In this document: positions 1 to 64,000 of the stretch, piece by piece
Numbering within the stretch: position 1 is the stretch's first letter
Layout of the letters: each line of letters begins with the position of its first letter
Source of the DNA: Candidatus Zambryskibacteria bacterium RIFCSPLOWO2_01_FULL_39_39
GTDB lineage: Bacteria > Patescibacteriota > Minisyncoccia > Phycocordibacterales > WO2-35-19
Direction: 5' to 3'
Length of the DNA: 64,000 nucleotides
Assembly: GCA_001823925.1 (NCBI GenBank)
Contig: MHWB01000013.1
Location: 9,338-73,337, forward strand
Position numbers and translations under genes: made by a program
The notes under the pieces: generated by a model
Seen by the model: only the letters and a program-made list of their open reading frames with translations
Database searches by the model: none
Told to the model about the DNA's origin: nothing

Positions 1-1277
1 TCACCTTCTTTAAGGATGCTATGCATAGGAGAAAGTTTGCCGTTTATTTTTACTCCCGACATTTTGTTGCCTATATCTGAATGGATCAGATAAGCAAAAT
101 CAATAGCCGAAGATCCGACCGGCAAATCAACCACATCCCCTTTGGGTGTAAAAACGAATATTCTCTCGCTTAAAAAATCTTTCTTTATTTCTGTTACTGA
201 ATGTGGAAGCATAGATTCTATCCACGGCGTCAGATGCTTTCTGTCGCCTCCTTTATAAAGAGCGTGAGCGGCCACCCCATACTCTGATTCATGATGCATT
301 TCTTCTGTTCGTATTTGTATTTCTACTAAATCTCCGTTTCCGGTAAATACAGTGGTGTGCAAACTTTGGTAGCCATTTTGTTTTGGGCGGGCAATATAAT
401 CTTTGATCCTGCCAGGCAAAGGTTTCCAAGAAGAGTGAATGATGCCAAGTGCTCGGTAGCAATCCTCGGTTTTTTCAACAGTCAATCTAATTGCCAAAAT
501 ATCGTATATTTTTTCAATATCCTTTTTATTTTTTAAATATTTTTTGTACAGACTGTATAGACCTTTGACCCTGTAGTCAGAACGAAAATTGACGAAACTG
601 GCCTTGGCCAACTCCTTCATAACTGATTTCATAAATTTCTCTAGATTTTCAAGTCTCTCGCTATAATTTTCCTTGAAGACGGAAGATATTTCAGCATATC
701 CATCTTTGTAGACAAAGGGAAATGCCAAATCTTCAAGCTCGCGAGAAAGTTTGCGGATACCAAGGCGATAAGCAATAGGAGCATAAATCTCCAATGTTTC
801 TCTGGCGATTCTTTCTTGTTTTTCTAATGGTAAGAAAGAAAGAGTGCGCATATTGTGAAGACGGTCACAAAGTTTTACCATGAGGACTCGGATATCTTTT
901 GAAGTTGCCAAGAGTAATTTGCGCAATGATTCGTTGTGACGATCGGCTCCGTGGTATTTTAAAGCGCCAAGTTTAGAAACACCCAAGACTATAAACAAAA
1001 CTTCTTTACCAAATTCTTTCTCAATCATTTCAGGTGGGGTCTCTGTATCTTCTAAAATGTCGTGCAAAAATCCAGCCACGATAGTTGTAGTATCCATCCC
1101 CAACTCGGCAATATTTTTGGCTGTTTCAAAAAGGTGATTAAAATACGGCTCGCCACTCAGGCGTCTTTGTCCCTCATGCTTTACTCTGGCAAATTCATAT
1201 GCTTTTTTTATAAAATCCTTTTCCTCCTCGTCAGCTTTAATTAAGAGAGATATTAATTTTTCTAAGTCTTTTTCCAT
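1..1277 (-). CDS. relA: Bifunctional (p)ppGpp synthetase/hydrolase RelA/SpoT family, C-terminally truncated by window edge
   Basis: Minus-strand translation from ATG at 1277 (RBS GGAAGGAG) gives MEKDLEKLISLL...HD domain motif (HDILEDT), RelA/SpoT synthetase region (LHTTVF...EIQIRT) and TGS-like region. Runs off window start so absent from ORF track. Confidence 0.8.
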   Translation of the reverse strand, partial: MEKDLEKLISLLIKADEEEKDFIKKAYEFARVKHEGQRRLSGEPYFNHLFETAKNIAELGMDTTTIVAGFLHDILEDTETPPEMIEKEFGKEVLFIVLGVSKLGALKYHGADRHNESLRKLLLATSKDIRVLMVKLCDRLHNMRTLSFLPLEKQERIARETLEIYAPIAYRLGIRKLSRELEDLAFPFVYKDGYAEISSVFKENYSERLENLEKFMKSVMKELAKASFVNFRSDYRVKGLYSLYKKYLKNKKDIEKIYDILAIRLTVEKTEDCYRALGIIHSSWKPLPGRIKDYIARPKQNGYQSLHTTVFTGNGDLVEIQIRTEEMHHESEYGVAAHALYKGGDRKHLTPWIESMLPHSVTEIKKDFLSERIFVFTPKGDVVDLPVGSSAIDFAYLIHSDIGNKMSGVKINGKLSPMHSILKEG

Positions 1278-3580
1278 CTCCTTCCTATTTTTTTAGGCTC
1301 TTTTAATATTTCGAGAGCGCGTTCTAGAGTTATTTTATATACATCGTCTGTTTTGAGAGAACGAAAATCTTTTTGGTGGACGATATATGGTCCAAACCTG
1401 CCAATATTGGCAGAGATCATTTCTCCTGTTTCTGGCTGTGGCCCAAGCTCTCTTGGTAAACTCAAATATTTGAGTGCTTCATCCAAAGTAACACTATTTG
1501 GATCTTTATCTTTGGGGATACTTGATCTCCTTGGTTTTTCTTTCTTTTCTTTTTTAGTTTTTTCTTTTGGATTTGGTGCTTCGGATTTTGAATTTTGTCC
1601 CCCCAACTGTACATAAGGCCCAAACCTACCGTCCATTATAAAAACCGGAAGCCCTGTTGCACTGTCAACTCCAATAGGTTCTGCTTCCTTTATTTCAGAA
1701 CCGTCAATATTTCGCATACCCTTGCAATCTGGAAATTTTTCGCAACTCAAAAATTTGCCTCCCTTACCGAGCTTGATTATCATACCTGCGCCACAGATGG
1801 GGCATTTAAGTTTGGGATCGGCGTCTCCTAGGTTAGTGAGTTTGGCCGTCTTTTCCTTTTCTTTTACATCTTTCAAAAATGGTTTATAAAATTCTCGCAG
1901 AGTTGGTTCGTACTCTCTTTTACCTTCTGCAATTTGGTCAAGTTCATCTTCCATTTCGGCAGTGAAGGTGTCGCTTATATAATTTTCAAAATTATTTTCT
2001 AAAAATGTTGAGACGACATCGCCGGTGTCTGTCGGTTTAAGTGTCCGACCATCTTTATCTACATAACCTCTATCTATGATGGTACCGATGATAGAAGCAT
2101 AGGTGCTAGGTCTGCCAATACCCCTTTTTTCCAATTCTTTGATGAGCCCAGCTTCGCTATATCTGTTTGGTGGTTCGGTCTGTTTTTCTTCTTGTTTTAA
2201 ATCTAATAAGGAAAGATTATCTCCTTGTTTAACTTTTGGCAACAAGGTATCCTCACTCTTTGCTTCTGGGTCAGCCATGAGCCAGCCACTTTTTATAACT
2301 CGGGAGCCATTGGCTGCAAAATCTGGGACGGTGGCAATGTCAAAGACGGGCTTTTTGGAAATTTCTTCAAAGCCCGTCTTTGACATTGCGGACACCTGCG
2401 CCGTTATCTTGGTACGCATCATCAAGGCATCTTGCATTTGGGAGGCGACAGCTCTCTGCCATATCAGTTGGTACAACTTCTTTTGATCATCATTTGCGCC
2501 AGCATTCTCTTTTTCAAAATGAGTGGGCCTTATCGCTTCGTGAGCCTCCTGGGCATTTTTGGATTTAGTTTTATAAGTGCGAATTTGGTGAAGTTCTGCT
2601 CCAAATTTTTTTGTTACCACACTTTTTATTTGCCCCAATGCTACAGTCGCCATATTTAAACTATCAGTACGCATATAGGTGATGTGTCCAGCTTCATAAA
2701 GTTTTTGAGCCACCATCATCGTCCGCTTAGGACTAAACCCTAGTCTAGTACTTGCTACTTGTTGTAAAGTAGAGGTGGTAAAAGGGGCTTTGGGCGCTCT
2801 CTTTACTTCGGTCTCGGTCACATCTTTGACAGACCAAACTCCTTCTTTGGCTACATTATAAATTTTATCCGCCTCAATTTTTGTTTTTGGTTCTTCCTCG
2901 CAAAAAGCAGTGAAGGTAGCAATGTCAAGGGCGGGCTTTGAAGAAATTTCCAAAAAGCCCGCCCTTGACATTGCACCCACTTTCAAATTTGCAGAAATAA
3001 CGAAAAATGTCTCTGGTTTGAAAGCTCGTATCTCTCGCTCTTTTTCCATTAGTATTCGCAAAGCTGGGGATTGAACTCGGCCAGCCGAAAGACCGTATCT
3101 GACTTTTTTCCAAATAAGTCCCGATAAGTCATATCCCACCAGTCTATCAAGCACCCTTCTGGCTTCTTGGGCCTTTCTCAAATTTTGATCAATACTTCTG
3201 GGGTGTTTGAGAGCTTCCTCGATCGCTTCCTTGGTAATTTCGTGATAAGTAACTCTGCTAATCTTTTTCTTGCTTCCAAAATCATCTTTAATTATTTCAG
3301 CCAAGTGCCAAGCGATAGCCTCACCTTCTCGGTCGGGGTCGGTCGCGAGCAAAACTTCATCTGCCTTTTTTACAAGAGCTTTTATCTCTGCGACCACCTT
3401 TTCTTTACCCTTTGAAATTTCATAGTGGGGGATAAAGCCACCTTCTATGTCGATGGCTTTTTTATTACTTTTTGGCAGATCACGAATATGGCCGACGCTA
3501 GCTACAACCTCGTATTCACTTCCTATATATTTGCCAATAGTTTTTGCTTTGGCAGGGGATTCTACAATTAATAATTTCAT
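1262..3580 (-). CDS. topA: DNA topoisomerase I
   Basis: 772 aa; N-terminal TOPRIM MKLLIVESPAKAKTIGKYIG, C-terminal Zn-ribbon CPICGAGMII...CEKFPDC; carries two in-frame palindromic insertions (see repeats). Confidence 0.9.
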   Translation of the reverse strand: MKLLIVESPAKAKTIGKYIGSEYEVVASVGHIRDLPKSNKKAIDIEGGFIPHYEISKGKEKVVAEIKALVKKADEVLLATDPDREGEAIAWHLAEIIKDDFGSKKKISRVTYHEITKEAIEEALKHPRSIDQNLRKAQEARRVLDRLVGYDLSGLIWKKVRYGLSAGRVQSPALRILMEKEREIRAFKPETFFVISANLKVGAMSRAGFLEISSKPALDIATFTAFCEEEPKTKIEADKIYNVAKEGVWSVKDVTETEVKRAPKAPFTTSTLQQVASTRLGFSPKRTMMVAQKLYEAGHITYMRTDSLNMATVALGQIKSVVTKKFGAELHQIRTYKTKSKNAQEAHEAIRPTHFEKENAGANDDQKKLYQLIWQRAVASQMQDALMMRTKITAQVSAMSKTGFEEISKKPVFDIATVPDFAANGSRVIKSGWLMADPEAKSEDTLLPKVKQGDNLSLLDLKQEEKQTEPPNRYSEAGLIKELEKRGIGRPSTYASIIGTIIDRGYVDKDGRTLKPTDTGDVVSTFLENNFENYISDTFTAEMEDELDQIAEGKREYEPTLREFYKPFLKDVKEKEKTAKLTNLGDADPKLKCPICGAGMIIKLGKGGKFLSCEKFPDCKGMRNIDGSEIKEAEPIGVDSATGLPVFIMDGRFGPYVQLGGQNSKSEAPNPKEKTKKEKKEKPRRSSIPKDKDPNSVTLDEALKYLSLPRELGPQPETGEMISANIGRFGPYIVHQKDFRSLKTDDVYKITLERALEILKEPKKIGRRWKKT
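2335..2388. repeat. 54-bp palindromic element (TGTCAAAG stem) inserted in frame in topA, encodes MSKTGFEEISKKPVFDIAT
   Basis: tgtcaaagacgggcttt / aaagcccgtctttgaca perfect 17-bp stems around loop ttggaaatttcttcaa. Confidence 0.7.
2920..2973. repeat. Second copy of same palindromic element in topA, opposite orientation, encodes MSRAGFLEISSKPALDIAT
   Basis: tgtcaagggcgggcttt / aaagcccgcccttgaca stems; loop is reverse complement of loop of copy at 2335. Confidence 0.7.
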
Positions 3581-3688
3581 GACACGACACTAATTACGAA
3601 TAAGGAACGAATGACACAAATAAATTAAGAATAATAGGATAAGGATATGTTATAAAAATAAAAAAAGCAAAAATACCTCACCCCCCAA

Positions 3689-3714
3689 CCCCTCTCCTAG
3701 ATGTAGGAGAGGGG
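3689..3714. repeat. GC-rich hairpin cccctctcct-agatgt-aggagagggg (possible bidirectional terminator between topA and flp-like gene)
   Basis: perfect 10-bp inverted repeat in AT-rich intergenic DNA; member of CCCTC..GAGGG hairpin family. Confidence 0.5.
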
Positions 3715-3807
3715 AGGAAAATAATAAATTTGTAAATAAAAAACCACCCCATGGAGATCTGTGTGCCGTGTCGGCTCACAAATCTCCACGAGGTCGGCTG
3801 TTTTCCG

Positions 3808-4251
3808 TTACATCCCATCGTTTCTGTCGTTCTCAGCCCGCTCCTTCCGGCGCAGGACGATCAAACTAAGGAAAAGTGCTGCCAGAATGGCGGCTCCTAC
3901 TCTCACGATAAGCGTAGGTATGTCTCGCAGAGACAAAATTTTACCCACAATCGGGGTAACTGTTTCTGCCACTGAGCCGAAGGTTACCACGACGGCGACG
4001 GCGACAAAGCCGGCCATCAATGCGTATTCAACCAGATCCTGACCGCGAGTGTCCGCGGACATCGACCTGAAAAAGTCGTTGGTTGACCGGCAGATCACGC
4101 GTCGCCGGTAGTAAATCAAGAGTCCCGCCACAAAAATCAGCGGGAACACAACAACAAACAAAAGACCCATACCCATAACGTAACGCCTCCTATCCACAAG
4201 TATAGCATAGTTGGCACTTCCTGTCAAGATGTCAAGGTTCGACCTTGACAT
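3808..4251 (-). CDS. Flp/Fap-family type IVb pilin-like protein (true start probably internal GTG near 4130)
   Basis: Motif RGQDLVEYALMAGFVAVAVVV matches Flp prepilin G/xxxxEY cleavage motif plus hydrophobic helix; lies in a ~450-bp segment of markedly higher GC than flanks. Confidence 0.45.
   Translation of the reverse strand: MSRSNLDILTGSANYAILVDRRRYVMGMGLLFVVVFPLIFVAGLLIYYRRRVICRSTNDFFRSMSADTRGQDLVEYALMAGFVAVAVVVTFGSVAETVTPIVGKILSLRDIPTLIVRVGAAILAALFLSLIVLRRKERAENDRNDGM
4229..4251. repeat. Short palindrome atgtcaagg-ttcga-ccttgacat flanked by tgtcaag direct repeats
   Basis: perfect 9-bp stems; same TGTCAAGG family as 11970. Confidence 0.6.
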
Positions 4252-4255
4252 TGTG

Positions 4256-5146
4256 TCAAGAAAGCCTTATTTCACCGAGAGTTTCTTTGATGAGGCACTT
4301 GAGTTCCAAAAGAGAGAGTAGAGTTTGGGTTTCGCCGACTGATATCTGGTGTTCCAGATTTGCCTGTCTCAAAATCTCATCGCGTGGCAATGGTTCTATC
4401 AAAAGTTTTATAATGAGCATTTCTTTTTCCGAACAATCAAAATATTTTTCCTCGTCACTCTGAGACTTTGCGGAAGCAGACTCATCATTTTCCAAATGCA
4501 ACGCTTCCAATAAGTCGTCACTGTCCCTTATTGGTGTGGCTCCAAGACGAATGAGCATATGAGGACCTTGGCTTGTGGTATTAAAAATACTGCCAGGTAG
4601 AGCTAAGACATCTCTATTATATTCGGTCGCTAATCGCGCAGTGATTAAAGTACCTGACTTTTTTTCTGCTTCTATCACCAATGTGGCATGGCTCATACCA
4701 GCCATAATCCTATTTCTTTGAGGGAAGCTCCATTGGGTTGCTTTGAATTCTGAATCAAATTCGTTTAAGAGTGTGCCGCCTTTTTCTACGATTTCCTCTG
4801 CCAGACGAGTATGTGACTGAGGGTGTAAGACATCTAATGAAAGTCCCGAGCCGGGCACGGCGATGGTGGGCAAGTTGTTTTTGAGGGCGGCTCTATGAGC
4901 GATAGAGTCAATGCCTAAAGCCAGACCGGAAACGATAGTAATGGGATAATTTTTCAAACCTTCTATAAAAGTTTCGACCGCCTCCTTTCCATAACTTGTG
5001 TTTTTGCGAGCGCCGACTATGCACAAAAGCTTCCTCTCCCAGTCTGGTATTTTGCCCACATAAAGCAGTTTTTTTGGTAGTTGATTGATTTCTTCCAAGA
5101 GTGGCGGCCAATCTTTTCTCTCTAATTTTTTGATTTCATATTTCAT
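4256..5146 (-). CDS. dprA: DNA processing protein DprA (Smf)
   Basis: 296 aa; Rossmann-like DprA core LCIVGARKNTSYGKEAVE...SGLALGIDSIAHRAAL... Confidence 0.85.
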   Translation of the reverse strand: MKYEIKKLERKDWPPLLEEINQLPKKLLYVGKIPDWERKLLCIVGARKNTSYGKEAVETFIEGLKNYPITIVSGLALGIDSIAHRAALKNNLPTIAVPGSGLSLDVLHPQSHTRLAEEIVEKGGTLLNEFDSEFKATQWSFPQRNRIMAGMSHATLVIEAEKKSGTLITARLATEYNRDVLALPGSIFNTTSQGPHMLIRLGATPIRDSDDLLEALHLENDESASAKSQSDEEKYFDCSEKEMLIIKLLIEPLPRDEILRQANLEHQISVGETQTLLSLLELKCLIKETLGEIRLS

Positions 5147-5193
5147 CTTTTTTAAGCACTCGCATTTATTGTATCATTTGTTATTATTTAAAC

Positions 5194-6474
5194 ATGCTGG
5201 ATATTAAGTTTATAAGGGAAAACGCGGAGTTGGTGCAGGAAGGTGCTAAAAAGAAGCACATTCTTTTTGATGTTGCTAAACTCATAGAAGTTGACGATAA
5301 AAGAAAAATAATAAGTCAAAATTTGGAAGAAAAAAGGGCTAGACAAAACAAAGTAAGTATTGATGTATCTAAAGCGGGACAATCTGGAAATATTGAAGAA
5401 AAAGAAAAACTAATAAAAGAGATGCAACCATTGAAAGAGGAAATGCAAAAAATGGAAGAAGAATTGAAAGAGGTGATGATAGCGTGGCAAAAACTTATGG
5501 TTTCGGTACCAAATATTCCCGACATGTCGGTGCCAGAGGGTGACGACGATGGTACCAATATTGAAGTAAAGAAATGGGGGGAAATTCCAAAATTTAATTT
5601 TACATCAAAAGATCACATTGAACTCATGGAAAATCTTGACTTAGCTGATTTTGAGACTGGCGCTAAAGTTTCTGGCTTCCGAGGTTATTTCTTGAAAAAC
5701 GAGGGAGCGGAACTGGCTTTTGCTATTTGGCAACTGACCATGAATTTATTTAGAGAAAAACACAAAGATTATTCGGTAATGTTTGTGCCGTCACTGGTAA
5801 AAAGGGAGACTCTGCTTGGATCAGGGTATTTGCCACAAGGTGAAGATGATTTATATAAAACTCAAGATGGGGAATATCTTTCCGGTACAGCCGAAGTGGC
5901 TACCATGAGTTATTTTGCCGATAAAATTTTGGACAAGAAAAATTTACCAACGAAGGTCTTAGCTTTTTCCCCGGCCTTTAGAAAGGAAGCTGGGAGTTAT
6001 AGCAAAGACACCAAAGGTCTTTATCGAGTACATGAGTTTATGAAATTTGAGCAAGTGATTTTATGTGAAGCTAGTCACGAAGAAAGTGTAAAGCATCATG
6101 AAGAGTTGCTTTCAAACGCCGAAGAGATGTTACAAGCACTCGGTTTACCATATCATGTAGTTATAAATTGCGGAGGCGATCTGGGCTTAGGACAGGTCAA
6201 AAAATATGACATAGAGACATGGATGCCTTCAAAAGAAAAATACGGCGAGACTCATTCTTGTTCATACTTTCACGACTTCCAAACTCGTCGGCTCAATATA
6301 AAGTACAGAGATACAGATGGAAAATTAAAATTTGCTCATTCTTTAAACAATACAGCCATTGCTACTCCAAGAATACTTATTCAATTAGTTGAAAACAATC
6401 AGCAAGCCGACGGTTCTATCATTATTCCCGAAGTCCTGCGTCCTTATATGGGTGGCAAAAGCAAAATAGAATAA
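5194..6474 (+). CDS. serS: Seryl-tRNA synthetase
   Basis: 426 aa; N-terminal coiled coil then class II core (motifs FRKEAGS, GLYRVHEF, ...). Confidence 0.9.
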   Translation: MLDIKFIRENAELVQEGAKKKHILFDVAKLIEVDDKRKIISQNLEEKRARQNKVSIDVSKAGQSGNIEEKEKLIKEMQPLKEEMQKMEEELKEVMIAWQKLMVSVPNIPDMSVPEGDDDGTNIEVKKWGEIPKFNFTSKDHIELMENLDLADFETGAKVSGFRGYFLKNEGAELAFAIWQLTMNLFREKHKDYSVMFVPSLVKRETLLGSGYLPQGEDDLYKTQDGEYLSGTAEVATMSYFADKILDKKNLPTKVLAFSPAFRKEAGSYSKDTKGLYRVHEFMKFEQVILCEASHEESVKHHEELLSNAEEMLQALGLPYHVVINCGGDLGLGQVKKYDIETWMPSKEKYGETHSCSYFHDFQTRRLNIKYRDTDGKLKFAHSLNNTAIATPRILIQLVENNQQADGSIIIPEVLRPYMGGKSKIE

Positions 6475-6495
6475 CACCCTCGCGCTACGCGTCGA

Positions 6496-6516
6496 CCCCT
6501 CTTATATTAAGAGGGG
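6496..6516. repeat. GC hairpin cccctctta-tat-taagagggg after serS (possible left end of DUF559 element)
   Basis: perfect 9-bp inverted repeat; near-identical hairpin at 7252. Confidence 0.5.
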
Positions 6517-6539
6517 TAAAAACAAAAATAATAAAAAAT

Positions 6540-6866
6540 ATGAGACAGTCAAAAAATGTAAAAATAGTGGTATTTGTACCAGTATCCTATGCGGACGTAA
6601 TTAGAGAAGTAATTGGGAAAAGTGAAGCTGGAAAAATTGGCGACTGTACTCATTGCAGTTTTTCTTCACAGGGTATTGGAAGATTTATACCAAATAATGG
6701 TGCTCACCCAACAATTGGTCAGGTCGGAAAATTAGAATCTGTACAAGAAGAACGTATAGAGTTTATTTGTGGCCGTGATTTTGTAGAAAATGTTGTTGCA
6801 GAAATTAAAAAAGTTCATCCGTATGAGGAGGTTGCTTTCGATTTATATTCATTGGAGGAATTATAA
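6540..6866 (+). CDS. Small NIF3/YqfO-like (PII-fold) domain protein, uncertain
   Basis: 108 aa; pattern VVFVP...HCSF..QG.G.F.P..GA.P.IG...E...ER.E..C.R...E.V...IK.VHPYEEVAFD resembles C-terminal part of NIF3/YbgI family. Confidence 0.3.
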   Translation: MRQSKNVKIVVFVPVSYADVIREVIGKSEAGKIGDCTHCSFSSQGIGRFIPNNGAHPTIGQVGKLESVQEERIEFICGRDFVENVVAEIKKVHPYEEVAFDLYSLEEL

Positions 6867-6880
6867 AAAATGTAATATTA

Positions 6881-7267
6881 ATGAACTCTAAATTTCTTTA
6901 TAATAATAAAGTTTTGAGAGATCGCAGACAAGAGTTAAGAAATGGTGCGACTGAATCGGAAAAAATTCTTTGGAATAATTTGAAACACAGTAAACTCGGA
7001 GGTTTTAAATTTGTAAGACAGTATAGTGTTGGCCCTTATATTCTGGATTTTTATTGTCCAAAATTGCGATTGGCAATAGAATTAGATGGAAGCCAACATA
7101 GCGAGCGAGATGCAATTTTGTATGATAAAGATAGGAATGATTATTTGGACGCTGTGTATATAAAAGTTTTGAGATTTTGGAATATGGAGATAACAAAAAA
7201 TATAAAAGGGTCGATTGATAAAATTTTACAAGAAATACTTAAAGTAGCAGACCCCCTCTTAAAATAA
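6881..7267 (+). CDS. DUF559 (Vsr-like restriction-endonuclease fold) domain protein
   Basis: 128 aa; ILWNNL...FKFVRQYSVGPYILDFYCPKLRLAIELDGSQH...RNDYLD..YIKVLRFWN.EI matches DUF559 pattern; same domain is embedded inside tgt at 49915-50160. Confidence 0.75.
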   Translation: MNSKFLYNNKVLRDRRQELRNGATESEKILWNNLKHSKLGGFKFVRQYSVGPYILDFYCPKLRLAIELDGSQHSERDAILYDKDRNDYLDAVYIKVLRFWNMEITKNIKGSIDKILQEILKVADPLLK

Positions 7268-7274
7268 GAGGGGG
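7252..7274. repeat. GC hairpin ccccctctta-aaa-taagaggggg at 3' end of DUF559 gene
   Basis: perfect 10-bp inverted repeat followed by cagggggtg. Confidence 0.5.
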
Positions 7275-7295
7275 CAGGGGGTGATATGAAATAAT

Positions 7296-8102
7296 ATGCA
7301 TAATACCAGGTATAAAAAAGCCTCTTCTAGGATAAGCAGAAGAAGTGAAGTAAGAAGGTTTTTAAGTTTATTTTTTAAAATAGGGATACCCATCACTTTT
7401 TTGGTCTGTTTGATTTTTCTTTTGCGGGCGGATTTTTTGCAGGTAAAAACTTTTGAAATCTTGGGGGCAGAAGTTATCCAAGTGGCAGAAATCGAAAATA
7501 CTGCTTTGAACTTTACCCTGGGCAATCAGTTTTTTCTGATACCCAAATCAAATCTGTTTTTTTTGAATAAAGAAAAATTAGCATCTGTTTTATTATCAAA
7601 ATTTGGAAGATTAGAGGAAGTGTCCGTGAACAAACACTTTTTAAGTAAAAATATTGAATTAAAGATAGTAGAGAGAAAAGATGACTTTTTTTGGTGTTTG
7701 ATACAGACAGAGTGTTTTTTGATGAGCAAAGATGGGTTGGTCTTTGAATCCTATTCTGCAGAAGCTACGCGAGGCAAGGTAATTTTTGGCGGTATCTTGG
7801 ACGGAGATCCTTTAATGAAAAATTTTGCTACTCCAGAAAAAATGCAAAATTATTCAAATTTAATTAGAGTTTTCAAAGAAGCCGGTTTTGAAGTTTCCTC
7901 TATAAATATAGAATCTTCTGACAAGGCAGTGGCCAAAATTGAAATTGTAGACATAATATTTAATCCAGAGGAGGAGAATCTCTCTCTTACGGCTGAAAAT
8001 GTCGTACTTTTAATAAATGAATTAAAAAGTAAAAATTCCTCCACCACTTTCAATTATATAGATGCTCGTTTTAACAACAAAATTTTTTATAAACTCTACT
8101 GA
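7296..8102 (+). CDS. ftsQ: Cell division protein FtsQ/DivIB-like (POTRA domain)
   Basis: basic N-terminus, one TM helix, then POTRA-like pattern FEILGAEVI...LIPKSNLFFLNKEKLASVLLSKFGRLEEVSVNKHFLSKNIELKIVERK. Confidence 0.5.
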   Translation: MHNTRYKKASSRISRRSEVRRFLSLFFKIGIPITFLVCLIFLLRADFLQVKTFEILGAEVIQVAEIENTALNFTLGNQFFLIPKSNLFFLNKEKLASVLLSKFGRLEEVSVNKHFLSKNIELKIVERKDDFFWCLIQTECFLMSKDGLVFESYSAEATRGKVIFGGILDGDPLMKNFATPEKMQNYSNLIRVFKEAGFEVSSINIESSDKAVAKIEIVDIIFNPEEENLSLTAENVVLLINELKSKNSSTTFNYIDARFNNKIFYKLY

Positions 8103-8138
8103 TAATATTTTTTAGTAGAGTTTGCTATAATATAAGCT

Positions 8139-8540
8139 ATGTCTGAAGTTTACGAAAAGAGTCCATTTCTTTTGGCTTATATAAAGTGGCACTATGGCCG
8201 AGGGCTAAAAGAGCTTTTTGCAGTTTTTGGAAATTTTTTGTGGTTTGTGTCTAATTTTTTTTCATTCAAATTATTACTTAAGACTTTATTTTATCCATGG
8301 AAGAGATTGGGCGAAACTTATGAAGGAGGTCTCAATCTAAACGCTTTTGCCTCCACCCTGATAGTCAATGGACTCATGCGGGCGGTTGGTTTTTGTACCA
8401 AAACCTTAGTGATGCTAGTCGGCCTCGTCTCTTATGTTTTTTTACTTATTTTTTCTTTTTTTATTTTTGTTATCTGGGTTTTAGCACCCATTATACTTTT
8501 GGGTAGCGTCGCTCTGTCGGCAACCTTTTTTGTAATATGA
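8139..8540 (+). CDS. Hypothetical integral membrane protein
   Basis: 133 aa, several hydrophobic helices; stop overlaps next start (ATGA). Confidence 0.4.
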   Translation: MSEVYEKSPFLLAYIKWHYGRGLKELFAVFGNFLWFVSNFFSFKLLLKTLFYPWKRLGETYEGGLNLNAFASTLIVNGLMRAVGFCTKTLVMLVGLVSYVFLLIFSFFIFVIWVLAPIILLGSVALSATFFVI

Positions 8541-10954
8541 CATTTAAACAACTCAAAGAAATATCCGCGCCACATTTTTACTGCTTTTCTTTAGATAAGT
8601 TTTTTCCTAAAACTTTGCGTAATGTTTTAAGGAAGGCTGCGGCTTTGGCCGCTCTCGTCTCCTTTGCTTTTTCTTTTGATTCATTGCCACTTTACTTGGG
8701 ACTTGCTGATGGTTTGTTTTTCCTTTTTATTTTTATTTACCTCACACTTTCTTTTTTGGAATTTTTCTATAGATCAATGATAAATGAAGGCTTACAGACG
8801 AGGATCAACGAAAAACTTTTGGGTGGTGAAAAAAATATTGACTATGCCCTCTCCAGTATTTTATTTGCCACTTCCGAGATTGATGTCACGCTAGCTTTTT
8901 TTGAAACCAGAGTGGGTATAGAAACTTTGCTGAGGTCTGGTTTAGATTTGGCAGAATTAAAAAATTTTGTTTATTCCGAAAGAACTCCAATCGTAGCTTC
9001 TTCTCTAAACCTTCCGAATGATTTTGTCGATCTCCCAAGTTTCGCTAGTCTTGTTTATGAGGCCGACAAATCTTTGCGAGCCTTTCTCTCTAAAAATTCT
9101 ATAAATAAAGAAGAATTTATCGGAGCGGTAAATTGGGTGATGAATACGGAAAACCAAAAGATACATAAAGATAGATTTTGGAGCCGAGAAAATTTGGGAG
9201 CAATACCATCGATTGGCACTAGTTGGTCATATGGAGTCTCTGCCGATCTGGGTAAGTATGGGGTCTCTTTTGATCGCTTGAGTAATGTTTCCTCGCTTCT
9301 CATTGAAAATGGTTATCGCAATAGGGAAGTAACAGCTCTTGAAAATGTTTTACTTCGGAGAGAAGAGGCTAATGTCATCATTATCGATGATAGCGAAGAC
9401 GTGGTGAGGGACATTGTCGGTCGATTCTTAAAAAAAATTAGACTTGGTATCTCCCTCCCAGCTTTTGAGCATAAAAATATTATTGAACTAGATTGGACAT
9501 CTTTAACCACCTCTTATAAAAACAAAAGCGAACTTGAGGCCGAGATTTTAAAAATTTTAAATCAGTCTATTTCGGCCGGTAATATTATTTTATATATAAG
9601 AGATTTGTCTGGGTTTGTGTCGAGCGTCAAATCTTTGGGTGTAAATTTACCATCTCTTATCTCTCCTTATCTTTCTTCAAAAAATTTATCGGTGATTGCT
9701 TCAGCCACCAATGCTGATTTTCATTTTTTTATTGAAACCACACCCTCTCTTTTAGAAAAATTTGAGAGAATTGTGCCTGATGCTCTTGGAGCAGAAGCTT
9801 CGGTAGCTGTCTTATTGGAACAAATACCTTCTATTGAAAAACAGTATGGTTTAATTTTTTCTTTCCCAAGTATTTTGAGTTTAACCAAAACTGCTGATCG
9901 TTTTATAAGTTACGGTGAAATGCCCGGCAAAGCTCTTGATATGTTGATTGAGATAACTCCATGGGCTATTGAAAGAAATATAGAGGTCTTAAAAGAGAAT
10001 GATGTTTCGGTATTTGTCTCGGAAAAAACAGGCATTGTGACTGGAGACATTAAAGAAAAGGAGGCGGGCAAAATAGAGCATTTAGAAGAATTGTTGCATC
10101 AAAGAGTAGTCGGCCAAAATGAAGCCGTAGATAGTATTGCGGGCGCCGTGAGAAGAGCGCGTTCTGGCGTAGGCAACCCCAAACGGCCACTTTCTTCATT
10201 CCTCTTTATTGGACCGACAGGGGTTGGTAAGACAGAAGTCTCTAAAGCTTTGGCTGAGAGTTTTTTTGGTGATGAAAAAAAGATGATTCGTTTTGATATG
10301 TCTGAATATAATGGGCCCGAAGCAGCCAGCCAGCTTATTGGAGATTTTGCGATGAATAAAAGTGGTTTGCTTGCAAGTAAGGTCAGAGACAATCCATACA
10401 GCGTACTTTTGTTGGATGAATTTGAAAAGGCAGCAAGAGATGTCTTGGATTTGTTCCTTCAAATTTTAGATGAAGGTGTTTTCACTGATGCTTTGGGTAG
10501 ACAGGTTGGGTGTCGCAACCTTATCATCATCGCCACTTCAAATGCGGGGAGTTCTTTTATTTGGGAAAGTATAAAACAAGGAAAAAATTTAATACAAGAA
10601 AAAGATAAAATAATAAATAAAATTATAGAAGAAAAAATATTTAGACCAGAACTTATAAATCGTTTTGATGGAGTTATCCTTTTTCATCCTCTAGAAAAAA
10701 AGGAACTTGAAGATATTGCTCGCTTGGAACTTGAAAAATTAAGAAAGAGGCTCTCGGATCAGAATATTGAATTTGTAATAAATGAAGAAGTGATAAATTT
10801 TTTGGTTGAGAAGGGGAGTGACCCGGAGTTTGGTGGGCGTTCTGTGAATCGGGCGATTCAAGACAAGATAGAAAACCTTGTTGCCAGAAAGATCGTAAGC
10901 GGGGAGACTCTACCCGGAAGTAAAATTGAAATCAAAAAAGAGGAACTTCTATAA
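8537..10954 (+). CDS. Membrane-anchored Clp/Hsp100-family ATPase (ClpC/ClpB-like; degenerate NBD1, intact NBD2)
   Basis: 805 aa; N-terminal TM helices, Clp_N-like repeat, NBD1 lacking Walker A, NBD2 with FLFIGPTGVGKTE, LLLDEFEKA, sensor/arginine finger region and ClpB_D2-small. Confidence 0.7.
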   Translation: MTFKQLKEISAPHFYCFSLDKFFPKTLRNVLRKAAALAALVSFAFSFDSLPLYLGLADGLFFLFIFIYLTLSFLEFFYRSMINEGLQTRINEKLLGGEKNIDYALSSILFATSEIDVTLAFFETRVGIETLLRSGLDLAELKNFVYSERTPIVASSLNLPNDFVDLPSFASLVYEADKSLRAFLSKNSINKEEFIGAVNWVMNTENQKIHKDRFWSRENLGAIPSIGTSWSYGVSADLGKYGVSFDRLSNVSSLLIENGYRNREVTALENVLLRREEANVIIIDDSEDVVRDIVGRFLKKIRLGISLPAFEHKNIIELDWTSLTTSYKNKSELEAEILKILNQSISAGNIILYIRDLSGFVSSVKSLGVNLPSLISPYLSSKNLSVIASATNADFHFFIETTPSLLEKFERIVPDALGAEASVAVLLEQIPSIEKQYGLIFSFPSILSLTKTADRFISYGEMPGKALDMLIEITPWAIERNIEVLKENDVSVFVSEKTGIVTGDIKEKEAGKIEHLEELLHQRVVGQNEAVDSIAGAVRRARSGVGNPKRPLSSFLFIGPTGVGKTEVSKALAESFFGDEKKMIRFDMSEYNGPEAASQLIGDFAMNKSGLLASKVRDNPYSVLLLDEFEKAARDVLDLFLQILDEGVFTDALGRQVGCRNLIIIATSNAGSSFIWESIKQGKNLIQEKDKIINKIIEEKIFRPELINRFDGVILFHPLEKKELEDIARLELEKLRKRLSDQNIEFVINEEVINFLVEKGSDPEFGGRSVNRAIQDKIENLVARKIVSGETLPGSKIEIKKEELL

Positions 10955-10956
10955 AA

Positions 10957-10990
10957 TGGCTATTTTAAGCCATTTTGTGTCACGGCTACA
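10957..10990 (+). terminator. Intrinsic terminator after Clp-like gene
   Basis: aaaatggct-atttta-agccatttt hairpin followed by TTTT. Confidence 0.5.
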
Positions 10991-11018
10991 TACAAAATTA
11001 TTTTTCATGTCGAAATAC

Positions 11019-11046
11019 TTGACATATTTTGTGGTTGTGCTATATT
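11019..11046 (+). promoter_or_regulatory. Sigma70-like promoter TTGACA-16-TATATT
   Basis: consensus -35 at 11019-11024 and -10 at 11041-11046. Confidence 0.45.
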
Positions 11047-11052
11047 TGTATG

Positions 11053-11271
11053 CAGAAGGGTTGGGCTGAAACCTGACCCTCCGGGAGAAGAAAATGACCC
11101 ATTGTACCCATTCGGCTTCCACAGCCAAAAACTAATTGCACTCGCCGGCGCCGGCCGTCCCCAAATCTTCTAACGGAGACAAAGGACAACAAGCGTGAAA
11201 AGCCCCCATTTCTCAGTATCCTCTTAGATTCGTTCTTTGAGGCTCTACAGGAAGCGGGGGCTTTATTTTTT
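11053..11271 (+). ncRNA. Candidate small structured RNA (promoter + ~220-nt GC-rich transcript + intrinsic terminator); identity unknown
   Basis: GC-rich segment in AT-rich genome, terminal helix aaagccccc...gggggcttt closed by T-run at 11265-11271, immediately upstream of dusB start; no convincing ORF. Confidence 0.3.
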
Positions 11272-11287
11272 ATGTTAAGATAAAAAA

Positions 11288-12355
11288 ATGAATTTTTGGA
11301 ATGAAATGAAAAAGCCGATACTTTGTCTCGCGCCATTAGCAGATGTTACTGATGTGGCTTTTAGGCATATTATTGCTAAATATTCGAAAGAAATGTCAAA
11401 GGGCGCCTTCGAAATGCCCCGGTCCCAGAAGGCGCCCTTTGACATTTCTACCTACGTTACTTATACCGAATTTGTTTCGGCCGATGGACTTGTTTTGGCT
11501 CCGGAAACAGGTAGGAGAAGACTCTTAAAAGATTTGGAATATTCTGAAATAGAAAGGCCGATCGTGGCACAACTTTTTAGCAGTAATCCAGAGAATATGA
11601 AAAAAGTTGCTTCTCTTGTTATGGAATTAGGTTTTGATGGTGTAGATATAAATATGGGTTGTCCCGATAAAAGTGTAGAGAAGCAGGGAGCTGGTGCCGC
11701 CCTTATAAAGAACCCAAAGCTTGCAAGAGAAATAATAAGATATGCAAAGACAGGTATAAAAGAAGCAGCAGAGAGGCTGGGTAAAGAAGAAATACCGCTG
11801 TCAGTAAAAACCAGACTTGGTTATAACGATGATGAGTTAGAAAGTTGGTTGCCAGAATTATTGGCGGAAAATCCGGCAGCTATTATTATCCATGCTCGCA
11901 CAAGGAAAGAAATGTCTAAAGTCCCTGCTCGTTGGGAGCGTATCAGACGTGCCGTTGAGATAAGGGATGAAGTGTCAAGGTTCAACCTTGACACTCAAAA
12001 AACTTTAATAATTGGTAATGGAGATGTTTTAGATGTTGCAGATGCAATAAAAAAATGTGAAGAGAGTGGCGCAGACGGGGCCATGCTCGGGAGAGCAGTT
12101 TTTGGCAATCCTTGGCTCTTTTCTACCCACGTGCCGACCGCTTCCGAAAAATTAAAAGTCTTGCTGGAACATATTAAACTTTTTGAAGAAAAATTGGGTG
12201 GGGTAAAAAATTTTGCTGTTATGAAAAAACATTTCAAAGCTTACCTTTCTGGTTTTCCTGTTGGTAGTGATTTTAGACTAAAAGAATTAAGAGATAGGCT
12301 CATGCAAACAAAGGACGCTAAAGATGCGGAGATTTTGTTAAGCGAATACTTATAA
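11288..12355 (+). CDS. dusB: tRNA-dihydrouridine synthase (DusB-like) carrying two in-frame palindromic insertions
   Basis: 355 aa; LAPLADVTDVAFRHI...YTEFVSADGL...DINMGCPDK...IHARTR...GNGDV motifs of Dus family. Confidence 0.8.
   Translation: MNFWNEMKKPILCLAPLADVTDVAFRHIIAKYSKEMSKGAFEMPRSQKAPFDISTYVTYTEFVSADGLVLAPETGRRRLLKDLEYSEIERPIVAQLFSSNPENMKKVASLVMELGFDGVDINMGCPDKSVEKQGAGAALIKNPKLAREIIRYAKTGIKEAAERLGKEEIPLSVKTRLGYNDDELESWLPELLAENPAAIIIHARTRKEMSKVPARWERIRRAVEIRDEVSRFNLDTQKTLIIGNGDVLDVADAIKKCEESGADGAMLGRAVFGNPWLFSTHVPTASEKLKVLLEHIKLFEEKLGGVKNFAVMKKHFKAYLSGFPVGSDFRLKELRDRLMQTKDAKDAEILLSEYL
11391..11447. repeat. 57-bp palindromic element in dusB (20-bp perfect stems aaatgtcaaagggcgccttc, loop gaaatgccccggtccca), encodes MSKGAFEMPRSQKAPFDIS
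   Basis: insertion sits where Dus family has short KYG-to-TEMVSA linker; loop shared with elements at 21781 and 25994. Confidence 0.7.
11970..11994. repeat. Short palindrome agtgtcaagg-ttcaa-ccttgacact inside dusB (encodes VSRFNLDT)
   Basis: perfect 10-bp stems; family member of 4229 copy. Confidence 0.6.
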
Positions 12356-12866
12356 AAAGCCAAAAAAGTCCAACTGTATATCCAATCAAAACATCAGATA
12401 AATAGTGCACTCCCAAATACAGCCGACTTAAACCGATTAGTACAATCAAGACGGCAAGGAAAATAATAAATGGGTTTCGAAGATGGTGTTTGTCATGCTT
12501 CCAAATAACATAAAAAATAAATCCATATAAAGCCATCGCCACCGTCGCATGTCCACTTGGGAAAGAGAATGAATTTTCGATATAGATTGCCTCAACAGGC
12601 CTTGCCCTGTAAAAAATATTTTTAAGAATAAAAGTTGAAATGGTGCTACCAGCTACTGTCAAAAAAAGAGGCAAAATCCTGTATGTATGCTTGTGAATAT
12701 AGAAAGAGATTGCAGAAAGAAGGGAGAGACTGCCTGCGACCAAGTAGCTTCCGGCATAGGTGATAACAAGCATCAAAAAAGAGAGCCACTCTACTCTGTT
12801 GTTGGTGAAAAAATTTAAAACAGCTTGGTCAATCGCTTGCATGCAGATATTATACTTTATTTGCAT
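12318..12866 (-). CDS. PAP2-family phosphatase (undecaprenyl-diphosphatase / PgpB-like)
   Basis: 182 aa; KxxxxxxRP, PSGH (FPSGHATVA) and SRxxxxxHxxxD (SRLYLGVHYLSD) PAP2 motifs, 5 TM helices. Confidence 0.75.
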   Translation of the reverse strand: MQIKYNICMQAIDQAVLNFFTNNRVEWLSFLMLVITYAGSYLVAGSLSLLSAISFYIHKHTYRILPLFLTVAGSTISTFILKNIFYRARPVEAIYIENSFSFPSGHATVAMALYGFIFYVIWKHDKHHLRNPFIIFLAVLIVLIGLSRLYLGVHYLSDVLIGYTVGLFWLFISIRLTKSPHL

Positions 12867-12991
12867 AAATTTGTGTTTATGCTATTCTAAAAAAAGACAA
12901 GTACCACTGAAACTAAAAGAGAAAACTACAAAGTTTTTATATGCAGATTTCTCCTTTAGCTTCAAAAATAAAATAAGAAAGGATGCACTAA

Positions 12992-13387
12992 ATGATAAGA
13001 CGAGGATTAGTGGCTTTGACAATAATCGCCATCAGGACTTCTGATGCCTCCAAGCCCATGGCTTTGGGGGCGAAAGATATTCCTAGTTGTCAGATTTTGG
13101 GAGAGGCAGAGGTGACATATTATGGTGGAGATTTTCACGGCAGGCCAATGGCCAACGGGAAGGTTTTTGACAAAGAAGACCCAACCATTGTTGCTTCGCC
13201 GATTTTAGACATGGGCAGACGAGTGAGGATCACACACGTTGCAAACAGGAAGAGCATTGAAGTAGTGGTCCAAGACAGGATGCCCAAAGATGCTCCTCTC
13301 AACGCTTTGGATGTTTCTGAGGCAGCCGCTCGTAAGCTCGGGATTCAGACAGTTGGTCGAGCTAGGCTCTTTGTAGAAGCGTACTAA
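12992..13387 (+). CDS. RlpA-like double-psi beta-barrel (DPBB) domain protein
   Basis: 131 aa; TYYGGDFHGRPMANGKVFD...RVRITHVANRKSIEVVVQDRMPK...LDVSEAAARKLG matches RlpA/3D domain pattern; higher GC than neighbours. Confidence 0.65.
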   Translation: MIRRGLVALTIIAIRTSDASKPMALGAKDIPSCQILGEAEVTYYGGDFHGRPMANGKVFDKEDPTIVASPILDMGRRVRITHVANRKSIEVVVQDRMPKDAPLNALDVSEAAARKLGIQTVGRARLFVEAY

Positions 13388-13417
13388 GCTCGGAGAGTTT
13401 GTCTTCCTTTCAAATAC

Positions 13418-13476
13418 TGTGCTCCCAGATTTAGAGGCTCATCCTCTGATTTGGGAGTATTTTTTATATTTTGCTT
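13418..13476 (+). terminator. Long hairpin + T-run after rlpA-like gene
   Basis: ctcccagatttagagg-ctcat-cctctgatttgggag then tatttttt. Confidence 0.45.
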
Positions 13477-13547
13477 TCAGACTCTTTTTTGATACAATGG
13501 CGATGTTCTTTAAAAAAGTACGTTTGAAAATTAAATGATCATTTGGC

Positions 13548-13619
13548 TCCGGGATAGCTCAGCGGTAGAGCGATCGCCTGTTAAGCGATTGGTCGTAGGT
13601 TCGATCCCTACTCCCGGAG
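13548..13619 (+). tRNA. tRNA-Asn (anticodon GTT), no encoded CCA
   Basis: cloverleaf: acceptor TCCGGGA/TCCCGGA, D stem GCTC/GAGC, anticodon stem ATCGC/GCGAT with loop CTGTTAA, T arm GTAGG-TTCGATC-CCTAC, discriminator G. Confidence 0.9.
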
Positions 13620-13866
13620 CAAAGGTCGTGAATTGGACACAATGTGTTCGAGTCGTGGCTTAACTGAAGACTTTTTTGAGGTTCGAGAATCATCTCGGAG
13701 TTCCGAAGGTCTTAACGGATAATCAAGGTTCAATGAATGCAAATCACCGCTTGAAATAATCATTTCGGCGGTTTTTTGCACCGGTTCGAGAACTGCATTG
13801 ACCTTTGGCATCTGAGCTAATTGACGTCGAGTTGAGAATATACTAGTATCTTTACTGGAGGTTACC

Positions 13867-14145
13867 ATGCGAAAGTTGGAGATGCGTGAAGTAGAGACGG
13901 GATATTGCGACTTCTGTAAAGAAAAGGCGTCTCACCTGAAAAAATGTGCAATCTGTAAACGCGAAATGTGTGGAAGGGGTGGCTATAGCGAGCATTCTGC
14001 ATATGGCATGGAAGTCTACAGATACGGGGATGCAAACCGCCTGGTGAGTAGCCACATCTGCAAAGAGTGTGTCGACAAATCGCTTACCATCACGGTGGGT
14101 GAATTGTTTGAGGGAATATTGGGGCCTACCCCAATACAACTCTAG
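13867..14145 (+). CDS. Small zinc-ribbon (4x CxxC) protein
   Basis: 92 aa with CDFC...CAIC...C...CKEC; strong RBS GGAGGT 5 nt upstream. Confidence 0.5.
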   Translation: MRKLEMREVETGYCDFCKEKASHLKKCAICKREMCGRGGYSEHSAYGMEVYRYGDANRLVSSHICKECVDKSLTITVGELFEGILGPTPIQL

Positions 14146-14283
14146 TGGTGCTTGTCCGCCCGAGAGCCGCTCGCTTCTCGAGCGGTTTTCTTTATATAAT
14201 TTATTCAAACAATTCCTAAAAAATCATCTATTTACAAAAGAAAATAAAATACTCGATGCATTTGAGGTGCATCGAGCGTGTAT

Positions 14284-14733
14284 CTAAATAATAATGTTTT
14301 TTCGACGCAATCGTCGTAGCTGTTGAGAGATAGAATCAATTGACCTGCCAGGAAAGCGTTCATTCAAAAATAAGCTTCTGGCAGTGTAACCACATACACT
14401 GACCAAATGTATGAGATTTCTGACCTCTGCCGTTTTCCATTGATGGATGTGGCGCCTTTTCGGTTTCCATATCTCCGCTCGTATTGCCTTGTTTCTTATG
14501 GCAATTTTGGTTCTCCCGGGAATATCAATTTCCCAAGGTTTTTTACCTTCTGAAACTAATTTTTCAAGAATGGTCAACTCACTTCTCTTCCATCGTTTTA
14601 TATATAGACCAAGTTGGTACACCTGATAGCGAATTGATATGTGAGTACGATCTCCGATCTGAACTTCTTTGATCGGCACACCACTCCTCATTTGTTTTCG
14701 CAGTTTTCGTTTCTCTTGCGCGGTCCACAGCAT
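14284..14733 (-). CDS. Three-repeat Myb/SANT-like (W-x-E-x-L ... W) DNA-binding protein, hypothetical
   Basis: 149 aa; repeats WTAQEKRKLRK..., WKRSELTILEKLVSEGKKPWEI..GRT, WKTAEVRNLIHLV; RBS GGGAGGAAAG. Confidence 0.4.
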   Translation of the reverse strand: MLWTAQEKRKLRKQMRSGVPIKEVQIGDRTHISIRYQVYQLGLYIKRWKRSELTILEKLVSEGKKPWEIDIPGRTKIAIRNKAIRAEIWKPKRRHIHQWKTAEVRNLIHLVSVCGYTARSLFLNERFPGRSIDSISQQLRRLRRKNIII

Positions 14734-14916
14734 AAGTACTTTCCTCCCACACTTAAAGTATCATAAAGTAAATCAAGACTCAATCTGTTAAAACAAGGGC
14801 CAGTAAGCTCATTAAAGATATACCCAAGCCCTGTAGATATGGCAATAAATATGGTATACAATTATTGTTGTAACTGTTCTCTATATTATTTTATTATTTA
14901 AAAATTAAAAAATATT

Positions 14917-16458
14917 ATGAAAAAAATAATCACACTCTCTGTACTTGCATTTTTCTTAAGTTTCGTATCCTTGGTGTCTTTTGAAAGTGTAGAAGCACAG
15001 ACAGATAGTACCTGTCCTTCTATTGCGCCATATAGATGCAATAACGGATCTTGTACAAATGATGCCGCTCTTTGCGATCAGTCTTGGGGGGGTGGACTAA
15101 ATACAGACCCAGGAGGTACCACAACTGGTGGCACAACGACAGTTACTCCTCCTTCTACAAACAATAGTACTTTTGGTAGTCAGTGCACAGGAAATATAAG
15201 ATACGATGCCGCAACAGCAAAGGCTTGTGCAGACTTGGCAGAAGCTCAAGGTAAAGCTCTTGGCTATAATATAGATTGTTCAGTAGAAACTAGGTCAGAG
15301 CAATTGTCTTTAAATTCAAGTCCTACGGGAGAGACGGTCAATGCCTACTATGGCGCTTGTACAGTAAATGGTGTATCTGGATTTTATGATATAGACCTCG
15401 TAGGTTATACAGGTACAGGGGCTGCAGTTCAGAGATATCCAGGGAAAACTGGTTATGATGCCAATGATTATATTTTTGGAAGCAACTATCAAAGAAGTGC
15501 TGGTTGGAATATTTTGCCTTGTGATCTTGCGAACACTGCGTCTGGATCGGCTGGGGTAACGGCTGGTTCTGGTAATTGTGCTATTGGTGCAAGTAATTAT
15601 TTTGGCACTTCAAATCCTTCAGGCTGGAGTCCTAGGACCACAACTTCTATAAATAAACCGCTGGGTAGTATAACTTCTGGATCGGCCGGATCAGCTGGTG
15701 GTACAACAGTAGGAACCAACATCTACGGTAGCGCGGGTTCGGCTGGTGGCTATGTAAACCAACTTCTTGCTCTTCTAAATAAAATTATTGCCGACTTTAA
15801 ACAACTATCTTCTTCAATCACATTATCTACTCCAATTGTGGGTAGTAATAACACAACCAACACCACTAATACAACAATCCCGAACTCTTCTGACCCCAAT
15901 TACTATGCTCTGGGTGATCTTGTAACAGATAAAACAAGTTATTGCGTGGGAGACACACCAAGGTATACTCTCACAGGTGGTCCTGGTCTTGCGGGATATA
16001 AAATCCTTTGGACTTCTTACTTTAATAATGTAATTACAAAAGAAATAGACGCAGACTATGGGTTCAAACTTGCAAGTAATGGCACCGGTTCATCGTGGAC
16101 GGCTTATGGCTCTACTTGGGACTCTTCAAATATAGGTAATTGGGAAAAGGTAGCCAATGTTGGCGGCGGGTTAAAAAGAGCGAGCTTTACTGTAAAGAGT
16201 TGTAATGCTCCTACGGTCACCGTTACCACTTGTAGTCCTAAAATGCAAAGAAGAGGGACATTTTCTGTAGCCTCTTGGACAGGTAGCGGAGCAGGCCCTA
16301 CTTATGATTGGGTAGCACCAGGTAGTACTAAAGTATTTGGATCTGGCAGTAATTTTGGTACATCCTATGCAGTACTTGGCACTTACTATGTCACGGTGCT
16401 CAGTAATGGTAAAAGTGATACTTGTAGCATTGTTATTGATCAGCAAAATGCTCCCTAA
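14917..16458 (+). CDS. Secreted Cys-rich N-terminal, Gly/Ser/Thr-rich surface protein, hypothetical
   Basis: 513 aa; signal peptide MKKIITLSVLAFFLSFVSLVSFESVEA, SGSAG repeats, no recognisable catalytic motif. Confidence 0.55.
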   Translation: MKKIITLSVLAFFLSFVSLVSFESVEAQTDSTCPSIAPYRCNNGSCTNDAALCDQSWGGGLNTDPGGTTTGGTTTVTPPSTNNSTFGSQCTGNIRYDAATAKACADLAEAQGKALGYNIDCSVETRSEQLSLNSSPTGETVNAYYGACTVNGVSGFYDIDLVGYTGTGAAVQRYPGKTGYDANDYIFGSNYQRSAGWNILPCDLANTASGSAGVTAGSGNCAIGASNYFGTSNPSGWSPRTTTSINKPLGSITSGSAGSAGGTTVGTNIYGSAGSAGGYVNQLLALLNKIIADFKQLSSSITLSTPIVGSNNTTNTTNTTIPNSSDPNYYALGDLVTDKTSYCVGDTPRYTLTGGPGLAGYKILWTSYFNNVITKEIDADYGFKLASNGTGSSWTAYGSTWDSSNIGNWEKVANVGGGLKRASFTVKSCNAPTVTVTTCSPKMQRRGTFSVASWTGSGAGPTYDWVAPGSTKVFGSGSNFGTSYAVLGTYYVTVLSNGKSDTCSIVIDQQNAP

Positions 16459-16482
16459 CAAAATCTGCTATACTCTTTAAGT

Positions 16483-17349
16483 ATGAAAACAAAAGGTTCC
16501 GATAAGACCCTAGTTGTATTTGGGGTGATAATTGTATCTCTCTTAGGTTTTTTAATTTGGGGCTATAGTCAATATACCACTCTGGATAAATTACAAAAAG
16601 AATTAATCTTAGAAAAAAAGACAGTAGAAGAAGATTTAAAGGCTAAGACTGAAGAAAATGTATACATATTTTCTAAACTAACGGCAGAGCAACAAAAAAA
16701 TCTGAGCTTTGAGAATCAAATAAAAGATATAACAAGCCAAGTGGGAACACTGGACAAATTATCTAAAACTGACAAGGAACTTCTGCAAAAGTATTCTAAA
16801 GTATATTTCTTAAATGAAAATTATGTGCCAGAATCACTGGCTCCAGTTCCCAATGAGTTTATTTACGAAAAAGATAAACAAATACAAATTCATACCAAAG
16901 TTTTATCAAATCTTACAGATCTTCTCAGGTCGGCTCAAAATAATAGTATGGATCTAAAAATAATTTCTGGTTTTAGGTCGTTTGGAGAACAGAGTGTTTT
17001 AAAAGGTGCTTATACTGTAAGTTTTGGTAGTGATGCCAATAAATTTTCGGCTGATCAGGGATATTCAGAACATCAACTGGGCACAACTGTTGACTTTACT
17101 ACCGCTTCTGTCGGCGCCACTTTTTCTGGATTTTCTAAGACCAAAGAATATGAGTGGTTGCTTCAAAACGCTTACAAATACGGATTTATAATCTCATATC
17201 CAGAGGGAAATGCTTATTATCAATTTGAACCTTGGCACTTTCGTTTTGTTGGCAAGCAGTTGGCAGAAAGACTTTATGTAGAAAAGCAAAATTTTTATGA
17301 TTTAGATCAACGTAAGATAGACGCCTATCTTATAAATATTTTTGATTGA
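16483..17349 (+). CDS. D-alanyl-D-alanine carboxypeptidase, VanY / peptidase M15B family
   Basis: 288 aa; N-terminal TM, SGFRS...SEHQLGTTVDF...EPWHFRFVG zinc-ligand motifs. Confidence 0.8.
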   Translation: MKTKGSDKTLVVFGVIIVSLLGFLIWGYSQYTTLDKLQKELILEKKTVEEDLKAKTEENVYIFSKLTAEQQKNLSFENQIKDITSQVGTLDKLSKTDKELLQKYSKVYFLNENYVPESLAPVPNEFIYEKDKQIQIHTKVLSNLTDLLRSAQNNSMDLKIISGFRSFGEQSVLKGAYTVSFGSDANKFSADQGYSEHQLGTTVDFTTASVGATFSGFSKTKEYEWLLQNAYKYGFIISYPEGNAYYQFEPWHFRFVGKQLAERLYVEKQNFYDLDQRKIDAYLINIFD

Positions 17350-17418
17350 CTTTTTAGTATAAAAGATGGAATTCTGCTAGACTTAGCGTAGAGTTGTACT
17401 TTTGGAAAGGAGAAGCAA

Positions 17419-18243
17419 ATGCTCTTTGGTGTTTCTTTTGATCTATCTTCTTGGGTATCTTGGATCTCGGATTTGCCTGGGTGGTTTTGGTTTTGGTCGT
17501 ATGTCATTGTGACAGGACACATAACCACAGAGACGGTGACGATATATCTACATCGGTATCAAACTCACCGGTCGGTGTTGTATCTTGCTCCCCTAGTTGA
17601 ACATCTCTGCAGGTTTTGGGGATGGTTTTTTACGAGTATTAATACTCGGCAATGGGTCTCTGTCCATCGCAAACATCACCACTTAGTGGATAAAAAAGGA
17701 GATCCCCATTCTCCGTTTATGGAAGGGATATTCCCGATTCTTTTTGCTGGCGTCTGGTATTACCGACGTGAAGCTCACAATCCAGAGACAATAAAAAATT
17801 ACCAATTACCAACACTGCCAAATGACTGGATGGAAAAAAACATCTATGTTCCGTTTCAGTATGTTGGCGTTTTGGTACTTCTCGCAATCAATATCTCCTT
17901 CTGTGCTTGGAAATTTGATTGGTGGTGGGGGGTAGTGGCCTGGGCCCTCCAAATGATCTGGATTCCATTTTTTGCGGCAGGAGTGCTGAATGGTTTGGGG
18001 CATTACTTTGGTTATCGCAATTTTGAAACCAAAGACGCTTCCAGAAACATTCATATTTTTTCTTGGGTGTTTACTTTCTTGTTTATATTTACAGGAGGGG
18101 AGGAGCATCACAACAACCACCACGAGGAGACGAACTCGCCCAAATTTTCAGCCAAATGGTGGGAGTTTGATATAAGTTGGCTGTATTTGAAGTTGCTAGA
18201 AGCTTTTGGGCTAGCCAAACTTAGACCAGTGAGAATTATGTGA
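17419..18243 (+). CDS. Membrane fatty-acid desaturase (stearoyl-CoA delta-9 desaturase family)
   Basis: 274 aa; three histidine boxes HRYQTH, HRKHHH, HNNHH with SCD-like spacing; RBS AAGGAG. Confidence 0.75.
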   Translation: MLFGVSFDLSSWVSWISDLPGWFWFWSYVIVTGHITTETVTIYLHRYQTHRSVLYLAPLVEHLCRFWGWFFTSINTRQWVSVHRKHHHLVDKKGDPHSPFMEGIFPILFAGVWYYRREAHNPETIKNYQLPTLPNDWMEKNIYVPFQYVGVLVLLAINISFCAWKFDWWWGVVAWALQMIWIPFFAAGVLNGLGHYFGYRNFETKDASRNIHIFSWVFTFLFIFTGGEEHHNNHHEETNSPKFSAKWWEFDISWLYLKLLEAFGLAKLRPVRIM

Positions 18244-18273
18244 AGCGGGCGGAAGGTGGTTGTCGCAGATTGA

Positions 18274-18316
18274 CCCGGTTGCAAGAAAGGAGCTTGTCCT
18301 TGCAACCGGGTTTTTG
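18274..18316 (+). terminator. Intrinsic terminator after desaturase
   Basis: cccggttgcaag...cttgcaaccggg 12-bp stem followed by TTTTT. Confidence 0.7.
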
Positions 18317-18347
18317 CATAAAATTTTAGGAGAGTTATAATTAGGGT

Positions 18348-18713
18348 ATGAAGATAAACACAAAAGCTACTGGCATCTCGCTCACACCCGCGATATCTGA
18401 ATACATTGAAAAGAAAGTAAATATGCTCGATAAATTTTTTCGGGGAGAAGAAGCTTTAGTAAACATAGAAGTCGGTAGAACAACTAGGCACCATAAATCA
18501 GGAGATATTTTTAGAGCTGAAATCCGCGTCAATGTAAGCGGAGAAGAATATTATGCTGTAGCAGAGACTGAGGACTTATATGCCTCTATTGATAAAGTCA
18601 AAGATGAGATAATTCGTGAGCTCACTTCTCAAAGAAAAAGAGCTAAAAGACTTTTTCGCAAGGGTGCCGCTAAAATTAAAAACTTATTAAAAGGACTTAT
18701 AAGTAGAAAATAA
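18348..18713 (+). CDS. hpf: Ribosome hibernation promoting factor / RaiA (YfiA family)
   Basis: 121 aa; MKINTKATGISLTPAISEYIEKKV...VNIEVGRT...FRAEIRVNVSGEEYYAV. Confidence 0.8.
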   Translation: MKINTKATGISLTPAISEYIEKKVNMLDKFFRGEEALVNIEVGRTTRHHKSGDIFRAEIRVNVSGEEYYAVAETEDLYASIDKVKDEIIRELTSQRKRAKRLFRKGAAKIKNLLKGLISRK

Positions 18714-18716
18714 TTT

Positions 18717-19628
18717 TTATTTATTGCCCCGTAAAAAATCTTCGTAAAGCATTTCTTTTTTACCTTCTGGTATTATTTTTAATATTTTTAATTTATCATC
18801 TTCAATTGTGGCATCTGTTATTATAATGCGTTTTTCTTTATTAAAATAATAAGAAGTGGGCCACTCTTCAAAGGCTTTTATTTTAAGCAAATTTTTAAGT
18901 GGATTGTCACTTAAATCAAGAAAGCCATCTTCTTTTTTTATTTTTTGGCAATAAGTTGCTTTATCTTCATTTTGTATTATTGGATCTATTGCTCCCAAGA
19001 GCCATTCTGGTAAAATATGAGCAAATAGTCCTGCTCCCTCTATTGCTAAAATTTTTTCTAATTCTTTTCTGCCGACCTCACCCCATGCCCCTTTGGTGCC
19101 TTGCTCCTCCCCTTGACAAGGGGAGGGGTTGGGGAGAGGTTTTTGAATTACAATAGGTCCTGTATCCATTGCTTCTTCAATCTGCATAATACTTACCCCC
19201 ACTTCCGTATCGTTATTTAAAATCTGACTCTGGATAGGAGAAGCGCCACGATATTTTGGCAACAGAGAAGGGTGGATATTTAAAGTTTTGTGTTTTGGTA
19301 TTTCAAAAATTTCTTTAGGAATTATTTTGCCGTAAGAAGCGACTAAAAAGAGATCCCAATCTCCAAATTTTACTTCGGTATTACGAAGAAATTCTTCTGC
19401 ATTAGAGCCCCGCTCACTTCTTAAGGTTTCTGGATCAAAAACTTCTATATTATTTTTTTGACCCCATACCCTTACTTCATTTGGAGTAAGTATCATCTTT
19501 CTGCCTTTTGGTCTGTCAGGAATTGTTATCAAAAGGTTTGGCAACATACCATGTTGTTTCAATTCGTCCAAAACATAAACAGAAAATCTTGAACTGCCAA
19601 AGAATGCCCAATGTACTTTGTTTATCAT
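18717..19628 (-). CDS. fmt: Methionyl-tRNA formyltransferase with Pro/Gly-rich insertion
   Basis: 303 aa; formyl-transferase N and C domains; insertion PLPNPSPCQGEEQGTKGAWGEVG coded by GC hairpin at 19104-19139. Confidence 0.85.
   Translation of the reverse strand: MINKVHWAFFGSSRFSVYVLDELKQHGMLPNLLITIPDRPKGRKMILTPNEVRVWGQKNNIEVFDPETLRSERGSNAEEFLRNTEVKFGDWDLFLVASYGKIIPKEIFEIPKHKTLNIHPSLLPKYRGASPIQSQILNNDTEVGVSIMQIEEAMDTGPIVIQKPLPNPSPCQGEEQGTKGAWGEVGRKELEKILAIEGAGLFAHILPEWLLGAIDPIIQNEDKATYCQKIKKEDGFLDLSDNPLKNLLKIKAFEEWPTSYYFNKEKRIIITDATIEDDKLKILKIIPEGKKEMLYEDFLRGNK
19104..19139. repeat. GC hairpin ctcctcccctt-gaca-aggggagggg + ttggggagagg inside fmt
   Basis: inverted repeat of CCCTCCCC/GGGGAGGG family. 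Confidence 0.55.
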
Positions 19629-20197
19629 TTTAATTTTTCTTTTGTCGGAGGCACTTCTTTTAAATTACTTGCTTTGTCTGTAAAGAGTATACCGTTCAAA
19701 TGATCCGTCTCATGTTGAAATGCTTGGGATAAAAGTCCTGAACCACCTAAGGTAAACGACTTACCGTTTTCGTCGTAGGCTTTGATGAGTGTCTTTTTTG
19801 ATCTTTTAACTTTACCATAAAGCCAACGTACTGAGAGGCACCCCTCGTCAACAGTTATTTTTTCTTTTGAAATTTTTAATATTTCTGGATTTATAAAGAC
19901 CATATCTTTAAAATCTGTCTTTTTATTTTCAAATTTATCCAAGTTTTCTCTTTTAGATTTTTTACCTATTTTCTCATCTTCCATTATTTCAAATATTTTT
20001 TTAGAAACTATGAAAATACGCAAGTTTTCTCCGATCTGGGGTGCGGCGATAGCCACTCCGTCATCTTGACTGTTTAAAGCTTTGATCATTCTCCTTATTA
20101 TGGTTTCCACTTTACGGCTCCTAATGTTTTCAATTGGTACTTCTTTGGAAACTTTCCTCAAAATTTTATTTTCTTTTTGCACTATTTCACCACTCAT
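19625..20197 (-). CDS. def: Peptide deformylase
   Basis: 190 aa; GIAAPQIG, EGCLSV, QHETDHLNG motifs. Confidence 0.85.
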   Translation of the reverse strand: MSGEIVQKENKILRKVSKEVPIENIRSRKVETIIRRMIKALNSQDDGVAIAAPQIGENLRIFIVSKKIFEIMEDEKIGKKSKRENLDKFENKKTDFKDMVFINPEILKISKEKITVDEGCLSVRWLYGKVKRSKKTLIKAYDENGKSFTLGGSGLLSQAFQHETDHLNGILFTDKASNLKEVPPTKEKLK

Positions 20198-20229
20198 ATA
20201 TTTATTCTACAATAAAATTTCTTTTAAAT

Positions 20230-22224
20230 CTATAACAAATTATCTGGATCTGTCTTAATCTCAAAGTGGGGAGGTAAAGATTTTAAAATAGAAAAAAGAG
20301 CAGAATCTACCCATTTTTCTTTGGGTATTTTAATGACGGCATTTATGGCAGATTGCTCACCCCTTTTTTCATGAATGGATGGGAAAATGGTGGCGCTATA
20401 ATTTTTATTTTCGGAATTTTCAAACACATTCTTCAACACTTGAGTTTCTTTTCCGACAAAACTTTTAGTGCCTCTCACTGTTATTTTTATAAAAATACTA
20501 AAAGGTGGGTAACTTAAAACCGCGCGATCCTCTATTTCCTTTTTATAAAATTCTATTAAATTGCCACTTCTTGCAAATTCTACAGTTGAATCTTTTGGGT
20601 TTCTGGTCTGTATCAAAAGGTTTTCTTTGGCTATACTTTTGGTTTGTAAAATAAGACGGAAAATTTTTTCTCTGATACGAAAATCAGGAATAGAGAATAG
20701 GGAATCAAAAGAACAAATAGCACTACTTCCCACTTTTTTATAAATATAAGAGAGAGCCATCTCGGTACCCAAAAGTATTGAGCCTTTATTTTCATAAAAG
20801 TTTTTGATTACATTTAAGGCTTTGGCGTTTGTTTCAACAATATCTTTGTGTAATTCAAAAAGATTTATGTTTGGGACACTCTTTCTTAATTCTTCGGCTA
20901 CTCTGTCAATACCAGAACCAAATGCCGCAAGCTTCCAGCTGTGACAATTTTGACAAACTTCTGCCGCGTCTCGTGTTTCGCCACATTGATGACATTTAAA
21001 AACGGCGCCATTTTGGGTACTTTGGTCCGGAGATGTTTTAGTTTTATATAAGATCATAGGAGATGAGCAGTTGAAACATTTTACCTGTTCTCCGCAGTCA
21101 CGGCAGACAGTAACCGACGATAAGCCTTTTCTAGCCGCAAATATAAACATATTAGAACCTTTTTCTATGGTTTTTTTGATTAAATTTAGTAATTCTGGCG
21201 ATATGGTTTTGAATTCTTTTCCTTGCCCCAATTCTTTCAAGTCTATTATGGTCGTTTTGATTTCAAGAGGCATTCGCCATTTGACGTTTTCAAATTCAGA
21301 TACTTCCCCTTGTTTGTATCTGTATAAAGTTTCTATTCTCAAAAAAGAATCTCCAATCACGGTACGGATATTTTTTTTATTAGCCAAAATTTCAGCAAAA
21401 AATCGAAGGTCTATAAAAGGTCGCGATAAAGTTTTCCAACCAGTTTCATTTTCTTTATCTATAATAATGGTGCCGAAATCTAATCTTGGCAAAAATAACC
21501 ATTTGGCTGTGGCTATAATTAATACAGGATGCTTTGTTTCGCATGCCCTTTTCCATTCCTTGATTAAATCCTTTTTCTTCATTTCATTATGAAAAGTGCA
21601 GACAAAGGATTCTATACCACGTTCTAGTTTTTCCTGAGTTTTTCGCACGTTTTCATTTTGAGGTAAGCATAGAAAAACTGATTTTTTCTTAGCAAATTCT
21701 TCCCTGATAAGAGATTTATAAAGATCTAATCTTTCCTCGTTTGGAGCTTGTAAGATAGCAATTTCATTTTTAATACTGTCGTTGCCAAGGACAGTCCTTA
21801 AACTGCCCCGGTCCCAAAGGACTGTCCTTGGCAACTGAAGCAAGTTTGGGTTTTCTAAAATGAAAGAAGGAATAAGTTGGGGAATAATATTGCCTTCTGT
21901 GGCGACAAAATATTTGGCCGTCTCTCTCACCGCTTCCAAGAATTTTTTTTGTAAAAATGGTTTAGCAGTTACGGCTGAAATTTTTTTTAATTGAAAATTT
22001 GCGGATTTTATAGAAAGTTTTGCCTCTGTCACGTCCTTACTTTCTAAAACCAAAGCTGAAACACTTTTTCCTCTAATGTTTATTTTTAACAAAGAACCGG
22101 GCTCTAAATATTTAGGTCCAAAATATGACAGTGACTCTTTACTCAAACCTTTTGAAAGTGGTAGACATTCTATGATAAACATATGCTTTAAGTAAAAAGC
22201 AAAAAGCCTAAAGTAGCAAGTCAT
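20230..22224 (-). CDS. priA: Primosomal protein N' (PriA helicase) with in-frame palindromic insertion
   Basis: 664 aa; helicase core plus Cys4-Cys4 zinc module CRDCGEQVKCFNC...CHQCGE...CQNCHS. Confidence 0.85.
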   Translation of the reverse strand: MTCYFRLFAFYLKHMFIIECLPLSKGLSKESLSYFGPKYLEPGSLLKINIRGKSVSALVLESKDVTEAKLSIKSANFQLKKISAVTAKPFLQKKFLEAVRETAKYFVATEGNIIPQLIPSFILENPNLLQLPRTVLWDRGSLRTVLGNDSIKNEIAILQAPNEERLDLYKSLIREEFAKKKSVFLCLPQNENVRKTQEKLERGIESFVCTFHNEMKKKDLIKEWKRACETKHPVLIIATAKWLFLPRLDFGTIIIDKENETGWKTLSRPFIDLRFFAEILANKKNIRTVIGDSFLRIETLYRYKQGEVSEFENVKWRMPLEIKTTIIDLKELGQGKEFKTISPELLNLIKKTIEKGSNMFIFAARKGLSSVTVCRDCGEQVKCFNCSSPMILYKTKTSPDQSTQNGAVFKCHQCGETRDAAEVCQNCHSWKLAAFGSGIDRVAEELRKSVPNINLFELHKDIVETNAKALNVIKNFYENKGSILLGTEMALSYIYKKVGSSAICSFDSLFSIPDFRIREKIFRLILQTKSIAKENLLIQTRNPKDSTVEFARSGNLIEFYKKEIEDRAVLSYPPFSIFIKITVRGTKSFVGKETQVLKNVFENSENKNYSATIFPSIHEKRGEQSAINAVIKIPKEKWVDSALFSILKSLPPHFEIKTDPDNLL
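21781..21835. repeat. 55-bp palindromic element in priA (stems ttgccaaggacagtcctt, loop aaactgccccggtccca) encoding LPRTVLWDRGSLRTVLGN
   Basis: near-identical to intergenic copy 25994-26048. Confidence 0.75.
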
Positions 22225-22257
22225 CTAAATCACTAATTTTATGGTAAAATATCTATT

Positions 22258-23028
22258 ATGAATTTATCTTTTGATAAAAAACTAGCAGATAATTATACAA
22301 GTCAATCTCAAAAAATCAGAGTTTTAACTGAAGATTGGGTTGATAATCAAATTTTTTGCCCAAATTGTGGACATCTTAATATAGATAAATATGAAAATAA
22401 TAAACCAGTCGCCGATTTCTTCTGTTCAAATTGTAAGGAAGATTATGAATTAAAAAGTAAAAAAGAAACAATTGGCAATAAACTTGTTGATGGTGCATAC
22501 CACACGATGATTGAAAGATTGCAAAGTAGTAATAACCCTAATTTTTTTCTTCTTAATTATGATTTACAAAATTTTGAGGTTTTAAATTTTTTTGTCATTC
22601 CAAAACATTTCTTTATTCCAGATATTATAGAAGAACGCAAAGCATTATCCCAAACAGCAAGGCGTGCTGGTTGGATTGGTTGTAATATTTTACTACAGAG
22701 CATTCCGCAAAGCGGAAAAATATTTTTTGTAAAAAATCGTCAAATTGAGTCAAAAGAAAAAATTCTCGCAAAATGGCAAAAAACGCTATTTCTCCGAAAA
22801 GAAAAAGAAATTAGTGCAAAAGGTTGGCTTTTAGATATAATTAATTGTATTGAAAAATTAAAAAATAAAGAATTTACCATTGATGAAATTTATGTTTTTG
22901 AAAGTTTTTTATCCAAAAAACATCCTGAAAACAAATATATCAAAGACAAAATTCGTCAACAACTACAGATTTTGAGGGATAGGGGGTATTTATATTTTAT
23001 TAGCAGAGGAATTTATAAAATAAAATGA
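22258..23028 (+). CDS. DpnI-like Type IIM (methyl-directed, G-m6A-TC) restriction endonuclease / Dam-replacing protein family
   Basis: 256 aa; segments SQSQKIRVLTEDWV, CPNCGH, KPVADFFCSNC, ELKSKK, DGAYHTM, NNPNFFLL, RRAGWIGCNI, KIRQQLQILRDRGY match my recollection of DpnI/DRP family. Confidence 0.6.
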   Translation: MNLSFDKKLADNYTSQSQKIRVLTEDWVDNQIFCPNCGHLNIDKYENNKPVADFFCSNCKEDYELKSKKETIGNKLVDGAYHTMIERLQSSNNPNFFLLNYDLQNFEVLNFFVIPKHFFIPDIIEERKALSQTARRAGWIGCNILLQSIPQSGKIFFVKNRQIESKEKILAKWQKTLFLRKEKEISAKGWLLDIINCIEKLKNKEFTIDEIYVFESFLSKKHPENKYIKDKIRQQLQILRDRGYLYFISRGIYKIK

Positions 23029-23189
23029 CAATAAAAAAATTTATCAAAAAATTAGAAAGAATTGTAAAGGAACATGGACCATCTCTTGAGGTGAAAATGG
23101 CAGATGATATACCAGTAGTTAGTCCTGTTTGTACGAGAGATTTTATGGATAAAAAGGTGGTTGTCATAACAGATCAAGAAGGAGATGGA
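23025..23189 (+). CDS. Small hypothetical protein (54 aa) translationally coupled to DpnI-like gene (ATGA overlap)
   Basis: ORF MTIKKFIKKLERIVKEHGPSLEVKMADDIPVVSPVCTRDFMDKKVVVITDQEGDG read from sequence; below ORF-track length cutoff. Confidence 0.3.
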
Positions 23190-23226
23190 TAGGTTAGAGC
23201 TAAAATTTTAAAAAGTTACAGGTTCT

Positions 23227-23442
23227 GTGGATGAGAAACTGCAAACCTGTGATTTTAAGAAGAAACAATTTCGGAAACTTTTTGCAACTCTTAATATTGA
23301 AATTGAGTACATTTATATTCTAGGAGATTGGTTTAAATTACCAAAATATAAAGATGTTCTTGATTACGTCATCTCTGTTGGTTGTCAGTATTATTTTGGA
23401 TATTTACCTTTGCAAAAATTGGGGTTGCCTGTACCTAAATAA
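23227..23442 (+). CDS. Hypothetical protein
   Basis: 71 aa ORF in very AT-rich accessory segment. Confidence 0.25.
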   Translation: MDEKLQTCDFKKKQFRKLFATLNIEIEYIYILGDWFKLPKYKDVLDYVISVGCQYYFGYLPLQKLGLPVPK

Positions 23443-23445
23443 AAA

Positions 23446-24237
23446 ATGTCAGCGAAGAATTTAATAAAATGGTTGAAGAAATTAAAAATAAATAAAGAAA
23501 AATTACCAATTCTTCTTAGGATATTTGAGATAATTATTTTATTTTTAGTTCCTATTGTTTTCTATATAGCATGGTTTATATCTGAATATGAAGAGGTACA
23601 CATATTCAGCAATCTAGAAGTGATTGGAAATAAACTAACTTTTAATAACCGGCAAGAAATGATGGCTTTAAAAGATTCTATGTATGAAAATACAAAAAAT
23701 GATTTCCCAGTACAATTCTCAAAACAAAAAATTTCTGATTTTGATAACTTCAAATCACAAGTTTCTGAAAGGTTCATTGAGGAACTTAGTGTATTTTCAT
23801 CACTTCCTATTCATAGGGCATGTTTAATCAACAAAAACGAAATATTTATACTAGGCAATCTACAAGAAAATATTGGCCTTTCAACGGGGGGAGCTGCTAT
23901 AAACCAAAAAGATGGCTATAATTTCTATGCAGAGAGAAATGGTGAAGATTGCAAAAATATTTCCATAAGCAAATTTAGAGAAAGCCCATCTAGAGCAGAA
24001 TACGCATATCCTTTTACTACGATCATGAGCCAAGAAGAAGGTGTAAAATTCCAAAATGGAGAAAAATTTACGGCAGATATAGCAACTTCTTCTGTAATTG
24101 CTTCCGATACGATAATTAAAATCCGCCTAAATTATTGGACATTTGTTATTTTTTATTTTATCGTTCTTCCTGCATGGTCGGTTATCTTTTTTCAGTACAA
24201 GAAAATCTCTAGCTACTTAAAAAATCCCAGCAATTAA
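23446..24237 (+). CDS. Hypothetical membrane protein (N- and C-terminal TM helices)
   Basis: 263 aa; no recognised motif. Confidence 0.4.
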   Translation: MSAKNLIKWLKKLKINKEKLPILLRIFEIIILFLVPIVFYIAWFISEYEEVHIFSNLEVIGNKLTFNNRQEMMALKDSMYENTKNDFPVQFSKQKISDFDNFKSQVSERFIEELSVFSSLPIHRACLINKNEIFILGNLQENIGLSTGGAAINQKDGYNFYAERNGEDCKNISISKFRESPSRAEYAYPFTTIMSQEEGVKFQNGEKFTADIATSSVIASDTIIKIRLNYWTFVIFYFIVLPAWSVIFFQYKKISSYLKNPSN

Positions 24238-24345
24238 ACAAGTTTCAACTTCGTACTAGATGGCCAGCATTTATTTCATACAAAGATTGTGGCAGAGATT
24301 TGAAGTATTCTCAAGATTGCCGATTAGACGACTTCCTTGTAGTAT

Positions 24346-25365
24346 TTGGATATGTCATTTTTTTCTAAAAAATTGGGTATTGATTTGGGAACGGCCAACA
24401 CTCTGGTTTTTGTGCCGGGTAAGGGTGTAGTTTTAAACGAGCCTTCGGTGGTGGCTATTTCCCTTGAAGATAATAAAATTTTAGCAGTTGGTAATGAAGC
24501 AAAAATAATGATAGGCCGGACTCCTAAAGCTATTGTGGCTTATAGACCAATGAAAGATGGGGTAATCGCCGATTATAAAGTTACGGAAGCAATGCTTTCT
24601 TATTATATGAAAAAAGCTATGGGTGGCTGGGGTTTTATAAAACCAGAAGTGCTGATTAGTGTGCCAGCCGGAGTCACTTCTACCGAAAGAAGGGCGGTAA
24701 TAGAAGCGGCTATAAAAGCGGGGGCCAAGAATGCTTATGTCGTCAAAGAGCCCATTTTGGCGGCTATTGGAGCTGGTATCCCTATATATGAAGCCAGGGG
24801 ACATATGGTTGCTGATATTGGTGGGGGTACCACGGATGTGGCAGTGATCTCTTTGGGTGGTATTGTTTCAGCCACTTCGGTCAAATGTGCTGGTAACAAA
24901 ATTGACGAAAGTATAATTGATTACATCAAAAAAACTTTTAATTTGGCCATTGGAGATAAAACAGCGGAAGATATAAAAGTTAAAATAGGATCGGCATTAC
25001 CCATAGATGAAGAGCTTGTCATATCTATAAAAGGTAGAGATTTTATTTCAGGGCTCCCTAGATCAGTTGAAATCAAAACTAACGAAATAGTCAAAGCTAT
25101 TTCACGAGAACTTCGAGAGATAATAAAAGCGATCAAAGATGTCTTGCAAGAAACCCCACCCGAACTCGCTGCCGATATAATGGACCATGGTATTATCATG
25201 ACCGGAGGGACTTCCGCTCTCAGAAATCTTCCTGAACTGATCTTTAGAAGAGTTGGGGTAAAAGCAATCCTTGCAGAAAATCCTCTTTACTGCGTTGCAG
25301 AGGGTACTGGTATTGCTTTGGAACATTTGGGTGCCTACAAAAGAGTGGTGGCCTCTAAAAGATAA
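24346..25365 (+). CDS. mreB: Rod shape-determining protein MreB (paralog 1)
   Basis: 339 aa; actin-fold motifs GIDLGTANT, DIGGGTTDVAV, MTGGTS. Confidence 0.85.
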   Translation: MDMSFFSKKLGIDLGTANTLVFVPGKGVVLNEPSVVAISLEDNKILAVGNEAKIMIGRTPKAIVAYRPMKDGVIADYKVTEAMLSYYMKKAMGGWGFIKPEVLISVPAGVTSTERRAVIEAAIKAGAKNAYVVKEPILAAIGAGIPIYEARGHMVADIGGGTTDVAVISLGGIVSATSVKCAGNKIDESIIDYIKKTFNLAIGDKTAEDIKVKIGSALPIDEELVISIKGRDFISGLPRSVEIKTNEIVKAISRELREIIKAIKDVLQETPPELAADIMDHGIIMTGGTSALRNLPELIFRRVGVKAILAENPLYCVAEGTGIALEHLGAYKRVVASKR

Positions 25366-25373
25366 AATAAAAA

Positions 25374-25991
25374 ATGCATCACGCCAATATCATAATAAGC
25401 AGAGAAGATTGTCGGGATTATGTTTTTGATATTTTAGAAAAAGATTTAAATTTTAATATTAAAGCCAACCCCGATTTTTTGCTTGTAGAAACAGAATCTT
25501 TCAGTATAGATCATGCCAGGGATCTGATAAAATGGTCTATTGGCAAAGCCCTAGTGGGTGAAATAAAAGTTTCCTTGATTATCGTAAAATCTATAACCTT
25601 AGAAGCTCAAAATGCTCTGCTTAAAATTTTGGAAGAATCACCAGAAGGCACTTTTATTTTTATTAGTTTAGAAAATTTGGGGGGAATTTTGCCCACACTT
25701 GTTTCAAGAGTCAGGATTTTAAATTTACACAAGGAAGTTAACAATTTGGAAGATGATGCCCAAAAGTTTTTCTCTTCCAAGATTAAAGACAAACTTTCTG
25801 TCATACGCACTCTTTCAAAAAAAGAAGACAAGAGTGATATAAAAGAACTTATAAAAAATTTAGAGCAAATAGCTTATCAAAATAAGGCGTCGGCAAATCA
25901 TATAAAAAACGTATTAACCGCAAAGATTTTTGCTAGTACCAGGGGGTCTTCCCCCAAGATGCTTTTAGAATGGTTATCAGCCGTGTTATAA
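25374..25991 (+). CDS. holB: DNA polymerase III delta-prime-like subunit (short, no P-loop)
   Basis: 205 aa; QNALLKILEESPEGTFIFISLENLGGILPTLVSRVR resembles HolB sensor region. Confidence 0.55.
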   Translation: MHHANIIISREDCRDYVFDILEKDLNFNIKANPDFLLVETESFSIDHARDLIKWSIGKALVGEIKVSLIIVKSITLEAQNALLKILEESPEGTFIFISLENLGGILPTLVSRVRILNLHKEVNNLEDDAQKFFSSKIKDKLSVIRTLSKKEDKSDIKELIKNLEQIAYQNKASANHIKNVLTAKIFASTRGSSPKMLLEWLSAVL

Positions 25992-25993
25992 TA

Positions 25994-26048
25994 GTTGCCA
26001 AGGACAGTCCTTAAAATGCCCCGGTCCCAAAGGACTGTCCTTGGCAAC
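25994..26048. repeat. Intergenic copy of 55-bp palindromic element (holB-frr spacer)
   Basis: ttgccaaggacagtccttaaaatgccccggtcccaaaggactgtccttggcaa; 1 nt different from priA copy. Confidence 0.75.
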
Positions 26049-26052
26049 TTAA

Positions 26053-26601
26053 ATGTTTGATTTTTCGGAATTAAAAATAAAAAGCAAAGACATAGAAAAC
26101 TGGCTTAGCAAAGAGCTTTCGGTTATTCGTACTGGCAGAGCTACCCCGGTTATTCTTGATTTTGTACAAGTAGAAGCTTATGGCTCAAAGATGTCTATCA
26201 AAGAATTGGCCAATATTTTAGTGGAAGACGCTAAGACGGTGAGAATAGAGCCGTGGGATTTGAGCGTTGGCAGAAGTATTGAAAAGGCAATAGGTTCTTC
26301 CAACTTAGGACTTTCTGTTGCCCCATTTGAAAAAGGGTTAAGAATTATTTTTCCCGAGCTAACTGCCGAAAGAAGAGAGCAGTTTGTCAAAGTGGTTGGT
26401 AAACAACTTGAAGAGGCCAAAGTATCACTGCGAAATCTACGTGATAAAACTTGGAAGGCGATTGAAGAAAAAGAAAAATCTGGTGGTATGGGTGAAGACG
26501 ATAAGTTTAGAATGAAAGAAGAAATGCAGAAGATAATAGATGATACAAGTAGAAAGCTGGAAGAGTCGGCAGATAAAAAAGAGAAGGAGATAAAGATTTA
26601 A
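26053..26601 (+). CDS. frr: Ribosome recycling factor
   Basis: 182 aa; typical Frr sequence LSVIRTGRATPVILDFVQVEAYG. Confidence 0.9.
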   Translation: MFDFSELKIKSKDIENWLSKELSVIRTGRATPVILDFVQVEAYGSKMSIKELANILVEDAKTVRIEPWDLSVGRSIEKAIGSSNLGLSVAPFEKGLRIIFPELTAERREQFVKVVGKQLEEAKVSLRNLRDKTWKAIEEKEKSGGMGEDDKFRMKEEMQKIIDDTSRKLEESADKKEKEIKI

Positions 26602-26606
26602 AGCAA

Positions 26607-27794
26607 ATGACCTTTTTAATTTTTGTAATTATTTTAGGGATTTTAGTGTTTGTCCACGAGCTTGGACACTTTTTGGCTGCCAAAAAGGCCAATGTCCGTG
26701 TAGACGAATTTGGATTTGGTTATCCACCCAGAGCTTTAAAAATAGGTGAGAAGTGGGGGACGCTTTTTACTTTAAATTGGATTCCGTTTGGTGGTTTTGT
26801 TAAAATTTTTGGCGAGAATTATGAGAAAGATGAAATAAGCCCACAGGAAAGCTCTTCTTCAGAAAGTCCTCGGGTCTCCCCGCAGAGCGGGGCCAGACTT
26901 TCTTCAGAAGACTTTCCTGTGGGCAGGAATTTTACACAAGTTTCTAAGAAGTGGCAGGCTACTATATTGGTAGCTGGAGTTACTTTTAACATTATTTTTG
27001 CTTGGTTTCTTTTTTCTTTAGGATTCGTGATTGGTCTACCAACTTCGGTTGACAATGATTTTGGCGCTGTTGTCAAAAACCCAACTCTCACTGTCGTGGG
27101 GCTCATCCAAGATTTTCCAGCTCAAAAATCTGGTCTTAAAACTGGCGATAAAATAAAAGAAATTTCTCTTTCGAATGGCAAAATGTTGCAAAATTTAAAT
27201 CCAGAAGAAGTGTCTGATTTTATAAATAATTCTGAAGGTGAAATTGAAATACAGATTGATCGGGGAGGAGAAATTTTAAATTTTGGAATTACCCCAAAGA
27301 CAGAGATAGTAGAAAATCCCCCGAGCTCTTTAGGGCAGGAAAGGAAAATTATTGGTATCAATATGGATATGGTGGGCACTCTTTCTCTGCCAATTCATAA
27401 GGCTATTTATCAGGGTGGCAAAACCACTTTAAAACTTTCTTATCTCACAGTTTTTGGGATTGCAAATTTAATTCTTGACGCGGTGAAGGGTGAAGCCGAT
27501 ATTTCGGAAATAGCGGGTCCAGTGGGTATCGTCGGTTTGGTGGGGGATGCGACACGACTCGGTTTTTCATATCTCATCACTTTTACGGCTCTTATTTCTA
27601 TAAACTTGGCAATTATAAATTTAGTACCCTTTCCAGCACTCGACGGTGGTCGGATCCTTTTTGTGGCCATCGAAGGTATAACTAAAAGAAAAATTAACCC
27701 AAAAGTAGCCAACATTGCAAACACTGTCGGCTTTGCTCTCCTCATCACCCTAATGCTCATCGTCACCTACCGCGATATTTTGAAATTGTTTTGA
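26607..27794 (+). CDS. rseP: RIP metalloprotease RseP (site-2 protease, M50) with PDZ domain and in-frame palindromic insertion
   Basis: 395 aa; HELGHF, PDZ region, NLVPFPALDGGRIL. Confidence 0.85.
   Translation: MTFLIFVIILGILVFVHELGHFLAAKKANVRVDEFGFGYPPRALKIGEKWGTLFTLNWIPFGGFVKIFGENYEKDEISPQESSSSESPRVSPQSGARLSSEDFPVGRNFTQVSKKWQATILVAGVTFNIIFAWFLFSLGFVIGLPTSVDNDFGAVVKNPTLTVVGLIQDFPAQKSGLKTGDKIKEISLSNGKMLQNLNPEEVSDFINNSEGEIEIQIDRGGEILNFGITPKTEIVENPPSSLGQERKIIGINMDMVGTLSLPIHKAIYQGGKTTLKLSYLTVFGIANLILDAVKGEADISEIAGPVGIVGLVGDATRLGFSYLITFTALISINLAIINLVPFPALDGGRILFVAIEGITKRKINPKVANIANTVGFALLITLMLIVTYRDILKLF
26839..26925. repeat. ~87-bp imperfect palindrome inside rseP encoding Ser-rich peptide ISPQESSSSESPRVSPQSGARLSSEDFPVG
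   Basis: cccacaggaaag...tcttcttcagaaagtc...ctcccc / ggggcc...gactttcttcagaagactttcctgtggg arms. Confidence 0.6.
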
Positions 27795-27840
27795 TACAAA
27801 ACTTTTTGCTCAAAATGGTGATTTAGGATATTATTTAGAA

Positions 27841-29085
27841 ATGAGACAATCACAACTTTTTACAAAGACAAGAAGAGAAGCGCCAAGTGATGAGACAAGC
27901 AAGAATGCCCAGCTTTTGATACGGGCTGGTTTTATAAATAAAGAAATGGCCGGAGTTTATTCCCTTTTGCCTCTAGGTTTTAAAGTAGTAAATAATATAA
28001 AAAAAATAGTTTCTGAAGAAATGGAGAGGATTGGTTCTGAGGAGATAATAATGTCTACACTTCAAAATAAAGAAACGTGGAAAAAAACTGACAGGTGGAG
28101 TGATGAAAAAGTAGATGTTTGGTTTAAATCAGAATTGAAAAATGGAAATGATGTTGGTTTTGGCTGGTCTCATGAAGAGCCCATTACAGAGATGATGAAA
28201 TCTTTTATTGCTAGTTATAATGATTTGCCAAGATATGTTCATCAGTTTCAAAATAAATTAAGAAATGAAGTAAGGGCCAAAAGTGGCATTATAAGATGTA
28301 GAGAATTTTTGATGAAAGATATGTATGCTTTCTGTGCTACTGATGAAGATAATATGGATTTCTATAAAAAATCAACCAATGCCTACATGAATGTATTTAA
28401 ACGAATTGGACTTGGAGATATCACATTCATTACTTCAGCGTCGGGTGGTTTTTTCACAGATAAATTTAGTCATGAATTCCAAACTATTTGTGAGACGGGC
28501 GAAGATATTATTTATATAAATAAAGAAAAAAAAGTTGCTGTAAATAAAGAAATTTACAACAAGGAAACAGTAGAAAAAATGGGGATGGTTCTAGAAGATT
28601 TTGGAGAAAAGAAAGCAGCAGAAGTTGGAAATATATTTAATTTCGGGACAGGTAAATGTGAACAGATGGGACTTTATTTTAGTGATAAGGATGGAGTTAA
28701 AAAACCAGTACACCTGAGTTCTTATGGTATTGGTATAACAAGACTCTTGGGAGTGTTGGTTGAGGTATTTGCTGATGATAAGGGTATTGTTTGGCCAGAG
28801 TTTGTGGCACCATTCAAATTGCATTTGATTGAAATTCTTAGTGGCAAACCGGAAGTGAAAGAAAAAGCAGAAAAAATTTATAAAAAAATGGGTGAAGCAA
28901 ACGTTTTGTATGACGACAGGGACGCGCGAGCGGGGGAGAAATTTGCAGATGCAGATCTAATCGGTATTCCTTATCAAGTGATAGTGAGCGAGAAAAATTT
29001 GTTAGAGGGAAAACTAGAACTAAAAAATAGGAAAACTGGTGAAATTAAAATGATTAAAGAAGACGAACTCCAGGATTTGTGCTAG
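27841..29085 (+). CDS. proS: Prolyl-tRNA synthetase (short form)
   Basis: 414 aa; N-terminus MRQSQLFTKTRREAPSDE...LLIRAGFI..AGVYSLLPLG parallels ProRS; class II motifs; C-terminal anticodon-binding YGIGITRLLG. Confidence 0.75.
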   Translation: MRQSQLFTKTRREAPSDETSKNAQLLIRAGFINKEMAGVYSLLPLGFKVVNNIKKIVSEEMERIGSEEIIMSTLQNKETWKKTDRWSDEKVDVWFKSELKNGNDVGFGWSHEEPITEMMKSFIASYNDLPRYVHQFQNKLRNEVRAKSGIIRCREFLMKDMYAFCATDEDNMDFYKKSTNAYMNVFKRIGLGDITFITSASGGFFTDKFSHEFQTICETGEDIIYINKEKKVAVNKEIYNKETVEKMGMVLEDFGEKKAAEVGNIFNFGTGKCEQMGLYFSDKDGVKKPVHLSSYGIGITRLLGVLVEVFADDKGIVWPEFVAPFKLHLIEILSGKPEVKEKAEKIYKKMGEANVLYDDRDARAGEKFADADLIGIPYQVIVSEKNLLEGKLELKNRKTGEIKMIKEDELQDLC

Positions 29086-29094
29086 ATTATCTCT

Positions 29095-30162
29095 ATGTTC
29101 AAAGAGAAATTGGAAGAGTGGAAACGTGTTTTGCGCAATGATATAGGTATTGATTTAGGGACGGCCAACATGCTTGTTTATGTTCGTGATAAAGGTATTA
29201 TTTTAAACGAACCTTCAGTGGTGGCGGTCAATCAAAAAACAGGACAAGTAGTCGCTGTTGGGACGGAAGCTAAAAATATGCTTGGTCGAACACCGCCACA
29301 TATTGTTGCAGTGCGACCCATTGTTGATGGGGTTATATCTGATTTCGAAGTGACAGAAGAAATGCTTCACTATCTTTTAAACAAAGCCCAATCAGTGTCA
29401 AAAAAAATATTGGGACCTAGGGTAGTGGTAGGAGTGCCTTCCGGTATAACCAATGTAGAAACTAGAGCAGTCCGTGACGCTACCAAAAATGCAGGAGCAA
29501 GTGAAGTGCATATAGTAGAAGAGCCAATGGCAGCTGCTATAGGGATGCATTTACCGATAAATGAACCAACAGGTAATATGGTAATCGATATGGGCGGAGG
29601 CACGGCAGACATTGCAGTTATTTCTTTAAGTGGAGTTATTAGTTCTAAAAATGTCCGCATAGCGGGTGATAAATTAAGTAATGACATTGCCGCCTACATA
29701 AGAAGTGAATTCAAAATAGTAATCGGAGAAAAGACTGCTGAAAATATAAAAATAGCAATATGTTCACTCTTACCAGAAGAGGATCCATTAGAGACAGAAG
29801 CTAGGGGGCGAGATCTAATAACCGGATTGCCACGAGAGGTTGTGGTCACTGACTCTGATATGAGAGATGCGGTGTCACATTCGATCGAGAGGTTGGTAGA
29901 AGCTACCAAAGAAGTGTTGGAAATCACTCCACCAGAAATACTTTCTGATATTATGCATCGTGGTATTCATTTGGCTGGCGGAGGGGCTCTTATAAAGGGG
30001 TTTGCTAAAGTTTTGGAAAGAGAAATAAAAATACCAGTTTATATTGCCGATGACCCTTTGACCTGTGTTGTTCGTGGTACTGGTATAATTTTGGAAAAAC
30101 TTGAACAATTTAGAGAGGTTTTAATAGCTGATGAAAATGACATTTCAAATAAAACACACTAA
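29095..30162 (+). CDS. mreB: Rod shape-determining protein MreB (paralog 2)
   Basis: 355 aa; GIDLGTANMLVYV, DMGGGTADIAV, LAGGGA. Confidence 0.9.
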   Translation: MFKEKLEEWKRVLRNDIGIDLGTANMLVYVRDKGIILNEPSVVAVNQKTGQVVAVGTEAKNMLGRTPPHIVAVRPIVDGVISDFEVTEEMLHYLLNKAQSVSKKILGPRVVVGVPSGITNVETRAVRDATKNAGASEVHIVEEPMAAAIGMHLPINEPTGNMVIDMGGGTADIAVISLSGVISSKNVRIAGDKLSNDIAAYIRSEFKIVIGEKTAENIKIAICSLLPEEDPLETEARGRDLITGLPREVVVTDSDMRDAVSHSIERLVEATKEVLEITPPEILSDIMHRGIHLAGGGALIKGFAKVLEREIKIPVYIADDPLTCVVRGTGIILEKLEQFREVLIADENDISNKTH

Positions 30163-30943
30163 ACACAGCTCATTTGGTAGAAATTTTTTAAAAATACTTA
30201 CAATATTTTTATTAATTTTGATATTTGTTTTAGTATTTAACTTTTCTATTTCAGCGCGTTCTTTAGCTCTTGATTTTTTTACTGTTTTTTTAAAAGGTGG
30301 GGATTATTTTTATAAAAATATTGGTCAAGTATCAAAGGTTTTTTCTAGTAAAGATAAATTGATAGAAGAGAACAAAGACCTTAGAGATAAAGTAGAAAAA
30401 GACTATCTTGATTTGATTGACTATGAATCAATAAAATACGAAAATCAAAAGTTACGCGAGACTCTAAAAATAAAGCCAGCAGAAAATTTTATTGTTGCGA
30501 GTATCATAGCCAGATCTCCTCAAATACCGATGGACTCTTTATTTTTAGATAAAGGTATTAGTGATGGTGTAAAAGAGGGGGATCTGGTACTTATTGGTGA
30601 AAGGGTGCTCATTGGTAAAATTGTTGAAACATCCAAAAATAAATCAATCGCCTCTCTCACCTCTTTTGCTGACCTTGTTTCTTATGGATTTGTAGATAGG
30701 ACAGAAGAATCTCTGGAAATCAAAGGAACGGGTGGTGGCAGTATGGGCATGAAGGTGCCCATTGATTTTGATATTATCGTTGGAGACAAAATAATGCTTT
30801 CCGGCGTCTTCACTTATTTGGCGGCTGTTGTTGGGATAGTCGAAGAAGACCAATCGTCCGGTTTTAAAAATATTTTGATGTCTTTGCCAGTGAGTATCTC
30901 TAAAATAAATATGGTTTTTATAGAACCCCGCATCAATGAATAG
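30131..30943 (+). CDS. mreC: Rod shape-determining protein MreC-like
   Basis: 270 aa; N-terminal TM, coiled coil, C-terminal beta domain; follows mreB. Confidence 0.55.
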   Translation: MKMTFQIKHTKHSSFGRNFLKILTIFLLILIFVLVFNFSISARSLALDFFTVFLKGGDYFYKNIGQVSKVFSSKDKLIEENKDLRDKVEKDYLDLIDYESIKYENQKLRETLKIKPAENFIVASIIARSPQIPMDSLFLDKGISDGVKEGDLVLIGERVLIGKIVETSKNKSIASLTSFADLVSYGFVDRTEESLEIKGTGGGSMGMKVPIDFDIIVGDKIMLSGVFTYLAAVVGIVEEDQSSGFKNILMSLPVSISKINMVFIEPRINE

Positions 30944-31196
30944 AGTTTTGTATTTTTTAACAATTATTTTTGTTCCAGTTATTTTTAGTTGGTGGCTTTT
31001 TATACCAATGGCGCTACTTTCGGTTTATCTTATTAAATTGCCATTTGAAATTGTAGTAGTTGGTTTTTTGCTTGATTTTCTTTATTATTTTGGAGATGGT
31101 TTTTTTGCCAAACATTTACTCACTCTATTTTCTCTAATTTTAATTATTTTGGCCTTATTTTTAAATAAGAAAGTCCATTGGCAAAAAACTATATAA
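30936..31196 (+). CDS. mreD: MreD-like small membrane protein
   Basis: 86 aa polytopic membrane protein between mreC and PBP2. Confidence 0.4.
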   Translation: MNRVLYFLTIIFVPVIFSWWLFIPMALLSVYLIKLPFEIVVVGFLLDFLYYFGDGFFAKHLLTLFSLILIILALFLNKKVHWQKTI

Positions 31197-31203
31197 AATT
31201 AAT

Positions 31204-32916
31204 ATGCTTGGAATTTTAAAAAGAACACTAAATAAGTGGAAAAGAAGGGGCTATGAGGATATTGCTCCGGATGAAATTTTTCTTGATTCAAAAAACTTAC
31301 CAGAATTTGATATTTATCAATTTGAAGGTAGATTAGAAAAACCTATTTCTAGTAAAGCCTTTTCGATTTTTAATTTAATTTGTATTTCGGTGGTTGTTAT
31401 CTTTTTGATAAAATTGGGCTCTTTACAAATCGTCCACGGATCTTTTTATAAAAATAAGAGCGAAAACAACAAGTTAAAGCAAATTTTAATAGTGGCTCCC
31501 CGAGGTGCCATTTATAGTCGAGAGGGAGAACCTTTGGCTTGGAATCAAAAATCAGAAGTAGAAAATGATTATCCTTTGCGTAAATATATAAAAAATGTTG
31601 GCTTCTCCAATCTCTTGGGATTTATAAAATATCCAGCCAAAGATAGGGCGGGGTTTTATTATGAAGAAGAATTTTTGCCCAAAGATGGAGCAGAACTTTA
31701 TTTAAATGAAATTCTTTTTGGTAAAAATGGTTTAAAACTTATAGAAACTTCAGTAGATGGAGAAGTCATTTCTGGCAGCGTTATTGAATCACCCAAAAGT
31801 GGAGAAAGTGCGGTCCTCTCGATTGATAGTAGGGTACAGAGTAAATTTTTTAGCATAATTCAAAATTTGTCTGGCTCGGTAGGATTTCAAGGTGGGGCGG
31901 GGATAATTATGGATGTTAATTCTGGAGAAGTGCTTTCTATGGTGAGTTTCCCCGAGTATAGTTCGGAAGTGATGACCGAAGGAGTAGATGTCCAAAAAAT
32001 AGAGGATTATTATAAAGATCCAGATAACCCATTTTTAAATAGAAGTCTTTCCGGACTTTATACGCCGGGTTCGATCATTAAACCATTTTTGGCCTTTGCT
32101 GCTTTAGAAGAAAAAATTATTTCTCCAGAGAAAGAAATAATAAGTACCGGCAAAATCGAAATACCTAATCCTTATAATCCAGACAAACCTTCCATTTTTA
32201 AAGACTGGAAAGCTCATGGGGCGGTAGATATGAGAAGGGCAATTGCTGTTTCTTCGGATGTTTATTTTTATGAAATAGGTGGTGGCTTTGGAAGTCAAAA
32301 AGGTTTGGGTATTTTAAATATCAAGAAATATTTGGAGATGTTTGGTTTTACCAAAAAGACAGGCTTTGATACTCAAAAAGAAGCGATTGGTGTCATCCCA
32401 GATCCGGATTGGAAAGCAGAAACTTTTGATGGGGAGATATGGCGATTGGGAGACACTTATAATACCGCCATTGGTCAATATGGAATGCAAATCAGCCCAA
32501 TACAAGTGGTGGTCGCTACTGCCGCCTTGGCAAATGGAGGCAACTTAATTACACCTTCAATACTTTTTACTTCCACTAGTACGACAGTGGCGGGTACAAA
32601 AATAAAAGGTTCACTAGAAAGTTTTCAAATACCCAGAGAGGGGATGCGGCGATCTGTCCTAGAAGGTACCGCTGCAGGATTAAACATAGGTGTTGTGCAA
32701 ATAGCTGGTAAAACCGGTACTGCCGAACTTGGCGCAAGGAAGCAATTTGTCAATTCTTGGGTGATTGGTTTTTTCCCTTATGAAAAACCAAAATATGCTT
32801 TTGTAGTGGTGATGGAGAGAGGTCCCGTCAAAAATCTTACTGGCGCCACTTATGTTATGAGACAGTTATTAGATTGGATGGCCATAAATACTCCTGAATA
32901 TTTAAAAAATGAATAA
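31204..32916 (+). CDS. mrdA: Penicillin-binding protein 2 (elongasome transpeptidase)
   Basis: 570 aa; N-terminal TM, SxxK (GSIIKP), KTG (KTGTAE) motifs. Confidence 0.8.
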   Translation: MLGILKRTLNKWKRRGYEDIAPDEIFLDSKNLPEFDIYQFEGRLEKPISSKAFSIFNLICISVVVIFLIKLGSLQIVHGSFYKNKSENNKLKQILIVAPRGAIYSREGEPLAWNQKSEVENDYPLRKYIKNVGFSNLLGFIKYPAKDRAGFYYEEEFLPKDGAELYLNEILFGKNGLKLIETSVDGEVISGSVIESPKSGESAVLSIDSRVQSKFFSIIQNLSGSVGFQGGAGIIMDVNSGEVLSMVSFPEYSSEVMTEGVDVQKIEDYYKDPDNPFLNRSLSGLYTPGSIIKPFLAFAALEEKIISPEKEIISTGKIEIPNPYNPDKPSIFKDWKAHGAVDMRRAIAVSSDVYFYEIGGGFGSQKGLGILNIKKYLEMFGFTKKTGFDTQKEAIGVIPDPDWKAETFDGEIWRLGDTYNTAIGQYGMQISPIQVVVATAALANGGNLITPSILFTSTSTTVAGTKIKGSLESFQIPREGMRRSVLEGTAAGLNIGVVQIAGKTGTAELGARKQFVNSWVIGFFPYEKPKYAFVVVMERGPVKNLTGATYVMRQLLDWMAINTPEYLKNE

Positions 32917-32932
32917 AGTATAATTATAAATT

Positions 32933-33703
32933 ATGAAAATTTTGATAAATAATTTGGTTACAGAATATGAAGATGTTTACCCGAATGGTGAAGCTGGGCG
33001 GGAAGGTAAGACTATTTTGATGTTGCATGGGTGGTGGAGAGATATGTCTGACTTTGATAAAATAACAGAAATTTTAAAAAATAATTATAGGGTAGTAAGG
33101 CTAGACTTACCGGGATTTGGAGGAACAGAAATGCCCCTAAAGACTTGGAAACTTAATGATTATGTAGATTTTGTAAAAGATTTTATTTTAAAATTAGAAA
33201 TAAAACCAGAGGTACTTTTAGGACATTCATTTGGTGGCAGGATTATTATAAAAGGAGTTGGGGAAAATAAATTAGAAGCGGGGAAATTGGTTTTGGTGGC
33301 AGCTGCCGGAGTAAAGGTAGATGTATTTAGGAAGAAAATATTTCAACTTCTCGCCAAGATTGGAGACGTAGTCTCTTTTATTCCACCACTTATATTTGTG
33401 CGTAGAAAATTAAAAAATAAATTTTATAAAATTATCGGTAGCGACTACCTTGAATCTGGTAATTTGAAAGAGATTTTTAAGGCGGTGGTGGAAGAAGATT
33501 TGGCCACTTTTGCAAAAAAAATAAAAAAAGAGACGCTATTTATTTGGGGAGAAAAAGATATGGCGACTCCACTCAAAGATGGGAAACTCTTACACTCTCT
33601 CATCGCTAATTCCAAACTAGAAGTTATAAAAGACTCTGGACATTTTATTCATATAGAAAAATCAGAAGAAGTAGCAGAAAAAATTTCCAAATTTGTGGGA
33701 TAA
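32933..33703 (+). CDS. Alpha/beta-fold hydrolase
   Basis: 256 aa; nucleophile elbow GHSFGG, catalytic His near C-terminus. Confidence 0.65.
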   Translation: MKILINNLVTEYEDVYPNGEAGREGKTILMLHGWWRDMSDFDKITEILKNNYRVVRLDLPGFGGTEMPLKTWKLNDYVDFVKDFILKLEIKPEVLLGHSFGGRIIIKGVGENKLEAGKLVLVAAAGVKVDVFRKKIFQLLAKIGDVVSFIPPLIFVRRKLKNKFYKIIGSDYLESGNLKEIFKAVVEEDLATFAKKIKKETLFIWGEKDMATPLKDGKLLHSLIANSKLEVIKDSGHFIHIEKSEEVAEKISKFVG

Positions 33704-35189
33704 TATTGAAATGAAAAAGTTTTTATCAAAATATAGCCTTAAATATCCAAGGAGTTTGGTCTATATGCTTCAGGCGAGTGAATATAACATTGTCGAATTT
33801 TTAGACTGGTTTAGGCGAGTAAAAGATTTTGCTAAAGTAGAAGAGAGGAAAACGCTTGTAAAAACAATCAAAGCGAGTCTTTTGTATGCTATTGCTTGGA
33901 ATCTTTTTATACTTTCTTTTGCTATTGCGATTGCTTCTTTGTGGTTTTTTGAAGGAGTGAGGAGTCTTCTTGTTTTCCTTGTTATCTTTTTATTTGCCCC
34001 GTATCTTACTTTGTATTTGCTCTCGCTCTGCACTTTTCTCTTGAATTCCGTCCAGAGACCAATTGAAAGGATAATTATAAATAAAGCAAAAGAAAAACTT
34101 CAAAATCACAAAGCGTTGAAAATTGGCATAGCGGGATCTTTTGGAAAGACTACCATGAAAGAAATCATTAAGACTGTTTTGGAAGGAAGTAAAAACGTAG
34201 CAGCCACTCCAGATAATAAAAACACACCACTGGGTATAGCCAGATTTGTCGAAAGTTTAGATGGGGATGAAGAGATTTTAATTTTTGAGATGGGTGAATA
34301 TTATGAGGGAGATATTAAAAAACTTTGCGAGATAATAAGTCCAGATATAGGGGTTATCACTGGAGTAAACGAAGCCCATCTGGATAAATTTAAAAATATA
34401 GAAAGAACGGCTAAGACTATTTTTGAACTAGCAGATTTTCTTTCAAAAAAAGAGGGTACGAAAGTGTATGTCAACAAAGAAAGTAGGAGTGCATCTGAGT
34501 CGGCGGCTCATATTAAAAATGAAAATAAACCGTTTCCCAAAGTTATCTATTATGGACATGGTGGCATAGAGGAGGGTGGTGGTAATTGGAAAGTAGAGGG
34601 GGCAGAAACAAATCTCTCTGGTACGAGCTTTATATTAAAAAATAACAAAGAAGAAGGAGTAGTAGTAAGGTCTAAACTTTTGGGATTGCATCAGATAGGG
34701 CCTCTTGCCGTTGCTTCTCATATTGCGCAAAGTTTGGGTATCAAATTGGAAAAGATAGAATTAGGTTTGAAAAATACCAAACCTTTTAAACATAGGATGG
34801 AGCCCAGAGAAGATGCCGGAGGAGTGCTTGTGATAGACGATAGTTACAACGGCAATCCCGATGGGGTAAAAGTTGCTATAGAATTTCTAAAAGAAATTAA
34901 AGATAAAAGAAGGTTTTTTATAACTCCAGGTCTTGTTGAGATGGGTAGAAAGACAGAAGAAGTACACAGAGAAATAGGAAAAGAACTTGCAAATACTGGA
35001 ATAGAGAAGGTTGTACTAATCAGGAATTCTGTAACTCCGTTTATAGAAGCCGGACTCAAAGAAAATAATTTTAAAGGTGAAGTAATTTGGTTTGAGTCTA
35101 GCTTAGAGTGTTTCTCTTCTCTCCCCAAGCGCACCATAAACAACGATCTGCTCTTATACCAAAACGACTGGCCAGATAATTACTCATAA
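33693..35189 (+). CDS. murF: Mur ligase family protein, probable UDP-MurNAc-pentapeptide synthetase MurF with ~130-aa membrane N-terminal extension
   Basis: 498 aa; P-loop IGIAGSFGKTT, Mur ligase middle/C domains. Confidence 0.65.
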   Translation: MWDNIEMKKFLSKYSLKYPRSLVYMLQASEYNIVEFLDWFRRVKDFAKVEERKTLVKTIKASLLYAIAWNLFILSFAIAIASLWFFEGVRSLLVFLVIFLFAPYLTLYLLSLCTFLLNSVQRPIERIIINKAKEKLQNHKALKIGIAGSFGKTTMKEIIKTVLEGSKNVAATPDNKNTPLGIARFVESLDGDEEILIFEMGEYYEGDIKKLCEIISPDIGVITGVNEAHLDKFKNIERTAKTIFELADFLSKKEGTKVYVNKESRSASESAAHIKNENKPFPKVIYYGHGGIEEGGGNWKVEGAETNLSGTSFILKNNKEEGVVVRSKLLGLHQIGPLAVASHIAQSLGIKLEKIELGLKNTKPFKHRMEPREDAGGVLVIDDSYNGNPDGVKVAIEFLKEIKDKRRFFITPGLVEMGRKTEEVHREIGKELANTGIEKVVLIRNSVTPFIEAGLKENNFKGEVIWFESSLECFSSLPKRTINNDLLLYQNDWPDNYS

Positions 35190-35201
35190 AGTTGTGGTAA
35201 T

Positions 35202-36380
35202 ATGTGGGGTATGAAAAAGACTATTGGGGTGGTATTTGGGGGGAGGAGTGTGGAGCATGAGGTCTCCATTATTACTGCTCACAATCCAATAATTGACTCA
35301 CTACTTGCTACGGGCAAGTATAATGTCGTACCGATTTATATTGGCAAAGATGGAAGCTGGTATTCCGACCCAGCTATGAACGATATAAACTTTTTCCGAA
35401 ATGATCTGGAAGAAAAATTAAAGAAATTAAAAAAGCTTCAGTTGGATCTAAATAATGGCCTGCAAATAATGATTCCTGGATCTTTGGGTAGTAAGAAGAT
35501 TAATATAGATATTGTTTTCCCTGCAATGCACGGTACATACGGAGAAGACGGTTCTCTTATGGGTTTACTCCGAATGGCAAATGTTCCCTTTGTTGGTTGT
35601 GATCTTTTTGCCTCTGCTGTTGCAATGGACAAGGTGCTTACAAAGCAGATTCTGAAAGCGGAGGGTGTGCCGGTAGTAAGTGATGTCTGGTTTACAAAAG
35701 AAGATTGGGAGTCAAAAAGAGAAGGATATTTACACAAAATAAAAAATCTCAGGTATCCTCTGTTTATAAAACCAGTACACTTGGGTTCTAGTATAGGAAT
35801 TACAAAAATAAATCCGTTAGCTGATCAAGAAAAAAATTTAATCAACGCAATAGAAGTTGCTCTACACTATGATGAGAAGGTGCTTGTAGAAGAAGGAGTA
35901 GAGAATCTAGTAGAAGTTACTTTACCTATAATGGGCAATGACGAACCAATATTAGCCAGTATTGAAAGACCACTGAACAAGACAGAGTTTTTTGATTTTC
36001 AGGACAAGTATCTTTCTGGTAGTAAAAAAGTTGGAGGAGTAAATAATAATTATAGTGAGATACCAGCAAACATTGAGCCATCTCTTGCAGAAAAAGTAAA
36101 AGAATTGGGAGAAAAAACATATAAAATTTTGGGCTGTTCCGGTATTGCACGAGTAGACTTTCTTATTGATAGTGTCTTGAATCAGGTTTTTGTAAATGAG
36201 GTAAATACTTTGCCCGGAAGCATATATCAGCACAACTGGAAGAAGAGCGGGGTCTCAAATATTGATTTGGTGGAAAGACTTATAAAATTTGCAGAAGGAA
36301 GATTTGAAAACCAAAAAAATACTACCTATTCTTTCAACTCTGAAATATTAAATCAATATAAATCATCTAAAAATCAATAG
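35202..36380 (+). CDS. ddl: D-alanine--D-alanine ligase
   Basis: 392 aa; IGVVFGGRSVEHEVSI, ATP-grasp motifs, with lineage-specific insertions. Confidence 0.85.
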   Translation: MWGMKKTIGVVFGGRSVEHEVSIITAHNPIIDSLLATGKYNVVPIYIGKDGSWYSDPAMNDINFFRNDLEEKLKKLKKLQLDLNNGLQIMIPGSLGSKKINIDIVFPAMHGTYGEDGSLMGLLRMANVPFVGCDLFASAVAMDKVLTKQILKAEGVPVVSDVWFTKEDWESKREGYLHKIKNLRYPLFIKPVHLGSSIGITKINPLADQEKNLINAIEVALHYDEKVLVEEGVENLVEVTLPIMGNDEPILASIERPLNKTEFFDFQDKYLSGSKKVGGVNNNYSEIPANIEPSLAEKVKELGEKTYKILGCSGIARVDFLIDSVLNQVFVNEVNTLPGSIYQHNWKKSGVSNIDLVERLIKFAEGRFENQKNTTYSFNSEILNQYKSSKNQ

Positions 36381-36445
36381 AGTTAAAAGATTGACTTTTG
36401 GCTCAAATAGTCTACAATAGAGCATACTATTTTAATTTTTAAAAC

Positions 36446-36910
36446 ATGGAAGAAAAAGAATATTTAACAAAAGAAAAATTTAAGGCGCTTGGAGATGAAC
36501 TTGAATATCTCAAAAAAGTTAAGCGTAAAGAAGTTGCCGAACAACTGGAATATACCAAGTCTTTGGGTGATTTGTCAGAAAATGCCGAATATCACGAGGT
36601 GCGTGATATGCAGGGGGTGGTAGAAGATAGAATTCAAAAAGTAGAATCCATTCTTAAAAATGCTACCATTGTTTCTTCACATGGAAACGAAGCTGTTGTT
36701 GTTGGCTCGGTGGTGACTGTAGCTAAAAATGGAGACAAAGATCATAAAATTTATACTATTGTTGGTGGCGAAGAGTCGGATCTTTCCTCTAATAAAATCT
36801 CGGTGCACTCTCCTTTTGGTGAGGCGGTGATGAGTAAGAAAAAAGGTGACTCTTTTACCTACAATGCACCCTCTGGCCCTATCACTTATAAAATAATTGA
36901 GATAAAATAA
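36446..36910 (+). CDS. greA: Transcription elongation factor GreA
   Basis: 154 aa; coiled-coil N domain with DLSENAEY, FKBP-like C domain. Confidence 0.9.
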   Translation: MEEKEYLTKEKFKALGDELEYLKKVKRKEVAEQLEYTKSLGDLSENAEYHEVRDMQGVVEDRIQKVESILKNATIVSSHGNEAVVVGSVVTVAKNGDKDHKIYTIVGGEESDLSSNKISVHSPFGEAVMSKKKGDSFTYNAPSGPITYKIIEIK

Positions 36911-36914
36911 TCGA

Positions 36915-38507
36915 GTGAGACTAGATATAGAAAAAGAAAGTAAACCAGGAGAACATTGGAGTGAAACGGTGGCGCAACAAGTAAAAAAAATATTTCCCAA
37001 CTCTCCGACTTATACCACTGCTGCCGGCATTAGTCCTTCCGGAGTGGTTCATTTTGGCAACTTTAGAGATGTGATAACCTCTTACGCCGTTTATCTACAA
37101 CTAAAATCTCAAGGACTCAACGCTAAATTTATTTTTTCTTGGGACAATTTTGATCGTCTTCGTAAGGTGCCGGCAGGTGTTCCAGAAAATTTTAGCCAAT
37201 ATATTGGTATGCCTCTCTCGGCGATCCCAAGTCCCAAGGAGGGATACAGTTCTTATGCAGAATATTTTCAAAAACCCTTTGAAGAAGCTATGAAAGAATT
37301 AAGTATTGATCTTGAATACAGATATCAAACTGATGAATATAAAAGTGGCCGATATGACGAATTTATTTTTTTGGCCTTAAAAAAAAGAAAAGAAATTGCC
37401 AAAATTTTACTATCTTTAATGACTGAAAAAGGCAAACAAGAAGGAGGAATAGTGGAAGCTGAATATATAGAAAATTATTATCCGATTTCAGTTTATTCCC
37501 ATTTTACCGGTAAAGACTCAACTAAAGTACTTTCTTTTGATGGGAAAAGTTCTATCACTTATCATTGTATAGAAAGTAATAAAACTGAAACTATAGATTT
37601 ATCAAGAGATAGAATTGTCAAACTGGCATGGAAAGTTGACTGGCCGATGAGATGGGGGGTTGAAAACATTGTTTTTGAACCTGGTGGCCATGATCATGCT
37701 TCACCGGGTGGCAGTTTCGATGTTTCTAGTGTTATTGCTAAAGAGATTTTTGGTATTAAGGAGCCAATTTTTGCTGAATATAAATTTGTCGGCATTCAAG
37801 GTGGCGGAGTAAAGATGTCTGGTTCTAAAGGTAATGCCATTTCTCCGACTGAACTTTTGGAAATATATGAGCCGACACTTTTAAAATGGCTTTATATGCG
37901 GAAAAATCCGAGTCAAGCTTTTAGTTTGGCTTTTGATACCGAAATTTATCGACAGTATGATGAGTTTGATAAAGGGGTAAGTTTACCAGAGGAAAGTATG
38001 GCTCTCAAATTGAGTAAAAATCCAAAATATAATAATCCCATTCCTTTTAAGCAGGCAGTGGCTTTAGGCCAGATCACTCAATGGAATGAAGAAAAAATAA
38101 AACATTTAATTTCTGATTTAGGCGTCAATTATGATGAAAAATCGATTCAAGTTAGATTACCTCGTGCTAAAAATTGGCTAGAAAAATATAATCCAGAGGA
38201 AGTCATAAAATTGTTGGATGTTATTAATGTATCTTATATTGTCACTTTGGATGAAAAAACTAAAGAGCAAATAAAAAAATTAAAAAAAGAATTAACCAAA
38301 GAATATTCCTCTATTAAGGAGCTAGAGCTTTTGGTTTATTCTATTCCTAAAGATCCGACTAAAACTGATAAAGAAAATGCGCCGGCTCAAAAAGAATTTT
38401 TCAAACACATCTACAACCTCCTTATCGGTCGTGATGCTGGTCCTAGACTTTCTACTTTCCTCTGGGCGGTTGATCGCGAAAAAGTTTTGAAGTTATTAAA
38501 TATTTAA
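36915..38507 (+). CDS. lysK: Class I lysyl-tRNA synthetase (LysK-type)
   Basis: 530 aa; HFGN (HIGH-like), SWDNFDRLRKVP, KMSGSKGN (KMSKS). Confidence 0.7.
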   Translation: MRLDIEKESKPGEHWSETVAQQVKKIFPNSPTYTTAAGISPSGVVHFGNFRDVITSYAVYLQLKSQGLNAKFIFSWDNFDRLRKVPAGVPENFSQYIGMPLSAIPSPKEGYSSYAEYFQKPFEEAMKELSIDLEYRYQTDEYKSGRYDEFIFLALKKRKEIAKILLSLMTEKGKQEGGIVEAEYIENYYPISVYSHFTGKDSTKVLSFDGKSSITYHCIESNKTETIDLSRDRIVKLAWKVDWPMRWGVENIVFEPGGHDHASPGGSFDVSSVIAKEIFGIKEPIFAEYKFVGIQGGGVKMSGSKGNAISPTELLEIYEPTLLKWLYMRKNPSQAFSLAFDTEIYRQYDEFDKGVSLPEESMALKLSKNPKYNNPIPFKQAVALGQITQWNEEKIKHLISDLGVNYDEKSIQVRLPRAKNWLEKYNPEEVIKLLDVINVSYIVTLDEKTKEQIKKLKKELTKEYSSIKELELLVYSIPKDPTKTDKENAPAQKEFFKHIYNLLIGRDAGPRLSTFLWAVDREKVLKLLNI

Positions 38508-38515
38508 TATAAAAT

Positions 38516-38535
38516 GTAGCGATTAATCGCTACAA
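38516..38535. promoter_or_regulatory. Perfect 20-bp palindrome TGTAGCGATTAATCGCTACA (copy 1), candidate operator
   Basis: exact self-complementary 20-mer; identical copy at 42459-42478. Confidence 0.45.
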
Positions 38536-38569
38536 AAGGAAGAAAAATAGCCTAAATCCGGGCTGTTTT

Positions 38570-38670
38570 TAGTTATCCACTTATCCACAGGTCAAAGTGG
38601 TAGACGAACATAATGAGGTGGTATAAGATGGAACCAAGTGGGAAAAAGTGGATAAGTATTTTAGGTGGTA
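38570..38670 (+). promoter_or_regulatory. mraZ promoter/operator region with phased GTGG(G/T) repeats and GTGGATAAGT repeats
   Basis: GTGG at 38597, 38618, 38638, 38648, 38666 (10-21 bp spacing) as expected for MraZ autoregulatory boxes. Confidence 0.45.
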
Positions 38671-39120
38671 AAAATCAATCAGATGCTCATAGGAGAATAT
38701 ACACACACTATAGATGACAAGAACAGAGTTTCTCTGCCATCTAAGTTTAGATCTCTTATGGGCAAAAAGATTGTGATTACTCCGGGGTTGGATCAGTGTT
38801 TGTTTGCCTTCACCGTCAAAGAATGGGAAAAGATTGCAGGCAAACTATCGGAGAATTCATCAATACTTTCTTCTGATATGCGTAGTTTTGGAAGATATAT
38901 GTTTGGTGGAGCAAGTGAGGTTGAGGTAGATAATATCGGACGAATTTTGGTTCCGGATTTCCTAAGGGAGCGCGCTAATCTCAAAACTAAAGTAGTTTTG
39001 ATAGGGGTGCAAAATCGATTGGAAATATGGAACGAGAAATCGTGGACCGATTATAAGAGACAAGTAGAAAAAAGTGCCGATGGTCTGGCAGAAAAATTAT
39101 CAGGTCTAGGCATAATGTGA
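38665..39120 (+). CDS. mraZ: Transcriptional regulator MraZ (true start likely MLIGEY at ~38683)
   Basis: two MraZ repeats with DxxxR motifs (DDKNRVSLP, DNIGRILVP). Confidence 0.85.
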   Translation: MVKINQMLIGEYTHTIDDKNRVSLPSKFRSLMGKKIVITPGLDQCLFAFTVKEWEKIAGKLSENSSILSSDMRSFGRYMFGGASEVEVDNIGRILVPDFLRERANLKTKVVLIGVQNRLEIWNEKSWTDYKRQVEKSADGLAEKLSGLGIM

Positions 39121-39129
39121 TCCACCACG

Positions 39130-40029
39130 ATGGCTCATGTAAGTGTTCTTTTAAAAGAAGCTATAGACGGACTCTCTCTGGAAGACGGTGATATCTATTT
39201 GGATGCGACCGTCGGGAGTGGTGGCCACATGGAAGAGGTCTGGCAAAGGATGCAAGGAAGAGTAACTCTTACCGGCATTGATGCCGATCTCATGTCTATA
39301 ACAATAACTGAAGAGAAGTTAGCTCTTTCCGGAGCCAAGCCGAAACTTAGGGTGCTCAATTTTAGAAATATTGATAAAGCTCCTGAAATTTTGGACATCA
39401 AAAATCCAACAAAAATCTTATTTGATCTTGGTTGGAGCACTGACCAGTTTGACGAAGGGGGTAGAGGCTTTAGTTTCCAAAAAGATGAACCTCTCATTAT
39501 GACTTTCGCTAGCAAAGCTACTCTAGACGAAACTACTGCTTATGATGTGGTAAATGTCTGGGGTGAAGAAAATCTGGCCGACGTTATTTACGGATACGGT
39601 GAAGAAAGGTACGCCAGAAGAATTGCTAAAGCTATAGTAGAGGCAAGAGGAGAGAAACCGATTGAAACCTCAAAGGAGTTGGCAGAGGTGGTAAAAGCTT
39701 CGGTACCGATATTTTATCGCTTTGGGAGGATTCACCCAGCCACCAGGACTTTCCAAGCCATAAGAATAGCCGTCAATGACGAACTTCAGGCTCTCAGGGG
39801 AGGTTTGGAAAAGGGGTTTGAGATTTTGAAAGAAGGGGGCAAGATGGCCGTGATCTCATTTCATAGCTTGGAAGACAGAATAGTTAAAAACTTCTTCAAA
39901 CAGCAAGTGGCCATGAATAGAGGAAAACTTCTAAACAAAAAGCCAATTGTACCAAGTGAGGAAGAGATAGGTAACAACCCAAGATCTAGAAGTGCCAAAC
40001 TAAGAATACTTCAAAAAATCTCAGCATAA
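39130..40029 (+). CDS. rsmH: 16S rRNA (cytosine1402-N4)-methyltransferase RsmH
   Basis: 299 aa; HVSVLLKEAI, DATVGSGGH SAM motif. Confidence 0.9.
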   Translation: MAHVSVLLKEAIDGLSLEDGDIYLDATVGSGGHMEEVWQRMQGRVTLTGIDADLMSITITEEKLALSGAKPKLRVLNFRNIDKAPEILDIKNPTKILFDLGWSTDQFDEGGRGFSFQKDEPLIMTFASKATLDETTAYDVVNVWGEENLADVIYGYGEERYARRIAKAIVEARGEKPIETSKELAEVVKASVPIFYRFGRIHPATRTFQAIRIAVNDELQALRGGLEKGFEILKEGGKMAVISFHSLEDRIVKNFFKQQVAMNRGKLLNKKPIVPSEEEIGNNPRSRSAKLRILQKISA

Positions 40030-40059
40030 ATACTTCAAAAAATTTCAATATAAATAAAA

Positions 40060-40386
40060 ATGGCCGATATTATAAAACAAAAAACCAAGTCTCTAGTGAT
40101 GCACAAGATCACCAATTATGCGCTAGCTTTTTTTATCTTTGCTCTCGCTTTTTCTTATATATATTTTGCCAATCTGGCTGTCCGCAACCTAACTATCTTA
40201 GAGAAAACAAAAGACAAGAAGCAGTCTTTAAGTGTGACAGTAAGCGAAATGGAATCAAAACGTCTTTCAATAGAAAACACCATGAATATGGAAAAGACGC
40301 TAAGTTTGGGTTTTGTGGAAGTAGAAAATCCTATTTTTATAATGAAGTCTGCTAAAAAGACTACTCTTTCTCTTAAAATAGATTAA
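40060..40386 (+). CDS. ftsL: FtsL-like small bitopic division protein
   Basis: 108 aa, single TM, position between rsmH and ftsI. Confidence 0.4.
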   Translation: MADIIKQKTKSLVMHKITNYALAFFIFALAFSYIYFANLAVRNLTILEKTKDKKQSLSVTVSEMESKRLSIENTMNMEKTLSLGFVEVENPIFIMKSAKKTTLSLKID

Positions 40387-40395
40387 AATAAATAA

Positions 40396-42117
40396 ATGAC
40401 CGGCAGGATTCGTTTTTTATCCATTATTATAATCATGGTGGCGCTCATCATGTCTATTCGTTTGTATTTTGTGCAAATAGTACATGGTAAGTCCTTCACA
40501 ACTCTCGCCGAGAGACAAAATATAAACGAAAATACTATTTCTTATGATAGGGGAGATATTTATTTTGAAAGCAAAGATGGAGAAGTGATACCAGCGGCAG
40601 TTTCTAGGTCTGGTTTTACTGTTGCCATAAATCCTAAAATAATAAAAGATCCAGAAGAGATTTATAAAAATTTGAGTAAGGTTTTGGTCTTGGACAAAGA
40701 AGAGTTTATCACCAAAACTTCAAAGAAGACCGACTCTTATGAAGAAATTGCAAAACATTTAAATACAGAAACAGCTGACAAAATAAAAGCTTTAAATATT
40801 TATGGTGTTACCATTGCAACCGATAAATGGCGTTTCTATCCTGGGGGCAAATTGGCCTCTAGCATTATCGGTTTTGTGGCCTACAACGAAGACGAATTGG
40901 CTGGTCGGTATGGGTTGGAAAGATACTATGAAGATATTTTAAAAAAAGATCCTTCCAAAGCTTATAACAATTTTTTTGCTGAATTTTTTTCTAATGTTAA
41001 AGAATCCCTGTCGCAGTATCCACAAGAGGAAGGTAATATCATCACTTCTATTGAACCGGCAGTGGAGCTTTTCCTTGAAGATGAACTGAAAAATGTCAGG
41101 GAAAAGTGGGGAAGCAATGGGGCGGGTGGCATAATCATAAATCCAATGAATGGAGAGATTGTGGCGATGGCTTGGAACCCGTCTTTTGATTTAAACAATT
41201 TTAAAGAAAGTGATGTCAGTCTTTTCAATAATCCCTTAGTGGAAAATAGATACGAAATGGGTTCTATCATAAAACCTCTCACTATGGCGTCTGGTATTGA
41301 CTTGGGTACAGTTTCGGCAACTAGCACTTATTACGATGCCGGCTTTTTATTTTTAAACAACAAGCGTATTTCAAACTATGACAATAAAGGTAGGGGCACG
41401 GTTAGTATGCAAGAAGTCTTAAATCAATCTTTAAACACAGGCGCTGCCTTTGTGGCGATGAAAATGGGCAATGAAAAATTTAGAGATTATATGAAAAATT
41501 TTAGCGTTGGCACAGAAACTGGTATTGATCTGCCAAATGAAGGTATTGGTCTCACCAACAACCTAGATAGCAAAAGAGATATTGAAATTGTCACCGCCTC
41601 TTATGGTCAAGGAGTGGCTTTTACCCCTATCGCTACCGTCAGGGCTCTCTCGAGTTTGGCCAATGGTGGAGTACTCATCACTCCCCACTTAGTTAAAAAA
41701 ATAGAATACGAAACAGGTCTTTCAAAAAAAGTCTCTTTTGCTCCGGGTAAACAGGTGATCAAAAAAGAGACTTCAGAAGAGATTACTCGAATGTTGGTGG
41801 GGGTCGTCGACAAAGCTTTGCGGGGCGGTACCGCCAAAATACCGGGCTACTCGGTGGCGGCCAAAACTGGTACTGCCCAGATGACAGATGAAGGCAGGGC
41901 GGGCTATGTAGAAGGCAAGTATTTGCATTCTTTCTTTGGATATTTCCCAGCTTATAAGCCTAAGTTTTTAGTTTTTCTTTTTCATATTTATCCCAAAGAT
42001 GTTCGCTATGCTTCTGAGACTCTAACCGACCCATTTTTAAACATTACCAAATTTCTTATAAATTATTACCAAATCCCTCCTGATCGGCCGGAAGATCTCA
42101 GTACTAAACCACAATAA
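40396..42117 (+). CDS. ftsI: Penicillin-binding protein FtsI-like (class B transpeptidase)
   Basis: 573 aa; N-terminal TM, SxxK (GSIIKP), SxN, KTG (KTGTAQ). Confidence 0.85.
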   Translation: MTGRIRFLSIIIIMVALIMSIRLYFVQIVHGKSFTTLAERQNINENTISYDRGDIYFESKDGEVIPAAVSRSGFTVAINPKIIKDPEEIYKNLSKVLVLDKEEFITKTSKKTDSYEEIAKHLNTETADKIKALNIYGVTIATDKWRFYPGGKLASSIIGFVAYNEDELAGRYGLERYYEDILKKDPSKAYNNFFAEFFSNVKESLSQYPQEEGNIITSIEPAVELFLEDELKNVREKWGSNGAGGIIINPMNGEIVAMAWNPSFDLNNFKESDVSLFNNPLVENRYEMGSIIKPLTMASGIDLGTVSATSTYYDAGFLFLNNKRISNYDNKGRGTVSMQEVLNQSLNTGAAFVAMKMGNEKFRDYMKNFSVGTETGIDLPNEGIGLTNNLDSKRDIEIVTASYGQGVAFTPIATVRALSSLANGGVLITPHLVKKIEYETGLSKKVSFAPGKQVIKKETSEEITRMLVGVVDKALRGGTAKIPGYSVAAKTGTAQMTDEGRAGYVEGKYLHSFFGYFPAYKPKFLVFLFHIYPKDVRYASETLTDPFLNITKFLINYYQIPPDRPEDLSTKPQ

Positions 42118-42124
42118 AAAAAGG

Positions 42125-42334
42125 CTTCCAGGGTGCTCTGCTACGTGCACCCCGGGTAGCCTTAGTGACTGACTCAACGAAAGGGCACCACTCCTTTCGT
42201 GCTGAGGATAGTGGGATCGGTACCTCAACATCCAGCGATTATGACCCGTAGTATCCTGCAAAACAGGACCCTTCGTTGGCTGATTATTATTATGCACGAT
42301 ATTTAAATAATTGCAAATGTGTGCCTAAAACACT
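42125..42334. ncRNA. GC-rich structured segment of unknown identity next to tRNA-Glu (candidate small RNA)
   Basis: ~50% GC with multiple hairpins (e.g. acgaaagg-gcaccact-cctttcgt); on minus strand ends in hairpin + T8; no ORF; could not match to SRP, RNase P, tmRNA or 5S consensus. Confidence 0.2.
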
Positions 42335-42336
42335 TG

Positions 42337-42408
42337 TGACGCTACGGGGGATCGGACCCCGATTCCAGCCTTGAGAAGGCTGTGTCCTAACCATTAGACG
42401 ATAGCGCC
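42337..42408 (-). tRNA. tRNA-Glu (anticodon CTC), no encoded CCA
   Basis: minus-strand GGCGCTATCGTCTAATGGTTAGGACACAGCCTTCTCAAGGCTGGAATCGGGGTCCGATCCCCCGTAGCGTCA; D arm GTCTA..GGTTAGGACA is Glu-like; anticodon loop TTCTCAA. Confidence 0.85.
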
Positions 42409-42458
42409 TCAAGTAAAAATAATAACACTAAAATCCATTTATACAAATTTTTTAAACT

Positions 42459-42478
42459 TGTAGCGATTAATCGCTACA
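42459..42478. promoter_or_regulatory. Perfect 20-bp palindrome TGTAGCGATTAATCGCTACA (copy 2)
   Basis: identical to 38516-38535 including 3' AAA flank. Confidence 0.45.
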
Positions 42479-42617
42479 AATAGATAGTATTGCTTTCTGT
42501 TAGTTTTTTTAATTATTATTATACACACCCTCTATTTTATTTCAAAAAATTACGTTGTATAATTTTGGTGTGAATAAATGGTCGAGTAAACTTAATAAAT
42601 ATTAAAAATTAAATCAA

Positions 42618-42806
42618 ATGGGTAAATTAGCACACTGGCTCCTCATTATTGGAGGCCTCAATTGGCTCCTAGTTGGTCTATTGGGTTGGGATATAGGTAA
42701 TTTGTTTGGTGGACAAGAAGCCGTTGTTTCAAGAATTATCTACATTCTAGTTGGTCTCTCGGCTCTCCTCGCTTTGAAACCAAAATCTTCTGCTCCTCAG
42801 ATGTAA
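42618..42806 (+). CDS. DUF378-like small membrane protein
   Basis: 62 aa; LLIIGGLNWLLVGL..D motif and two TM helices. Confidence 0.5.
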   Translation: MGKLAHWLLIIGGLNWLLVGLLGWDIGNLFGGQEAVVSRIIYILVGLSALLALKPKSSAPQM

Positions 42807-42831
42807 ATAAAAATAAATCGGGACTAATTAT

Positions 42832-42892
42832 TTTGCCCCTTACCTTAGACAAGGTGAGGGGCAGTTCCGCTTTAGCGGAACGGGGTGGGGTC
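42832..42892. repeat. Structured GC-rich element: ccccttacctt-agac-aaggtgagggg + cag + gttccgc-ttta-gcggaac + ggggtggggtc
   Basis: same two-hairpin architecture and conserved single-stranded tracts as element at 55089-55140, with compensatory changes in second stem. Confidence 0.5.
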
Positions 42893-42923
42893 TGAAAAGA
42901 TGGGATAAAACTTTGAAGGTGAC

Positions 42924-42977
42924 CTTTTGGAGCAGGGGACAGTTTAAAGGTCACCTTCTCAAAAAAATTTGCTATAA
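42924..42977 (+). promoter_or_regulatory. 13-bp inverted repeat gaaggtgaccttt/aaaggtcaccttc followed by TATAAT (-10), upstream of T4CP-like gene
   Basis: perfect IR with 18-nt loop at 42924-42967, -10 hexamer at 42972-42977, ATG at 42987. Confidence 0.35.
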
Positions 42978-42986
42978 TAAACGGGT

Positions 42987-45743
42987 ATGGAATATAAATT
43001 CCCATTGCCAAAAGAACCTTTTAAAAATAGAGAAGATGAGATCTCTCATTTACGCAAATTGATTGCCGAAAAAGAAAAGAATTTAGAAAACATTGGTTTA
43101 AAAAAAGATTTTTTAACACCAGCCAAAGAGGCTATCACAGAATACAAGACGGCTCCCACCACTTCAGCGCTCCATCCTGAATATGAAATAAAAAAAGAAG
43201 AAATAGACAAAATCGTACTCAAACTTTCTCCCGAAGAGCACGACAAACAAATAAATGAACTGGTAAATTTGGCCAAAGAAAAGGGCATCAAAAACGCTCT
43301 CTCGGTAGTAGAAAAAATGGGTAATTTCCATATTACCGATGATTTCCATCGTTTTATTGCTGAGTATTTGAAAGAAGGTGCTACTCTCCCCGGTATAAAT
43401 ATTAAAGAGAAAATTTCCAAAGGTTTAAATATGTCTCTTTATGAAATTTTAATACCGGAAGAAAATGATAAGAGCGGTGTTAAAAATACTTTAGAAGAAG
43501 TGATCTCCGGAATGGAGCAATTTTATGCTGGCATGCTCTCTATCTCGGACAGCAGTAAGCAAGAGGAAAATTGGATATCTTTAGAGATAGCTAACGCCAA
43601 TTTTTCTCAAGAAATAATTTTTTATGTGGCGGTACCGTCTTTGCGCAAAAGTCTTTTTGAAAAACAAATTCTCTCTATTTTTCACAATGCTAAAATCACC
43701 GAAAAACCAGATGACTACAATATTTTCAATGAAAAAGGTGTGACTTCTGGCGCTTTTGCCTCTTTTTCCAAAAACCCAATTTACCCTATCAAAACTTATG
43801 AAAGCTTTATCCACGATCCGCTCAATGTGATACTTTCTGGTTTTTCAAAAGTAAACAGAGATGGGGAAGGGGCGGCTATCCAACTCATTTGGTCACCCTC
43901 GGGAGACAAATATGTCAAAAAATATAAAAGCGCTTTAGGTAAACACCAAAAGGGCACACCACTCAAAGAGGCCATCGATATCCCCGATGGTGTTTCGGAA
44001 GAAATTTTACACACCTTTAAAGATGTATTCTTCTCGTCTTCAAAGTCTGGAAAGAAAGATGATTTAGATAAAAAAAGAGAAGGCATCGATGAAGGTGCTG
44101 TAGCCGAAATAAACAAAAAAATAACAGCGCCAATCGTTAGGTGCAACTTGCGCCTTCTTACATCTTCAAATACTAAAGAGGAAGCCGAAGAAATCTTAAA
44201 CAGCTTAAAATCGAGTTTCAATCAGTTTGATAATACTTTGGGCAATGCTTTTGAATGGAAAAAGGCAGAAAAGGGTGATTTGCGAAACTTAGTCAAAAAT
44301 TTTAGTTTTCGTATTTTTGATGACTCTTCTGCTTTGCCGATGAACTTGCGAGAAGTGACTTCAATCATGCATTTCCACACCAAAGCTTTGAGCGCTTCCG
44401 AGGGCCTGCGCCAATCTAGATCGGCTACTGCTCCGGCGCCACTCGATATTGGCAAGGAGGGGATACTGCTTGGTGTAAACAACCACCGTAATGAGAAGAC
44501 AGAGATAAAAATAACTGCTGATGATAGGCTGAGGCACTTCTATTGTATCGGACAGACTGGTACTGGTAAGACGACTCTGCTTAAAGAGATGATTATTCAA
44601 GATATGCAAATGGGTCACGGTGTTTGTATGATCGACCCTCACGGCTCTGACCTGCAATCTGTTTTGGCCAATGTGCCACCCGAGCGTTTCGAAGATGTCA
44701 TCTATTTTGATCCGGCATATACCGCGAGGCCCTCGGCTTTAAATATGCTTGAATATGATGAAAATTTCCCAGAGCAAAAAACTTTTGTGGTCAATGAGCT
44801 TTTTAGTATTTTTAGAAAATTATATGGCAATGTCCCAGAATCAATGGGTCCAGCTTTTGAACAATATTTTAGAAACTCGGCGCTTTTGGTGATGGACGAT
44901 CCAAGTTCAGGTAATACTCTAGTTGATATGTCGCGGGTGCTGTCAAACAAAGCTTACAGAGACCTCAAAATATCTAAATGTAAAAATCCTCTGGTGAAGC
45001 AGTTTTGGGTCAATGCCGAAAAGACGACCGGCGAGCAAGGTTTGTCCAACTATGTACAGTATGTTACCAACAAATTTGATGTCTTTTTGGCAAACGATAT
45101 TATGCGACCAGTTATTGCTCAAGAAAAATCTTCTTTTAATTTCCGCGATATTATGGACAATAAAAAAATACTTCTGGTCAATCTTTCTAAAGGCAGGCTG
45201 GGGGATATCAATGCAAATTTAATAGGACTTATTTTGGTGGGTAAGATACTCATTGCCGCCCTTTCTAGGGTGGATAGTTTTGGCAAAGATTTTCCGCCTT
45301 TCTATCTATATATAGATGAGTTTCAAAATATTACTACCGACTCCATCTCCACCATTTTATCTGAAGCCAGAAAATATAAACTTTCTTTAAACATTGCTCA
45401 CCAATTTATTGCTCAATTGGAAAAGGGTATTAGCGATGCCGTCTTTGGCAACGTCGGCTCCATATGCGCCTTCAGAGTAGGAGCCGAAGATTCTGAGACT
45501 TTGGAGAGTCAATTTGTACCCACTTTCTCTAGTAACGACCTAATGAATATAGACAATTATAATGCTTACTTGAGACTTCTGGTAAATGGCAAACCGGCCA
45601 AACCCTTCAATATAGAAGTGCCACCACCACCCTCGGGGGACATAAATCAGGTAGAAAAACTTAAAGAAATGTCATATCTCAAATACGGCAAACCTCGCGA
45701 AGAGATAGAGAAGCTCGTAATGGAAAAATATAAAATAGCCTAA
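42987..45743 (+). CDS. Soluble TraD/VirD4/TrwB-like P-loop NTPase with ~500-aa non-ATPase N-terminal region
   Basis: 918 aa; Walker A IGQTGTGKTT followed by MIDPHGSDL, Walker B YLYIDEFQN, C-terminal KYKLSLNIAHQF...FRVGAEDSETL like coupling-protein all-alpha/TraM-recognition region; no TM helices. Confidence 0.5.
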   Translation: MEYKFPLPKEPFKNREDEISHLRKLIAEKEKNLENIGLKKDFLTPAKEAITEYKTAPTTSALHPEYEIKKEEIDKIVLKLSPEEHDKQINELVNLAKEKGIKNALSVVEKMGNFHITDDFHRFIAEYLKEGATLPGINIKEKISKGLNMSLYEILIPEENDKSGVKNTLEEVISGMEQFYAGMLSISDSSKQEENWISLEIANANFSQEIIFYVAVPSLRKSLFEKQILSIFHNAKITEKPDDYNIFNEKGVTSGAFASFSKNPIYPIKTYESFIHDPLNVILSGFSKVNRDGEGAAIQLIWSPSGDKYVKKYKSALGKHQKGTPLKEAIDIPDGVSEEILHTFKDVFFSSSKSGKKDDLDKKREGIDEGAVAEINKKITAPIVRCNLRLLTSSNTKEEAEEILNSLKSSFNQFDNTLGNAFEWKKAEKGDLRNLVKNFSFRIFDDSSALPMNLREVTSIMHFHTKALSASEGLRQSRSATAPAPLDIGKEGILLGVNNHRNEKTEIKITADDRLRHFYCIGQTGTGKTTLLKEMIIQDMQMGHGVCMIDPHGSDLQSVLANVPPERFEDVIYFDPAYTARPSALNMLEYDENFPEQKTFVVNELFSIFRKLYGNVPESMGPAFEQYFRNSALLVMDDPSSGNTLVDMSRVLSNKAYRDLKISKCKNPLVKQFWVNAEKTTGEQGLSNYVQYVTNKFDVFLANDIMRPVIAQEKSSFNFRDIMDNKKILLVNLSKGRLGDINANLIGLILVGKILIAALSRVDSFGKDFPPFYLYIDEFQNITTDSISTILSEARKYKLSLNIAHQFIAQLEKGISDAVFGNVGSICAFRVGAEDSETLESQFVPTFSSNDLMNIDNYNAYLRLLVNGKPAKPFNIEVPPPPSGDINQVEKLKEMSYLKYGKPREEIEKLVMEKYKIA

Positions 45744-45777
45744 TAAAAAAGCGTCCACCAAACTTTCTGGTGGGACG

Positions 45778-46149
45778 CTAGCCGGGGTAAGGATGAGTGT
45801 CGATGAGTTTCATCTGCTCTTCCATACTCACGGCTCGGTGTTTTGAGGTTCGCTCTATGGCGCTTTGTCGCACCATTTTGTTTCGGCGCCTGATCCCCGA
45901 TCTGATACCGAGTCTTTCCCCGATAAGCTTTTTGGCTTCATCGATCTCAAATTCACAAAAGTAATCCCCGGTTACTTCCGTGAATGCCTCATGAAATCCC
46001 ATCCTCTGTCGCATCAAATCTGCGATCCCACTTACGTGAGATGTAAGGATCTTCATCTTCACCTCCATTTCTACTACCATTATACCATGCCTACATTTCT
46101 TGTCAACCAGCAGTTGTGGATATCTCACTCCCTCATTATAAACAAACAA
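45778..46149 (-). CDS. Hypothetical protein in higher-GC islet
   Basis: 123 aa ORF, no motif recognised. Confidence 0.3.
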   Translation of the reverse strand: MFVYNEGVRYPQLLVDKKCRHGIMVVEMEVKMKILTSHVSGIADLMRQRMGFHEAFTEVTGDYFCEFEIDEAKKLIGERLGIRSGIRRRNKMVRQSAIERTSKHRAVSMEEQMKLIDTHPYPG

Positions 46150-46215
46150 GCCTTGCTCTTTAACTATTTATTGTTATAAAATCATTATAATGGTTTATTA
46201 ACTAATTTAAATATT

Positions 46216-46467
46216 ATGGATTGGCAAAATTTTTATGCAGGTCCTGTCTCCTCTGGTTTTATGGGGGTAGCGGGGTTACTCCTAGTCTTGGTTGTCCTCT
46301 GGACACTTGTCTGGAAAGGGATGGCACTTTGGAAAGCAGCTAAAGAGGGGAGTAAGGGTTGGTTTGTTGTTTTGCTTTTAGTAAATACTCTTGGAATCTT
46401 GGAGATTTTGTATCTGTATGTCTTCAGCAAAAAATCTGGGCAATCAGTAGAAGCACCAAGGCTTTAA
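46216..46467 (+). CDS. Small two-TM membrane protein
   Basis: 83 aa, two hydrophobic helices. Confidence 0.35.
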   Translation: MDWQNFYAGPVSSGFMGVAGLLLVLVVLWTLVWKGMALWKAAKEGSKGWFVVLLLVNTLGILEILYLYVFSKKSGQSVEAPRL

Positions 46468-46516
46468 TAAGTGCAAATAATTTCACAATAAAAAGACCCA
46501 CTCTGTAGGTGGGTTC

Positions 46517-46792
46517 TCAGCGATGGGCCGATGCTTGTTGTTGCACTCGGTACACGGTTTTAACCAGCTTTGCTCCGCGATTGGGTGTCGGGTCGATAAG
46601 GATGACAATTCGTATCCCTTCCCGTTCTCGCCAGATGACATCTTGGCCGTCTGGGATGTCTGAGCCTGTCGGGCTGAGTAAAACCTTTTGAAACAATGAT
46701 TCAGAGATGTCTCCTTTTTGCATTTGCTCTTGAGCGTGGCGACTCACAGCCACATTGCCCAATCCCGGCACATCCCTATAAAAGTGCTCCAT
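46517..46792 (-). CDS. DUF4258-like small protein (toxin-like fold)
   Basis: 91 aa; VSRHAQEQMQKGDISE...IVILID....LVKTVYRV fits DUF4258 pattern (HA.EQM..R.I...IVTVY). Confidence 0.45.
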   Translation of the reverse strand: MEHFYRDVPGLGNVAVSRHAQEQMQKGDISESLFQKVLLSPTGSDIPDGQDVIWREREGIRIVILIDPTPNRGAKLVKTVYRVQQQASAHR

Positions 46793-46897
46793 ATCGATAT
46801 CGCCTCCATTTCTAATTTAATTAATGTCTATAATACAGAATACACTTAATGTCTCAATCTGTCAAATTTATATTAAATTTGACTTTGTACATAAGAC

Positions 46898-47191
46898 ATG
46901 ATAATATTCTTAGCAGAAGGAGTTTCAACAACAGTGTCTAAAAAAATTAGAATAAGTAAAACAAGGATTCAGTTAGAAGTCGGGCCAGAACGTATCAAAG
47001 AGCTCGAGACTCTCATGTCACAGACAGGTCTTCGAACGAAGGCTGATTTACTAGAGAGTGCTCTCGCATTATTTGAGTGGGCAATTCACGAGAGAAGTTC
47101 GGGTAATGTTATTGCCTCCTTGGATGAAGCATCACACGAATTTAAACAGGTTTGTGTACCCAGCATTGAGCGTGTCGCACCAAAGAAATGA
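46898..47191 (+). CDS. Ribbon-helix-helix (CopG/Arc-like) DNA-binding protein; start probably GTG ~46937 after AGGAG
   Basis: KTRIQLEVGPERIKELETLMSQTGLRTKADLLESALALF = beta-strand + two helices typical of RHH. Confidence 0.4.
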   Translation: MIIFLAEGVSTTVSKKIRISKTRIQLEVGPERIKELETLMSQTGLRTKADLLESALALFEWAIHERSSGNVIASLDEASHEFKQVCVPSIERVAPKK

Positions 47192-47383
47192 CAATGGGGA
47201 GTGCGCACTTATCTGGATCAACCTGCCGCCGTATCAACAGGGATTCCTGCTTGCTTCGGTTGGCGGGTTTTTAATTTTTATATAATTTCAATTCCATCTT
47301 ATGATACTAAATTACCAACAAATCATAAATCAGATTGTATTTTGGTGTGGTTATTGTAAGATGGTGGTGGAGAGGAGACTTTA

Positions 47384-47773
47384 ATGCACCAATCTTGGCA
47401 GACACCAAAAGAGTGGCAGGTAACGGTTGGGCGGTCATTGGGGAAAGTCTTGGAAAATGTTTTAGTCCATGCTGGTGTGTCTCAATACTTTGAACTTGTC
47501 TCTTTCCCCGATGAAGAGACATATCAGATCAAGATTTTCAGACTTGACCCAATGGGAATAAGTTTTTATGAGGGAACAAAAAGTAGAGGGTTTGAATTTT
47601 TGAGAGTTGGCATAAAACACCCAGATATTATCACCATCACTATTTTTGACCATTTGGGGGAAAGGAAAGCTGAATTAAGATTTTATAAGAGCCCCAAAAA
47701 ACTCACAAAAAAAGTAAAAAAAGTATTGGAAGAGAGTCTTTGTGTTTTTTGGATGGAACACATACGAAGCTGA
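47384..47773 (+). CDS. Hypothetical protein
   Basis: 129 aa ORF in higher-GC islet. Confidence 0.3.
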   Translation: MHQSWQTPKEWQVTVGRSLGKVLENVLVHAGVSQYFELVSFPDEETYQIKIFRLDPMGISFYEGTKSRGFEFLRVGIKHPDIITITIFDHLGERKAELRFYKSPKKLTKKVKKVLEESLCVFWMEHIRS

Positions 47774-47807
47774 AAGTGACCTTTCGGCTTTTTATTTTAA
47801 AATTTAC

Positions 47808-48608
47808 TTACCAACTAATCTTTTTAAAAAGACCACTTAAAGGTCCGTGATCATTTTGAGAAGAATCACTTGTTTTTACCTTTTCTAAATTTTCATCATA
47901 TTTAAGACCCATGCGTATCGGCGCTCGTTTTATGATTTCCAAAATTTCGTCTTCATTGTCGGTTATGGTGTATAAAGAAAGATCATTTTCTTCAATTGAC
48001 ATATTTTGTAGAAGCACTTCTCTAAAAAAAAGTTCTAAATGATTCCAAAAAGAGGTACCAATTAAAATAATTGGAGCTTTAGGAATTTTATTAGTTTGAA
48101 CTAGGGTCAAGATTTCCAAAAATTCATCTAAGGTGCCAAAACCGCCTGGGAAGAAAATATAAGCTTCGGCACTAAACGCCAGACAGACCTTCCGGCTAAA
48201 AAAATAATGAAAGTCTTCTTTATCGGTTAAGTATTGGTTGGTAAGTTGTTCGTGGGGCAAGTCAATCGTCAGTCCTAAGGAATTGCCACCAGCTTCAAAA
48301 GCACCACGGTTGGCGGCCTCCATTATGCCCGGTCCGCCACCGGTGGTAACAGAATAATGAAGCTCTTTTACAATTCTGCTCGCAAGTCCTTCAGCTTTTT
48401 TGTAATACAGGTCGTCTTCTTTAATTCTGGCTGAACCAAAAAAAGTGACAGAGCGAGGATAATTTTTTATAAACTCAAAACCATTTTCAAATTCTTTGGA
48501 TATAAAAGTAACTCGCCTCCTAGCGGCCTCGCTTATTTCAAGTAGAGTTAAGGGTTTAATATTGTTGTCCATATATCTACATTTTAATGGTTTTAAATAA
48601 TAAGGCAA
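47808..48608 (-). CDS. LOG-family (TIGR00730) cytokinin riboside 5'-monophosphate phosphoribohydrolase-like protein
   Basis: 266 aa; GGGPGIMEA and PGGFGTLDE motifs. Confidence 0.85.
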   Translation of the reverse strand: MPYYLKPLKCRYMDNNIKPLTLLEISEAARRRVTFISKEFENGFEFIKNYPRSVTFFGSARIKEDDLYYKKAEGLASRIVKELHYSVTTGGGPGIMEAANRGAFEAGGNSLGLTIDLPHEQLTNQYLTDKEDFHYFFSRKVCLAFSAEAYIFFPGGFGTLDEFLEILTLVQTNKIPKAPIILIGTSFWNHLELFFREVLLQNMSIEENDLSLYTITDNEDEILEIIKRAPIRMGLKYDENLEKVKTSDSSQNDHGPLSGLFKKISW

Positions 48609-48609
48609 T

Positions 48610-49149
48610 ATGCTATATTGTGAGGGTTATAAACTAAGAGTAAATCAGATGAAAAATTTATCTAAAAAAGAATGGGTTGCAGTAAGTGTTGGAGTCATTT
48701 TTGTTGGTTATACTTTGTTTGGCGCTGATATTATGAGTTTATTTCAAAAAAATACAATGAGTGACGATTCTTTGGCGGCGACCGTAGCTTCTAATTTTTC
48801 TAATAACGGGGTGATTATAAATGATATCGTGGTTGGGCAAGGCGCTTTGGTTAGACAAGGACAACTTATTTCGGTCCATTATATACTTTCTCTTTCTGAC
48901 GGTACGGTTATTCAAAATTCAAAAGATTTCGGTGTTCCTTTTCAATTTACTTTGGGGGCTGGTGAGGTTATTCCCGGCTGGGAACAGGGCTTTACTAGTA
49001 TGAAAGTTGGTGGGGTGCGCACTATTGTAATACCCCCAGAACTTGCTTATGGGTCACAACAAGCGGGACCAATACCCCCAAATTCTACTTTGGTATTTAC
49101 CATTGAGCTTTTGGATGCGACTGATGTGACTCCTCAGTTGATCCAGTAA
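48610..49149 (+). CDS. FKBP-type peptidyl-prolyl cis-trans isomerase with signal/TM anchor (start likely MKNLSKKEW)
   Basis: VHYILSLSDGTVIQNS...FQFTLGAGEVIPGWEQG...GGVRTIVIPPELAYG. Confidence 0.85.
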   Translation: MLYCEGYKLRVNQMKNLSKKEWVAVSVGVIFVGYTLFGADIMSLFQKNTMSDDSLAATVASNFSNNGVIINDIVVGQGALVRQGQLISVHYILSLSDGTVIQNSKDFGVPFQFTLGAGEVIPGWEQGFTSMKVGGVRTIVIPPELAYGSQQAGPIPPNSTLVFTIELLDATDVTPQLIQ

Positions 49150-49155
49150 TTTATA

Positions 49156-50778
49156 ATGTTTAAAATAGAGCAAAAAATCTCGAAGTCACTGGGTCGAGCT
49201 GGTGTTTTAATTACTCCACATGGGGAGGTACAAACACCTAGCTTTGTAGCTGTCGGTACTAAAGCAACGGTCAAATCTCTCTCACCCGAACAGGTCAAAG
49301 AGGCTGGGTCGCAAATAGTTTTGGCCAATACCTATCATCTTTATTTAGAACCCGGAGAAAAAATTGTGAAAGAAGCGGGGGGCTTGGGTAAGTTTATGAA
49401 TTGGCAAGGTCCAACTATGACAGACTCGGGCGGTTTTCAAGCTTTTTCTTTGGGGGTGGCTTATGGAAGTAAGCTTAGTAAATTTATTGGCAATGAGTCT
49501 CCAAAACAAGAAGAGATAGACGAAGCTTATAGAGAAGAGCGAGATAAGAAAGCAAAGATTACCGAAGATGGGGTGGAATTTAAATCTATTATAGATGGTA
49601 GCAAACATTTTTTTACTCCAGAAAAATCAATGCAAATTCAAAGTGACCTAGGAGCTGATATTATTTTTGCTTTTGATGAGTGTACTTCACCACATGCACC
49701 CAAGGAGTATTTGAAGGAAGCTTTGGCGCGGACTCATCGTTGGGCAGAAAGGTGTTTGATTGAATACAGAAAAAATCACCCCACCCCGACCCTCCCCGAA
49801 GGGGAGGGTGCCCAAAGGGGAACTTTCGGTTATCACACAACAGATTCGGTTACTTGGAAAAATCTTCAACAAAGAGTTTTAGAAATGAGAGAAAAACCTA
49901 CTCCCGCTGAAAATATGCTATGGCAACATTTAAGAAAAAATTCAACAAAATATCATTTTAGAAGACAACATATAGTGGGAAATTTTATTGTTGATTTTGT
50001 TTGCCTAGAAAAATCATTAGTAATTGAAGTTGATGGAGATATCCATGATTACCAAAAGGAAGAAGATAAATCCAGAACAGAGTTTTTAAATAAATTAGGT
50101 TTTTATATTTTAAGATTTAAGAACGAAGAGGTAGTAGAGAATATTTTAAAAGTATTAGAGGGTATAAAGGTTGGTCTTAAAGCCCTCCCCTTTGGGGAGG
50201 GTTTGGGTGGGGTTTCTTCCCAAGCTCTCTTTGGCATAGTCCAAGGTGGCAGGTATGAAGATTTGAGGAAAGAAAGCGCTAAGGTGATAGGAGAGATGGA
50301 TTTTGATGGTTTTGGCATTGGAGGCTCCTTTGTTAAAGAAGATATGGCGACAGCGGTCAAATGGGTGAGTGGAATTTTGCCAACTGATAAACCTAGGCAT
50401 CTTTTGGGGGTGGGAGAGCCTGTTGACATTATTTTTGGTGTTGAAAACGGATGCGACACATTTGACTGTGTCGCCGCGACACGTATGGCGCGCAATGGCA
50501 CACTCTATACCAAACGAGGTAAAATAAATATCAACAACGCCAAGTATAAAAATATTTTTGAGCCGATTGAAGAGGGGTGCAAGTGTTATACTTGTAAAAA
50601 TTATACCTGTTGCTACCTTTCCCACCTTTTTCGCTCCAAAGAAATGTTGGCCGCTACTTTAGCATCTATTCATAATCTTTATTTTATAAATTCTCTGGTT
50701 GCAGAGATGAGAGAATCAATTTTAAACGAAAATTTTTTTGATTTTAAAGAAAATTTTTTAAGAGATTATAAAGTTTAG
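49156..50778 (+). CDS. tgt: Queuine tRNA-ribosyltransferase carrying an in-frame ~145-aa insertion that contains a DUF559 endonuclease domain
   Basis: 540 aa; TGT N-terminal (LITPHGEVQTPSFVAVGT, LANTYHL, TDSGGFQ), then insertion between ERCLIEYRKN and QALFGIVQGG, then zinc site CKCYTCKNYTCCYLSH. Confidence 0.8.
   Translation: MFKIEQKISKSLGRAGVLITPHGEVQTPSFVAVGTKATVKSLSPEQVKEAGSQIVLANTYHLYLEPGEKIVKEAGGLGKFMNWQGPTMTDSGGFQAFSLGVAYGSKLSKFIGNESPKQEEIDEAYREERDKKAKITEDGVEFKSIIDGSKHFFTPEKSMQIQSDLGADIIFAFDECTSPHAPKEYLKEALARTHRWAERCLIEYRKNHPTPTLPEGEGAQRGTFGYHTTDSVTWKNLQQRVLEMREKPTPAENMLWQHLRKNSTKYHFRRQHIVGNFIVDFVCLEKSLVIEVDGDIHDYQKEEDKSRTEFLNKLGFYILRFKNEEVVENILKVLEGIKVGLKALPFGEGLGGVSSQALFGIVQGGRYEDLRKESAKVIGEMDFDGFGIGGSFVKEDMATAVKWVSGILPTDKPRHLLGVGEPVDIIFGVENGCDTFDCVAATRMARNGTLYTKRGKININNAKYKNIFEPIEEGCKCYTCKNYTCCYLSHLFRSKEMLAATLASIHNLYFINSLVAEMRESILNENFFDFKENFLRDYKV
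49777..50212 (+). mobile_element. DUF559-encoding insertion element with ~35-bp GC-rich hairpin terminal inverted repeats, integrated in frame within tgt
   Basis: left end accccaccccgaccctccccgaaggggaggg is approx reverse complement of right end ccctcccctttggggagggtttgggtggggt; internal 49915-50160 encodes MLWQHLRKNSTKYHFRRQHIVGNFIVDFVCLEKSLVIEVDGDIH...LRFKNEEV (DUF559). Confidence 0.55.
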
Positions 50779-50783
50779 ATAAT

Positions 50784-51635
50784 ATGATTTACAATCTTTA
50801 TAAACAGCGGGGGGAGACACCACTAGAATGTATCCAAAGATTTGCCAGAAAAACTCCAGAATTAAAGGGAGAGAAGATGACCTATTTGGGGAGGTTGGAC
50901 CCTTTGGCCGAAGGGGTTTTGCTTATGGCTAGTGGCATTGACGTAAAGAGGAAAGAGGAGTTTTTGGGGTTGGATAAGGAATATGATTTTATTTCTATTT
51001 TTGGCTTTGCTACCGACACCTATGATGTGCTTGGTAAAATTGTAAGAGTAGAAAAAGTGCCCATTCGACAAGCTCAGGGTGAAAATGCTAATACCATTTT
51101 CGAAAATGAAATTAGGAAAGTGGCGTTAATTTATGAAGGAGAAAGAGAACAGAAATACCCAACGTATTCTTCTAAAATTATAGCCAATAAAAAAACCTCA
51201 CCCCTCGCTTCGCGTAGCCCTCTCCTTGTTCAGGAGAGGGAAGGCGTGGAGTCAGGGTCTTTGGGTTTTCCCTCCCCTGAGCAAGGGGAGGGTGGGGTGG
51301 GGTTTTCTAAAAAAATTACTATACATAAAATTCAATTTCATAAATTAGAAACTCTAAACAATAAAGAACTTTTTGGTAGGCTTCTTTCAGATATTTCAAA
51401 AGTAAATGGTGATTTCAGACAGCATGAAATTTTGATTTTATGGAAAGAAATTTTACTTAATTCGGGTGCGCCCCGGAGTTATTTTTTGGGTAGGTTTAGC
51501 GCTCATGTCTCAAGTGGCACTTATATCCGCGGTTTGGTAAACGATATAGGCAATACTTTGGGTTGTGGGGCCACCACTCTTTCTATCAAAAGGACAAGGG
51601 TTGGGGATTACAAAATTGAAGACAGTATAAAATAA
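50784..51635 (+). CDS. truB: tRNA pseudouridine(55) synthase TruB-like with Pro/Gly-rich hairpin-encoded insertion
   Basis: 283 aa; LGRLDPLAEGVLLMA catalytic Asp motif, C-terminal SSGTYIRGLVNDIGNTLGCGATTLSIKRTRVG. Confidence 0.7.
   Translation: MIYNLYKQRGETPLECIQRFARKTPELKGEKMTYLGRLDPLAEGVLLMASGIDVKRKEEFLGLDKEYDFISIFGFATDTYDVLGKIVRVEKVPIRQAQGENANTIFENEIRKVALIYEGEREQKYPTYSSKIIANKKTSPLASRSPLLVQEREGVESGSLGFPSPEQGEGGVGFSKKITIHKIQFHKLETLNNKELFGRLLSDISKVNGDFRQHEILILWKEILLNSGAPRSYFLGRFSAHVSSGTYIRGLVNDIGNTLGCGATTLSIKRTRVGDYKIEDSIK
51199..51306. repeat. Tandem GC hairpins (ccctctcc-ttgttca-ggagaggg and ccctcccc-tgagcaa-ggggaggg) + ggtggggtggggtttt inside truB
   Basis: encodes SPLASRSPLLVQEREGVESGSLGFPSPEQGEGGVGF; same family as tgt TIRs. 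Confidence 0.6.
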
Positions 51636-52085
51636 TTAATTTAAAACTTCTTCAACTATCTTTTTGACCAAAGTGCCATCAGCTTCTCCCTTACATTCTT
51701 TCATAACAGCACCCATAAATTGGCCCATTTTACTTTTGTCTACCTCTCCCATTTCTGATTTTTTCTTAATTACAATTTCTCTTATTTTGTCTTCTGACAT
51801 TTGAGCTGGCAAAAATTCTTCTAGTATTTTGAGTTCGGATTTTTCGTTATCTGCTAGATCTTTACGGTCGCCTTTCAAAAATTGCTCAATGGAATCTTTC
51901 CTTTGTTTAACTAATCTGCGGATTACTACAGTAGCCTCTTCGTCTGAGAGTCTGTCTTGAGGTTTTCGTTTTAGAGCCACTGCTTCATTTGTAAAAGAAG
52001 CCAAAACACCACGCAAGGTAGTAAGTTTTACCTCGTCCTTAGCCCGCATCGCGTCTTTAATTTGATCTTGAATTTGATTGTGCAT
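51636..52085 (-). CDS. yqeY: GatB/YqeY domain protein
   Basis: 149 aa; characteristic YqeY sequence MKAKDEVKLTTLRGVLASF... Confidence 0.85.
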   Translation of the reverse strand: MHNQIQDQIKDAMRAKDEVKLTTLRGVLASFTNEAVALKRKPQDRLSDEEATVVIRRLVKQRKDSIEQFLKGDRKDLADNEKSELKILEEFLPAQMSEDKIREIVIKKKSEMGEVDKSKMGQFMGAVMKECKGEADGTLVKKIVEEVLN

Positions 52086-52121
52086 AAAGAAAGTCTACCA
52101 AATTTCTGATATAATTTCCAT

Positions 52122-53168
52122 ATGCAAAATGTAGCCTTAATAATATTAGCGGTTGGGCTTTTGGTGGCCGTTTTTGCTTTGCTTAAGAGAAAAACAGAGT
52201 CAAAAACAGACGATGGTGCTATGAAGCTTCTTTTGGAGCAGATGAACGAACTCTCTCGAGTCGTGGATAGAAAAATAGGAGAAACAACCAAACAAGTAAA
52301 TGAATCAATGAAAGATCAATTCAGAGAATCAAGCAAGCTTATTCGTGATGTGACTCAAGGCTTGACCAAGCTTGATGAGACCAATAAACAAGTGATCTCT
52401 TTTGCTGATCAGCTTCAAAATTTGCAAGATATTTTAAAAAATCCAAAACAGCGAGGGATTTTGGGTGAATATTATTTGGAAACACTTTTAAAAAATGTTT
52501 TGGCGCCGGCTCAATATCAAATGCAGTATGTATTTGGAAATGGCGAAATCGTAGATGCGGTAGTATTTGTCAAAGACAAAATAATTCCGATCGATTCCAA
52601 ATTTTCTCTTGAAAATTATAATCGTCTGATAGAAGCCAAAGACCCGATAGAAAAAGAGAGACTGGAGAAGATCTTTATAAATGATCTTAAACTACGCATT
52701 ACCGAAACATCAAAATATATCAAACCCTCAGAAGGCACTATGGATTTTGCCTTTATGTTTATCCCGCACGAGGCTATTTATTATGATTTGCTTATAAACA
52801 AAATAGGAGCAGTGGTTGAAGATACCGAAAATCTGATCCAAAGAGCGGCTGGCAAATATAAAGTGATTATTGTCTCGCCCACCTCTTTCTTGGCCTATCT
52901 TCAGACTGTCTTACAGGGTCTCAAAGCTATGCAAATAGAAGAAACGGCCAAAGATATTGTGAAGCGTGTCGGTGAGCTGTCCGAACACCTCAAAAAATAC
53001 GAAACATATCATAATAAACTCGGAAATTCACTAGAGACGGTGGTCAACCATTTCAATGCTTCCAGTAAAGAATTTAAAAAAGTAGACAAAGATGTGGTGC
53101 GCATCACTGGCGTCTCTCAGTCCTTTGATGTGCCTGTTTTGGATAAACCTGACAACGATTCTATATAG
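52122..53168 (+). CDS. rmuC: DNA recombination protein RmuC
   Basis: 348 aa; N-terminal TM, coiled coil, RmuC nuclease-like C-terminal (RGILGEYYLE, VDAVVF, IDSKF, FMFIPHEA). Confidence 0.75.
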   Translation: MQNVALIILAVGLLVAVFALLKRKTESKTDDGAMKLLLEQMNELSRVVDRKIGETTKQVNESMKDQFRESSKLIRDVTQGLTKLDETNKQVISFADQLQNLQDILKNPKQRGILGEYYLETLLKNVLAPAQYQMQYVFGNGEIVDAVVFVKDKIIPIDSKFSLENYNRLIEAKDPIEKERLEKIFINDLKLRITETSKYIKPSEGTMDFAFMFIPHEAIYYDLLINKIGAVVEDTENLIQRAAGKYKVIIVSPTSFLAYLQTVLQGLKAMQIEETAKDIVKRVGELSEHLKKYETYHNKLGNSLETVVNHFNASSKEFKKVDKDVVRITGVSQSFDVPVLDKPDNDSI

Positions 53169-53189
53169 AAAAATGATAGAAAAACTTTC

Positions 53190-53690
53190 TTGATGTTTTT
53201 CTTGCAATATTTTGATAAATCCTGTAGAGTAGTCTCTGTTATGCCAGAAACAAAAGAGACCAAAAAAGAATCAAAAAAGAGCCTCCCAAAGGCCAAGAGT
53301 ATCCCAAGTAAAGTCCCGACGCCCAAGGTCGGAGCGAAACCTAGCGATGGATCTTTCGCTATTATTGAGACAGGGGGCAAGCAATACAGGGTGGCCATAG
53401 GAGATACTATAAAAATAGAAAAGTTAAAAGCCGACTCCGCCAAAGGCTCCGCCCTGCCAAAGGAAGGGGATGTAATAGTTTTTGATAAGGTCCTTTTGAT
53501 TGATAATGGTACCGACTCTACTGATATTGGTACCCCGTATATTGAGGGAGCCAAAGTTTCTGCTACTCTAGTTGAGATTGCTCGCAATGCTAAAATTATT
53601 GTTATCAAATACAAACAAAAAAGCCGTTACTTCAAAAAAAATGGCCACCGTCAGCCATACTTCAAAGTTCAAATAAACAAAATTTCATAA
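53190..53690 (+). CDS. rplU: 50S ribosomal protein L21 with Lys-rich N-terminal extension
   Basis: FAIIETGGKQYRVAIGDTIKIEKL ... NGHRQPYFKVQINKI. Confidence 0.85.
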   Translation: MMFFLQYFDKSCRVVSVMPETKETKKESKKSLPKAKSIPSKVPTPKVGAKPSDGSFAIIETGGKQYRVAIGDTIKIEKLKADSAKGSALPKEGDVIVFDKVLLIDNGTDSTDIGTPYIEGAKVSATLVEIARNAKIIVIKYKQKSRYFKKNGHRQPYFKVQINKIS

Positions 53691-53724
53691 TAAAAAATAA
53701 AACCGGATCATTTCCGATTTTATT

Positions 53725-54318
53725 TTAACTAAAGAAGAAATCGCGGAATTGGAAGAGGATGAGGAAGATTATTATGAGATACCAAGTGGAGAGGATTTGA
53801 AAATGATTTTTCGATATAAAATGACCTAAAGTGTCAATTATTTTTTGTTGTTTTACTTTTAAAGATTGTAGGACAAAATGGTTTTCTCTAAAATTCCAAA
53901 TGGTGGTGTAGAGGAAGAGTGGCCAAGTGACTGTCCAGACGATCATACAATAAATACAGAGTGAACCAATATTGTAAACGCTTTGATAGAAAAACCACAT
54001 TATAAAAATCATAGAAGCCAAAGTGCCCAAATTAACCAATAGCCAAAGAGGTTTGCGAGAGCGACCACCAGAATAAAGCATTATACCGATAGAGAGGAGC
54101 ATACTGAAAGCAACAATCCCTAAAAGAGAATTGGGAAATCCAAACACTTCTCCCTGCCAAGCTGTTGCGACACTTGTACAACTTACGAATGGGTTTATGT
54201 TGCAGGGTAGACTTACATTAGGATTTTTTATAAGTTTTATAGTGTCTAGTGTGAGTAAAAAGGAAGCCAAAAGACCGATAATACTACCGACTATTAAAAT
54301 GTATGGATAAGATTTCAT
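53725..54318 (-). CDS. Vitamin K epoxide reductase (VKOR)-like membrane oxidoreductase
   Basis: 197 aa; loop cysteines LPCNINPFVSCTSV, TM CxxC (CIYC). Confidence 0.6.
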   Translation of the reverse strand: MKSYPYILIVGSIIGLLASFLLTLDTIKLIKNPNVSLPCNINPFVSCTSVATAWQGEVFGFPNSLLGIVAFSMLLSIGIMLYSGGRSRKPLWLLVNLGTLASMIFIMWFFYQSVYNIGSLCIYCMIVWTVTWPLFLYTTIWNFRENHFVLQSLKVKQQKIIDTLGHFISKNHFQILSTWYLIIIFLILFQFRDFFFS

Positions 54319-54442
54319 AATTTCTAATTGTTCTAATTATACTAATTATTCTAAATAAGTACCAATCTACAATTCCTAAATTTTAAAATTGGGATTTGTT
54401 TAGGTTAATTAGAGTAATTAGGAATTAGGTTAATTCAAGCTT

Positions 54443-55081
54443 TTAGCTTCTATTTTGCAGGGCGTTCCTCAATGTATCCTGATCTGCGTATTCAAGCTCT
54501 GTACCCATGGAAAGTCCCTTACCTAAATGAGTTATTTTTGTCTTATTTTTTTCTACTAGTGGTATCAAAAGTTTTTCTACATAATCTGCCGTATTTTCCC
54601 CATCTGGATTCCAGTTAACGCCCAAAATTATTTCTCTTAGTCGTGCCGAAGCATTCTGCGAAGGCGGGTTTATCCTCCTCTCAATAAAAATTTTAAGTTC
54701 TTTTACTCTTATCCTTTTTTCTGGTTCTTTTTCTAAGATGGGGACTGAGCCTCCAAGCACAAAATAGATGCCTCTGTAGCCTCCATTTTTCTCTACCGAT
54801 TCCAAATCCACATCTCTTTGTACCAACATAAGCACGGAGCTATCCCTAGTCTGGTCGGAACAAATTTTACATAAACTTGTTTTATTATTATTTTTTTGAA
54901 AAAATCTCCTGCAATCGGCACACATCACTACATCGTTTTTTAATTCCAAAATATTTTGAGAGAGATCTTCTAAGGTGCCATTGGCGCGAGTAAGTAGATA
55001 GTAGACAAAGCGTCTAGCCTGCCGAGGCCCTATCCCCGGAAACTCTGAAAATATTTTTATTAATTTTTCTATAGAATTCAT
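54443..55081 (-). CDS. recR: Recombination protein RecR
   Basis: 212 aa; HhH FPGIGPRQARR, C4 zinc finger, Toprim. Confidence 0.9.
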   Translation of the reverse strand: MNSIEKLIKIFSEFPGIGPRQARRFVYYLLTRANGTLEDLSQNILELKNDVVMCADCRRFFQKNNNKTSLCKICSDQTRDSSVLMLVQRDVDLESVEKNGGYRGIYFVLGGSVPILEKEPEKRIRVKELKIFIERRINPPSQNASARLREIILGVNWNPDGENTADYVEKLLIPLVEKNKTKITHLGKGLSMGTELEYADQDTLRNALQNRS

Positions 55082-55088
55082 TTTTTTC

Positions 55089-55140
55089 TTTTTCCCTTCA
55101 CCTTCGCAAGGTGAGGGGCAGTTTTCCGTAAGGAAAACGA
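55089..55140. repeat. Second copy of structured GC-rich element: cccttcacctt-cgc-aaggtgagggg + cag + ttttccg-taa-ggaaaac + gaggtggggtc
   Basis: architecture and single-stranded tracts identical to 42832 element; second stem differs by compensatory substitutions. Confidence 0.5.
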
Positions 55141-55150
55141 GGTGGGGTCG

Positions 55151-56539
55151 TTAAAACTCCCTAAACTCACTCTCAGCGCCACTAAATTGCGCTTTTTCTA
55201 GAGGCAGGAATGTGGCCTTCTTTTCATCAAAGAAGAGCTCCACTTTGCCAGTCGCGCCGTTTCGGTGCTTCTCAATCAATATTTCGGCGATGTTGGTCTT
55301 CTCTGATGCTTCTGTGTTTTTAGCTTTATCCTCTCGGTGGATAAACATAACCACATCAGCATCTTGCTCAATCGACCCAGAGTCCCGCAGGTCAGAGAGT
55401 TTAGGCTTACCACCTCGCTGTTCAATGGCGCGAGAAAGTTGGGAAAGGGCAAGGACGGGTACTTCTAGTTCGCGCGCCAAATTTTTAAGTGACCTTGAAA
55501 TTTCGGTCACTTGGTTGACCATTGAATCATAATTTTTGGTGGTGATCATGAGCTGTAAATAGTCTACTACAATTAGACCAAGACCTTTTTCATTTTTAAG
55601 TCTTCTGGCGACCGAACGCATTTTTAAAATATTATTACCAGGTTGGTCGTCTATAAAAATAGGCGCTTTAGATAAAACGTCCAAAGATTGGCGAATGGCC
55701 GCAAAGTCATCCTCCCTATTTAATTTGCCGGTACGCAGTTTCCAAGCATCTACATTTGACTGGCTTGCGAGCATACGATCCACAAGTTGTTGGGAACTCA
55801 TCTCAAGTGAAAATATGCCGACTGGCACATTGTGATAGACGGCCGCTTGGCGAGCGATGTCTAGAGCTAGTGCAGTTTTACCGACGGAGGGCCTAGCGGC
55901 CAAAATTATAAGATCTGATTTTTGAAGACCGGAGAGCTTTTCATCCAGCTCTTTAAAGCCAGTTGGTACGCCCCGCAGACCGTCTCCGGAATTATGAAGT
56001 CTGTCCAATCTCTCCCATGCTTCCGAGAGCTCTTCTTTAAGTTCTACAAATTTGTGGATACTGGATACATTGGTCACGTCATATATTTTCTTTTGAGCTT
56101 GATCCAAAAGTTCTTCTAACTCTGCGACTTCGTCATAACCCAAAGAGGAAATAAAATCAGCCGCTCCTATCAAATTGCGGGCGATGTGTTTCTTTTGGAT
56201 TATTTGTGCGTAATAAGAAGCGTTGGCCGCCGAAGGTACTGAATTTATTATTTCCCCTAGATAAGTATTGCCACCAGTTTCTTCCAAAAGATTCTTTTCT
56301 TTAAGTCTAGCCGAAACGGTGAGCAGATCCGTAGGGTTTCTCTTGCTGAAAAGCTCAAGCATCGTCTCAAATATCAGACGGTGTCTTTCAGAATAAAATG
56401 AGCTGGAGTGAGTGAGGTCGGTGATTTCAAACATTACCTCTGGCCGGAGCATTATAGAGCCGAGCAAAGCTCTTTCGGCCTCGGTGTTGTTGGGTGGGAT
56501 CCTTAAATGAGTTTTTTTCTGTTCCATGCTGATCATCAT
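55151..56539 (-). CDS. dnaB: Replicative DNA helicase DnaB
   Basis: 462 aa; N-terminal domain, Walker A ARPSVGKTALALD, RecA-like core. Confidence 0.9.
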   Translation of the reverse strand: MMISMEQKKTHLRIPPNNTEAERALLGSIMLRPEVMFEITDLTHSSSFYSERHRLIFETMLELFSKRNPTDLLTVSARLKEKNLLEETGGNTYLGEIINSVPSAANASYYAQIIQKKHIARNLIGAADFISSLGYDEVAELEELLDQAQKKIYDVTNVSSIHKFVELKEELSEAWERLDRLHNSGDGLRGVPTGFKELDEKLSGLQKSDLIILAARPSVGKTALALDIARQAAVYHNVPVGIFSLEMSSQQLVDRMLASQSNVDAWKLRTGKLNREDDFAAIRQSLDVLSKAPIFIDDQPGNNILKMRSVARRLKNEKGLGLIVVDYLQLMITTKNYDSMVNQVTEISRSLKNLARELEVPVLALSQLSRAIEQRGGKPKLSDLRDSGSIEQDADVVMFIHREDKAKNTEASEKTNIAEILIEKHRNGATGKVELFFDEKKATFLPLEKAQFSGAESEFREF

Positions 56540-56620
56540 ATCTTATACAAACAAGACTTCAAAATAAAACTATTAAAAAACTGTTTAGAAAAAGGGGATA
56601 ACTTATGCTAAAATATAAAT

Positions 56621-57508
56621 ATGGCCACTGCCTATACTCACCAAAGTTCAAACGTCTTCAAAACCTATATTTTGATGGGTTTATTTTTGGTCTGTCTGGC
56701 TGGTCTAGGGTATTTTGTTTCTGTTTATTATGATAATCCGGCCCTGTTTTATATCGCGATTATTTTTAGTTTAGTCATGAATTTTGCCAGTTTTTGGTTT
56801 TCTGACAAAATAGTGCTCTCTATATCCAAAGCTCGCGAGGCAAAGCGACAAGAATTTTTTGACCTTTATACAGTGACCGAAAATCTTTCTATCACAGCTG
56901 GACTACCAATGCCCAAAATTTATATTATTGATGACAGAGCTCCCAACGCTTTTGCGACCGGCAGAGATAAGGAGCATGCTGTTGTTGCTGTCACGACTGG
57001 CCTCCTTCAAAAATTAGAAAAGTCCGAGCTCGAAGGAGTGATCGCTCACGAACTTTCTCATATTGGTAATCGGGATATTTTGCTTATGAGCGCCGTGGTG
57101 GTGCTGGTCGGATTTGTTTCTATTATTTCTGATATGTTTTTGAGGGGTTTTATGTTTAGAGGTGGCAGTAGAGACAATAAAAGCGGGGGAGCCTTGGCTA
57201 TTGTTGGCATTGTTCTCATAATCCTATCGCCGATTATTGCTACTTTGATAAAACTTGCAATTTCTCGTCGGCGCGAATATCTAGCTGACGCCTCTGGAGC
57301 ACTGCTTACGAGATACCCGGAAGGTTTGGCTAAAGCACTAGAAAAAATTGCAAGTTTCAATATACCCATGAAAACGGCAAGTACTGCTACTGCCCATCTT
57401 TTTATTTCCAATCCGTTTGGCAGTAAAGGCACATCAATCTCAAATCTTTTCCAGACTCACCCACCCATAACAGAGAGGATAAAAATTTTACGCGGGCTGG
57501 ACAATTAA
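56621..57508 (+). CDS. htpX: Protease HtpX (M48 zinc metalloprotease)
   Basis: 295 aa; HELSHIGNRD HExxH, TM helices, last gene before GC shift. Confidence 0.85.
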   Translation: MATAYTHQSSNVFKTYILMGLFLVCLAGLGYFVSVYYDNPALFYIAIIFSLVMNFASFWFSDKIVLSISKAREAKRQEFFDLYTVTENLSITAGLPMPKIYIIDDRAPNAFATGRDKEHAVVAVTTGLLQKLEKSELEGVIAHELSHIGNRDILLMSAVVVLVGFVSIISDMFLRGFMFRGGSRDNKSGGALAIVGIVLIILSPIIATLIKLAISRRREYLADASGALLTRYPEGLAKALEKIASFNIPMKTASTATAHLFISNPFGSKGTSISNLFQTHPPITERIKILRGLDN

Positions 57509-57510
57509 AA

Positions 57511-57759
57511 ATGATGTATACTTTATTGCAGAGGTGGTCCGTGAATAACCAACTTCGTTTTCCACCCGATTGTCATGTGGTCGGGGAGGTTTCTGTCTCC
57601 AGACAAGGAGAATTAGAAACCAGTAACGTGTACGTTGAAGGTATTCACCCAGAGTTACACCTTTATGGTCCAGTCTCGTACCAACAAAAAGGGGATGGTA
57701 GTTTGGAAACGATAGTGAGAGTTGTTACGGGGTTGCCGCCGGAGGTATTTTTGGGATGA
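57511..57759 (+). CDS. Hypothetical protein at edge of high-GC island
   Basis: 82 aa ORF starting 3 nt after htpX stop. Confidence 0.25.
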   Translation: MMYTLLQRWSVNNQLRFPPDCHVVGEVSVSRQGELETSNVYVEGIHPELHLYGPVSYQQKGDGSLETIVRVVTGLPPEVFLG

Positions 57760-57876
57760 AGAATATGAGTATGGGATGGCACAATCCTCGTTGTCGTCCC
57801 TTTTTATATATAAATTATTTTGGAAATGAAAATGGCTCTATCCAATTGGATAAAGCCATGGTACTACGTATATTGC

Positions 57877-59289
57877 CTACAGATTGGCAAGACGATCAAG
57901 GTAAGGTTTGGCCTCAGGGCCAAAAGCTTTCCTTATCCTCACCGCGAACATTCTTCGGAAACCACCACTGGTACGCGAGAGCACTGCTCTCAGGGAACTA
58001 CCAAGAGCGGGCTTGTAGTAACCGAAATCTTTCTTCAGCAACTTCTCCCAAGTCCCGTTTTTCCACTTACCGCCCTGGGACTTCTTTAACTCAAGAGTCT
58101 TGAGTGCCCATGTGACTTGCTCGCGCGCATCAAGATCTTCCCACTTTCTCCGTTTCAGTGGCTTTCCGAGTGCCGGTTCCGCTGTTTTTGTCGGTTCTGT
58201 CTCTGCGATCGATGACTCCTGGGTGGGGGCGGGAGTTTCCTTTTCAACAACCTCATCAACATTTACCTCACCAACCACTCCCTTCAGGGATTCGATGATG
58301 GTGTCGAGCCTCTGGCTCTTTAGCAAAAGATCGTTATACTCTATCAATACATCTCCTCCGACCATGCTCGCGAGCGTAGCGAGTTTTGATGTCTGTGGTG
58401 TCATAGCCACTTCTCCTTTCACAACTTTTTCGGTTTTCTGAACAATTGGTGTTGCATCAATGGCAGATTTGACTTCAATAAAGTCATCTCCATTGGCAAA
58501 AAATAGTGGACTCTTTGTCCAGACTCTTGCGAAAGCTAGTTCTTCTCCTTTGCGACCCCCTGGTTTGAATTCGAAGCGGAAAAAATACGTCCGCATCCTA
58601 AATGGCCGCTCTTTATAGCGACTCACGTACACGTATCTCTCCACGATTACTGGTATCCAAGGGAAACCTCGGATCTTCAATAATTCTGTAAGTTCTACGA
58701 GTAAGCCGAATTCACGCTTTGCTCCTTTCTCAGGATCGAAAGGCTTGATAAAAGCTCGGGTATTCTTTCTGGTTGGAATAAGTCGCTGTTGGTAGAGGAT
58801 ATCTTCAAAGATATTTTCTGTTTGACTCCCAAAAATTTTTTTAGCGCGTCTTTGGAAATCTGGCCACTTCTCAAGCGCCGGGTTTCTGCGAGCGTCGGCA
58901 ATTGTAATCGCTAAGCATCGCCCTTTACTTTTGAGGACAAGGGGTAGCGCTGGAGCAAAGTTTGCAATTGTTGAATTAGAGAAAGTGCCGCACAAGTCCA
59001 GATGAAATCCATCCACAAATGCGTGGTCTTCTCCATGACCCGCCAAGATCTGATCGAAGGTGCCTAGTTGGTTCTGAGTTCTGTACCGATGACCTCCGAT
59101 CAACTTAGCGCTAAGTTTGCGATTGCGCTCGATGAGCCAACCATTTCCGTCGGGGATACCGAGCTCTGACCAAATCTTGGCTTCGAGTCCGTGCCCTCCA
59201 AGAGTTGCAAGTTGTGCCTCCTTCAGAGGAAGATACCGTGAGACTAATTCTAAAAATGACCTGACAACTTGCCCCTTAAGACTTTCCAT
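57877..59289 (-). CDS. Hypothetical 470-aa protein; N-terminal ~170 aa possibly Rossmann/ParB-like (GGHG..., LIGGHRYRT), basic C-terminus
   Basis: long ORF with coding-like composition in ~50% GC island; no confident family assignment. Confidence 0.45.
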   Translation of the reverse strand: MESLKGQVVRSFLELVSRYLPLKEAQLATLGGHGLEAKIWSELGIPDGNGWLIERNRKLSAKLIGGHRYRTQNQLGTFDQILAGHGEDHAFVDGFHLDLCGTFSNSTIANFAPALPLVLKSKGRCLAITIADARRNPALEKWPDFQRRAKKIFGSQTENIFEDILYQQRLIPTRKNTRAFIKPFDPEKGAKREFGLLVELTELLKIRGFPWIPVIVERYVYVSRYKERPFRMRTYFFRFEFKPGGRKGEELAFARVWTKSPLFFANGDDFIEVKSAIDATPIVQKTEKVVKGEVAMTPQTSKLATLASMVGGDVLIEYNDLLLKSQRLDTIIESLKGVVGEVNVDEVVEKETPAPTQESSIAETEPTKTAEPALGKPLKRRKWEDLDAREQVTWALKTLELKKSQGGKWKNGTWEKLLKKDFGYYKPALGSSLRAVLSRTSGGFRRMFAVRIRKAFGPEAKPYLDRLANL

Positions 59290-59370
59290 AAGATTTCCCC
59301 CTTTCCTCCATAGTATGTCAAAAATCTACTTGAGATTTCTGAGGGGTATTATAACTAAGTGGATTATTTT

Positions 59371-59408
59371 TGTCAATACATTGACATTGTAATAAAAAAA
59401 TATATAAT
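59371..59408 (+). promoter_or_regulatory. Consensus sigma70 promoter TTGACA-16-TATAAT overlapped by palindrome TGTCAATACATTGACA (candidate operator)
   Basis: -35 59381-59386, -10 59403-59408, RBS AAGGGAG before ATG 59436. Confidence 0.55.
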
Positions 59409-59435
59409 ACAGATAGAAAAAAGGGAGAACATTTC

Positions 59436-60170
59436 ATGATACCAAAGAAAAAAAATACTTCATCGTCGGGTGAATCTCTGCCCAAAGTTACAGAATTGCG
59501 CAACGAAAAAGAAATTGTCCGCGCTGTTTCGTACACTGAAGAAGAGCTGGCTACACACCTAGATCCAGAAACTTCAGATACGGCAGATTCAGAATCAAAG
59601 AGTTTAATTTTGCGTGGTTTACTTGGGGTGGTGAAAAATATCGGTCTCGGGCAAACCAATTATGAGCTCTCTTTAAGCATTGACGGATTAATCCACATCA
59701 TAACTGAACTTGATAGAGCTGCTCTCGATTTGGTAGCTGGCGCAGAGGCGCAGGTGGCAGAATTTGCAACAGAGCTCGAAAAATCTCAGGAGAAGAAGTT
59801 GACTCTGCCGACGCTGTCTCTCGCCGAGATTACCGTCGAACTCAAGCGCCGCGACGAGATACGAGAAAGAGTCTCTTCTATCCAAGAGGGGCTCGAGAAC
59901 GAGTGTGATTCGATAATTGAGGAGATCAGAACATTTGATCAGCTCCTGCAGCATAATGTGTCAAGCGATCCTAAAATCACGAAGATGAGAAGGGATCAAT
60001 TGGGGCAAAAGCTACAGAGTTTGAGCAAGACTGTTGATGGTATCGTCGGAGCCATATCCGATAACGATCGTAAAGTCGAAGCTCTGCTTGCTTACGAAAA
60101 CGCTGTAAAGCTCGTGAGTGAAGGGCTACCGGAAGGCATTATCGGCGAAGAGATCAGTCTCGGAAAGTAA
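59436..60170 (+). CDS. Hypothetical coiled-coil protein
   Basis: 244 aa, acidic, helical heptads; strong promoter and RBS. Confidence 0.5.
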   Translation: MIPKKKNTSSSGESLPKVTELRNEKEIVRAVSYTEEELATHLDPETSDTADSESKSLILRGLLGVVKNIGLGQTNYELSLSIDGLIHIITELDRAALDLVAGAEAQVAEFATELEKSQEKKLTLPTLSLAEITVELKRRDEIRERVSSIQEGLENECDSIIEEIRTFDQLLQHNVSSDPKITKMRRDQLGQKLQSLSKTVDGIVGAISDNDRKVEALLAYENAVKLVSEGLPEGIIGEEISLGK

Positions 60171-60230
60171 CCGAGTAGAAAACAACCCCAAGACCATATG
60201 GCCCTGGGGTTTTTGTATCCATCTAGGAAA

Positions 60231-61742
60231 TTACTTGAGGAACTCGCTCCGAATCTTGTTTGCAAACAGAGTCGCTTCGTTCGGATCGCGAGGGAACTTG
60301 CTTTTGCCGATCGCAGCCAGCACCTGCATGAGGCAGTGTTCGCGTCGGGCCTGCTTGGTTTCTGGCAACGCCTTGTACCCACCCCGCACGTTGGTGAAGA
60401 TCACCTTCGGATTGTTGGGGTTGACTTGGGCAAAAACGAACGGATGGAGAGTTTGTCCACGATAGAGATTATAAATCTCATCATGAACTCTGATCGAGAT
60501 ATACCGACGATACTTATCACCTGCCGGCGTGGGTTCTCCACCACCACTGGGCTTCGGACCATCGGTCGGCTCCTTGGGTTTTGGATCCCGCGGTTTCCTG
60601 GTGCCCCCCTCAGAGATATTCTCTCCGTCGGGTTCACCGAATCGATCATTGAACATCTCCGCGAGTTCGTCGAGCGTCTCCGCGGCATTACCACGGATAG
60701 CATCGCGCTCGATAAGCTGCTTCGAGACTGGAGCGACTTGGCTGATCAAAAACATCAAGAGCTTTGACCACTCCTTATTGCCCTTGCGAGTGAACTCCTT
60801 CGCCAAAGTGCTTCGCGCCGTATTCTGGTAGCGAAGCAATCCTGGAGCAAAGATGTCACCTACAAGATCGGGGTACCATAGCGGGTCGGGCAAAAGTCGC
60901 CCGAGCTTTTGGCAGCTTGCAACACGAAACCCAGTCTCGTCATCGCAAAGCCACACGCCATCGCTCTCGGTATTACCTACTCCAAGTCGGGCGCGATAAC
61001 GTCCGTCCTGGGAGGTAATGTTGATGTCCATCTCAAGTGGCGGAGGCCCATAAGTTTTACCACCGATGAGAAGATCGAACATCTTATCCTGTTCGCGAGG
61101 CAAGAGCCATTTCACAGCATCGTAAATTTCGCCGTGGCTCTGGAAGATCGGGGTCGGAATGATAATCGAAGTAAACGAGCCCGGAATATTCTTCAGCGAA
61201 CCCATTTCCGTCGAAGTCGGGGAAATGAAACGCTCGGTCTCAAATCCCTGCTCCGTCTCCGCTCTCTCCGGGATAACCGGTACAAACCTGACTTCACCGG
61301 ACTTGGAAGTTCGGGAAAGTAGATAGTAACCATGTTTGATCCGGGTCATGATGTCGTCATGCAAGCAGTTCTCATTCAGGGCAAGAGCGGCAAGCCGTCC
61401 GATACCTTTTTGAGAAGCTCCATTGTAGGAGCCATTTTGATGCTGCCTGAGTTGGGCAAGTGGCGTACCAAGCCAATTAAAATATCGCTCGAGTGCCGGA
61501 TCGGTGAGACCGCATCCGTGATCGAGGATAACGAGTGCTACACCCTTGCTCGGGGACAGTGGATGATTCGGAACGAGCGAAACTTCAATCTTCGCCCGCT
61601 TCGGCTCCCACTTGTTGGTTGGCATGCTGGCCACCAGCGAGTTGCGGATGAGTTCCATCACTCGCTGGCCTTCGCTCTCATAGAGACCGGTAGCCAGGTT
61701 GTCCACCATGTGGAAAGCCGTCACTTTCATTTGAAGCTTCAT
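60231..61742 (-). CDS. GHKL-superfamily (HATPase_c-like) ATPase with ~250-aa unknown C-terminal domain
   Basis: 503 aa; N-box ELIRNSLVA, G1 box VILDHGCGLT, G2 box SQKGIGRLAALAL; 3rd gene of operon (ATGA overlap with upstream ORF). Confidence 0.5.
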   Translation of the reverse strand: MKLQMKVTAFHMVDNLATGLYESEGQRVMELIRNSLVASMPTNKWEPKRAKIEVSLVPNHPLSPSKGVALVILDHGCGLTDPALERYFNWLGTPLAQLRQHQNGSYNGASQKGIGRLAALALNENCLHDDIMTRIKHGYYLLSRTSKSGEVRFVPVIPERAETEQGFETERFISPTSTEMGSLKNIPGSFTSIIIPTPIFQSHGEIYDAVKWLLPREQDKMFDLLIGGKTYGPPPLEMDINITSQDGRYRARLGVGNTESDGVWLCDDETGFRVASCQKLGRLLPDPLWYPDLVGDIFAPGLLRYQNTARSTLAKEFTRKGNKEWSKLLMFLISQVAPVSKQLIERDAIRGNAAETLDELAEMFNDRFGEPDGENISEGGTRKPRDPKPKEPTDGPKPSGGGEPTPAGDKYRRYISIRVHDEIYNLYRGQTLHPFVFAQVNPNNPKVIFTNVRGGYKALPETKQARREHCLMQVLAAIGKSKFPRDPNEATLFANKIRSEFLK

Positions 61743-62398
61743 AAACTTTTTCTCCTTTTCAATGTTTTAAATCCGAGATCTCGCAAATCTTCGCGAGTCA
61801 CCGGCTGGCTACGAGTCATATCTGGCTCAGGAAAAACTGCTTTGATACCGAACGCCTTGCAAGTGCGCGTGAGCGCATCACAAATTTGCATCCGGTCGCC
61901 GTCGTAAACATCGGAAGGCCTGACGCCCGTCTCGATGATGAGACCTACAAGTGAATTGAACAATGTGATGGTGTGGTCGATTAGTTTTCGAGCCGCACCA
62001 GAAGTGCTTGGCTCACTCATTTGCCTCTCCCGATAAATCTCTTCCGGAATTTTTTCGATCGGTTTTTCAATTTCTACTTTCAGAGTGCCGTTTGCGATTT
62101 GACTCAATGTCCTGAGGACTAGTCGGATGTCGTCTGCTCTCATTGGCTCGCCGTTAAGCCAGCCTCTTACTTTTTGAAATCCTTCGCCTTGTATTTTCAA
62201 ACAATGGCGAGTGAATTTTCTCACAGCATTACGACTGTTGACCGCATTGTGCGGGGAGATCACTTGGATTGCCCGCCTCAACTGCTCCATCATTTTAGAG
62301 AAATCCCAATCGAACATATTTTCACTGATCTCGTGCGCAACAGATTCTTTGGCGTCTTCAAACACTTCTGTTTGGCTTCTAGTTTGTTCGTTTTCCAC
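61739..62398 (-). CDS. Hypothetical protein (operon partner 2)
   Basis: 219 aa; stop overlaps start of GHKL ATPase gene. Confidence 0.45.
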   Translation of the reverse strand: MENEQTRSQTEVFEDAKESVAHEISENMFDWDFSKMMEQLRRAIQVISPHNAVNSRNAVRKFTRHCLKIQGEGFQKVRGWLNGEPMRADDIRLVLRTLSQIANGTLKVEIEKPIEKIPEEIYRERQMSEPSTSGAARKLIDHTITLFNSLVGLIIETGVRPSDVYDGDRMQICDALTRTCKAFGIKAVFPEPDMTRSQPVTREDLRDLGFKTLKRRKSL

Positions 62399-62558
62399 GT
62401 TTACCTCCTAGCATTGTGGATTGTAAAATAACATTCTCAAGTCCAGCTTGAGTTATTGCACGATATACTATTTCACACACAATGTCAACTCTCAAAATTT
62501 ATATAAAAATAAGCCGTGGATTCTGTGATCCACGGCCGTCTTGCACTCCTTACTCAAC

Positions 62559-63356
62559 TTATTTGGTCTGGGCGCCTCTAATTAAGGTACCCAAATTATT
62601 AATGGTGCTGGTGAGACGTTCAACTTCTCCATTCAGTCTCACGTTCTCCTCTGTCAGGGCCTTGTTTTCTCTGGCGATCAAATGTGCTTTCCGAAGCAAC
62701 TCTTCGGTTTCCGCAAGTTTTTCACCCTTTACCCTGAGCTCTTCGCGTAGCCTGTCGCATTCGATAGTTGTCGCCCTGACTTCGTCGGCAATGACGAGGA
62801 CAGCCAGTTGAGCTCCCTCCACAACACTGTTGAAGTTATTAAGTGCATCAAGTGCCGCCGCAACATTTTCGGGATTTTGAGGAGCTGGAGTGGGTGTATC
62901 GTCTGAACTTGAAGCTGGACTCTCCGAGACCTCAAATCTTTCAACTGGTGGGGGAGGGGTTGCTTCAAAAACTACCTCAGCGGGGGTGGAAGAACTTTTC
63001 CCATTATTTCCATTATTCTTTTCTCTCACCTGAGCAAGCAGGTTGAGGACCGCCTTGGCCTCACCAACAGCAAGGGCTTGTTGTATGCAGAGCACCCTTG
63101 AATTTTCTGCTGATTGGCGGACATTTGCCAAAGTTCCCGGAACAAGCCCCGCCATAGTTAGAACAATGGTGGCTTTGCTTGGGACGCTGGTTACGTGTGC
63201 ACGCCACTCAGCTCTGATCCAGTCGCCCTCTCGATTCAGTTCTTTTACTAGGCTTTTCAGTTGACCTATCCCTCTTTCATCATCTTTACCAACTAAGAAG
63301 ACGATGTCGTCTTTTGATAGGGAAGTTGGTAGTTGGTCTAAGATTCCTGGTCTCAT
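62559..63356 (-). CDS. Hypothetical protein: ~110-aa N-domain, Pro-rich linker, C-terminal coiled coil (operon partner 1)
   Basis: 265 aa; RBS GAGAGGAG before ATG. Confidence 0.45.
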   Translation of the reverse strand: MRPGILDQLPTSLSKDDIVFLVGKDDERGIGQLKSLVKELNREGDWIRAEWRAHVTSVPSKATIVLTMAGLVPGTLANVRQSAENSRVLCIQQALAVGEAKAVLNLLAQVREKNNGNNGKSSSTPAEVVFEATPPPPVERFEVSESPASSSDDTPTPAPQNPENVAAALDALNNFNSVVEGAQLAVLVIADEVRATTIECDRLREELRVKGEKLAETEELLRKAHLIARENKALTEENVRLNGEVERLTSTINNLGTLIRGAQTK

Positions 63357-63478
63357 TTATTTCTCCTCTCTGATTCCAGAGCCAATATAACTTACGTATC
63401 TTTATTTGTCAACAATGTGAATCATTTGATATTATGGTATAAAATCATTGGAAGCTCAGGAGTTATAAGGAGAAATCT

Positions 63479-63706
63479 ATGTCTCATTTTGTTTCCGGAT
63501 CATGCGAAGGAGAAAAGTGTCGAATGTGCAAAGATCCTACTCCCGCGACCCACAAAGTGGGGGAGGAAATCTTGTCAGACGATCCGAATCCAATTCGCCA
63601 CAATCTTACGGCATATGTCTGCTGTTTGCACTTTGGCCAGATCTTCGGGCCGGTTGCTCAGCAAGCTTGTTTAGAAAACAAAATATTGTGGGATTTCAAA
63701 GGATAG
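63479..63706 (+). CDS. Small Cys/His-rich (putative zinc-binding) protein
   Basis: 75 aa; CEGEKCRMC...H...H...CC.H; extended -10 TGGTATAAAAT and RBS AGGAG upstream; divergent from operon. Confidence 0.4.
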   Translation: MSHFVSGSCEGEKCRMCKDPTPATHKVGEEILSDDPNPIRHNLTAYVCCLHFGQIFGPVAQQACLENKILWDFKG

Positions 63707-63787
63707 AATTACAAAAAGGCGTTGCCAACAGAAGGCGACGCCGGATTTTTTATAGATATTCCTTAACTTACACAGAATACCTATATT

Positions 63788-64000
63788 TTACCTTCCCCAA
63801 AATCCATAGTCTTTGTGAAGTCTCTGTAGAGCATCGTGCATCACGCAAAATCCCTCATTACTCAAACCTGCTCGACGAAGCGCTTCCAGTTTTGCAAAAC
63901 TATGTCTATTCATTCCCGCTCGTAATTCACTGGATTTCCAATAAATACTTGAGTAGATGTAGTAGGGTAGGAAAATCGTCGACTTGATCAGATTACACAT
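63788..64000 (-). CDS. Hypothetical small protein
   Basis: 70 aa ORF starting at the last base of the window. Confidence 0.2.
   Translation of the reverse strand: MCNLIKSTIFLPYYIYSSIYWKSSELRAGMNRHSFAKLEALRRAGLSNEGFCVMHDALQRLHKDYGFWGR

What the first reader, a model, noticed from the sequence alone, without database searches (positions are those of the whole stretch)
19104..19139. GC-rich CCCTCCCC/GGGGAGGG hairpins with a GGTGGGGT tail inserted in fmt and truB as Pro/Gly linkers
In fmt the site is 19104-19139; in truB it is 51199-51306 (two tandem hairpins). The fmt hairpin is ctcctcccctt-gaca-aggggagggg + ttggggagagg and encodes PLPNPSPCQGEEQGTKGAWG. The truB copy encodes SPLASRSPLLVQEREGVESGSLGFPSPEQGEGGVGF. 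Both are the same hairpin type that forms the TIRs of the DUF559 element in tgt. So solo TIR-like units (MITE-like) also insert in frame into housekeeping enzymes. The hairpins are GC islands (>70% GC) in a ~33% GC genome.
Basis: seen in the sequence. Interest (0 to 1): 0.65.

Follow-up and report, generated by a model that had tools for sequence, protein, structure and literature searches.

The report
Nuclease-linked hairpin repeats inside essential genes
Two housekeeping genes of a tiny-genome (CPR) bacterium each carry a short GC-rich palindromic DNA element, read through as a floppy Pro/Gly loop; it is a miniature relative of a hairpin-ended element that encodes a Vsr-like nuclease, sits in frame in a third gene here, and has the same ends in many bacterial phyla.

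Summary
Window source: Candidatus Zambryskibacteria (CPR). The fmt insert is a complete 66-nt unit (19075-19140) and the truB insert a 109-nt unit (51195-51303). Both are bounded by inverted termini ACCYCACCCC...GGGGTGRGGT around CCCTCCCC/GGGGAGGG hairpins, the same ends as the DUF559 element in tgt (49778-50213). Orthologs with short AT-rich loops at all three sites show these are insertions. The same sites carry other insert families in relatives (Fmt 66/120 and TruB 99/121 expanded). The Fmt insert models as a disordered surface loop. Insert DNA is 91-93% identical between orthologs whose synonymous sites are saturated (third-position identity 0.85-0.91 vs 0.42-0.44). The exact hairpin+tail unit occurs in at least 120 genomes across many phyla, mostly solo. 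DUF559 loci sampled by core similarity carry such ends in 21/80 cases vs 3/267 control windows. Close DUF559 relatives sit in frame in proteins of 72 Pfam families. No intein, intron or Rfam family is involved, and I found no published description. Closest analogues: Rickettsia palindromic elements, REPIN/RAYT, and EDxHD homing endonucleases. The mobilisation mechanism is inferred, not shown.

The parts
19075..19140 (.). Complete solo unit in fmt (66 nt, 22 codons). Layout: tail' ACCTCACCCC, a decayed left hairpin, the hairpin CTCCTCCCC-TTGACAA-GGGGAGGGG (19104-19128), then the tail TTGGGGAGAGGT. Read on the minus strand as PLPNPSPCQGEEQGTKGAWGEV.
   Evidence: disordered loop in the Fmt model; absent from P0008 and from the solved Fmt structures
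18717..19628 (-). fmt (methionyl-tRNA formyltransferase), the host gene.
   Evidence: Pfam PF00551/PF02911; 100% match to a Cand. Zambryskibacteria protein
51195..51303 (.). Composite solo unit in truB (109 nt). Layout: tail' ACCTCACCCC, a short CGC-TTC-GCG stem, the nested second unit with hairpin CCCTCTCC-TTGTTCA-GGAGAGGG (51218-51240), the hairpin CCCTCCCCT-GAGCA-AGGGGAGGG (51270-51292), then the tail GGGGTGGGGT.
   Evidence: -36.4 kcal/mol, z -6.5; P0125 has the single-hairpin version, which lacks the 51-nt nested unit; P0134 is empty
50784..51635 (+). truB (tRNA pseudouridine-55 synthase), the host gene.
   Evidence: Pfam PF01509; homologs
49778..50213 (+). Full-length DUF559 element in frame in tgt. 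Left end ACCCCACCCC-GA-CCCTCCCC-GAA-GGGGAGGG (49778-49808), DUF559 domain (about 49861-50172), right end CCCTCCCC-TTT-GGGGAGGG-TTT-GGGTGGGGT (50183-50213).
   Evidence: (I7); the conserved catalytic-type residues are all present
49156..50778 (+). tgt (queuine tRNA-ribosyltransferase), the host gene. It is 540 aa here, against 403 aa for the empty allele in L126.
3675..3714 (.). Intergenic half unit: ACCTCACCCC-CCAA-CCCCTCTCC-TAGATGTA-GGAGAGGGG. It has the same hairpin and loop as the unit that ends the Tgt insert in L134.
6881..7267 (+). Second, free-standing DUF559 gene.
   Evidence: hmmsearch with the DUF559 profile, E 2e-31; sequence
7252..7288 (+). Hairpin+tail at the 3' end of the second DUF559 gene (CCCCCTCT-TAAAATA-AGAGGGGG-CA-GGGGGTGAT). 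The stop codon lies in the loop.
42832..42892 (+). Intergenic double-hairpin unit ending in GGGGTGGGGTC.
   Evidence: D11; z -6.8
55089..55149 (+). Intergenic double-hairpin unit ending in GAGGTGGGGTC. Its second hairpin differs from the 42832 copy by compensatory changes.
   Evidence: (D11)

Best explanation
The fmt and truB segments are miniature, non-coding members of a palindromic mobile-element family. The full-length form encodes a DUF559 (Vsr-like, EDxHD-type) endonuclease between two ~31-35-nt inverted ends. Each end is a C-rich/G-rich hairpin (CCCTCCCC-loop-GGGGAGGG) followed by a G-tract tail (GGGTGGGGT). SHOWN: (1) The segments are insertions relative to orthologs and to solved homologs. 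(2) They share termini and hairpin with the DUF559 element in tgt and with DUF559 elements in unrelated genomes. (3) They are translated in frame as Pro-x-Pro...Gly-Glu-Gly...Gly-Gly-Val peptides; in Fmt this lies in a loop modelled as disordered, and in TruB and Tgt in an ortholog-variable segment. (4) The same composite insert occurs in different genes in different lineages, and units nest within units. (5) Insert DNA is far more conserved than the synonymous sites of the host gene. INFERRED: The element spreads by a nuclease-dependent route in which the DUF559 protein recognises the structured ends, as REP hairpins are recognised by RAYT. Copies that land in a gene survive only where length and frame keep the ORF open and the site is a permissive loop; this explains the repeated use of the same loops in gene-dense CPR genomes. 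The purine/pyrimidine-asymmetric arms contain no stop codons, and the arm is always read GGG-GAG-GGN here, so the ends double as flexible linkers. That also lets the nuclease be expressed as an internal domain of the host protein without an intein or intron.
For: Insertion polarity and boundaries. Shared ends: (L001: ACCCCACCCCC-AA-CCCCCTCCCC-GAA-GGGGAGGGGG ... GCCCTCCCC-TTC-GGGGAGGG-TA-GGGGTGGGGT; L003 LeuRS holds a full element plus a solo unit). Disordered loop: (pLDDT 86.6 overall; only residues 171-179 fall below 50). Mobility: the Tgt site is empty in L126, holds DUF559 here and in P0242/P0362, and holds a different composite unit in L134 that is also seen in TruB of P0127/P0128/P0137. 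Nesting: WIN vs P0125 vs P0122. Site occupancy: Fmt 66/120 and TruB 99/121 expanded. DNA-level conservation: 91%/93% identity and third-position identity 0.91/0.85, against 0.44/0.42 in the host gene; P = 5e-6 and 9e-5. A compensatory pair in P0004 and compensatory changes between the 42832 and 55089 copies. Nuclease link: DUF559 homologs from many phyla begin with ...PTPxLPxGEG and end with ...ALPxGEGxGG. 21/80 core-sampled DUF559 loci carry hairpin+tail ends at fixed distances, against 3/267 control windows. 74 of 142 closest representatives are long host proteins with an internal DUF559, spanning 72 Pfam families. Pan-bacterial motif: at least 120 genome loci. Not an intein or intron: Pfam finds only TGT, DUF559 and MTES_1575, and Rfam finds only two tRNAs.
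Against: No enzyme activity has been shown. No target-site duplication or defined insertion footprint was found. Only 3/124 genomic and 0/53 viral motif instances lie next to a DUF559 gene, and about three quarters of the sampled DUF559 loci lack detectable hairpin ends, so the partnership holds for a subclade rather than the whole family. Characterised relatives act either as homing endonucleases on empty alleles (I-Bth0305I, PMC3239194) or as VSP-repair-like nickases (VsrA, PMC12907096); neither mechanism by itself explains dispersal to new loci. All fmt and truB copies seen in relatives sit at identical boundaries, so no recent transposition event was caught. The excess conservation of the end motifs over the spacer within the fmt unit is not significant (4/40 vs 7/27 variable positions, Fisher p = 0.10). 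Whether Fmt, TruB and Tgt carrying the inserts are active was not tested.
Confidence: 0.62

Rival explanations
1. The hairpin units are an independent, pan-bacterial REP-like repeat family, spread by some other route. DUF559 genes are homing endonucleases whose target is that repeat. On this view the double-hairpin solo units are empty homing sites rather than deletion derivatives, and the ends seen around DUF559 belong to the repeat.
For: Solo units vastly outnumber nuclease-linked ones (3/124; 0/53). Many solo units in Nostoc, Cellvibrio and others are ~110-nt double-hairpin units with a central spacer, which is where the ORF would sit. EDxHD relatives are bona fide homing enzymes (PMC3239194; PMC3384342).
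Against: The DUF559 ORF is open end to end through both hairpins in a fixed frame, at fixed distances (53-99 nt upstream, 39-86 nt downstream) across phyla, and the end subtypes co-vary with the nuclease locus. That pattern fits one co-evolving unit better. No candidate alternative mobilising enzyme was seen in the window. This rival and the main explanation both predict a specific DUF559-hairpin interaction, so they differ only in the direction of dependence.
Confidence: 0.25
2. The units were mobile once but are now kept by the host for a function of their own. Candidates are a structured DNA/RNA signal (hairpin or G-quadruplex) or a useful flexible loop. On this view the strong nucleotide conservation reflects host-level selection.
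For: Third-position identity of 0.85-0.91 against 0.42-0.44 in the host genes. A compensatory stem change. Three of the window's four canonical G4 motifs (0.17 expected) are element termini. The inserts are retained across orthologs only 67-80% identical in protein.
Against: Many orthologs do without any insert, or carry unrelated inserts at the same site, so no specific sequence is required for Fmt or TruB function. The units are not terminator-like and match no Rfam family. The Fmt insert is modelled as disordered.
Confidence: 0.1
3. The segments are not mobile DNA at all: they are lineage-specific loop expansions that converged on Pro/Gly-rich sequence, or an assembly artefact.
For: Both sites are hypervariable loops where many kinds of expansion are tolerated.
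Against: The same 25 specified bases in the same order recur in at least 120 genomes from many phyla and in 51 viral contigs, and flank DUF559 genes in unrelated contigs. Independent assemblies from different samples carry the same inserts. The GC content of 62-67% stands out against 33-36% host genes.
Confidence: 0.02

Closest known systems
Rickettsia palindromic elements (RPEs; Ogata et al. 2000, as summarised in PMC10969869)
   Same: Short palindromic repeats inserted in frame into unrelated housekeeping genes of a reduced genome. They are translated as extra peptide segments at positions compatible with the protein fold, and copies also occur between genes.
   Different: Different host phylum (CPR) and an unrelated sequence. 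The units here are shorter (33-109 nt against roughly 100-150). They share their ends with a nuclease-encoding full-length element, and the end motif is conserved across many phyla; RPEs have no known coding partner and are restricted to one genus.
REP/REPIN elements with RAYT transposases (from my own knowledge: Nunvar 2010; Bertels & Rainey 2011)
   Same: GC-rich hairpin units, often as inverted doublets that fold into one long hairpin. They are dispersed in many solo copies, while a low-copy protein gene is itself flanked by the units in inverted orientation.
   Different: The flanked gene is a DUF559/Vsr-like PD-(D/E)XK nuclease, not an IS200/IS605-type Y1 transposase (Pfam). REPs are extragenic, whereas these units are frequently read through inside ORFs. 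The ORF of the flanked gene runs through the hairpins.
EDxHD homing endonucleases (I-Bth0305I; PMC3239194, PMC3384342) and intein- or intron-borne homing endonucleases
   Same: The same nuclease superfamily (Vsr-like; Pfam groups VSR/DUF559, PMC3424549). They reside inside essential genes, with recurrent occupation of one site in a conserved gene (tgt here and in P0242/P0362).
   Different: There is no intron (Rfam) and no intein domain (Pfam). The nuclease is simply translated as an internal domain between hairpin-encoded linkers. Structured inverted ends and abundant miniature derivatives are not features of described homing endonuclease genes.
Bacterial MITEs (e.g. Correia, Nezha, ERIC; review PMC10969869)
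   Same: Terminal inverted repeats, small size, no coding capacity, many copies, occasional in-frame fusions with host ORFs, and a longer element with the same ends.
   Different: No target-site duplication was detected, and the longer partner encodes no recognisable transposase.
Cyanobacterial small dispersed repeats (Elhai et al. 2008; from my own knowledge, not checked here)
   Same: Very short palindromic units that nest within one another. The Nostoc copies of the present motif may overlap with that catalogue.
   Different: I could not test whether they are the same elements. A link to DUF559, or in-frame residence in genes, is not part of that description as far as I know.

Membership tests
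MITE | Terminal inverted repeats bounding a short non-coding element | tested here: met
   ACCTCACCCC...GGGGAGAGGT (fmt) and ACCTCACCCC...GGGGTGGGGT (truB); the outer stems pair in the DNA folds
MITE | Target-site duplication flanking the element | tested here: not met
   The flanks of seven units show no direct repeat, only A-rich left and T-rich right context
MITE | Autonomous partner with the same ends that encodes a transposase | tested here: not met
   A partner with the same ends exists (49778-50213), but it encodes DUF559/MTES_1575 nuclease domains only
Rickettsia palindromic elements | Palindromic repeat inserted in frame in protein-coding genes at fold-compatible positions | tested here: met
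   In frame in fmt, truB and tgt. The Fmt insert is the only segment below pLDDT 50, between a strand and a helix
Rickettsia palindromic elements | Sequence membership in the RPE families of Rickettsia | not tested
   No RPE sequences were available to compare. The host is a CPR bacterium and the motif is pan-bacterial, so membership is not claimed
REP/REPIN-RAYT | Hairpin units, often as inverted doublets, dispersed in many copies | tested here: met
   About ten units in 64 kb; double-hairpin units in many phyla
REP/REPIN-RAYT | Associated gene is a Y1 (IS200/IS605-like) tyrosine transposase flanked by the units | tested here: not met
   The flanked genes are DUF559
EDxHD / DUF559 Vsr-like nuclease (protein of the full-length element) | DUF559 domain with the conserved acidic and histidine residues | tested here: met
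   PF04480, E 5e-32. Invariant D41, E52, D54, H58 and D65 in alignment A4, whose first row is the window protein. PDB 3HRL, E 1e-20
EDxHD homing endonuclease | Carried in a self-splicing intron or an intein, or free-standing next to its target | tested here: not met
   No Rfam intron and no intein/Hint domain for the tgt copy, which is translated in frame. The second copy (6881-7267) is free-standing
EDxHD homing endonuclease | Cleaves the empty allele of its own insertion site | not testable with these tools
   Needs biochemistry. Empty alleles are available as substrates (the L126 tgt)
Intein | Hint splicing domain with N-terminal Cys/Ser and C-terminal His-Asn plus a nucleophile | tested here: not met
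   The insert runs HPTPTLPEGEG...GLGGVSS|QALFG and Pfam finds no Hint domain

The most novel reading that the evidence does not exclude
A pan-bacterial class of selfish elements built around a Vsr-like (DUF559) nuclease. The elements live in frame inside host proteins without any splicing. Their structured ends (a hairpin overlapping a G-quadruplex motif) serve three purposes: they are the nuclease's recognition sites, they are stop-free linker-coding sequence, and they are the seed of abundant miniature derivatives. Those derivatives pepper the permissive loops of essential enzymes in gene-dense CPR genomes. This would be a third way, besides introns and inteins, for a nuclease gene to reside harmlessly inside an essential gene.
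Probability: 0.35. Interest if true: 0.85.

Novelty: new variant of a known kind. Interest (0 to 1): 0.7.

Why it matters
In-frame palindromic 'selfish DNA' has so far been essentially a Rickettsia curiosity. Here the same phenomenon appears in the Candidate Phyla Radiation, at sites that are recurrent hot spots across dozens of orthologs. It is also tied to a candidate enzyme and to a DNA motif conserved across phyla. If the DUF559-hairpin partnership is real, it would:

- assign a role to a large family of unknown function (21,817 representative clusters);
- explain many odd 'domain fusions' of DUF559 with tRNA synthetases, MetH, TGT, helicases and restriction enzymes as insertions of a mobile element;
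- offer a route of protein-loop and linker innovation in minimal genomes;
- warn annotators that Pro/Gly-rich low-complexity loops and length variation in CPR core proteins may be element-derived.

The hairpin/G4 ends with a small nuclease are also directly testable in vitro.

Tried and rejected
1. **Intrinsic terminators:** the consensus scan flags none of the units, because the T-run is not adjacent to the inner stem.
2. **Known RNA family or intron:** Rfam at gathering threshold finds only two tRNAs in the window.
3. **Intein:** no Hint domain or splice-junction residues.
4. **Target-site duplications:** none seen.
5. **Units open in all six reading frames:** rejected. Loops such as TTTATAA or TGAGCAA introduce stops in some frames; only the arms and tails are stop-free.
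6. **TruB structure:** the AF2 model is too poor to use (pLDDT 54.8, pTM 0.37).
7. **Every hairpin unit sits next to a DUF559 gene:** rejected (3/124; 0/53 in viral contigs).
8. **Every DUF559 gene has hairpin ends:** rejected (21/80).
9. **Ends more conserved than the spacer within the fmt unit:** the trend is there but is not significant (p = 0.10).
10. **Occupancy count:** a first regex-based count for Fmt caught only 14 sequences, so it was replaced by an alignment-column count.
11. **Literature:** searches for DUF559 with hairpins or repeats, for EDxHD, for the motif strings, and for MITEs in CPR found no description of this element. Subscription-only papers are not covered.

Full report
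**What is there.** The window (38.7% GC) comes from a Candidatus Zambryskibacteria (Parcubacteria/CPR) genome; its Fmt is 100% identical to a protein of that organism. The two sites read as the finding says. fmt (18717-19628, minus strand; Pfam Formyl_trans_N/C) and truB (50784-51635; TruB_N) each contain a GC-rich block. The neighbouring tgt (49156-50778) contains a DUF559 domain between 31-nt inverted repeats. GGGGAGGG occurs 8 times against 1.27 expected, and the tail GGGTGGGGT with up to one mismatch occurs 21 times against 6.6 expected.

**Anatomy.**
- In fmt the hairpin (19104-19128) plus tail (to 19140) is preceded at 19075 by ACCTCACCCC, the inverse of the tail. The unit is therefore 66 nt, exactly 22 codons, and amounts to little more than the two element ends joined.
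- In truB the unit runs from 51195 to 51303. It has the same inverted termini, two hairpins, and folds into one long palindrome (-36.4 kcal/mol, z -6.5). The fmt unit folds with its termini paired (z -3.6).
- The tgt element reads ACCCCACCCC-GA-CCCTCCCC-GAA-GGGGAGGG ... DUF559 ... CCCTCCCC-TTT-GGGGAGGG-TTT-GGGTGGGGT.
- More family members lie between genes at 3675-3714, 42832-42892 and 55089-55149. The last two keep a second hairpin through compensatory changes.
- A second, free-standing DUF559 gene (6881-7267) ends in a hairpin+tail at 7252-7288.

**They are insertions.**
- Among the 120 closest Fmt orthologs, the segment between DTGPIVIQK and GRKELEKILA has a modal length of 9 residues. It is expanded in 66 of them, at least 23 of which show the Pro...Gly-Glu-Gly signature.
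- For TruB, the segment between YSSK and KKITIHK is expanded in 99 of 121, at least 25 of which show the signature.
- At codon level the empty fmt allele (P0008) has eight AT-rich codons where the window has 22 GC-rich ones. The empty truB allele (P0134) and an empty tgt allele (L126, 403 aa) also exist.
- Solved Fmt structures (E. coli 1FMT/2FMT, and 4IQF) align with a 13-residue gap across the insert.
- In the AlphaFold model of the window's Fmt (pLDDT 86.6, pTM 0.87), the only segment below pLDDT 50 is residues 171-179. It lies inside the insert, between strand 159-164 and helix 187-210. The TruB model was too poor to use.

**Evidence of mobility and nesting.**
- The window's truB unit equals the single-hairpin unit of P0125 plus a 51-nt second hairpin unit nested inside it. 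P0122 has a third insertion nested in turn.
- The tgt site is empty in L126. It holds DUF559 here and in P0242/P0362. In L134 it holds a different composite insert (…HSLEQPGYFSTEKSPHSPASRGPRVAL…SSPLLHLGEGAGGEV).
- That composite insert is also found in TruB of other lineages. Its terminal hairpin, CCCCTCTCC-TACATCTA-GGAGAGGGG, has the same loop as the window's intergenic copy at 3689.
- Other, unrelated insert families use the same Fmt and TruB sites.

**An unexpected property.** I compared orthologs that share the insert but are only about 67-70% identical in protein.

| Comparison | Insert nt identity | Insert third-position identity | Rest of gene nt identity | Rest of gene third-position identity | Binomial P (third position) |
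|---|---|---|---|---|---|
| fmt, window vs P0005 | 91% | 0.91 | 68% | 0.44 | 5e-6 |
| truB, window vs P0125 | 93% | 0.85 | 67% | 0.42 | 9e-5 |

One ortholog (P0004) carries a compensatory double change in the stem. The inserts are therefore not neutrally decaying fossils. They are either constrained at the nucleotide level, or homogenised or re-acquired. The end motifs vary less than the spacer (4/40 vs 7/27 positions), but this is not significant (p = 0.10).

**Link to the nuclease.**
- Searching with the tgt insert shows DUF559 proteins from Bacteroidota, Cyanobacteria, Chloroflexota and CPR that begin with …PTPxLPxGEG and end with …ALPxGEGxGG, the peptides encoded by the hairpins.
- DNA of two unrelated contigs confirms the same ends. 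L001 has a free-standing ORF that is open from end to end, with the stop codon just after the tail. L003 has one free-standing copy, one copy in frame inside a 1103-aa LeuRS, and a solo unit in the same LeuRS.
- An exhaustive search finds 21,817 representative clusters at E ≤ 1e-3. Of the 142 new closest representatives, 74 are proteins of 280 aa or more with the DUF559 block internal. They span 72 Pfam families, with LeuRS, Type ISP and Eco57I restriction enzymes, TPR proteins, SpoIIE, GT2, MetH, TGT and epimerase recurring. An Lhr helicase is another host (L106).
- I then sampled 80 DUF559 loci by core-domain similarity only, with the termini trimmed from the query. Of these, 21 carry a pyrimidine/purine hairpin plus tail on at least one side at fixed distances, against 3 of 267 control windows. 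The three closest relatives all do, and end subtypes co-vary within a locus.
- The link is therefore strong for a subclade of DUF559, not for the whole family.

**Distribution of the unit.** These span Cyanobacteria, Alpha-, Gamma- and Deltaproteobacteria, Chloroflexota, Bacteroidota, Saccharibacteria, Ignavibacteria and Nitrospinota. It also occurs on 51 viral-labelled contigs. Only 3 of the 124 genomic instances, and none of the 53 viral ones, lie next to DUF559. Many are the right half of a ~110-nt double-hairpin unit with the same layout as the truB insert. Outside CPR most copies are intergenic; credible in-frame cases include a PheT and a GT2 protein. The tail together with the 3' arm forms a canonical G-quadruplex motif, and three of the four G4 motifs in the window (0.17 expected) are element ends.

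**Mechanism.**
- Shown: insertion, in-frame read-through, shared ends with a nuclease-encoding element, reuse of sites, nesting, and nucleotide-level conservation.
- Inferred: the DUF559 nuclease acts on the structured ends, in an analogy to REP/RAYT. Survivors in genes are filtered by frame, length and loop permissiveness, as for RPEs.
- Documented relatives: a homing endonuclease (I-Bth0305I; PMC3239194, PMC3384342, PMC9403480) and a VSP-repair-like enzyme (VsrA, PMC12907096).
- Main rival: the hairpin repeat is independent and is the homing target of DUF559.
- Not supported: terminators, known RNA families, an intein, and target-site duplications.

**Comparison and novelty.** The closest functional analogue for the fmt and truB inserts is the Rickettsia palindromic element. 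A 2024 review still treats RPEs as the outstanding case of in-frame MITE-like insertion and names no nuclease partner (PMC10969869). Membership of the MITE, REPIN/RAYT, intein or intron-borne homing-endonuclease families fails on at least one defining feature each (see the membership table). None of the 25 papers in the library that mention DUF559 describes hairpin ends or in-frame mobility; one noted a DUF559 fusion to a SPOUT methyltransferase as a curiosity (PMC1829167). I therefore rate this as a new variant of a known kind. There is a substantial chance that the full-length element represents an undescribed way for a nuclease gene to reside inside essential genes.

Noticed in passing
window 21781-21839 and 25994-26052 (also partial at 11412-11444): A different 59-nt perfect palindrome (GTTGCCAAGGACAGTCCTT...AAGGACTGTCCTTGGCAAC) is present in two copies that are 97% identical. 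One is read through inside the 664-aa priA-like ORF 20230-22224 (minus strand; peptide ...QLPRTVLWDRGSLRTVLGN...). The other is intergenic. This looks like a second in-frame palindromic family in the same genome.
   Followed up: partly
window 2318-2389 and 2903-2974: Two 72-nt palindromes (GCAATGTCAAAGACGGGCTTT...AAAGCCCGTCTTTGACATTGC; 79% identical to each other, each with self-complementary 28-nt arms). Both lie inside the 772-aa ORF 1262-3580 (minus strand). This may be a third read-through palindrome family (D6/I1/I17/I18).
   Followed up: no
window 6881-7267: A second, more diverged, free-standing DUF559 gene. Its stop codon lies in the loop of a 3' hairpin+tail (7252-7288), and no left end is recognisable.
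   Followed up: partly
Fmt and TruB orthologs (P0001-P0240): The same two loops host several other recurrent insert families with no Pro/Gly hairpin signature. In TruB: SREQLSDRDWRESEEIFQQKNTP, SFSSESPRVALSGSTRLSSENF and KFEDDPLGQGQFKGHPL. In Fmt: ISNFQFSIP, THPDSVSTSLTLREV and FSEKFFERL, plus inserts of about 90 aa. These are probably further repeat families of Parcubacteria.
   Followed up: no
window 58000-62000: GC content rises to 45-52%, against 29-41% across most of the rest of the window (18-58 kb). This may be a foreign or otherwise atypical segment.
   Followed up: no
window 24376-24455 and 29146-29225: An 80-nt stretch that is 80% identical sits at the 5' ends of two ORFs (24346-25365 and 29095-30162). 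The GIDLGTAN-type start suggests paralogous actin-like (MreB-type) genes (D4).
   Followed up: no
window 41099-41126: This is the only canonical G-quadruplex motif in the window that is not an element end (GGGAAAAGTGGGGAAGCAATGGGGCGGG). It lies inside the ORF 40396-42117.
   Followed up: no
L134 2015-2510: In a relative, the tgt-truB spacer is about 480 nt long and begins with a long palindrome (TTGTGACAAATTTGACGGCCGTCAAATTTGTCACAA). In the window the two genes are only 5 nt apart.
   Followed up: no
protein database vs window: The window's own 540-aa Tgt-DUF559 protein was not returned by the word-indexed search; the best hit was 60% identical. The best TruB hit was 99% identical, not 100%. 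Either these proteins are missing from that collection or the gene calls differ.
   Followed up: no

What the first reader, a model, noticed from the sequence alone, without database searches (positions are those of the whole stretch)
21781..26048. Near-identical 55-bp palindromic element present once in frame in priA and once intergenic
The 21781-21835 copy lies inside priA and encodes LPRTVLWDRGSLRTVLGN. The 25994-26048 copy lies in the holB-frr spacer, ending 5 nt before the frr start codon. They differ at a single loop base. Near-identity implies recent mobility. The same unit is tolerated both inside an essential helicase and as a spacer element.
Basis: seen in the sequence. Interest (0 to 1): 0.7.

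Follow-up and report, generated by a model that had tools for sequence, protein, structure and literature searches.

The report
Translated REPIN-like hairpin repeats in CPR genes
The two near-identical 55-base palindromes are copies of a family of small hairpin-forming repeats, probably moved by a dedicated transposase, that in these tiny groundwater bacteria sit mostly inside housekeeping genes and are translated as short extra peptide loops.

Summary
Two 55-nt perfect palindromes differing at one loop base lie at 21781-21835 (in frame in a PriA-like gene) and at 25994-26048 (between holB and frr).

They are not a private pair. The window, from a Candidatus Zambryskibacteria MAG, holds at least six such doublets and two short singlets. 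Each doublet is two inverted copies of a short palindrome, TGYCAARG-N5-CYTTGRCA, around a conserved 14-17-nt linker.

In 21 copies found by the linker alone, the arms differ but stay Watson-Crick complementary. About two thirds of copies are intragenic, open in the host frame, and read in five different frames.

In related Parcubacteria, the same short palindrome flanks a single-copy Y1 (IS200-like) transposase whose only NCBIfam match is 'REP-associated tyrosine transposase'. This is the REP/REPIN-RAYT arrangement.

Best explanation: REPIN-like non-autonomous elements that, unlike classical extragenic REPs, are tolerated in protein linkers, as Rickettsia RPEs are.

Both sites are anciently occupied in relatives by diverged family members. 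The near-identity therefore reflects recent copying or conversion between resident elements, not a first insertion.

The RAYT of this genome itself was not seen.

The parts
21781..21835 (-). Type-A doublet: two inverted TTGCCAAGG-ACAGT-CCTT units around the 17-nt linker TGGGACCGGGGCAGTTT (as read on the minus strand). It is translated in frame as LPRTVLWDRGSLRTVLGN in the linker of the PriA-like protein.
25994..26048 (.). Type-A doublet, intergenic, with one linker base different. It fills the holB-frr spacer, starting 2 nt after the holB stop and ending 4 nt before the frr ATG.
20230..22224 (-). Host gene: PriA-like protein of 664 aa (the real start is probably M15). The element sits between the 3'BD domain and the helicase-like core. 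Walker A and DExH motifs are degenerate.
25374..25991 (+). holB-like gene (DNA_pol3_delta2) upstream of the intergenic copy. In relatives L060, L071, L068 and L074 its own linker carries a family member; here it is empty.
26053..26601 (+). frr (ribosome recycling factor) immediately downstream of the intergenic copy.
11388..11449 (+). Family member with the same 17-nt linker but different arms (GAAATGTCAAAG-GGCGC-CTTC). It is in frame in the dihydrouridine synthase gene, read as EMSKGAFEMPRSQKAPFDIS, and is a net insertion of about 20 aa relative to PDB 1VHN.
2334..2389 (-). Family member with a 14-nt linker (TTGGAAATTTCTTC) and arms GCAATGTCAAAG-ACGGG-CTTT, in frame in topA. At the same site, the relative L034 has the same outer ends but a different N5 and the 17-nt linker.
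2919..2974 (-). Second topA copy. The linker is inverted relative to 2334, and the arms differ at two positions, both compensated in the partner arm.
42912..42961 (.). Degenerate intergenic family member: GAAGGTGACCTTT-tggagcaggggacagttt-AAAGGTCACCTTC.
4230..4250 (.). Singlet (short form) TGTCAAGGTTCGACCTTGACA, at the junction of two minus-strand ORFs.
11973..11993 (+). Singlet TGTCAAGGTTCAACCTTGACA, in frame in dus. The L062 ortholog has TGTCAAAGGGCATCTTTGACA at the same codon positions.

Best explanation
The two 55-mers are REPIN-like elements. Each is an inverted doublet of a short REP-type palindrome (TGYCAARG-N5-CYTTGRCA) joined by a conserved linker. They belong to a REP/RAYT-type system of Parcubacteria (CPR).

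Inferred mechanism:
- A single-copy, RAYT-like Y1 HUH transposase, itself flanked by the cognate short palindrome, recognises the folded hairpin on single-stranded DNA.
- It copies or moves the hairpin without target-site duplication.
- Copies are also reshuffled by exchange between family members at already occupied sites, and their linkers can flip.

Because the unit is stop-free in four of six frames, insertions in variable inter-domain linkers of proteins survive and are translated. In PriA this gives 18 extra residues. Other copies sit in spacers.

The priA and holB-frr copies of this genome are recent products of the same arm-variant (N5 = ACAGT).

Shown here: the family architecture, the covariation, the occupancy patterns, and the association of RAYT genes with the palindrome in related genomes.

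Inferred, not shown: catalysis by the RAYT, a RAYT in this genome, and whether copying was by conversion or by re-insertion.
For: (1) Family size. The window holds 5 strict doublets and 2 singlets, against 0.005 expected, plus a degenerate sixth doublet.

(2) Linker-only ascertainment. A metagenome scan with the linker pattern alone returned 25 loci. About 20 of them carry palindromic arms of differing sequence around the same linker.

(3) Covariation on those 21 copies.
- 91% of cells are paired.
- 14 of 19 pairs show changes on both sides.
- 84 cells are changed on both sides, against 27.9 +/- 4.1 in shuffles (0 of 500 shuffles reach this).
- Slid controls give 26-55% pairing.
- Single-sided (G:T-type) states are almost absent, which points to DNA-level symmetry.

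(4) Coding context. 21 of 32 copies are intragenic and open in the host frame, and five different frames are used. The linker variant GTTC rather than GTTT occurs exactly in the frame where GTTT would create TAA.

(5) RAYT link.
- The 17-mer arm search hit L003 and L033. There, TGTCAAGGAC(A/T)GTCCTTGACA directly flanks both ends of a 206-219-aa ORF.
- That ORF matches Pfam Y1_Tnp (E 4.7e-10, above the cutoff). Its only NCBIfam match is NF047646, 'REP-associated tyrosine transposase' (E 6e-17, below the equivalog cutoff).
- It has 1514 homologues, several named RayT by JGI, including ones from Zambryskibacteria.
- Every RAYT locus examined whole (L003, L033, L076, L077, L034, L048, L049, L061) is flanked on both sides by a cognate short palindrome.
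- In L069, the 3' end of the RAYT carries 14 nt identical to an arm of the PriA doublet on the same contig.

(6) The same N5 variants (ACAGT, TCAGA, GCAAC, GTCAC, ACGCC, GCGAC and others) recur at unrelated sites in different genomes and combine with different linkers.

(7) Pairs with identical arms lie close together in three genomes: W 4.2 kb, L060 1.9 kb, L058 0.8 kb.

(8) No target-site duplication is seen at clean filled-versus-empty comparisons. This is as expected for Y1/IS200-type single-strand transposition, according to the literature (PMC6006769, PMC3116915).
Against: - No Y1 transposase is encoded in the 64-kb window (tblastn; Pfam on 40 ORFs). The rest of this assembly could not be read, so a RAYT flanked by the ACAGT variant in this genome is a prediction.
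- The RAYT homologues score below NCBIfam's equivalog cutoff and match E. coli TnpA-REP (4ER8) only at E = 0.75.
- The elements lack the GTAG/CGTC tags of classical REPs.
- Exact arm-variants are low-copy: 2 in the window, and 1 in the genome represented by L017. Classical REPIN families have tens to hundreds of near-identical copies.
- Classical REPs are extragenic.
- At PriA and TopA the left boundary is identical across genomes while the interior differs. This fits conversion between copies at least as well as transposition.
- RAYT-driven REPIN movement has not been reconstituted in vivo for any system.
Confidence: 0.72

Rival explanations
1. These are selfish palindromic elements of the Rickettsia-RPE or mitochondrial-GC-cluster type. 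On this reading they have no dedicated transposase and spread and homogenise only through host recombination, or through template switching at hairpins. The nearby RAYT palindromes would then be just further copies.
For: - Interiors are swapped within fixed outer boundaries at PriA (W vs L075) and at TopA site B (W vs L034).
- The linker is inverted at the orthologous holB-frr site (W vs L059).
- Identical-arm pairs are always close together.
- No transposase is present in the window.
- The symmetry is DNA-level, with no G:T states. Repair of hairpin mismatches would also produce this.
Against: - The short homologies involved (9-nt feet, 17-nt linker) are poor substrates for RecA-type conversion.
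- This reading does not explain why all eight RAYT genes examined whole are bracketed on both sides by the short palindrome, with a variant specific to each genome.
- It also does not explain why feet and linker stay conserved across genomes in five reading frames.
Confidence: 0.17
2. The hairpins are host-functional cis elements, for example mRNA stabilisers, attenuators, translational-coupling devices, protein-binding or DNA-uptake sites. On this reading they are conserved for that function rather than through mobility.
For: - The holB-frr spacer copy is retained in five related genomes, exactly between a stop and a start codon.
- The linker sequence is strongly conserved.
- REPs in E. coli are known to affect mRNA stability (background knowledge).
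Against: - About two thirds of copies are inside coding sequences of unrelated genes, in both orientations and in five frames.
- Occupancy of any one site is patchy among close relatives.
- Many copies are visibly decaying (L059, L060, L044, L053).
- There is no T-tract for termination.
- There is no Rfam match.
- The absence of G:U-type pairs argues against selection on an RNA helix.
- The density, about 1 per 10 kb, is far below that of uptake sequences.
Confidence: 0.07
3. The two copies are an assembly or chimera artefact, or a chance palindrome pair.
For: Contigs in this lineage often break inside these repeats: L034 ends in one, and P0123 starts in one.
Against: - The sequence is identical in independent assemblies and samples.
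- Orthologous copies occur in other genomes.
- 0 of 100 shuffles give a match.
Confidence: 0.01

Closest known systems
REPINs / REP-BIME elements with RAYT (TnpA-REP) transposases of Pseudomonas and Enterobacteria (Bertels & Rainey 2011, PMC3116915; PMC5581495; PMC6006769)
   Same: - An inverted doublet of a short palindrome forms a long hairpin.
- Compensatory changes occur across the hairpin.
- Singlets occur as apparent remnants.
- A single-copy Y1 HUH transposase gene is flanked by the cognate palindromes.
- The transposase gene sits at a syntenic position (next to gyrA in L003, L033, L076 and L077).
- Elements persist at orthologous sites.
- A conserved inter-REP linker is present, as in BIME linker motifs.
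   Different: - Most copies here are intragenic and translated; classical REPs are by definition extragenic.
- There is no GTAG or CGTC tag.
- The unit is shorter (about 55 nt, against about 70-110 nt).
- The linker is more conserved than the arm core (N5), the reverse of SBW25 REPINs.
- Each exact variant is low-copy.
- The transposase is only distantly related (61.9 bits against an NCBIfam cutoff of 80).
- The host is a CPR/Patescibacteria lineage, which the RAYT surveys consulted here do not mention.
Rickettsia palindromic elements (RPE; Ogata et al. 2000, from background knowledge; mentioned in PMC10969869 and PMC1779305)
   Same: - Palindromic repeats are inserted in frame in housekeeping protein genes of a small, AT-rich genome.
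- They are translated as extra surface or linker peptides.
- They are also found in non-coding DNA.
   Different: - RPEs are about 100-150 bp and unrelated in sequence.
- No transposase partner is known for them.
- Here a candidate RAYT partner exists, and the element has a doublet/singlet architecture.
GC-rich palindromic clusters and double-hairpin or repetitive hairpin elements of fungal and sponge mitochondria (PMC4478555, PMC2800124)
   Same: GC-rich hairpins scattered in an AT-rich genome, sometimes inside coding regions. They recur at the same sites and carry modular variants.
   Different: The genomes are organellar, the sequences are unrelated, and no Y1 transposase association is known.
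IS200/IS605-derived PATEs and classical MITEs (e.g. Correia elements)
   Same: Non-autonomous and hairpin-forming, and mobilised in trans. The Y1-type elements leave no target duplication.
   Different: The elements here have no terminal inverted repeats with target-site duplication as in MITEs. They are not derived from the ends of a multi-copy IS, and the transposase gene appears to be single-copy and syntenic.

Membership tests
REPIN / REP-RAYT system | The unit is a short (about 20-40 nt) imperfect palindrome repeated in the genome. | tested here: met
   The TGYCAARG-N5-CYTTGRCA unit occurs as singlets (4230, 11973) and as the arms of the doublets. The window holds 5 doublets and 2 singlets against 0.005 expected.
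REPIN / REP-RAYT system | [quoted passage not shown] | tested here: met
   dG is -22 to -30 kcal/mol. 14 of 19 pairs covary, and 91% of cells are paired in 21 copies ascertained by the linker alone.
REPIN / REP-RAYT system | A RAYT (Y1 HUH) gene flanked by the cognate palindromes in the same genome. | not testable with these tools
   Met in related genomes: L003, L033, L076, L077, L034, L048, L049 and L061, and partly in L069. No RAYT is present in the 64-kb window. The rest of assembly GCA_001825295.1 could not be fetched.
REPIN / REP-RAYT system | High copy number of a near-identical 16-mer across the genome. | tested here: inconclusive
   The family as a whole occurs about once per 10 kb in the window. 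However, the exact type-A 17-mer occurs in only 2 elements here, and in 1 element in the representative genome behind L017.
REPIN / REP-RAYT system | Extragenic location. | tested here: not met
   21 of 32 copies lie inside long ORFs and are open in the host frame. In the window, 4 of the 5 strict doublets are intragenic.
REPIN / REP-RAYT system | A 5' GTAG or CGTC tag (Di Nocera 2013, PMC3733652). | tested here: not met
   The feet read (A/T)TG(T/C)C ... G(A/G)CA(A/T). No GTAG or CGTC is present.
REP-associated tyrosine transposase (NCBIfam NF047646) | Score above the curated equivalog cutoff (80 bits). | tested here: not met
   Scores are 41-62 bits. This is the only family matched. Pfam Y1_Tnp is matched above its cutoff. 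HxH and YxxxNP motifs are visible in the sequences.
Rickettsia palindromic elements | A palindromic repeat inserted in frame in protein-coding genes and translated. | tested here: met
   Seen in PriA, Dus, TopA (twice), and in relatives ValRS (L017) and HolB, among others. Translation itself is inferred from the intact frames.
Rickettsia palindromic elements | Sequence or size relationship to RPE-1 to RPE-8 (about 100-150 bp, Rickettsia). | not tested
The size (55 nt) and the host differ.
MITE | Terminal inverted repeats with a target-site duplication. | tested here: not met
   No duplication appears at filled versus empty holB-frr spacers, or at any of the flanks compared.

The most novel reading that the evidence does not exclude
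Parcubacteria (CPR) may carry an undescribed branch of REPIN-RAYT systems with these properties:
- Its hairpin doublets have become 'coding-compatible': stop-free and roughly a multiple of 3 in length (doublet minus singlet is 30 nt).
- They live mainly inside the inter-domain linkers of housekeeping proteins such as PriA, HolB, TopA, Dus and ValRS.
- A fixed set of 'landing pads' is repeatedly overwritten with new arm and linker modules.

On this reading, a domesticated single-strand transposase would be continuously rewriting short peptide segments of essential proteins in ultra-small genomes.
Probability: 0.5. Interest if true: 0.7.

Novelty: new variant of a known kind. Interest (0 to 1): 0.6.

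Why it matters
REP/REPIN elements are the textbook 'extragenic' repeats. Rickettsia RPEs are the textbook in-frame selfish DNA, with no known mobilising enzyme. This family joins the two: a REPIN-like doublet with a candidate RAYT partner that is mostly intragenic and translated, in a phylum where neither has been described in the literature I could search.

It offers three things:
- A tractable test of how palindromic DNA enters coding sequence without destroying it.
- A practical explanation for contig breaks and for length variation of housekeeping proteins in CPR MAGs.
- A marker of recent intragenomic DNA transfer in organisms that cannot be cultured.

Tried and rejected
- Rfam, gathering thresholds, whole window: only two tRNAs.
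- Viral contigs: no linker pattern, no REP and no RAYT relative.
- Literature: searches for palindromic elements in CPR, Patescibacteria or Parcubacteria genes found nothing relevant.
- Transposase in the window: none found by Pfam on 40 ORFs or by tblastn with the RAYT.
- Target-site duplication or a common target motif at the flanks: none seen.
- Population polymorphism for the PriA copy: all five members of the 90% cluster carry it.
- DGR-type retrohoming was considered because L074 has a DGR in the holB-frr interval. I rejected it because the variation is compensated in both arms and is not adenine-specific.
- A restriction-modification recognition site or a DNA-uptake sequence: rejected on the discrete N5 variants and the low density.
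- A protein-level selected linker module: rejected because the same DNA is read in five frames.
- Apparent enrichment of RAYT genes near linker-ascertained loci (L048/L065, L049, L061): discounted. These are orthologous copies of one locus, so they count as one event.
- Three DNA-search runs failed on pattern syntax and were replaced by a script.


Full report
**1. Observation**

The two sequences are as described. The first, GTTGCCAAGGACAGTCCTT-AAACTGCCCCGGTCCCA-AAGGACTGTCCTTGGCAAC, lies at 21781-21835. The second lies at 25994-26048 and differs by a single C->A change in the loop. No shuffle of the window gives any match. Each copy has 19-nt perfectly complementary arms and a 17-nt loop, and folds as DNA at about -22.5 kcal/mol (z = -7.5 to -10).

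- Copy 1 lies in ORF 20230..22224 (-). This ORF has a weak PriA 3'BD Pfam hit, 619 PriA homologues, and a helicase-like core alignable to PDB 4NL4/6DGD. In frame it reads LPRTVLWDRGSLRTVLGN.
- Copy 2 fills the spacer between a holB-like gene and frr. It starts 2 nt after the holB stop and ends 4 nt before the frr ATG.
- The window is contig MHVP01000014.1 of GCA_001825295.1, a Rifle groundwater MAG. Sources name the PriA homologues Candidatus Zambryskibacteria.
- The element is present in independent assemblies and in all five members of the 90%-identity PriA cluster. It is therefore not an artefact.

**2. It is one variant of a family**

A hairpin scan of the window finds further GC-rich palindromes of the same build:
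- 2334-2389 and 2919-2974, both in frame in topA;
- 11388-11449, in frame in a dihydrouridine synthase gene;
- 42912-42961, intergenic and degenerate.

The dus copy has entirely different arms but the same 17-nt loop as the reported element.

The general form is (A/T)TG(Y)CAARG-N5-CYTT-[linker]-AARG-N5'-CYTTG(R)CA(A/T). Each arm contains its own small palindrome, AARG-N5-CYTT. There are also 21-nt short forms, TGTCAAGG-N5-CCTTGACA, at 4230 and 11973. A pattern count gives 5 doublets and 2 singlets in the window, against 0.005 expected from Markov simulations.

**3. Conserved linker, covarying arms**

A metagenome scan with the linker alone (CCTT N0-1 TGGGACCGGGGCANTT) returned 25 loci. About 20 of them have arms of different sequence that are nevertheless complementary. 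On 21 such copies (A1):
- 91% of cells pair, against 26-55% when the partner columns are slid;
- 14 of 19 pairs show changes on both sides;
- 84 cells are changed on both sides, against 27.9 +/- 4.1 in shuffles (0 of 500 shuffles reach this).

Single-sided (G:T/G:U) states are almost absent. This indicates Watson-Crick symmetry at the DNA level rather than selection on an RNA helix. Rfam has no match.

The N5 cores are not random. The same few variants (ACAGT, TCAGA, GCAAC, GTCAC/GTGAC, GCGAC, GGCAC, ACGCC) recur at unrelated sites in different contigs. They also combine with at least three linker types: a 17-nt G-rich linker and two 14-nt linkers.

**4. Coding context**

Of 32 copies examined, 21 lie inside long ORFs and are open in the host frame, 9 are intergenic and 2 are ambiguous. 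Five of the six possible frames are used:
- WDRGS,
- GTGAVQ,
- LGPGQF,
- EMPRSQ,
- KCPGPK.

No protein-level selection can therefore explain the conservation of the linker. Type A is stop-free in four of six frames. In the frame where ...GTTTAAGG would give TAA, the intragenic copies carry the GTTC variant (L017 ValRS, L046, L057).

The sites are variable linkers or loops:
- The PriA copy lies between the 3'BD domain and the helicase-like core.
- The dus copy is a net insertion of about 20 aa relative to 1VHN.
- The topA copies fall in poorly conserved stretches of the protein.

**5. Both reported sites are old**

Syntenic loci from relatives were fetched.

holB-frr spacer:
- It carries a family member in W (perfect), in L059/L063 (same N5, decayed feet, linker inverted relative to the flanks) and in L060 (decayed).
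- It also carries one in L067 and in L069, where an adjacent remnant of a second copy is present.
- It is 7 nt and empty in L071 and L072.
- No target duplication is visible.

PriA linker:
- It carries a doublet with the same left boundary (CCAAAYTTGCTKTCR|YTGYCAARG) in W, L060, L067, L068, L069, L071, L072, L073 and L075. These have different N5 cores, both linker orientations, and three linker types.
- On a neighbour-joining tree of 90 near-full-length sequences drawn from the 100-sequence PriA alignment, occupied and unoccupied linkers are interspersed among the closer relatives. Elements are absent from the more distant ones (about 60% identity or less).
- The closest PriA outside the cluster (P0070, 79% identity) has none.

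The same pattern holds elsewhere:
- A HolB linker is occupied in L060, L071, L068 and L074 and empty in W.
- At TopA site B, W and L034 (81% identical proteins) share the outer ends GCAATGTCAA...TTGRCATTGC but differ in N5 and in linker type.
- At Dus site 1, L062 holds an unrelated 21-bp-stem palindrome at the same codon.

Pairs with identical arms occur within one genome and close together: W priA/frr at 4.2 kb, L060 priA/holB at 1.9 kb, L058 at 0.8 kb. The ACAGT core at the frr-upstream site is shared by W, L059 and L067, so it looks ancestral there. The PriA copy of W most likely acquired the same sequence recently, either by conversion from the spacer copy (or from a third copy) or by re-insertion.

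**6. The transposase link**

The genome-collection scan with the 17-nt arm hit two non-Zambryskibacteria Parcubacteria, L003 (Nomurabacteria) and L033 (Paceibacterota).
- In both, the 21-nt singlet TGTCAAGGAC(A/T)GTCCTTGACA occurs two to three times. Two of these singlets bracket a 206-219-aa ORF next to gyrA.
- That ORF matches Pfam Y1_Tnp (E 4.7e-10, 40 bits against a cutoff of 23). Its only NCBIfam match is NF047646, 'REP-associated tyrosine transposase' (62 bits, below the cutoff of 80). HxH and YxxxNP motifs are visible in the sequence.
- It has 1514 homologues (E <= 1e-5). JGI annotates several as 'REP element-mobilizing transposase RayT', and they include Zambryskibacteria proteins.
- Two Zambryskibacteria loci, L076 and L077 (the latter a Rifle MAG), show the same gyrA-linked gene. 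It is bracketed by ATGTCAAGG-ACGGC-CCTTGACA in L076 and by TGTCAAGG-GTCAC-CCTTGACA in L077.
- More distant paralogues in L034 and in L048/L049/L061 are bracketed by other short palindromes. One of these, TTCCTAAGG-N5-CCTTAGGAA, forms a doublet in L065.
- In L069, the 3' end of a RAYT fragment carries TCAAAGGTGCCCTTTGA. Fourteen of its nucleotides are identical to an arm of the PriA doublet 10 kb away on the same contig.

A single-copy Y1 gene flanked by its cognate short palindromes, with inverted doublets of those palindromes scattered in the genome, is the defining arrangement of REP/REPIN-RAYT systems. In those systems compensatory changes across the hairpin are common, and singlets are regarded as remnants (PMC3116915, PMC5581495; read).

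**7. Mechanism, with status**

Shown here:
- the architecture,
- DNA-level covariation,
- multi-frame translation compatibility,
- occupancy and turnover at orthologous sites,
- linker inversion,
- RAYT genes bracketed by the family's singlet in related genomes.

Inferred:
- The RAYT recognises the folded doublet on single-stranded DNA and copies it without target duplication, as proposed for REPINs and shown for IS200/IS605 relatives (PMC6006769).
- Copies in linkers of proteins survive because they are stop-free.
- Internal modules are exchanged between copies.
- The doublet-to-singlet change is a 30-nt, frame-preserving deletion between the two AARG-N5-CYTT direct repeats.

Not shown: a RAYT in this genome. 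None is encoded in the window, and the rest of the assembly could not be read.

For the two reported copies:
- The PriA copy is simply an 18-residue linker insertion.
- The spacer copy may influence holB/frr coupling, but I have no evidence for or against this.

**8. Comparison and novelty**

The family works like REPINs/BIMEs, but it fails three classical REP criteria: it is not extragenic, it has no GTAG/CGTC tag, and exact variants are low-copy. Its transposase is only a distant RAYT relative. In its in-frame life-style it resembles Rickettsia RPEs, for which no enzyme is known.

I found no description of such elements in CPR in the searchable literature. I therefore rate it a new variant of a known kind, of moderate to good interest.

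**9. Limits**

- Copy number per genome is extrapolated from 64 kb.
- The tree is a quick neighbour-joining tree.
- Conversion and re-insertion cannot be separated with the present data.
- The apparent proximity of RAYT genes to linker-ascertained loci reduces to one orthologous locus and is not counted as evidence.

Noticed in passing
window 49156-50778 (inverted repeats at 49778-49808 and 50183-50213): The queuine tRNA-ribosyltransferase ORF is split by an in-frame DUF559/Vsr-like endonuclease domain (aa 236-339). The domain is bracketed by GC-rich inverted repeats (ACCCCACCCCGACCCTCCCCGAAGGGGAGGG). This looks like a second kind of mobile insertion inside a housekeeping gene.
   Followed up: no
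window 20230-22224 (-): The PriA homologue, and all its close orthologues, have QAP(N/D)EER(L/F) where PriA has the Walker A GSGKT, and DKEN where it has DEEH. It is probably not an active ATPase or helicase.
   Followed up: partly
window 3686-3717, 6492-6520, 42832-42892, 55089-55149; also L071 5378-5404, L073 5319-5357 and 13172-13210: A second family of GC-rich hairpins, CCCCTCTCCTT-loop-AAGGAGAGGGG. It includes a 61-nt two-hairpin unit repeated at 42832 and 55089, mostly in intergenic positions.
   Followed up: no
window 22258-23028 (+): A DpnI-like methyl-directed restriction endonuclease gene lies between priA and mreB. Most syntenic relatives have priA and mreB adjacent; L073 also has it.
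   Followed up: no
L074 4162-8171: In one relative, the holB-frr interval (the site of the intergenic copy) holds a diversity-generating retroelement: RVT_1, bAvd and a 607-aa ORF.
   Followed up: no
L062 about 5120-5170 (dus site 1): At the codon where the window's dus carries its doublet, the L062 ortholog carries an unrelated perfect palindrome, AGCCCGAAGTCGGACATAGGG-cgaa-CCCTATGTCCGACTTCGGGCT. The same protein loop thus accepts different hairpin families.
   Followed up: partly
window 58000-62000: G+C rises to 0.45-0.52 against about 0.37 elsewhere. ORFs here have no or weak Pfam hits (HATPase_c_3). This may be foreign DNA.
   Followed up: no
window 42987-45743 (+); L076 4355-6271; L077 6384-8591: The window encodes a VirD4/TraG-like coupling-protein homologue, preceded by several hairpins. 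In L076 and L077, arrays of T4SS-pilin genes lie a few kb from the RAYT gene.
   Followed up: no
window 4256-5146 (-), 52122-53168 (+), 54443-55081 (-): DprA, RmuC and RecR homologues are encoded in the window. In E. coli, RmuC is reported to limit inversions at short inverted repeats (background knowledge), which could bear on the linker flips.
   Followed up: no
L034 3900-3950; protein P0123: Contigs of this lineage end or start inside these elements: L034 stops in a type-A arm within topA, and P0123 begins at MPRTVL. The repeats therefore fragment MAG assemblies.
   Followed up: partly

What the first reader, a model, noticed from the sequence alone, without database searches (positions are those of the whole stretch)
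22258..24237. DpnI-like methylation-dependent restriction endonuclease with coupled small ORFs
Several sequence blocks of the 256-aa protein (SQKIRVLTEDWV, CPNCGH, RRAGWIGCNI, QQLQILRDRGY) match what I recall of DpnI / Dam-replacing family proteins, which cut G(m6)ATC. It has an ATGA-coupled 54-aa ORF followed by a 71-aa ORF and a 263-aa two-TM protein, all in an extremely AT-rich stretch. This would be a Type IIM defence module against Dam-methylated invaders, and it implies the host does not methylate GATC.
Basis: partly seen in the sequence, partly recalled or inferred. Interest (0 to 1): 0.55.

Follow-up and report, generated by a model that had tools for sequence, protein, structure and literature searches.

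The report
DpnI restriction cassette with R-M relic
This groundwater bacterium (Candidate Phyla Radiation) carries an intact DpnI-type enzyme predicted to cut only Dam-methylated GATC DNA, followed by a small partner gene that accompanies DpnI in many lineages and by the broken remnant of a conventional GATC restriction gene that the cassette apparently displaced; this "methylase-replacing" pattern is already known from pneumococcus and Neisseria.

Summary
The 256-aa ORF (22258-23028) is a full-length DpnI-family Type IIM endonuclease: Pfam PF06044 6e-84 plus PF17726 1.5e-30, and PDB 4esj 1.4e-85. Every catalytic, Zn-binding, GATC-contacting and methyl-pocket residue of R.DpnI checked is identical, apart from E228D in the winged helix.

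The three downstream ORFs differ in nature:
- orf55 (ATGA-overlapped) belongs to an unannotated ~52-aa family of 410 clusters. It lies directly after DpnI in 17 of 106 non-redundant loci including the window. All 5 members picked independently of DpnI also sat directly after a DpnI gene.
- orf71 is not a small gene. It is the 3' relic of a ~180-aa PD-ExK nuclease, lacks the PD motif, and has TAA in place of a conserved Gln codon. Intact copies follow DpnM-like or DpnIIB-like methyltransferases.
- orf263 is a lineage-specific membrane protein not linked to DpnI.

Across loci DpnI is often flanked by a 5' methyltransferase relic and/or this 3' nuclease relic, and it is AT-rich relative to its host. 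The same M and R families lie, disrupted, beside gonococcal drg.

Verdict: a new member of a known kind (a dam/DpnII-replacing DpnI cassette), with a previously undescribed linked small protein. Interest is moderate.

The parts
22258..23028 (+). DpnI-family Type IIM restriction endonuclease gene (256 aa): N-terminal PD-(D/E)XK catalytic domain with a Cys4 Zn site, plus a C-terminal winged-helix domain
   Evidence: Pfam PF06044 6e-84 and PF17726 1.5e-30. PADLOC mREase_II 1.5e-118. PDB 4esj R.DpnI 1.4e-85 over residues 1-254. E25, D53, E64, K66, C34/37/56/59, S17, Q18, N48, D78, R126, L129, R135, W138, G140, K229 and R231 are all conserved (residue roles from PMC3424567 and PMC4117772). dN/dS about 0.15 against the syntenic relative L013.
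23025..23192 (+). orf55: member of a ~52-aa protein family of unknown function that is specifically linked to DpnI genes; its start codon overlaps the DpnI stop (ATGA)
   Evidence: Homologs lie -4 to about +380 nt after DpnI in 16 other non-redundant loci from several lineages. The family has 410 clusters, all hypothetical. 5 of 5 members chosen only for long contigs lie directly after a DpnI gene in five different neighbourhoods. Invariant M1, F6, I7, L10, M25-A26-D27, P34, T49-D50. dN/dS about 0.17-0.34. No Pfam, NCBIfam, PADLOC or significant PHROG family.
23185..23211 (+). 9-codon frame (MDRLELKF*) that heads the nuclease relic; it holds the residual E-x-K motif and ends at TAA 23209-23211, where intact genes have a Gln codon (CAA)
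   Evidence: Read directly from the sequence and aligned at nucleotide level with the intact R gene of L145 and with the relics in L018, L078, L137 and L035.
23194..23442 (+). 3' relic (delta-R) of a ~180-aa PD-ExK Type II restriction endonuclease gene.
   Evidence: phmmer: 437 relatives, with the query aligning to about residues 100-175 of 170-190-aa proteins. tblastn maps P0248 residues 96-177 to window 23194-23439. Full-length members hit PF20472 PDDEXK_11 (3 of 5 above the cut-off) and have invariant P81-D82...E97-x-K99. Intact genes follow a D12 DpnM-like MTase (L145) or an N6_N4 MTase (L147).
23446..24237 (+). orf263: lineage-specific predicted membrane protein with two terminal hydrophobic helices. 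It is packed 3 nt after the relic but is not part of the DpnI module
   Evidence: Only one relative among 5.8 billion sequences (P0122, 45% identity), on a contig with no DpnI gene in the 2.6 kb upstream or 1.8 kb downstream. No family hits. The AF2 model is unusable (pLDDT 44). The syntenic relative L013 has other genes at this position.
22225..22257 (.). 33-nt spacer between the divergent priA start and the DpnI start; no methyltransferase relic is present here, unlike in 19 other loci
   Evidence: ORF coordinates. tblastn with both methyltransferase types finds nothing in the window.

Best explanation
The locus is a horizontally acquired, AT-rich DpnI cassette lodged between priA and mreB of a Candidatus Zambryskibacteria genome.

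Its first gene encodes a DpnI-family Type IIM endonuclease. By analogy with R.DpnI, this is a monomer whose PD-(D/E)XK domain and winged-helix domain each read fully methylated G(m6A)TC, cutting Dam-methylated incoming DNA while sparing the host's own unmethylated GATC sites (inferred).

The second gene, orf55, is translationally coupled to DpnI. It belongs to a ~52-aa family that travels with DpnI, so it is most likely an accessory or regulatory partner. Its function is unknown, as is that of pneumococcal dpnD.

The third ORF is not a gene in its own right. It is the catalytically dead 3' end of the restriction gene of a GATC-type (DpnII-like) R-M system. The DpnI+orf55 segment sits where that system's methyltransferase gene and the 5' half of its R gene would be. 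This is the same kind of 'methylase-replacing' event documented for drg/dam in Neisseria and for the DpnI/DpnII cassettes in pneumococcus. Such a swap removes GATC methylation and installs the enzyme that attacks it in one step.

The fourth ORF, orf263, is unrelated local cargo.
For: Shown:
- Family membership and conservation of all functional residues.
- Purifying selection on DpnI and orf55.
- The DpnI-to-orf55 linkage in both directions.
- orf71 matches only the C-terminal ~75 residues of ~180-aa PD-ExK nucleases.
- Intact copies of that nuclease gene lie directly after methyltransferase genes: a D12 enzyme closest to M.DpnII-1 (2dpm, 4.6e-55) in L145, and an N6_N4 enzyme in L147.
- 19 of 102 non-redundant DpnI loci carry the 5' ~65-118 codons of that N6_N4 methyltransferase, ending at or a few codons before the DpnI ATG. 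8 of 93 carry the 3' nuclease relic, always after orf55. L078 and L035 carry both.
- The DpnI gene has lower GC than its flanks in 57 of 60 loci.
- In N. gonorrhoeae, drg is followed by disrupted copies of the same M family (51% identity) and R family (54%).
- The literature calls that gonococcal gene DpnIIB-like, assigns the locus GATC specificity, and documents dam truncation by drg (PMC4269198, PMC6789123, PMC7973814, PMC516771).

Inferred:
- Actual G(m6A)TC cleavage.
- Absence of Dam methylation in the host. This rests on 199 unavoided GATC sites (obs/exp 0.93) and no D12 or N6_N4 MTase in the window.
- A partner role for orf55.
Against: - The window itself has no 5' methyltransferase relic. 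The replacement scenario for this genome therefore rests on the 3' relic plus the pattern in other loci.
- No genome with an intact M-R pair at the priA/mreB site was found, and no DpnI locus shares flanks with the intact M-R locus L147.
- The relics are more conserved than simple decay predicts: dN is 0.07-0.25 with synonymous sites saturated, even between relics with nearly the same junction. They may therefore retain a role or be refreshed by recombination.
- GATC specificity of the ~180-aa nuclease is inferred from its methyltransferase partners and from Neisseria annotations. It is not demonstrated.
- About a quarter to a third of DpnI loci have none of the small ORFs, so orf55 is not required by every DpnI.
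- No activity or methylome data exist for this organism.
Confidence: 0.8

Rival explanations
1. The 5' methyltransferase and 3' nuclease fragments are not dead scars. They are maintained homology arms: DpnI(+orf55) and M-R are alternative alleles that flip by homologous recombination through the shared 5'M and 3'R segments. This keeps the arms open and protein-like, because in the other allele they are parts of working genes.
For: - Recurrent, precise junctions ('...FEFHL*' at M residue ~79 and '...SGT(I/V)*' at ~103) in diverged loci, with the truncated M reading frames still open from their own Met.
- Relic dN is 0.07-0.25 with saturated dS.
- Two loci carry both arms.
- There is precedent in the pneumococcal cassette exchange and in Dam/Drg alternation at one Neisseria locus (PMC4471560, PMC6789123).
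- DpnI dS between the two syntenic Zambryskibacteria (0.59) is well below that of flanking mreB (1.38) and priA (1.63), which is compatible with later exchange at the locus.
Against: - No pair of related genomes with DpnI versus M-R at the same site was found.
- The window lacks the 5' arm.
- Nested shortening of the 3' relic (starting at R residue ~75-85 in L035, ~96-97 in four loci including the window, then 150, 154, 157 and 161) looks like erosion.
- The low dS of DpnI may be an artefact of extreme AT bias.
Confidence: 0.3
2. orf71 is a functional small protein: the C-terminal domain of the nuclease, retained and expressed from GTG 23227 for a new role alongside DpnI and orf55, for example DNA binding or regulation.
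For: - An open frame of 71-76 codons is preserved in the window, L018, L035, L078 and L137, with amino-acid identity of 75-86% to the window and saturated synonymous divergence.
- It always follows orf55.
- It is tightly packed with the neighbouring ORFs.
Against: - In the window the conserved Gln codon is TAA, and only a GTG without a clear ribosome-binding site remains.
- Start contexts differ between loci: an ATG overlapping orf55 in L018, a separate ATG in L035, and none obvious in L078 or L137.
- Other loci keep only 17-28 C-terminal codons.
- Most orf55 genes have no such neighbour.
- NCBI's annotation of the contig calls no gene there.
Confidence: 0.15
3. orf55 has no functional tie to DpnI. 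It merely hitch-hikes as part of one successful mobile DNA segment, and its conservation reflects an unrelated function.
For: - The function is unknown: no family, fold or motif assignment.
- Only ~17% of DpnI loci have it, and DpnI is also followed by other small ORF families (orfA, orfB) in mix-and-match order.
Against: - 5 of 5 independently chosen members lie directly after DpnI in unrelated neighbourhoods.
- All 17 hits in the locus set lie within ~380 nt downstream of DpnI and none elsewhere in about 1 Mb of flanks.
- When directly adjacent, spacing is about -4 to +6 nt.
- It is under purifying selection.
- Pure hitch-hiking over this much divergence would be expected to break the linkage sometimes.
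Confidence: 0.2

Closest known systems
R.DpnI of Streptococcus pneumoniae (dpnC; PDB 4esj/4kyw), Type IIM, G(m6A)^TC
   Same: Same length and two-domain architecture, with 51% identity end to end. The catalytic E25/D53/E64/K66, Cys4 Zn site, GATC-contacting residues, methyl pocket (L129, R135, W138, G140) and winged-helix recognition residues are all conserved. Like dpnC, it is followed by a gene of unknown function.
   Different: The downstream gene here is a 55-aa protein with no detectable family, and its relation to the pneumococcal dpnD could not be tested (no dpnD sequence was available). The host is an uncultivated CPR bacterium. The cassette abuts a relic of a different, ~180-aa nuclease family (PF20472); no Pfam DpnII-named family was among its hits.
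Neisserial dam-replacing gene drg (NmeBII / Drg, NgoAXI locus)
   Same: A DpnI homolog (47% identity) with lower GC than its host, sitting where a GATC methyltransferase gene would be. Truncated or disrupted R-M genes lie next to it, and the same N6_N4 (DpnIIB-like) methyltransferase family and the same ~180-aa nuclease family are adjacent (PMC4269198, PMC516771, PMC6789123).
   Different: In gonococci the M and R genes downstream of drg are near full length but disrupted. In the window only the last ~80 codons of R remain and no M remains. Neisseria lacks orf55, orfA and orfB. The insertion site is leuS/dam rather than priA/mreB.
Pneumococcal DpnI/DpnII/DpnIII cassette exchange (Lacks et al. 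1986; PMC4471560)
   Same: Complementary GATC systems (methylate and cut unmethylated, versus cut methylated) occupying the same place in the genome. The intact system related to the relic has a DpnM-like (2dpm, 4.6e-55) or DpnA/DpnIIB-like methyltransferase followed by R.
   Different: In pneumococcus the exchange uses homology in flanking housekeeping DNA and leaves no gene fragments. Here the junctions lie inside the M and R genes themselves. Alternative alleles at one site were not found here.

Membership tests
DpnI / Dam-replacing family, Type IIM restriction endonuclease (Pfam PF06044 + PF17726) | N-terminal DpnI catalytic domain scoring above the Pfam gathering threshold | tested here: met
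   PF06044 280.7 bits against a cut-off of 26.7, residues 1-181 matching profile positions 1-182 of 183.
DpnI / Dam-replacing family, Type IIM restriction endonuclease (Pfam PF06044 + PF17726) | C-terminal winged-helix (DpnI_C) domain | tested here: met
   PF17726 105.6 bits against a cut-off of 23, residues 187-254. By my reading of the alignment, recognition-helix residues K229, R231 and Q232 are identical and E228 is Asp (roles from PMC3424567).
DpnI / Dam-replacing family, Type IIM restriction endonuclease (Pfam PF06044 + PF17726) | PD-(D/E)XK catalytic residues E25, D53, E64, K66 and the four Zn-binding cysteines | tested here: met
   All eight are identical at aligned positions (roles from PMC3424567).
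DpnI / Dam-replacing family, Type IIM restriction endonuclease (Pfam PF06044 + PF17726) | Catalytic-domain residues reading GATC and the two m6A methyl groups (S17, Q18, N48, D78, R126, L129, R135, W138, G140) | tested here: met
   All are identical (roles from PMC4117772).
DpnI / Dam-replacing family, Type IIM restriction endonuclease (Pfam PF06044 + PF17726) | Cleavage of G(m6A)TC only when methylated | not testable with these tools
   Needs enzyme assays on Dam+ and Dam- DNA.
DpnI / Dam-replacing family, Type IIM restriction endonuclease (Pfam PF06044 + PF17726) | Host genome lacks Dam-type GATC methylation | tested here: inconclusive
   tblastn finds no D12 or N6_N4 methyltransferase in the 64-kb window. 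There are 199 GATC sites, obs/exp 0.93.
Methylase-replacing DpnI cassette (Neisseria drg/dam; pneumococcal DpnI/DpnII) | DpnI gene adjacent to truncated genes of a GATC-type R-M system | tested here: met
   The 3' nuclease relic is at 23194-23442. There is no 5' methyltransferase relic in the window, but one is present in 19 of 102 other loci and both relics occur in L078 and L035.
Methylase-replacing DpnI cassette (Neisseria drg/dam; pneumococcal DpnI/DpnII) | Composition foreign to the host (lower GC) | tested here: met
   DpnI 0.271 against 0.387 for the window. DpnI has lower GC than its flanks in 57 of 60 loci.
Methylase-replacing DpnI cassette (Neisseria drg/dam; pneumococcal DpnI/DpnII) | Alternative (methylase or R-M) allele at the same chromosomal site in related genomes | tested here: inconclusive
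   The only syntenic relative recovered (L009/L013) also has DpnI between priA and mreB. No DpnI locus shares flanks with the intact M-R locus L147.
PF20472 (PDDEXK_11) ~180-aa Type II restriction endonuclease, for orf71 | PD...ExK catalytic motif (P81-D82, E97-x-K99 in alignment A2) within one reading frame | tested here: not met
   The window fragment starts at about residue 96. There is no PD motif, and the E-L-K triplet lies upstream of an in-frame TAA. It is therefore filed as a relic, not as a member.
Pneumococcal DpnI cassette second gene dpnD, for orf55 | Sequence similarity to DpnD | not tested
orf55, orfA and orfB matched no Pfam family at E<=1, other than weak sub-threshold chance-level hits.

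The most novel reading that the evidence does not exclude
In ultra-small bacteria and archaea (CPR and DPANN), and also in other lineages, DpnI may travel as a self-targeting replacement cassette. The truncated methyltransferase 5' end and nuclease 3' end would serve as recombination arms that let DpnI(+orf55) overwrite resident GATC R-M systems, and possibly be overwritten in turn. The ~52-aa orf55 family (with the orfA and orfB families in other loci) would be dedicated DpnI partners, for example inhibitors or timing factors that protect the cell while old methyl marks are diluted after the swap.
Probability: 0.25. Interest if true: 0.6.

Novelty: new member of a known kind. Interest (0 to 1): 0.4.

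Why it matters
The enzyme itself is ordinary: a well-annotated family with thousands of members. Three results from the follow-up are useful.

1. The "dam-replacing" logic known from two pathogens recurs across uncultivated CPR, DPANN and other lineages, with gene-internal junctions that document the displaced GATC R-M system.
2. DpnI has specific, conserved small-protein neighbours (orf55 here; orfA and orfB elsewhere) that no database describes. These offer a handle on the unresolved question of what the second gene of DpnI cassettes does.
3. A ~180-aa PD-ExK family (PF20472) emerges as a candidate GATC-type restriction enzyme.

For this genome it predicts an unmethylated-GATC host that restricts Dam-methylated DNA.

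Tried and rejected
- **orf55 as the missing N-terminal half of the nuclease:** hhalign probability 0.09.
- **orf55 plus orf71 as one recoded gene:** the two are in the same frame with one stop in L035, +1 in the window, and overlapping out of frame in L018. The frames are inconsistent, so this was rejected.
- **orf55 as a phage protein:** only weak N-terminal PHROG hits (E 0.003-0.2) and no relative in IMG/VR.
- **Fold assignment for orf55:** the AF2 model has pLDDT 69 (helix plus three strands), and the best Foldseek PDB match has E=0.54.
- **orf263 as a DpnI partner or known defence protein:** one relative only, not next to DpnI; no family hits; AF2 pLDDT 44, so no fold search was run.
- **DpnI as a phage- or plasmid-borne gene:** one winged-helix-only hit in phage records, only Neisseria chromosomes among 'plasmids', and one 55% relative in IMG/VR.
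- **Shared flanks between the intact M-R locus L147 and any DpnI locus:** none found.
- **Structured RNA, promoter or terminator signals in the region:** Rfam finds only two tRNAs, elsewhere in the window. Promoter and terminator matches are at chance level.
- **PDB sequence search with the nuclease family profile:** no relative.
Full report
**Observation.** The + strand between 22258 and 24237 carries four tightly packed co-directional ORFs:
- a 256-aa ORF at 22258-23028;
- a 55-aa ORF at 23025-23192, whose ATG overlaps the upstream TGA (ATGA);
- a 71-aa ORF starting with GTG at 23227-23442;
- a 263-aa ORF at 23446-24237, with hydrophobic segments near both ends.

The stretch has 27-33% GC, against 38.7% for the window and 34-41% for the flanking priA and mreB. 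Exact-protein look-ups place the window on contig MHVP01000014.1 of GCA_001825295.1. This is a Candidatus Zambryskibacteria metagenome-assembled genome, and the same genes occur in many assemblies of that population.

**The 256-aa protein is a DpnI-family enzyme.**
- It matches Pfam PF06044 (6e-84) and PF17726 (1.5e-30), each over the full profile.
- It matches the PADLOC model for Type II methyl-directed restriction enzymes (1.5e-118).
- It aligns with crystallised R.DpnI (4esj) from residue 1 to 254 at E=1.4e-85 and 51% identity.
- I took the functional residues from the two structure papers (PMC3424567 and PMC4117772). These are catalytic E25, D53, E64, K66; Zn ligands C34, C37, C56, C59; base contacts S17, Q18, N48, D78, R126, R135; methyl pocket L129, R135, W138, G140; and winged-helix residues K229, R231. 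All those mapped are identical in the window protein. By reading the same alignment, Q232 is identical and E228 is Asp.
- The family is very large: at least 7,785 clusters at E<=1e-10. It is conserved at 68-85% identity across many CPR phyla, Nanoarchaeota, Bathyarchaeia, Omnitrophota and others.
- Between the window and its only syntenic relative, dN/dS is about 0.15.
- Methylation-dependent cutting itself is inferred, not shown.

**orf55 is a specific DpnI neighbour.** tblastn and jackhmmer over 105 non-redundant DpnI loci, fetched from genome and metagenome collections, found orf55 homologs at 35-65% identity to the window in 16 of them, in several lineages. All lie on the same strand within about 380 nt after DpnI, and none lies elsewhere in the flanks. 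A profile search found 410 clusters, all 50-60-aa hypothetical proteins.

For the reverse test I picked five members only because they sit on long contigs. All five lie 0-185 nt downstream of a DpnI gene, in five unrelated neighbourhoods. When directly adjacent, the spacing is about -4 to +6 nt. The family has invariant M-A-D and T-D motifs and a dN/dS of about 0.2-0.3. It has no Pfam, NCBIfam or PADLOC family, no significant PHROG family, no relative in IMG/VR, and no fold match.

Two further unannotated small-ORF families follow DpnI in other loci, in mix-and-match order. orfA gave 59 ORF hits across the 105 loci and includes the gene after DpnI in the syntenic relative; orfB gave 13. Roughly a quarter to a third of loci have none of these families.

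**orf71 is a relic, not a small gene.** A full-library phmmer search found 437 relatives. The query aligns to about residues 100-175 of proteins that are mostly 170-190 aa long. Full-length members hit PF20472 (PD-(D/E)XK), three of five above the cut-off, and have invariant P81-D82 and E97-x-K99.

The window retains only residues ~96 onward. At nucleotide level it reads GAG CTA AAA TTT TAA AAA GTT where an intact gene reads GAG CTT AAA TTT CAA AAT GTA. The residual E-L-K therefore lies in a 9-codon frame (23185-23211) closed by a nonsense codon, and only GTG 23227 remains as a possible start. Other loci keep similar or much shorter 3' pieces, always after orf55.

**What the relic came from.** Intact copies of the nuclease gene lie directly after methyltransferase genes.
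- In L145/L146 the partner is a D12-class enzyme (PF02086, 3.8e-49). Its best solved relative is M.DpnII-1 (DpnM, 2dpm) at 4.6e-55, well ahead of E. coli Dam at 7.8e-29.
- In L147 the partner is a 265-aa N6_N4 (beta-class) enzyme whose stop overlaps the nuclease start.

Searching with that beta-class enzyme showed that 19 of 102 non-redundant DpnI loci carry its first ~65-118 codons immediately upstream of DpnI. These fragments are open from their own Met. [quoted passage not shown] They end in a stop at or a few codons before the DpnI ATG, with recurrent junctions ('...FEFHL*' and '...SGT(I/V)*'). Two loci (L078, L035) have both the 5' M relic and the 3' R relic. The window has no 5' relic, since priA starts 33 nt upstream.

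**Link to known biology.** The N. gonorrhoeae drg locus was recovered because two chromosomes are filed as plasmids. It shows leuS, then drg (47% identity to the window protein), then a disrupted N6_N4 methyltransferase (51% identical to the L147 enzyme), then a frameshifted member of the same ~180-aa nuclease family (54%).

The literature describes that gonococcal neighbour as 'DPNIIB-like'. It documents drg inserted within dam with dam truncation in meningococci, and reports a lower GC for drg than for the host (PMC4269198, PMC516771). It also assigns GATC to the dam and dpnIIB pair, with Dam or Drg alternating at the NgoAXI locus (PMC6789123, PMC7973814). In pneumococcus, DpnI (dpnC plus dpnD, of unknown function) and DpnII (dpnM, dpnA, dpnB) are syntenic alternatives (PMC4471560).

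The window therefore shows the same kind of event in a CPR bacterium: a low-GC DpnI cassette occupying the place of the methyltransferase and the 5' part of the nuclease gene of a GATC-type R-M system. In 57 of 60 loci the DpnI gene has lower GC than its flanks.

**Open points.**
- The relics are better conserved than simple decay predicts: dN is 0.07-0.25 with saturated dS, even among relics with nearly the same junction. They may have been cut from diverged intact genes repeatedly, be refreshed by recombination with intact alleles (the homology-arm model), or retain a function. I could not separate these possibilities.
- DpnI dS between the two syntenic Zambryskibacteria (0.59) is lower than for mreB (1.38) or priA (1.63). 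This may mean later exchange at the site, or may be an artefact of extreme AT bias.
- No alternative M-R allele at the priA/mreB site was found.
- The host's GATC methylation state is inferred from 199 unavoided GATC sites (obs/exp 0.93) and the absence of D12 or N6_N4 genes in the window only.

**orf263.** It has a single relative (45% identity) on a contig with no DpnI gene nearby, no family hits, and an unusable structure model. The syntenic relative carries different genes at this position: a long orfA and a NYN-domain gene. It is local cargo of a variable spot, not part of the DpnI module.

**Verdict.** The locus is a new member of a known kind, a dam/DpnII-replacing DpnI cassette. It comes with a previously undescribed, specifically linked small protein and a clear scar of the displaced restriction gene. 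Interest is moderate.

Noticed in passing
window 21781-21835 and 25994-26048: Two copies, differing at one base, of a 55-nt palindromic element (GTTGCCAAGGACAGTCCTT...AAGGACTGTCCTTGGCAAC; 19-bp stem, -35.7 kcal/mol). One lies inside the priA coding sequence, where it encodes LPRTVLWDRGSLRTVLGN with almost no length change relative to the PriA of the syntenic relative. The other lies in the holB-frr spacer. None is expected by chance.
   Followed up: partly
L123:72-821, upstream of DpnI at 830: An apparently intact N6_N4 methyltransferase (DPPY and FLGSGTT motifs present; 39% identical to the L147 enzyme) lies directly upstream of an intact DpnI gene. If it methylated GATC the pair would be self-destructive, so it presumably has another specificity.
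   Followed up: partly
other DpnI loci, e.g. L013:8768-9250, L010:6806-7075, L018:8771-9144: Two further unannotated small-ORF families follow DpnI in many lineages. orfA has a short ~66-aa form and a long 90-150-aa form, and gave 59 ORF hits across 105 loci, including a Campylobacterales locus. orfB is ~60 aa with 13 hits. Neither has a Pfam or PHROG family.
   Followed up: partly
window 22258-23028 versus L013:8001-8768: Synonymous divergence of DpnI between the two syntenic Zambryskibacteria (dS 0.59) is less than half that of the flanking mreB (1.38) and priA (1.63). This suggests more recent exchange at this spot, or an AT-bias artefact.
   Followed up: no
L052:32-369 (Campylobacterales MAG): Fragments of a D12-class (Dam-type) methyltransferase lie just upstream of a distant DpnI homolog (50% identity). 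This is the alpha-class counterpart of the beta-class relics seen in CPR loci.
   Followed up: no
window 24352-25365 and about 29095-30162: Two MreB paralogs (about 46% identical) lie 4 kb apart, the second followed by mreC and a PBP2-type transpeptidase.
   Followed up: no
window 60000-62000: A GC-rich stretch (0.51-0.53 against 0.39 overall) with long ORFs on both strands. It was not examined further.
   Followed up: no
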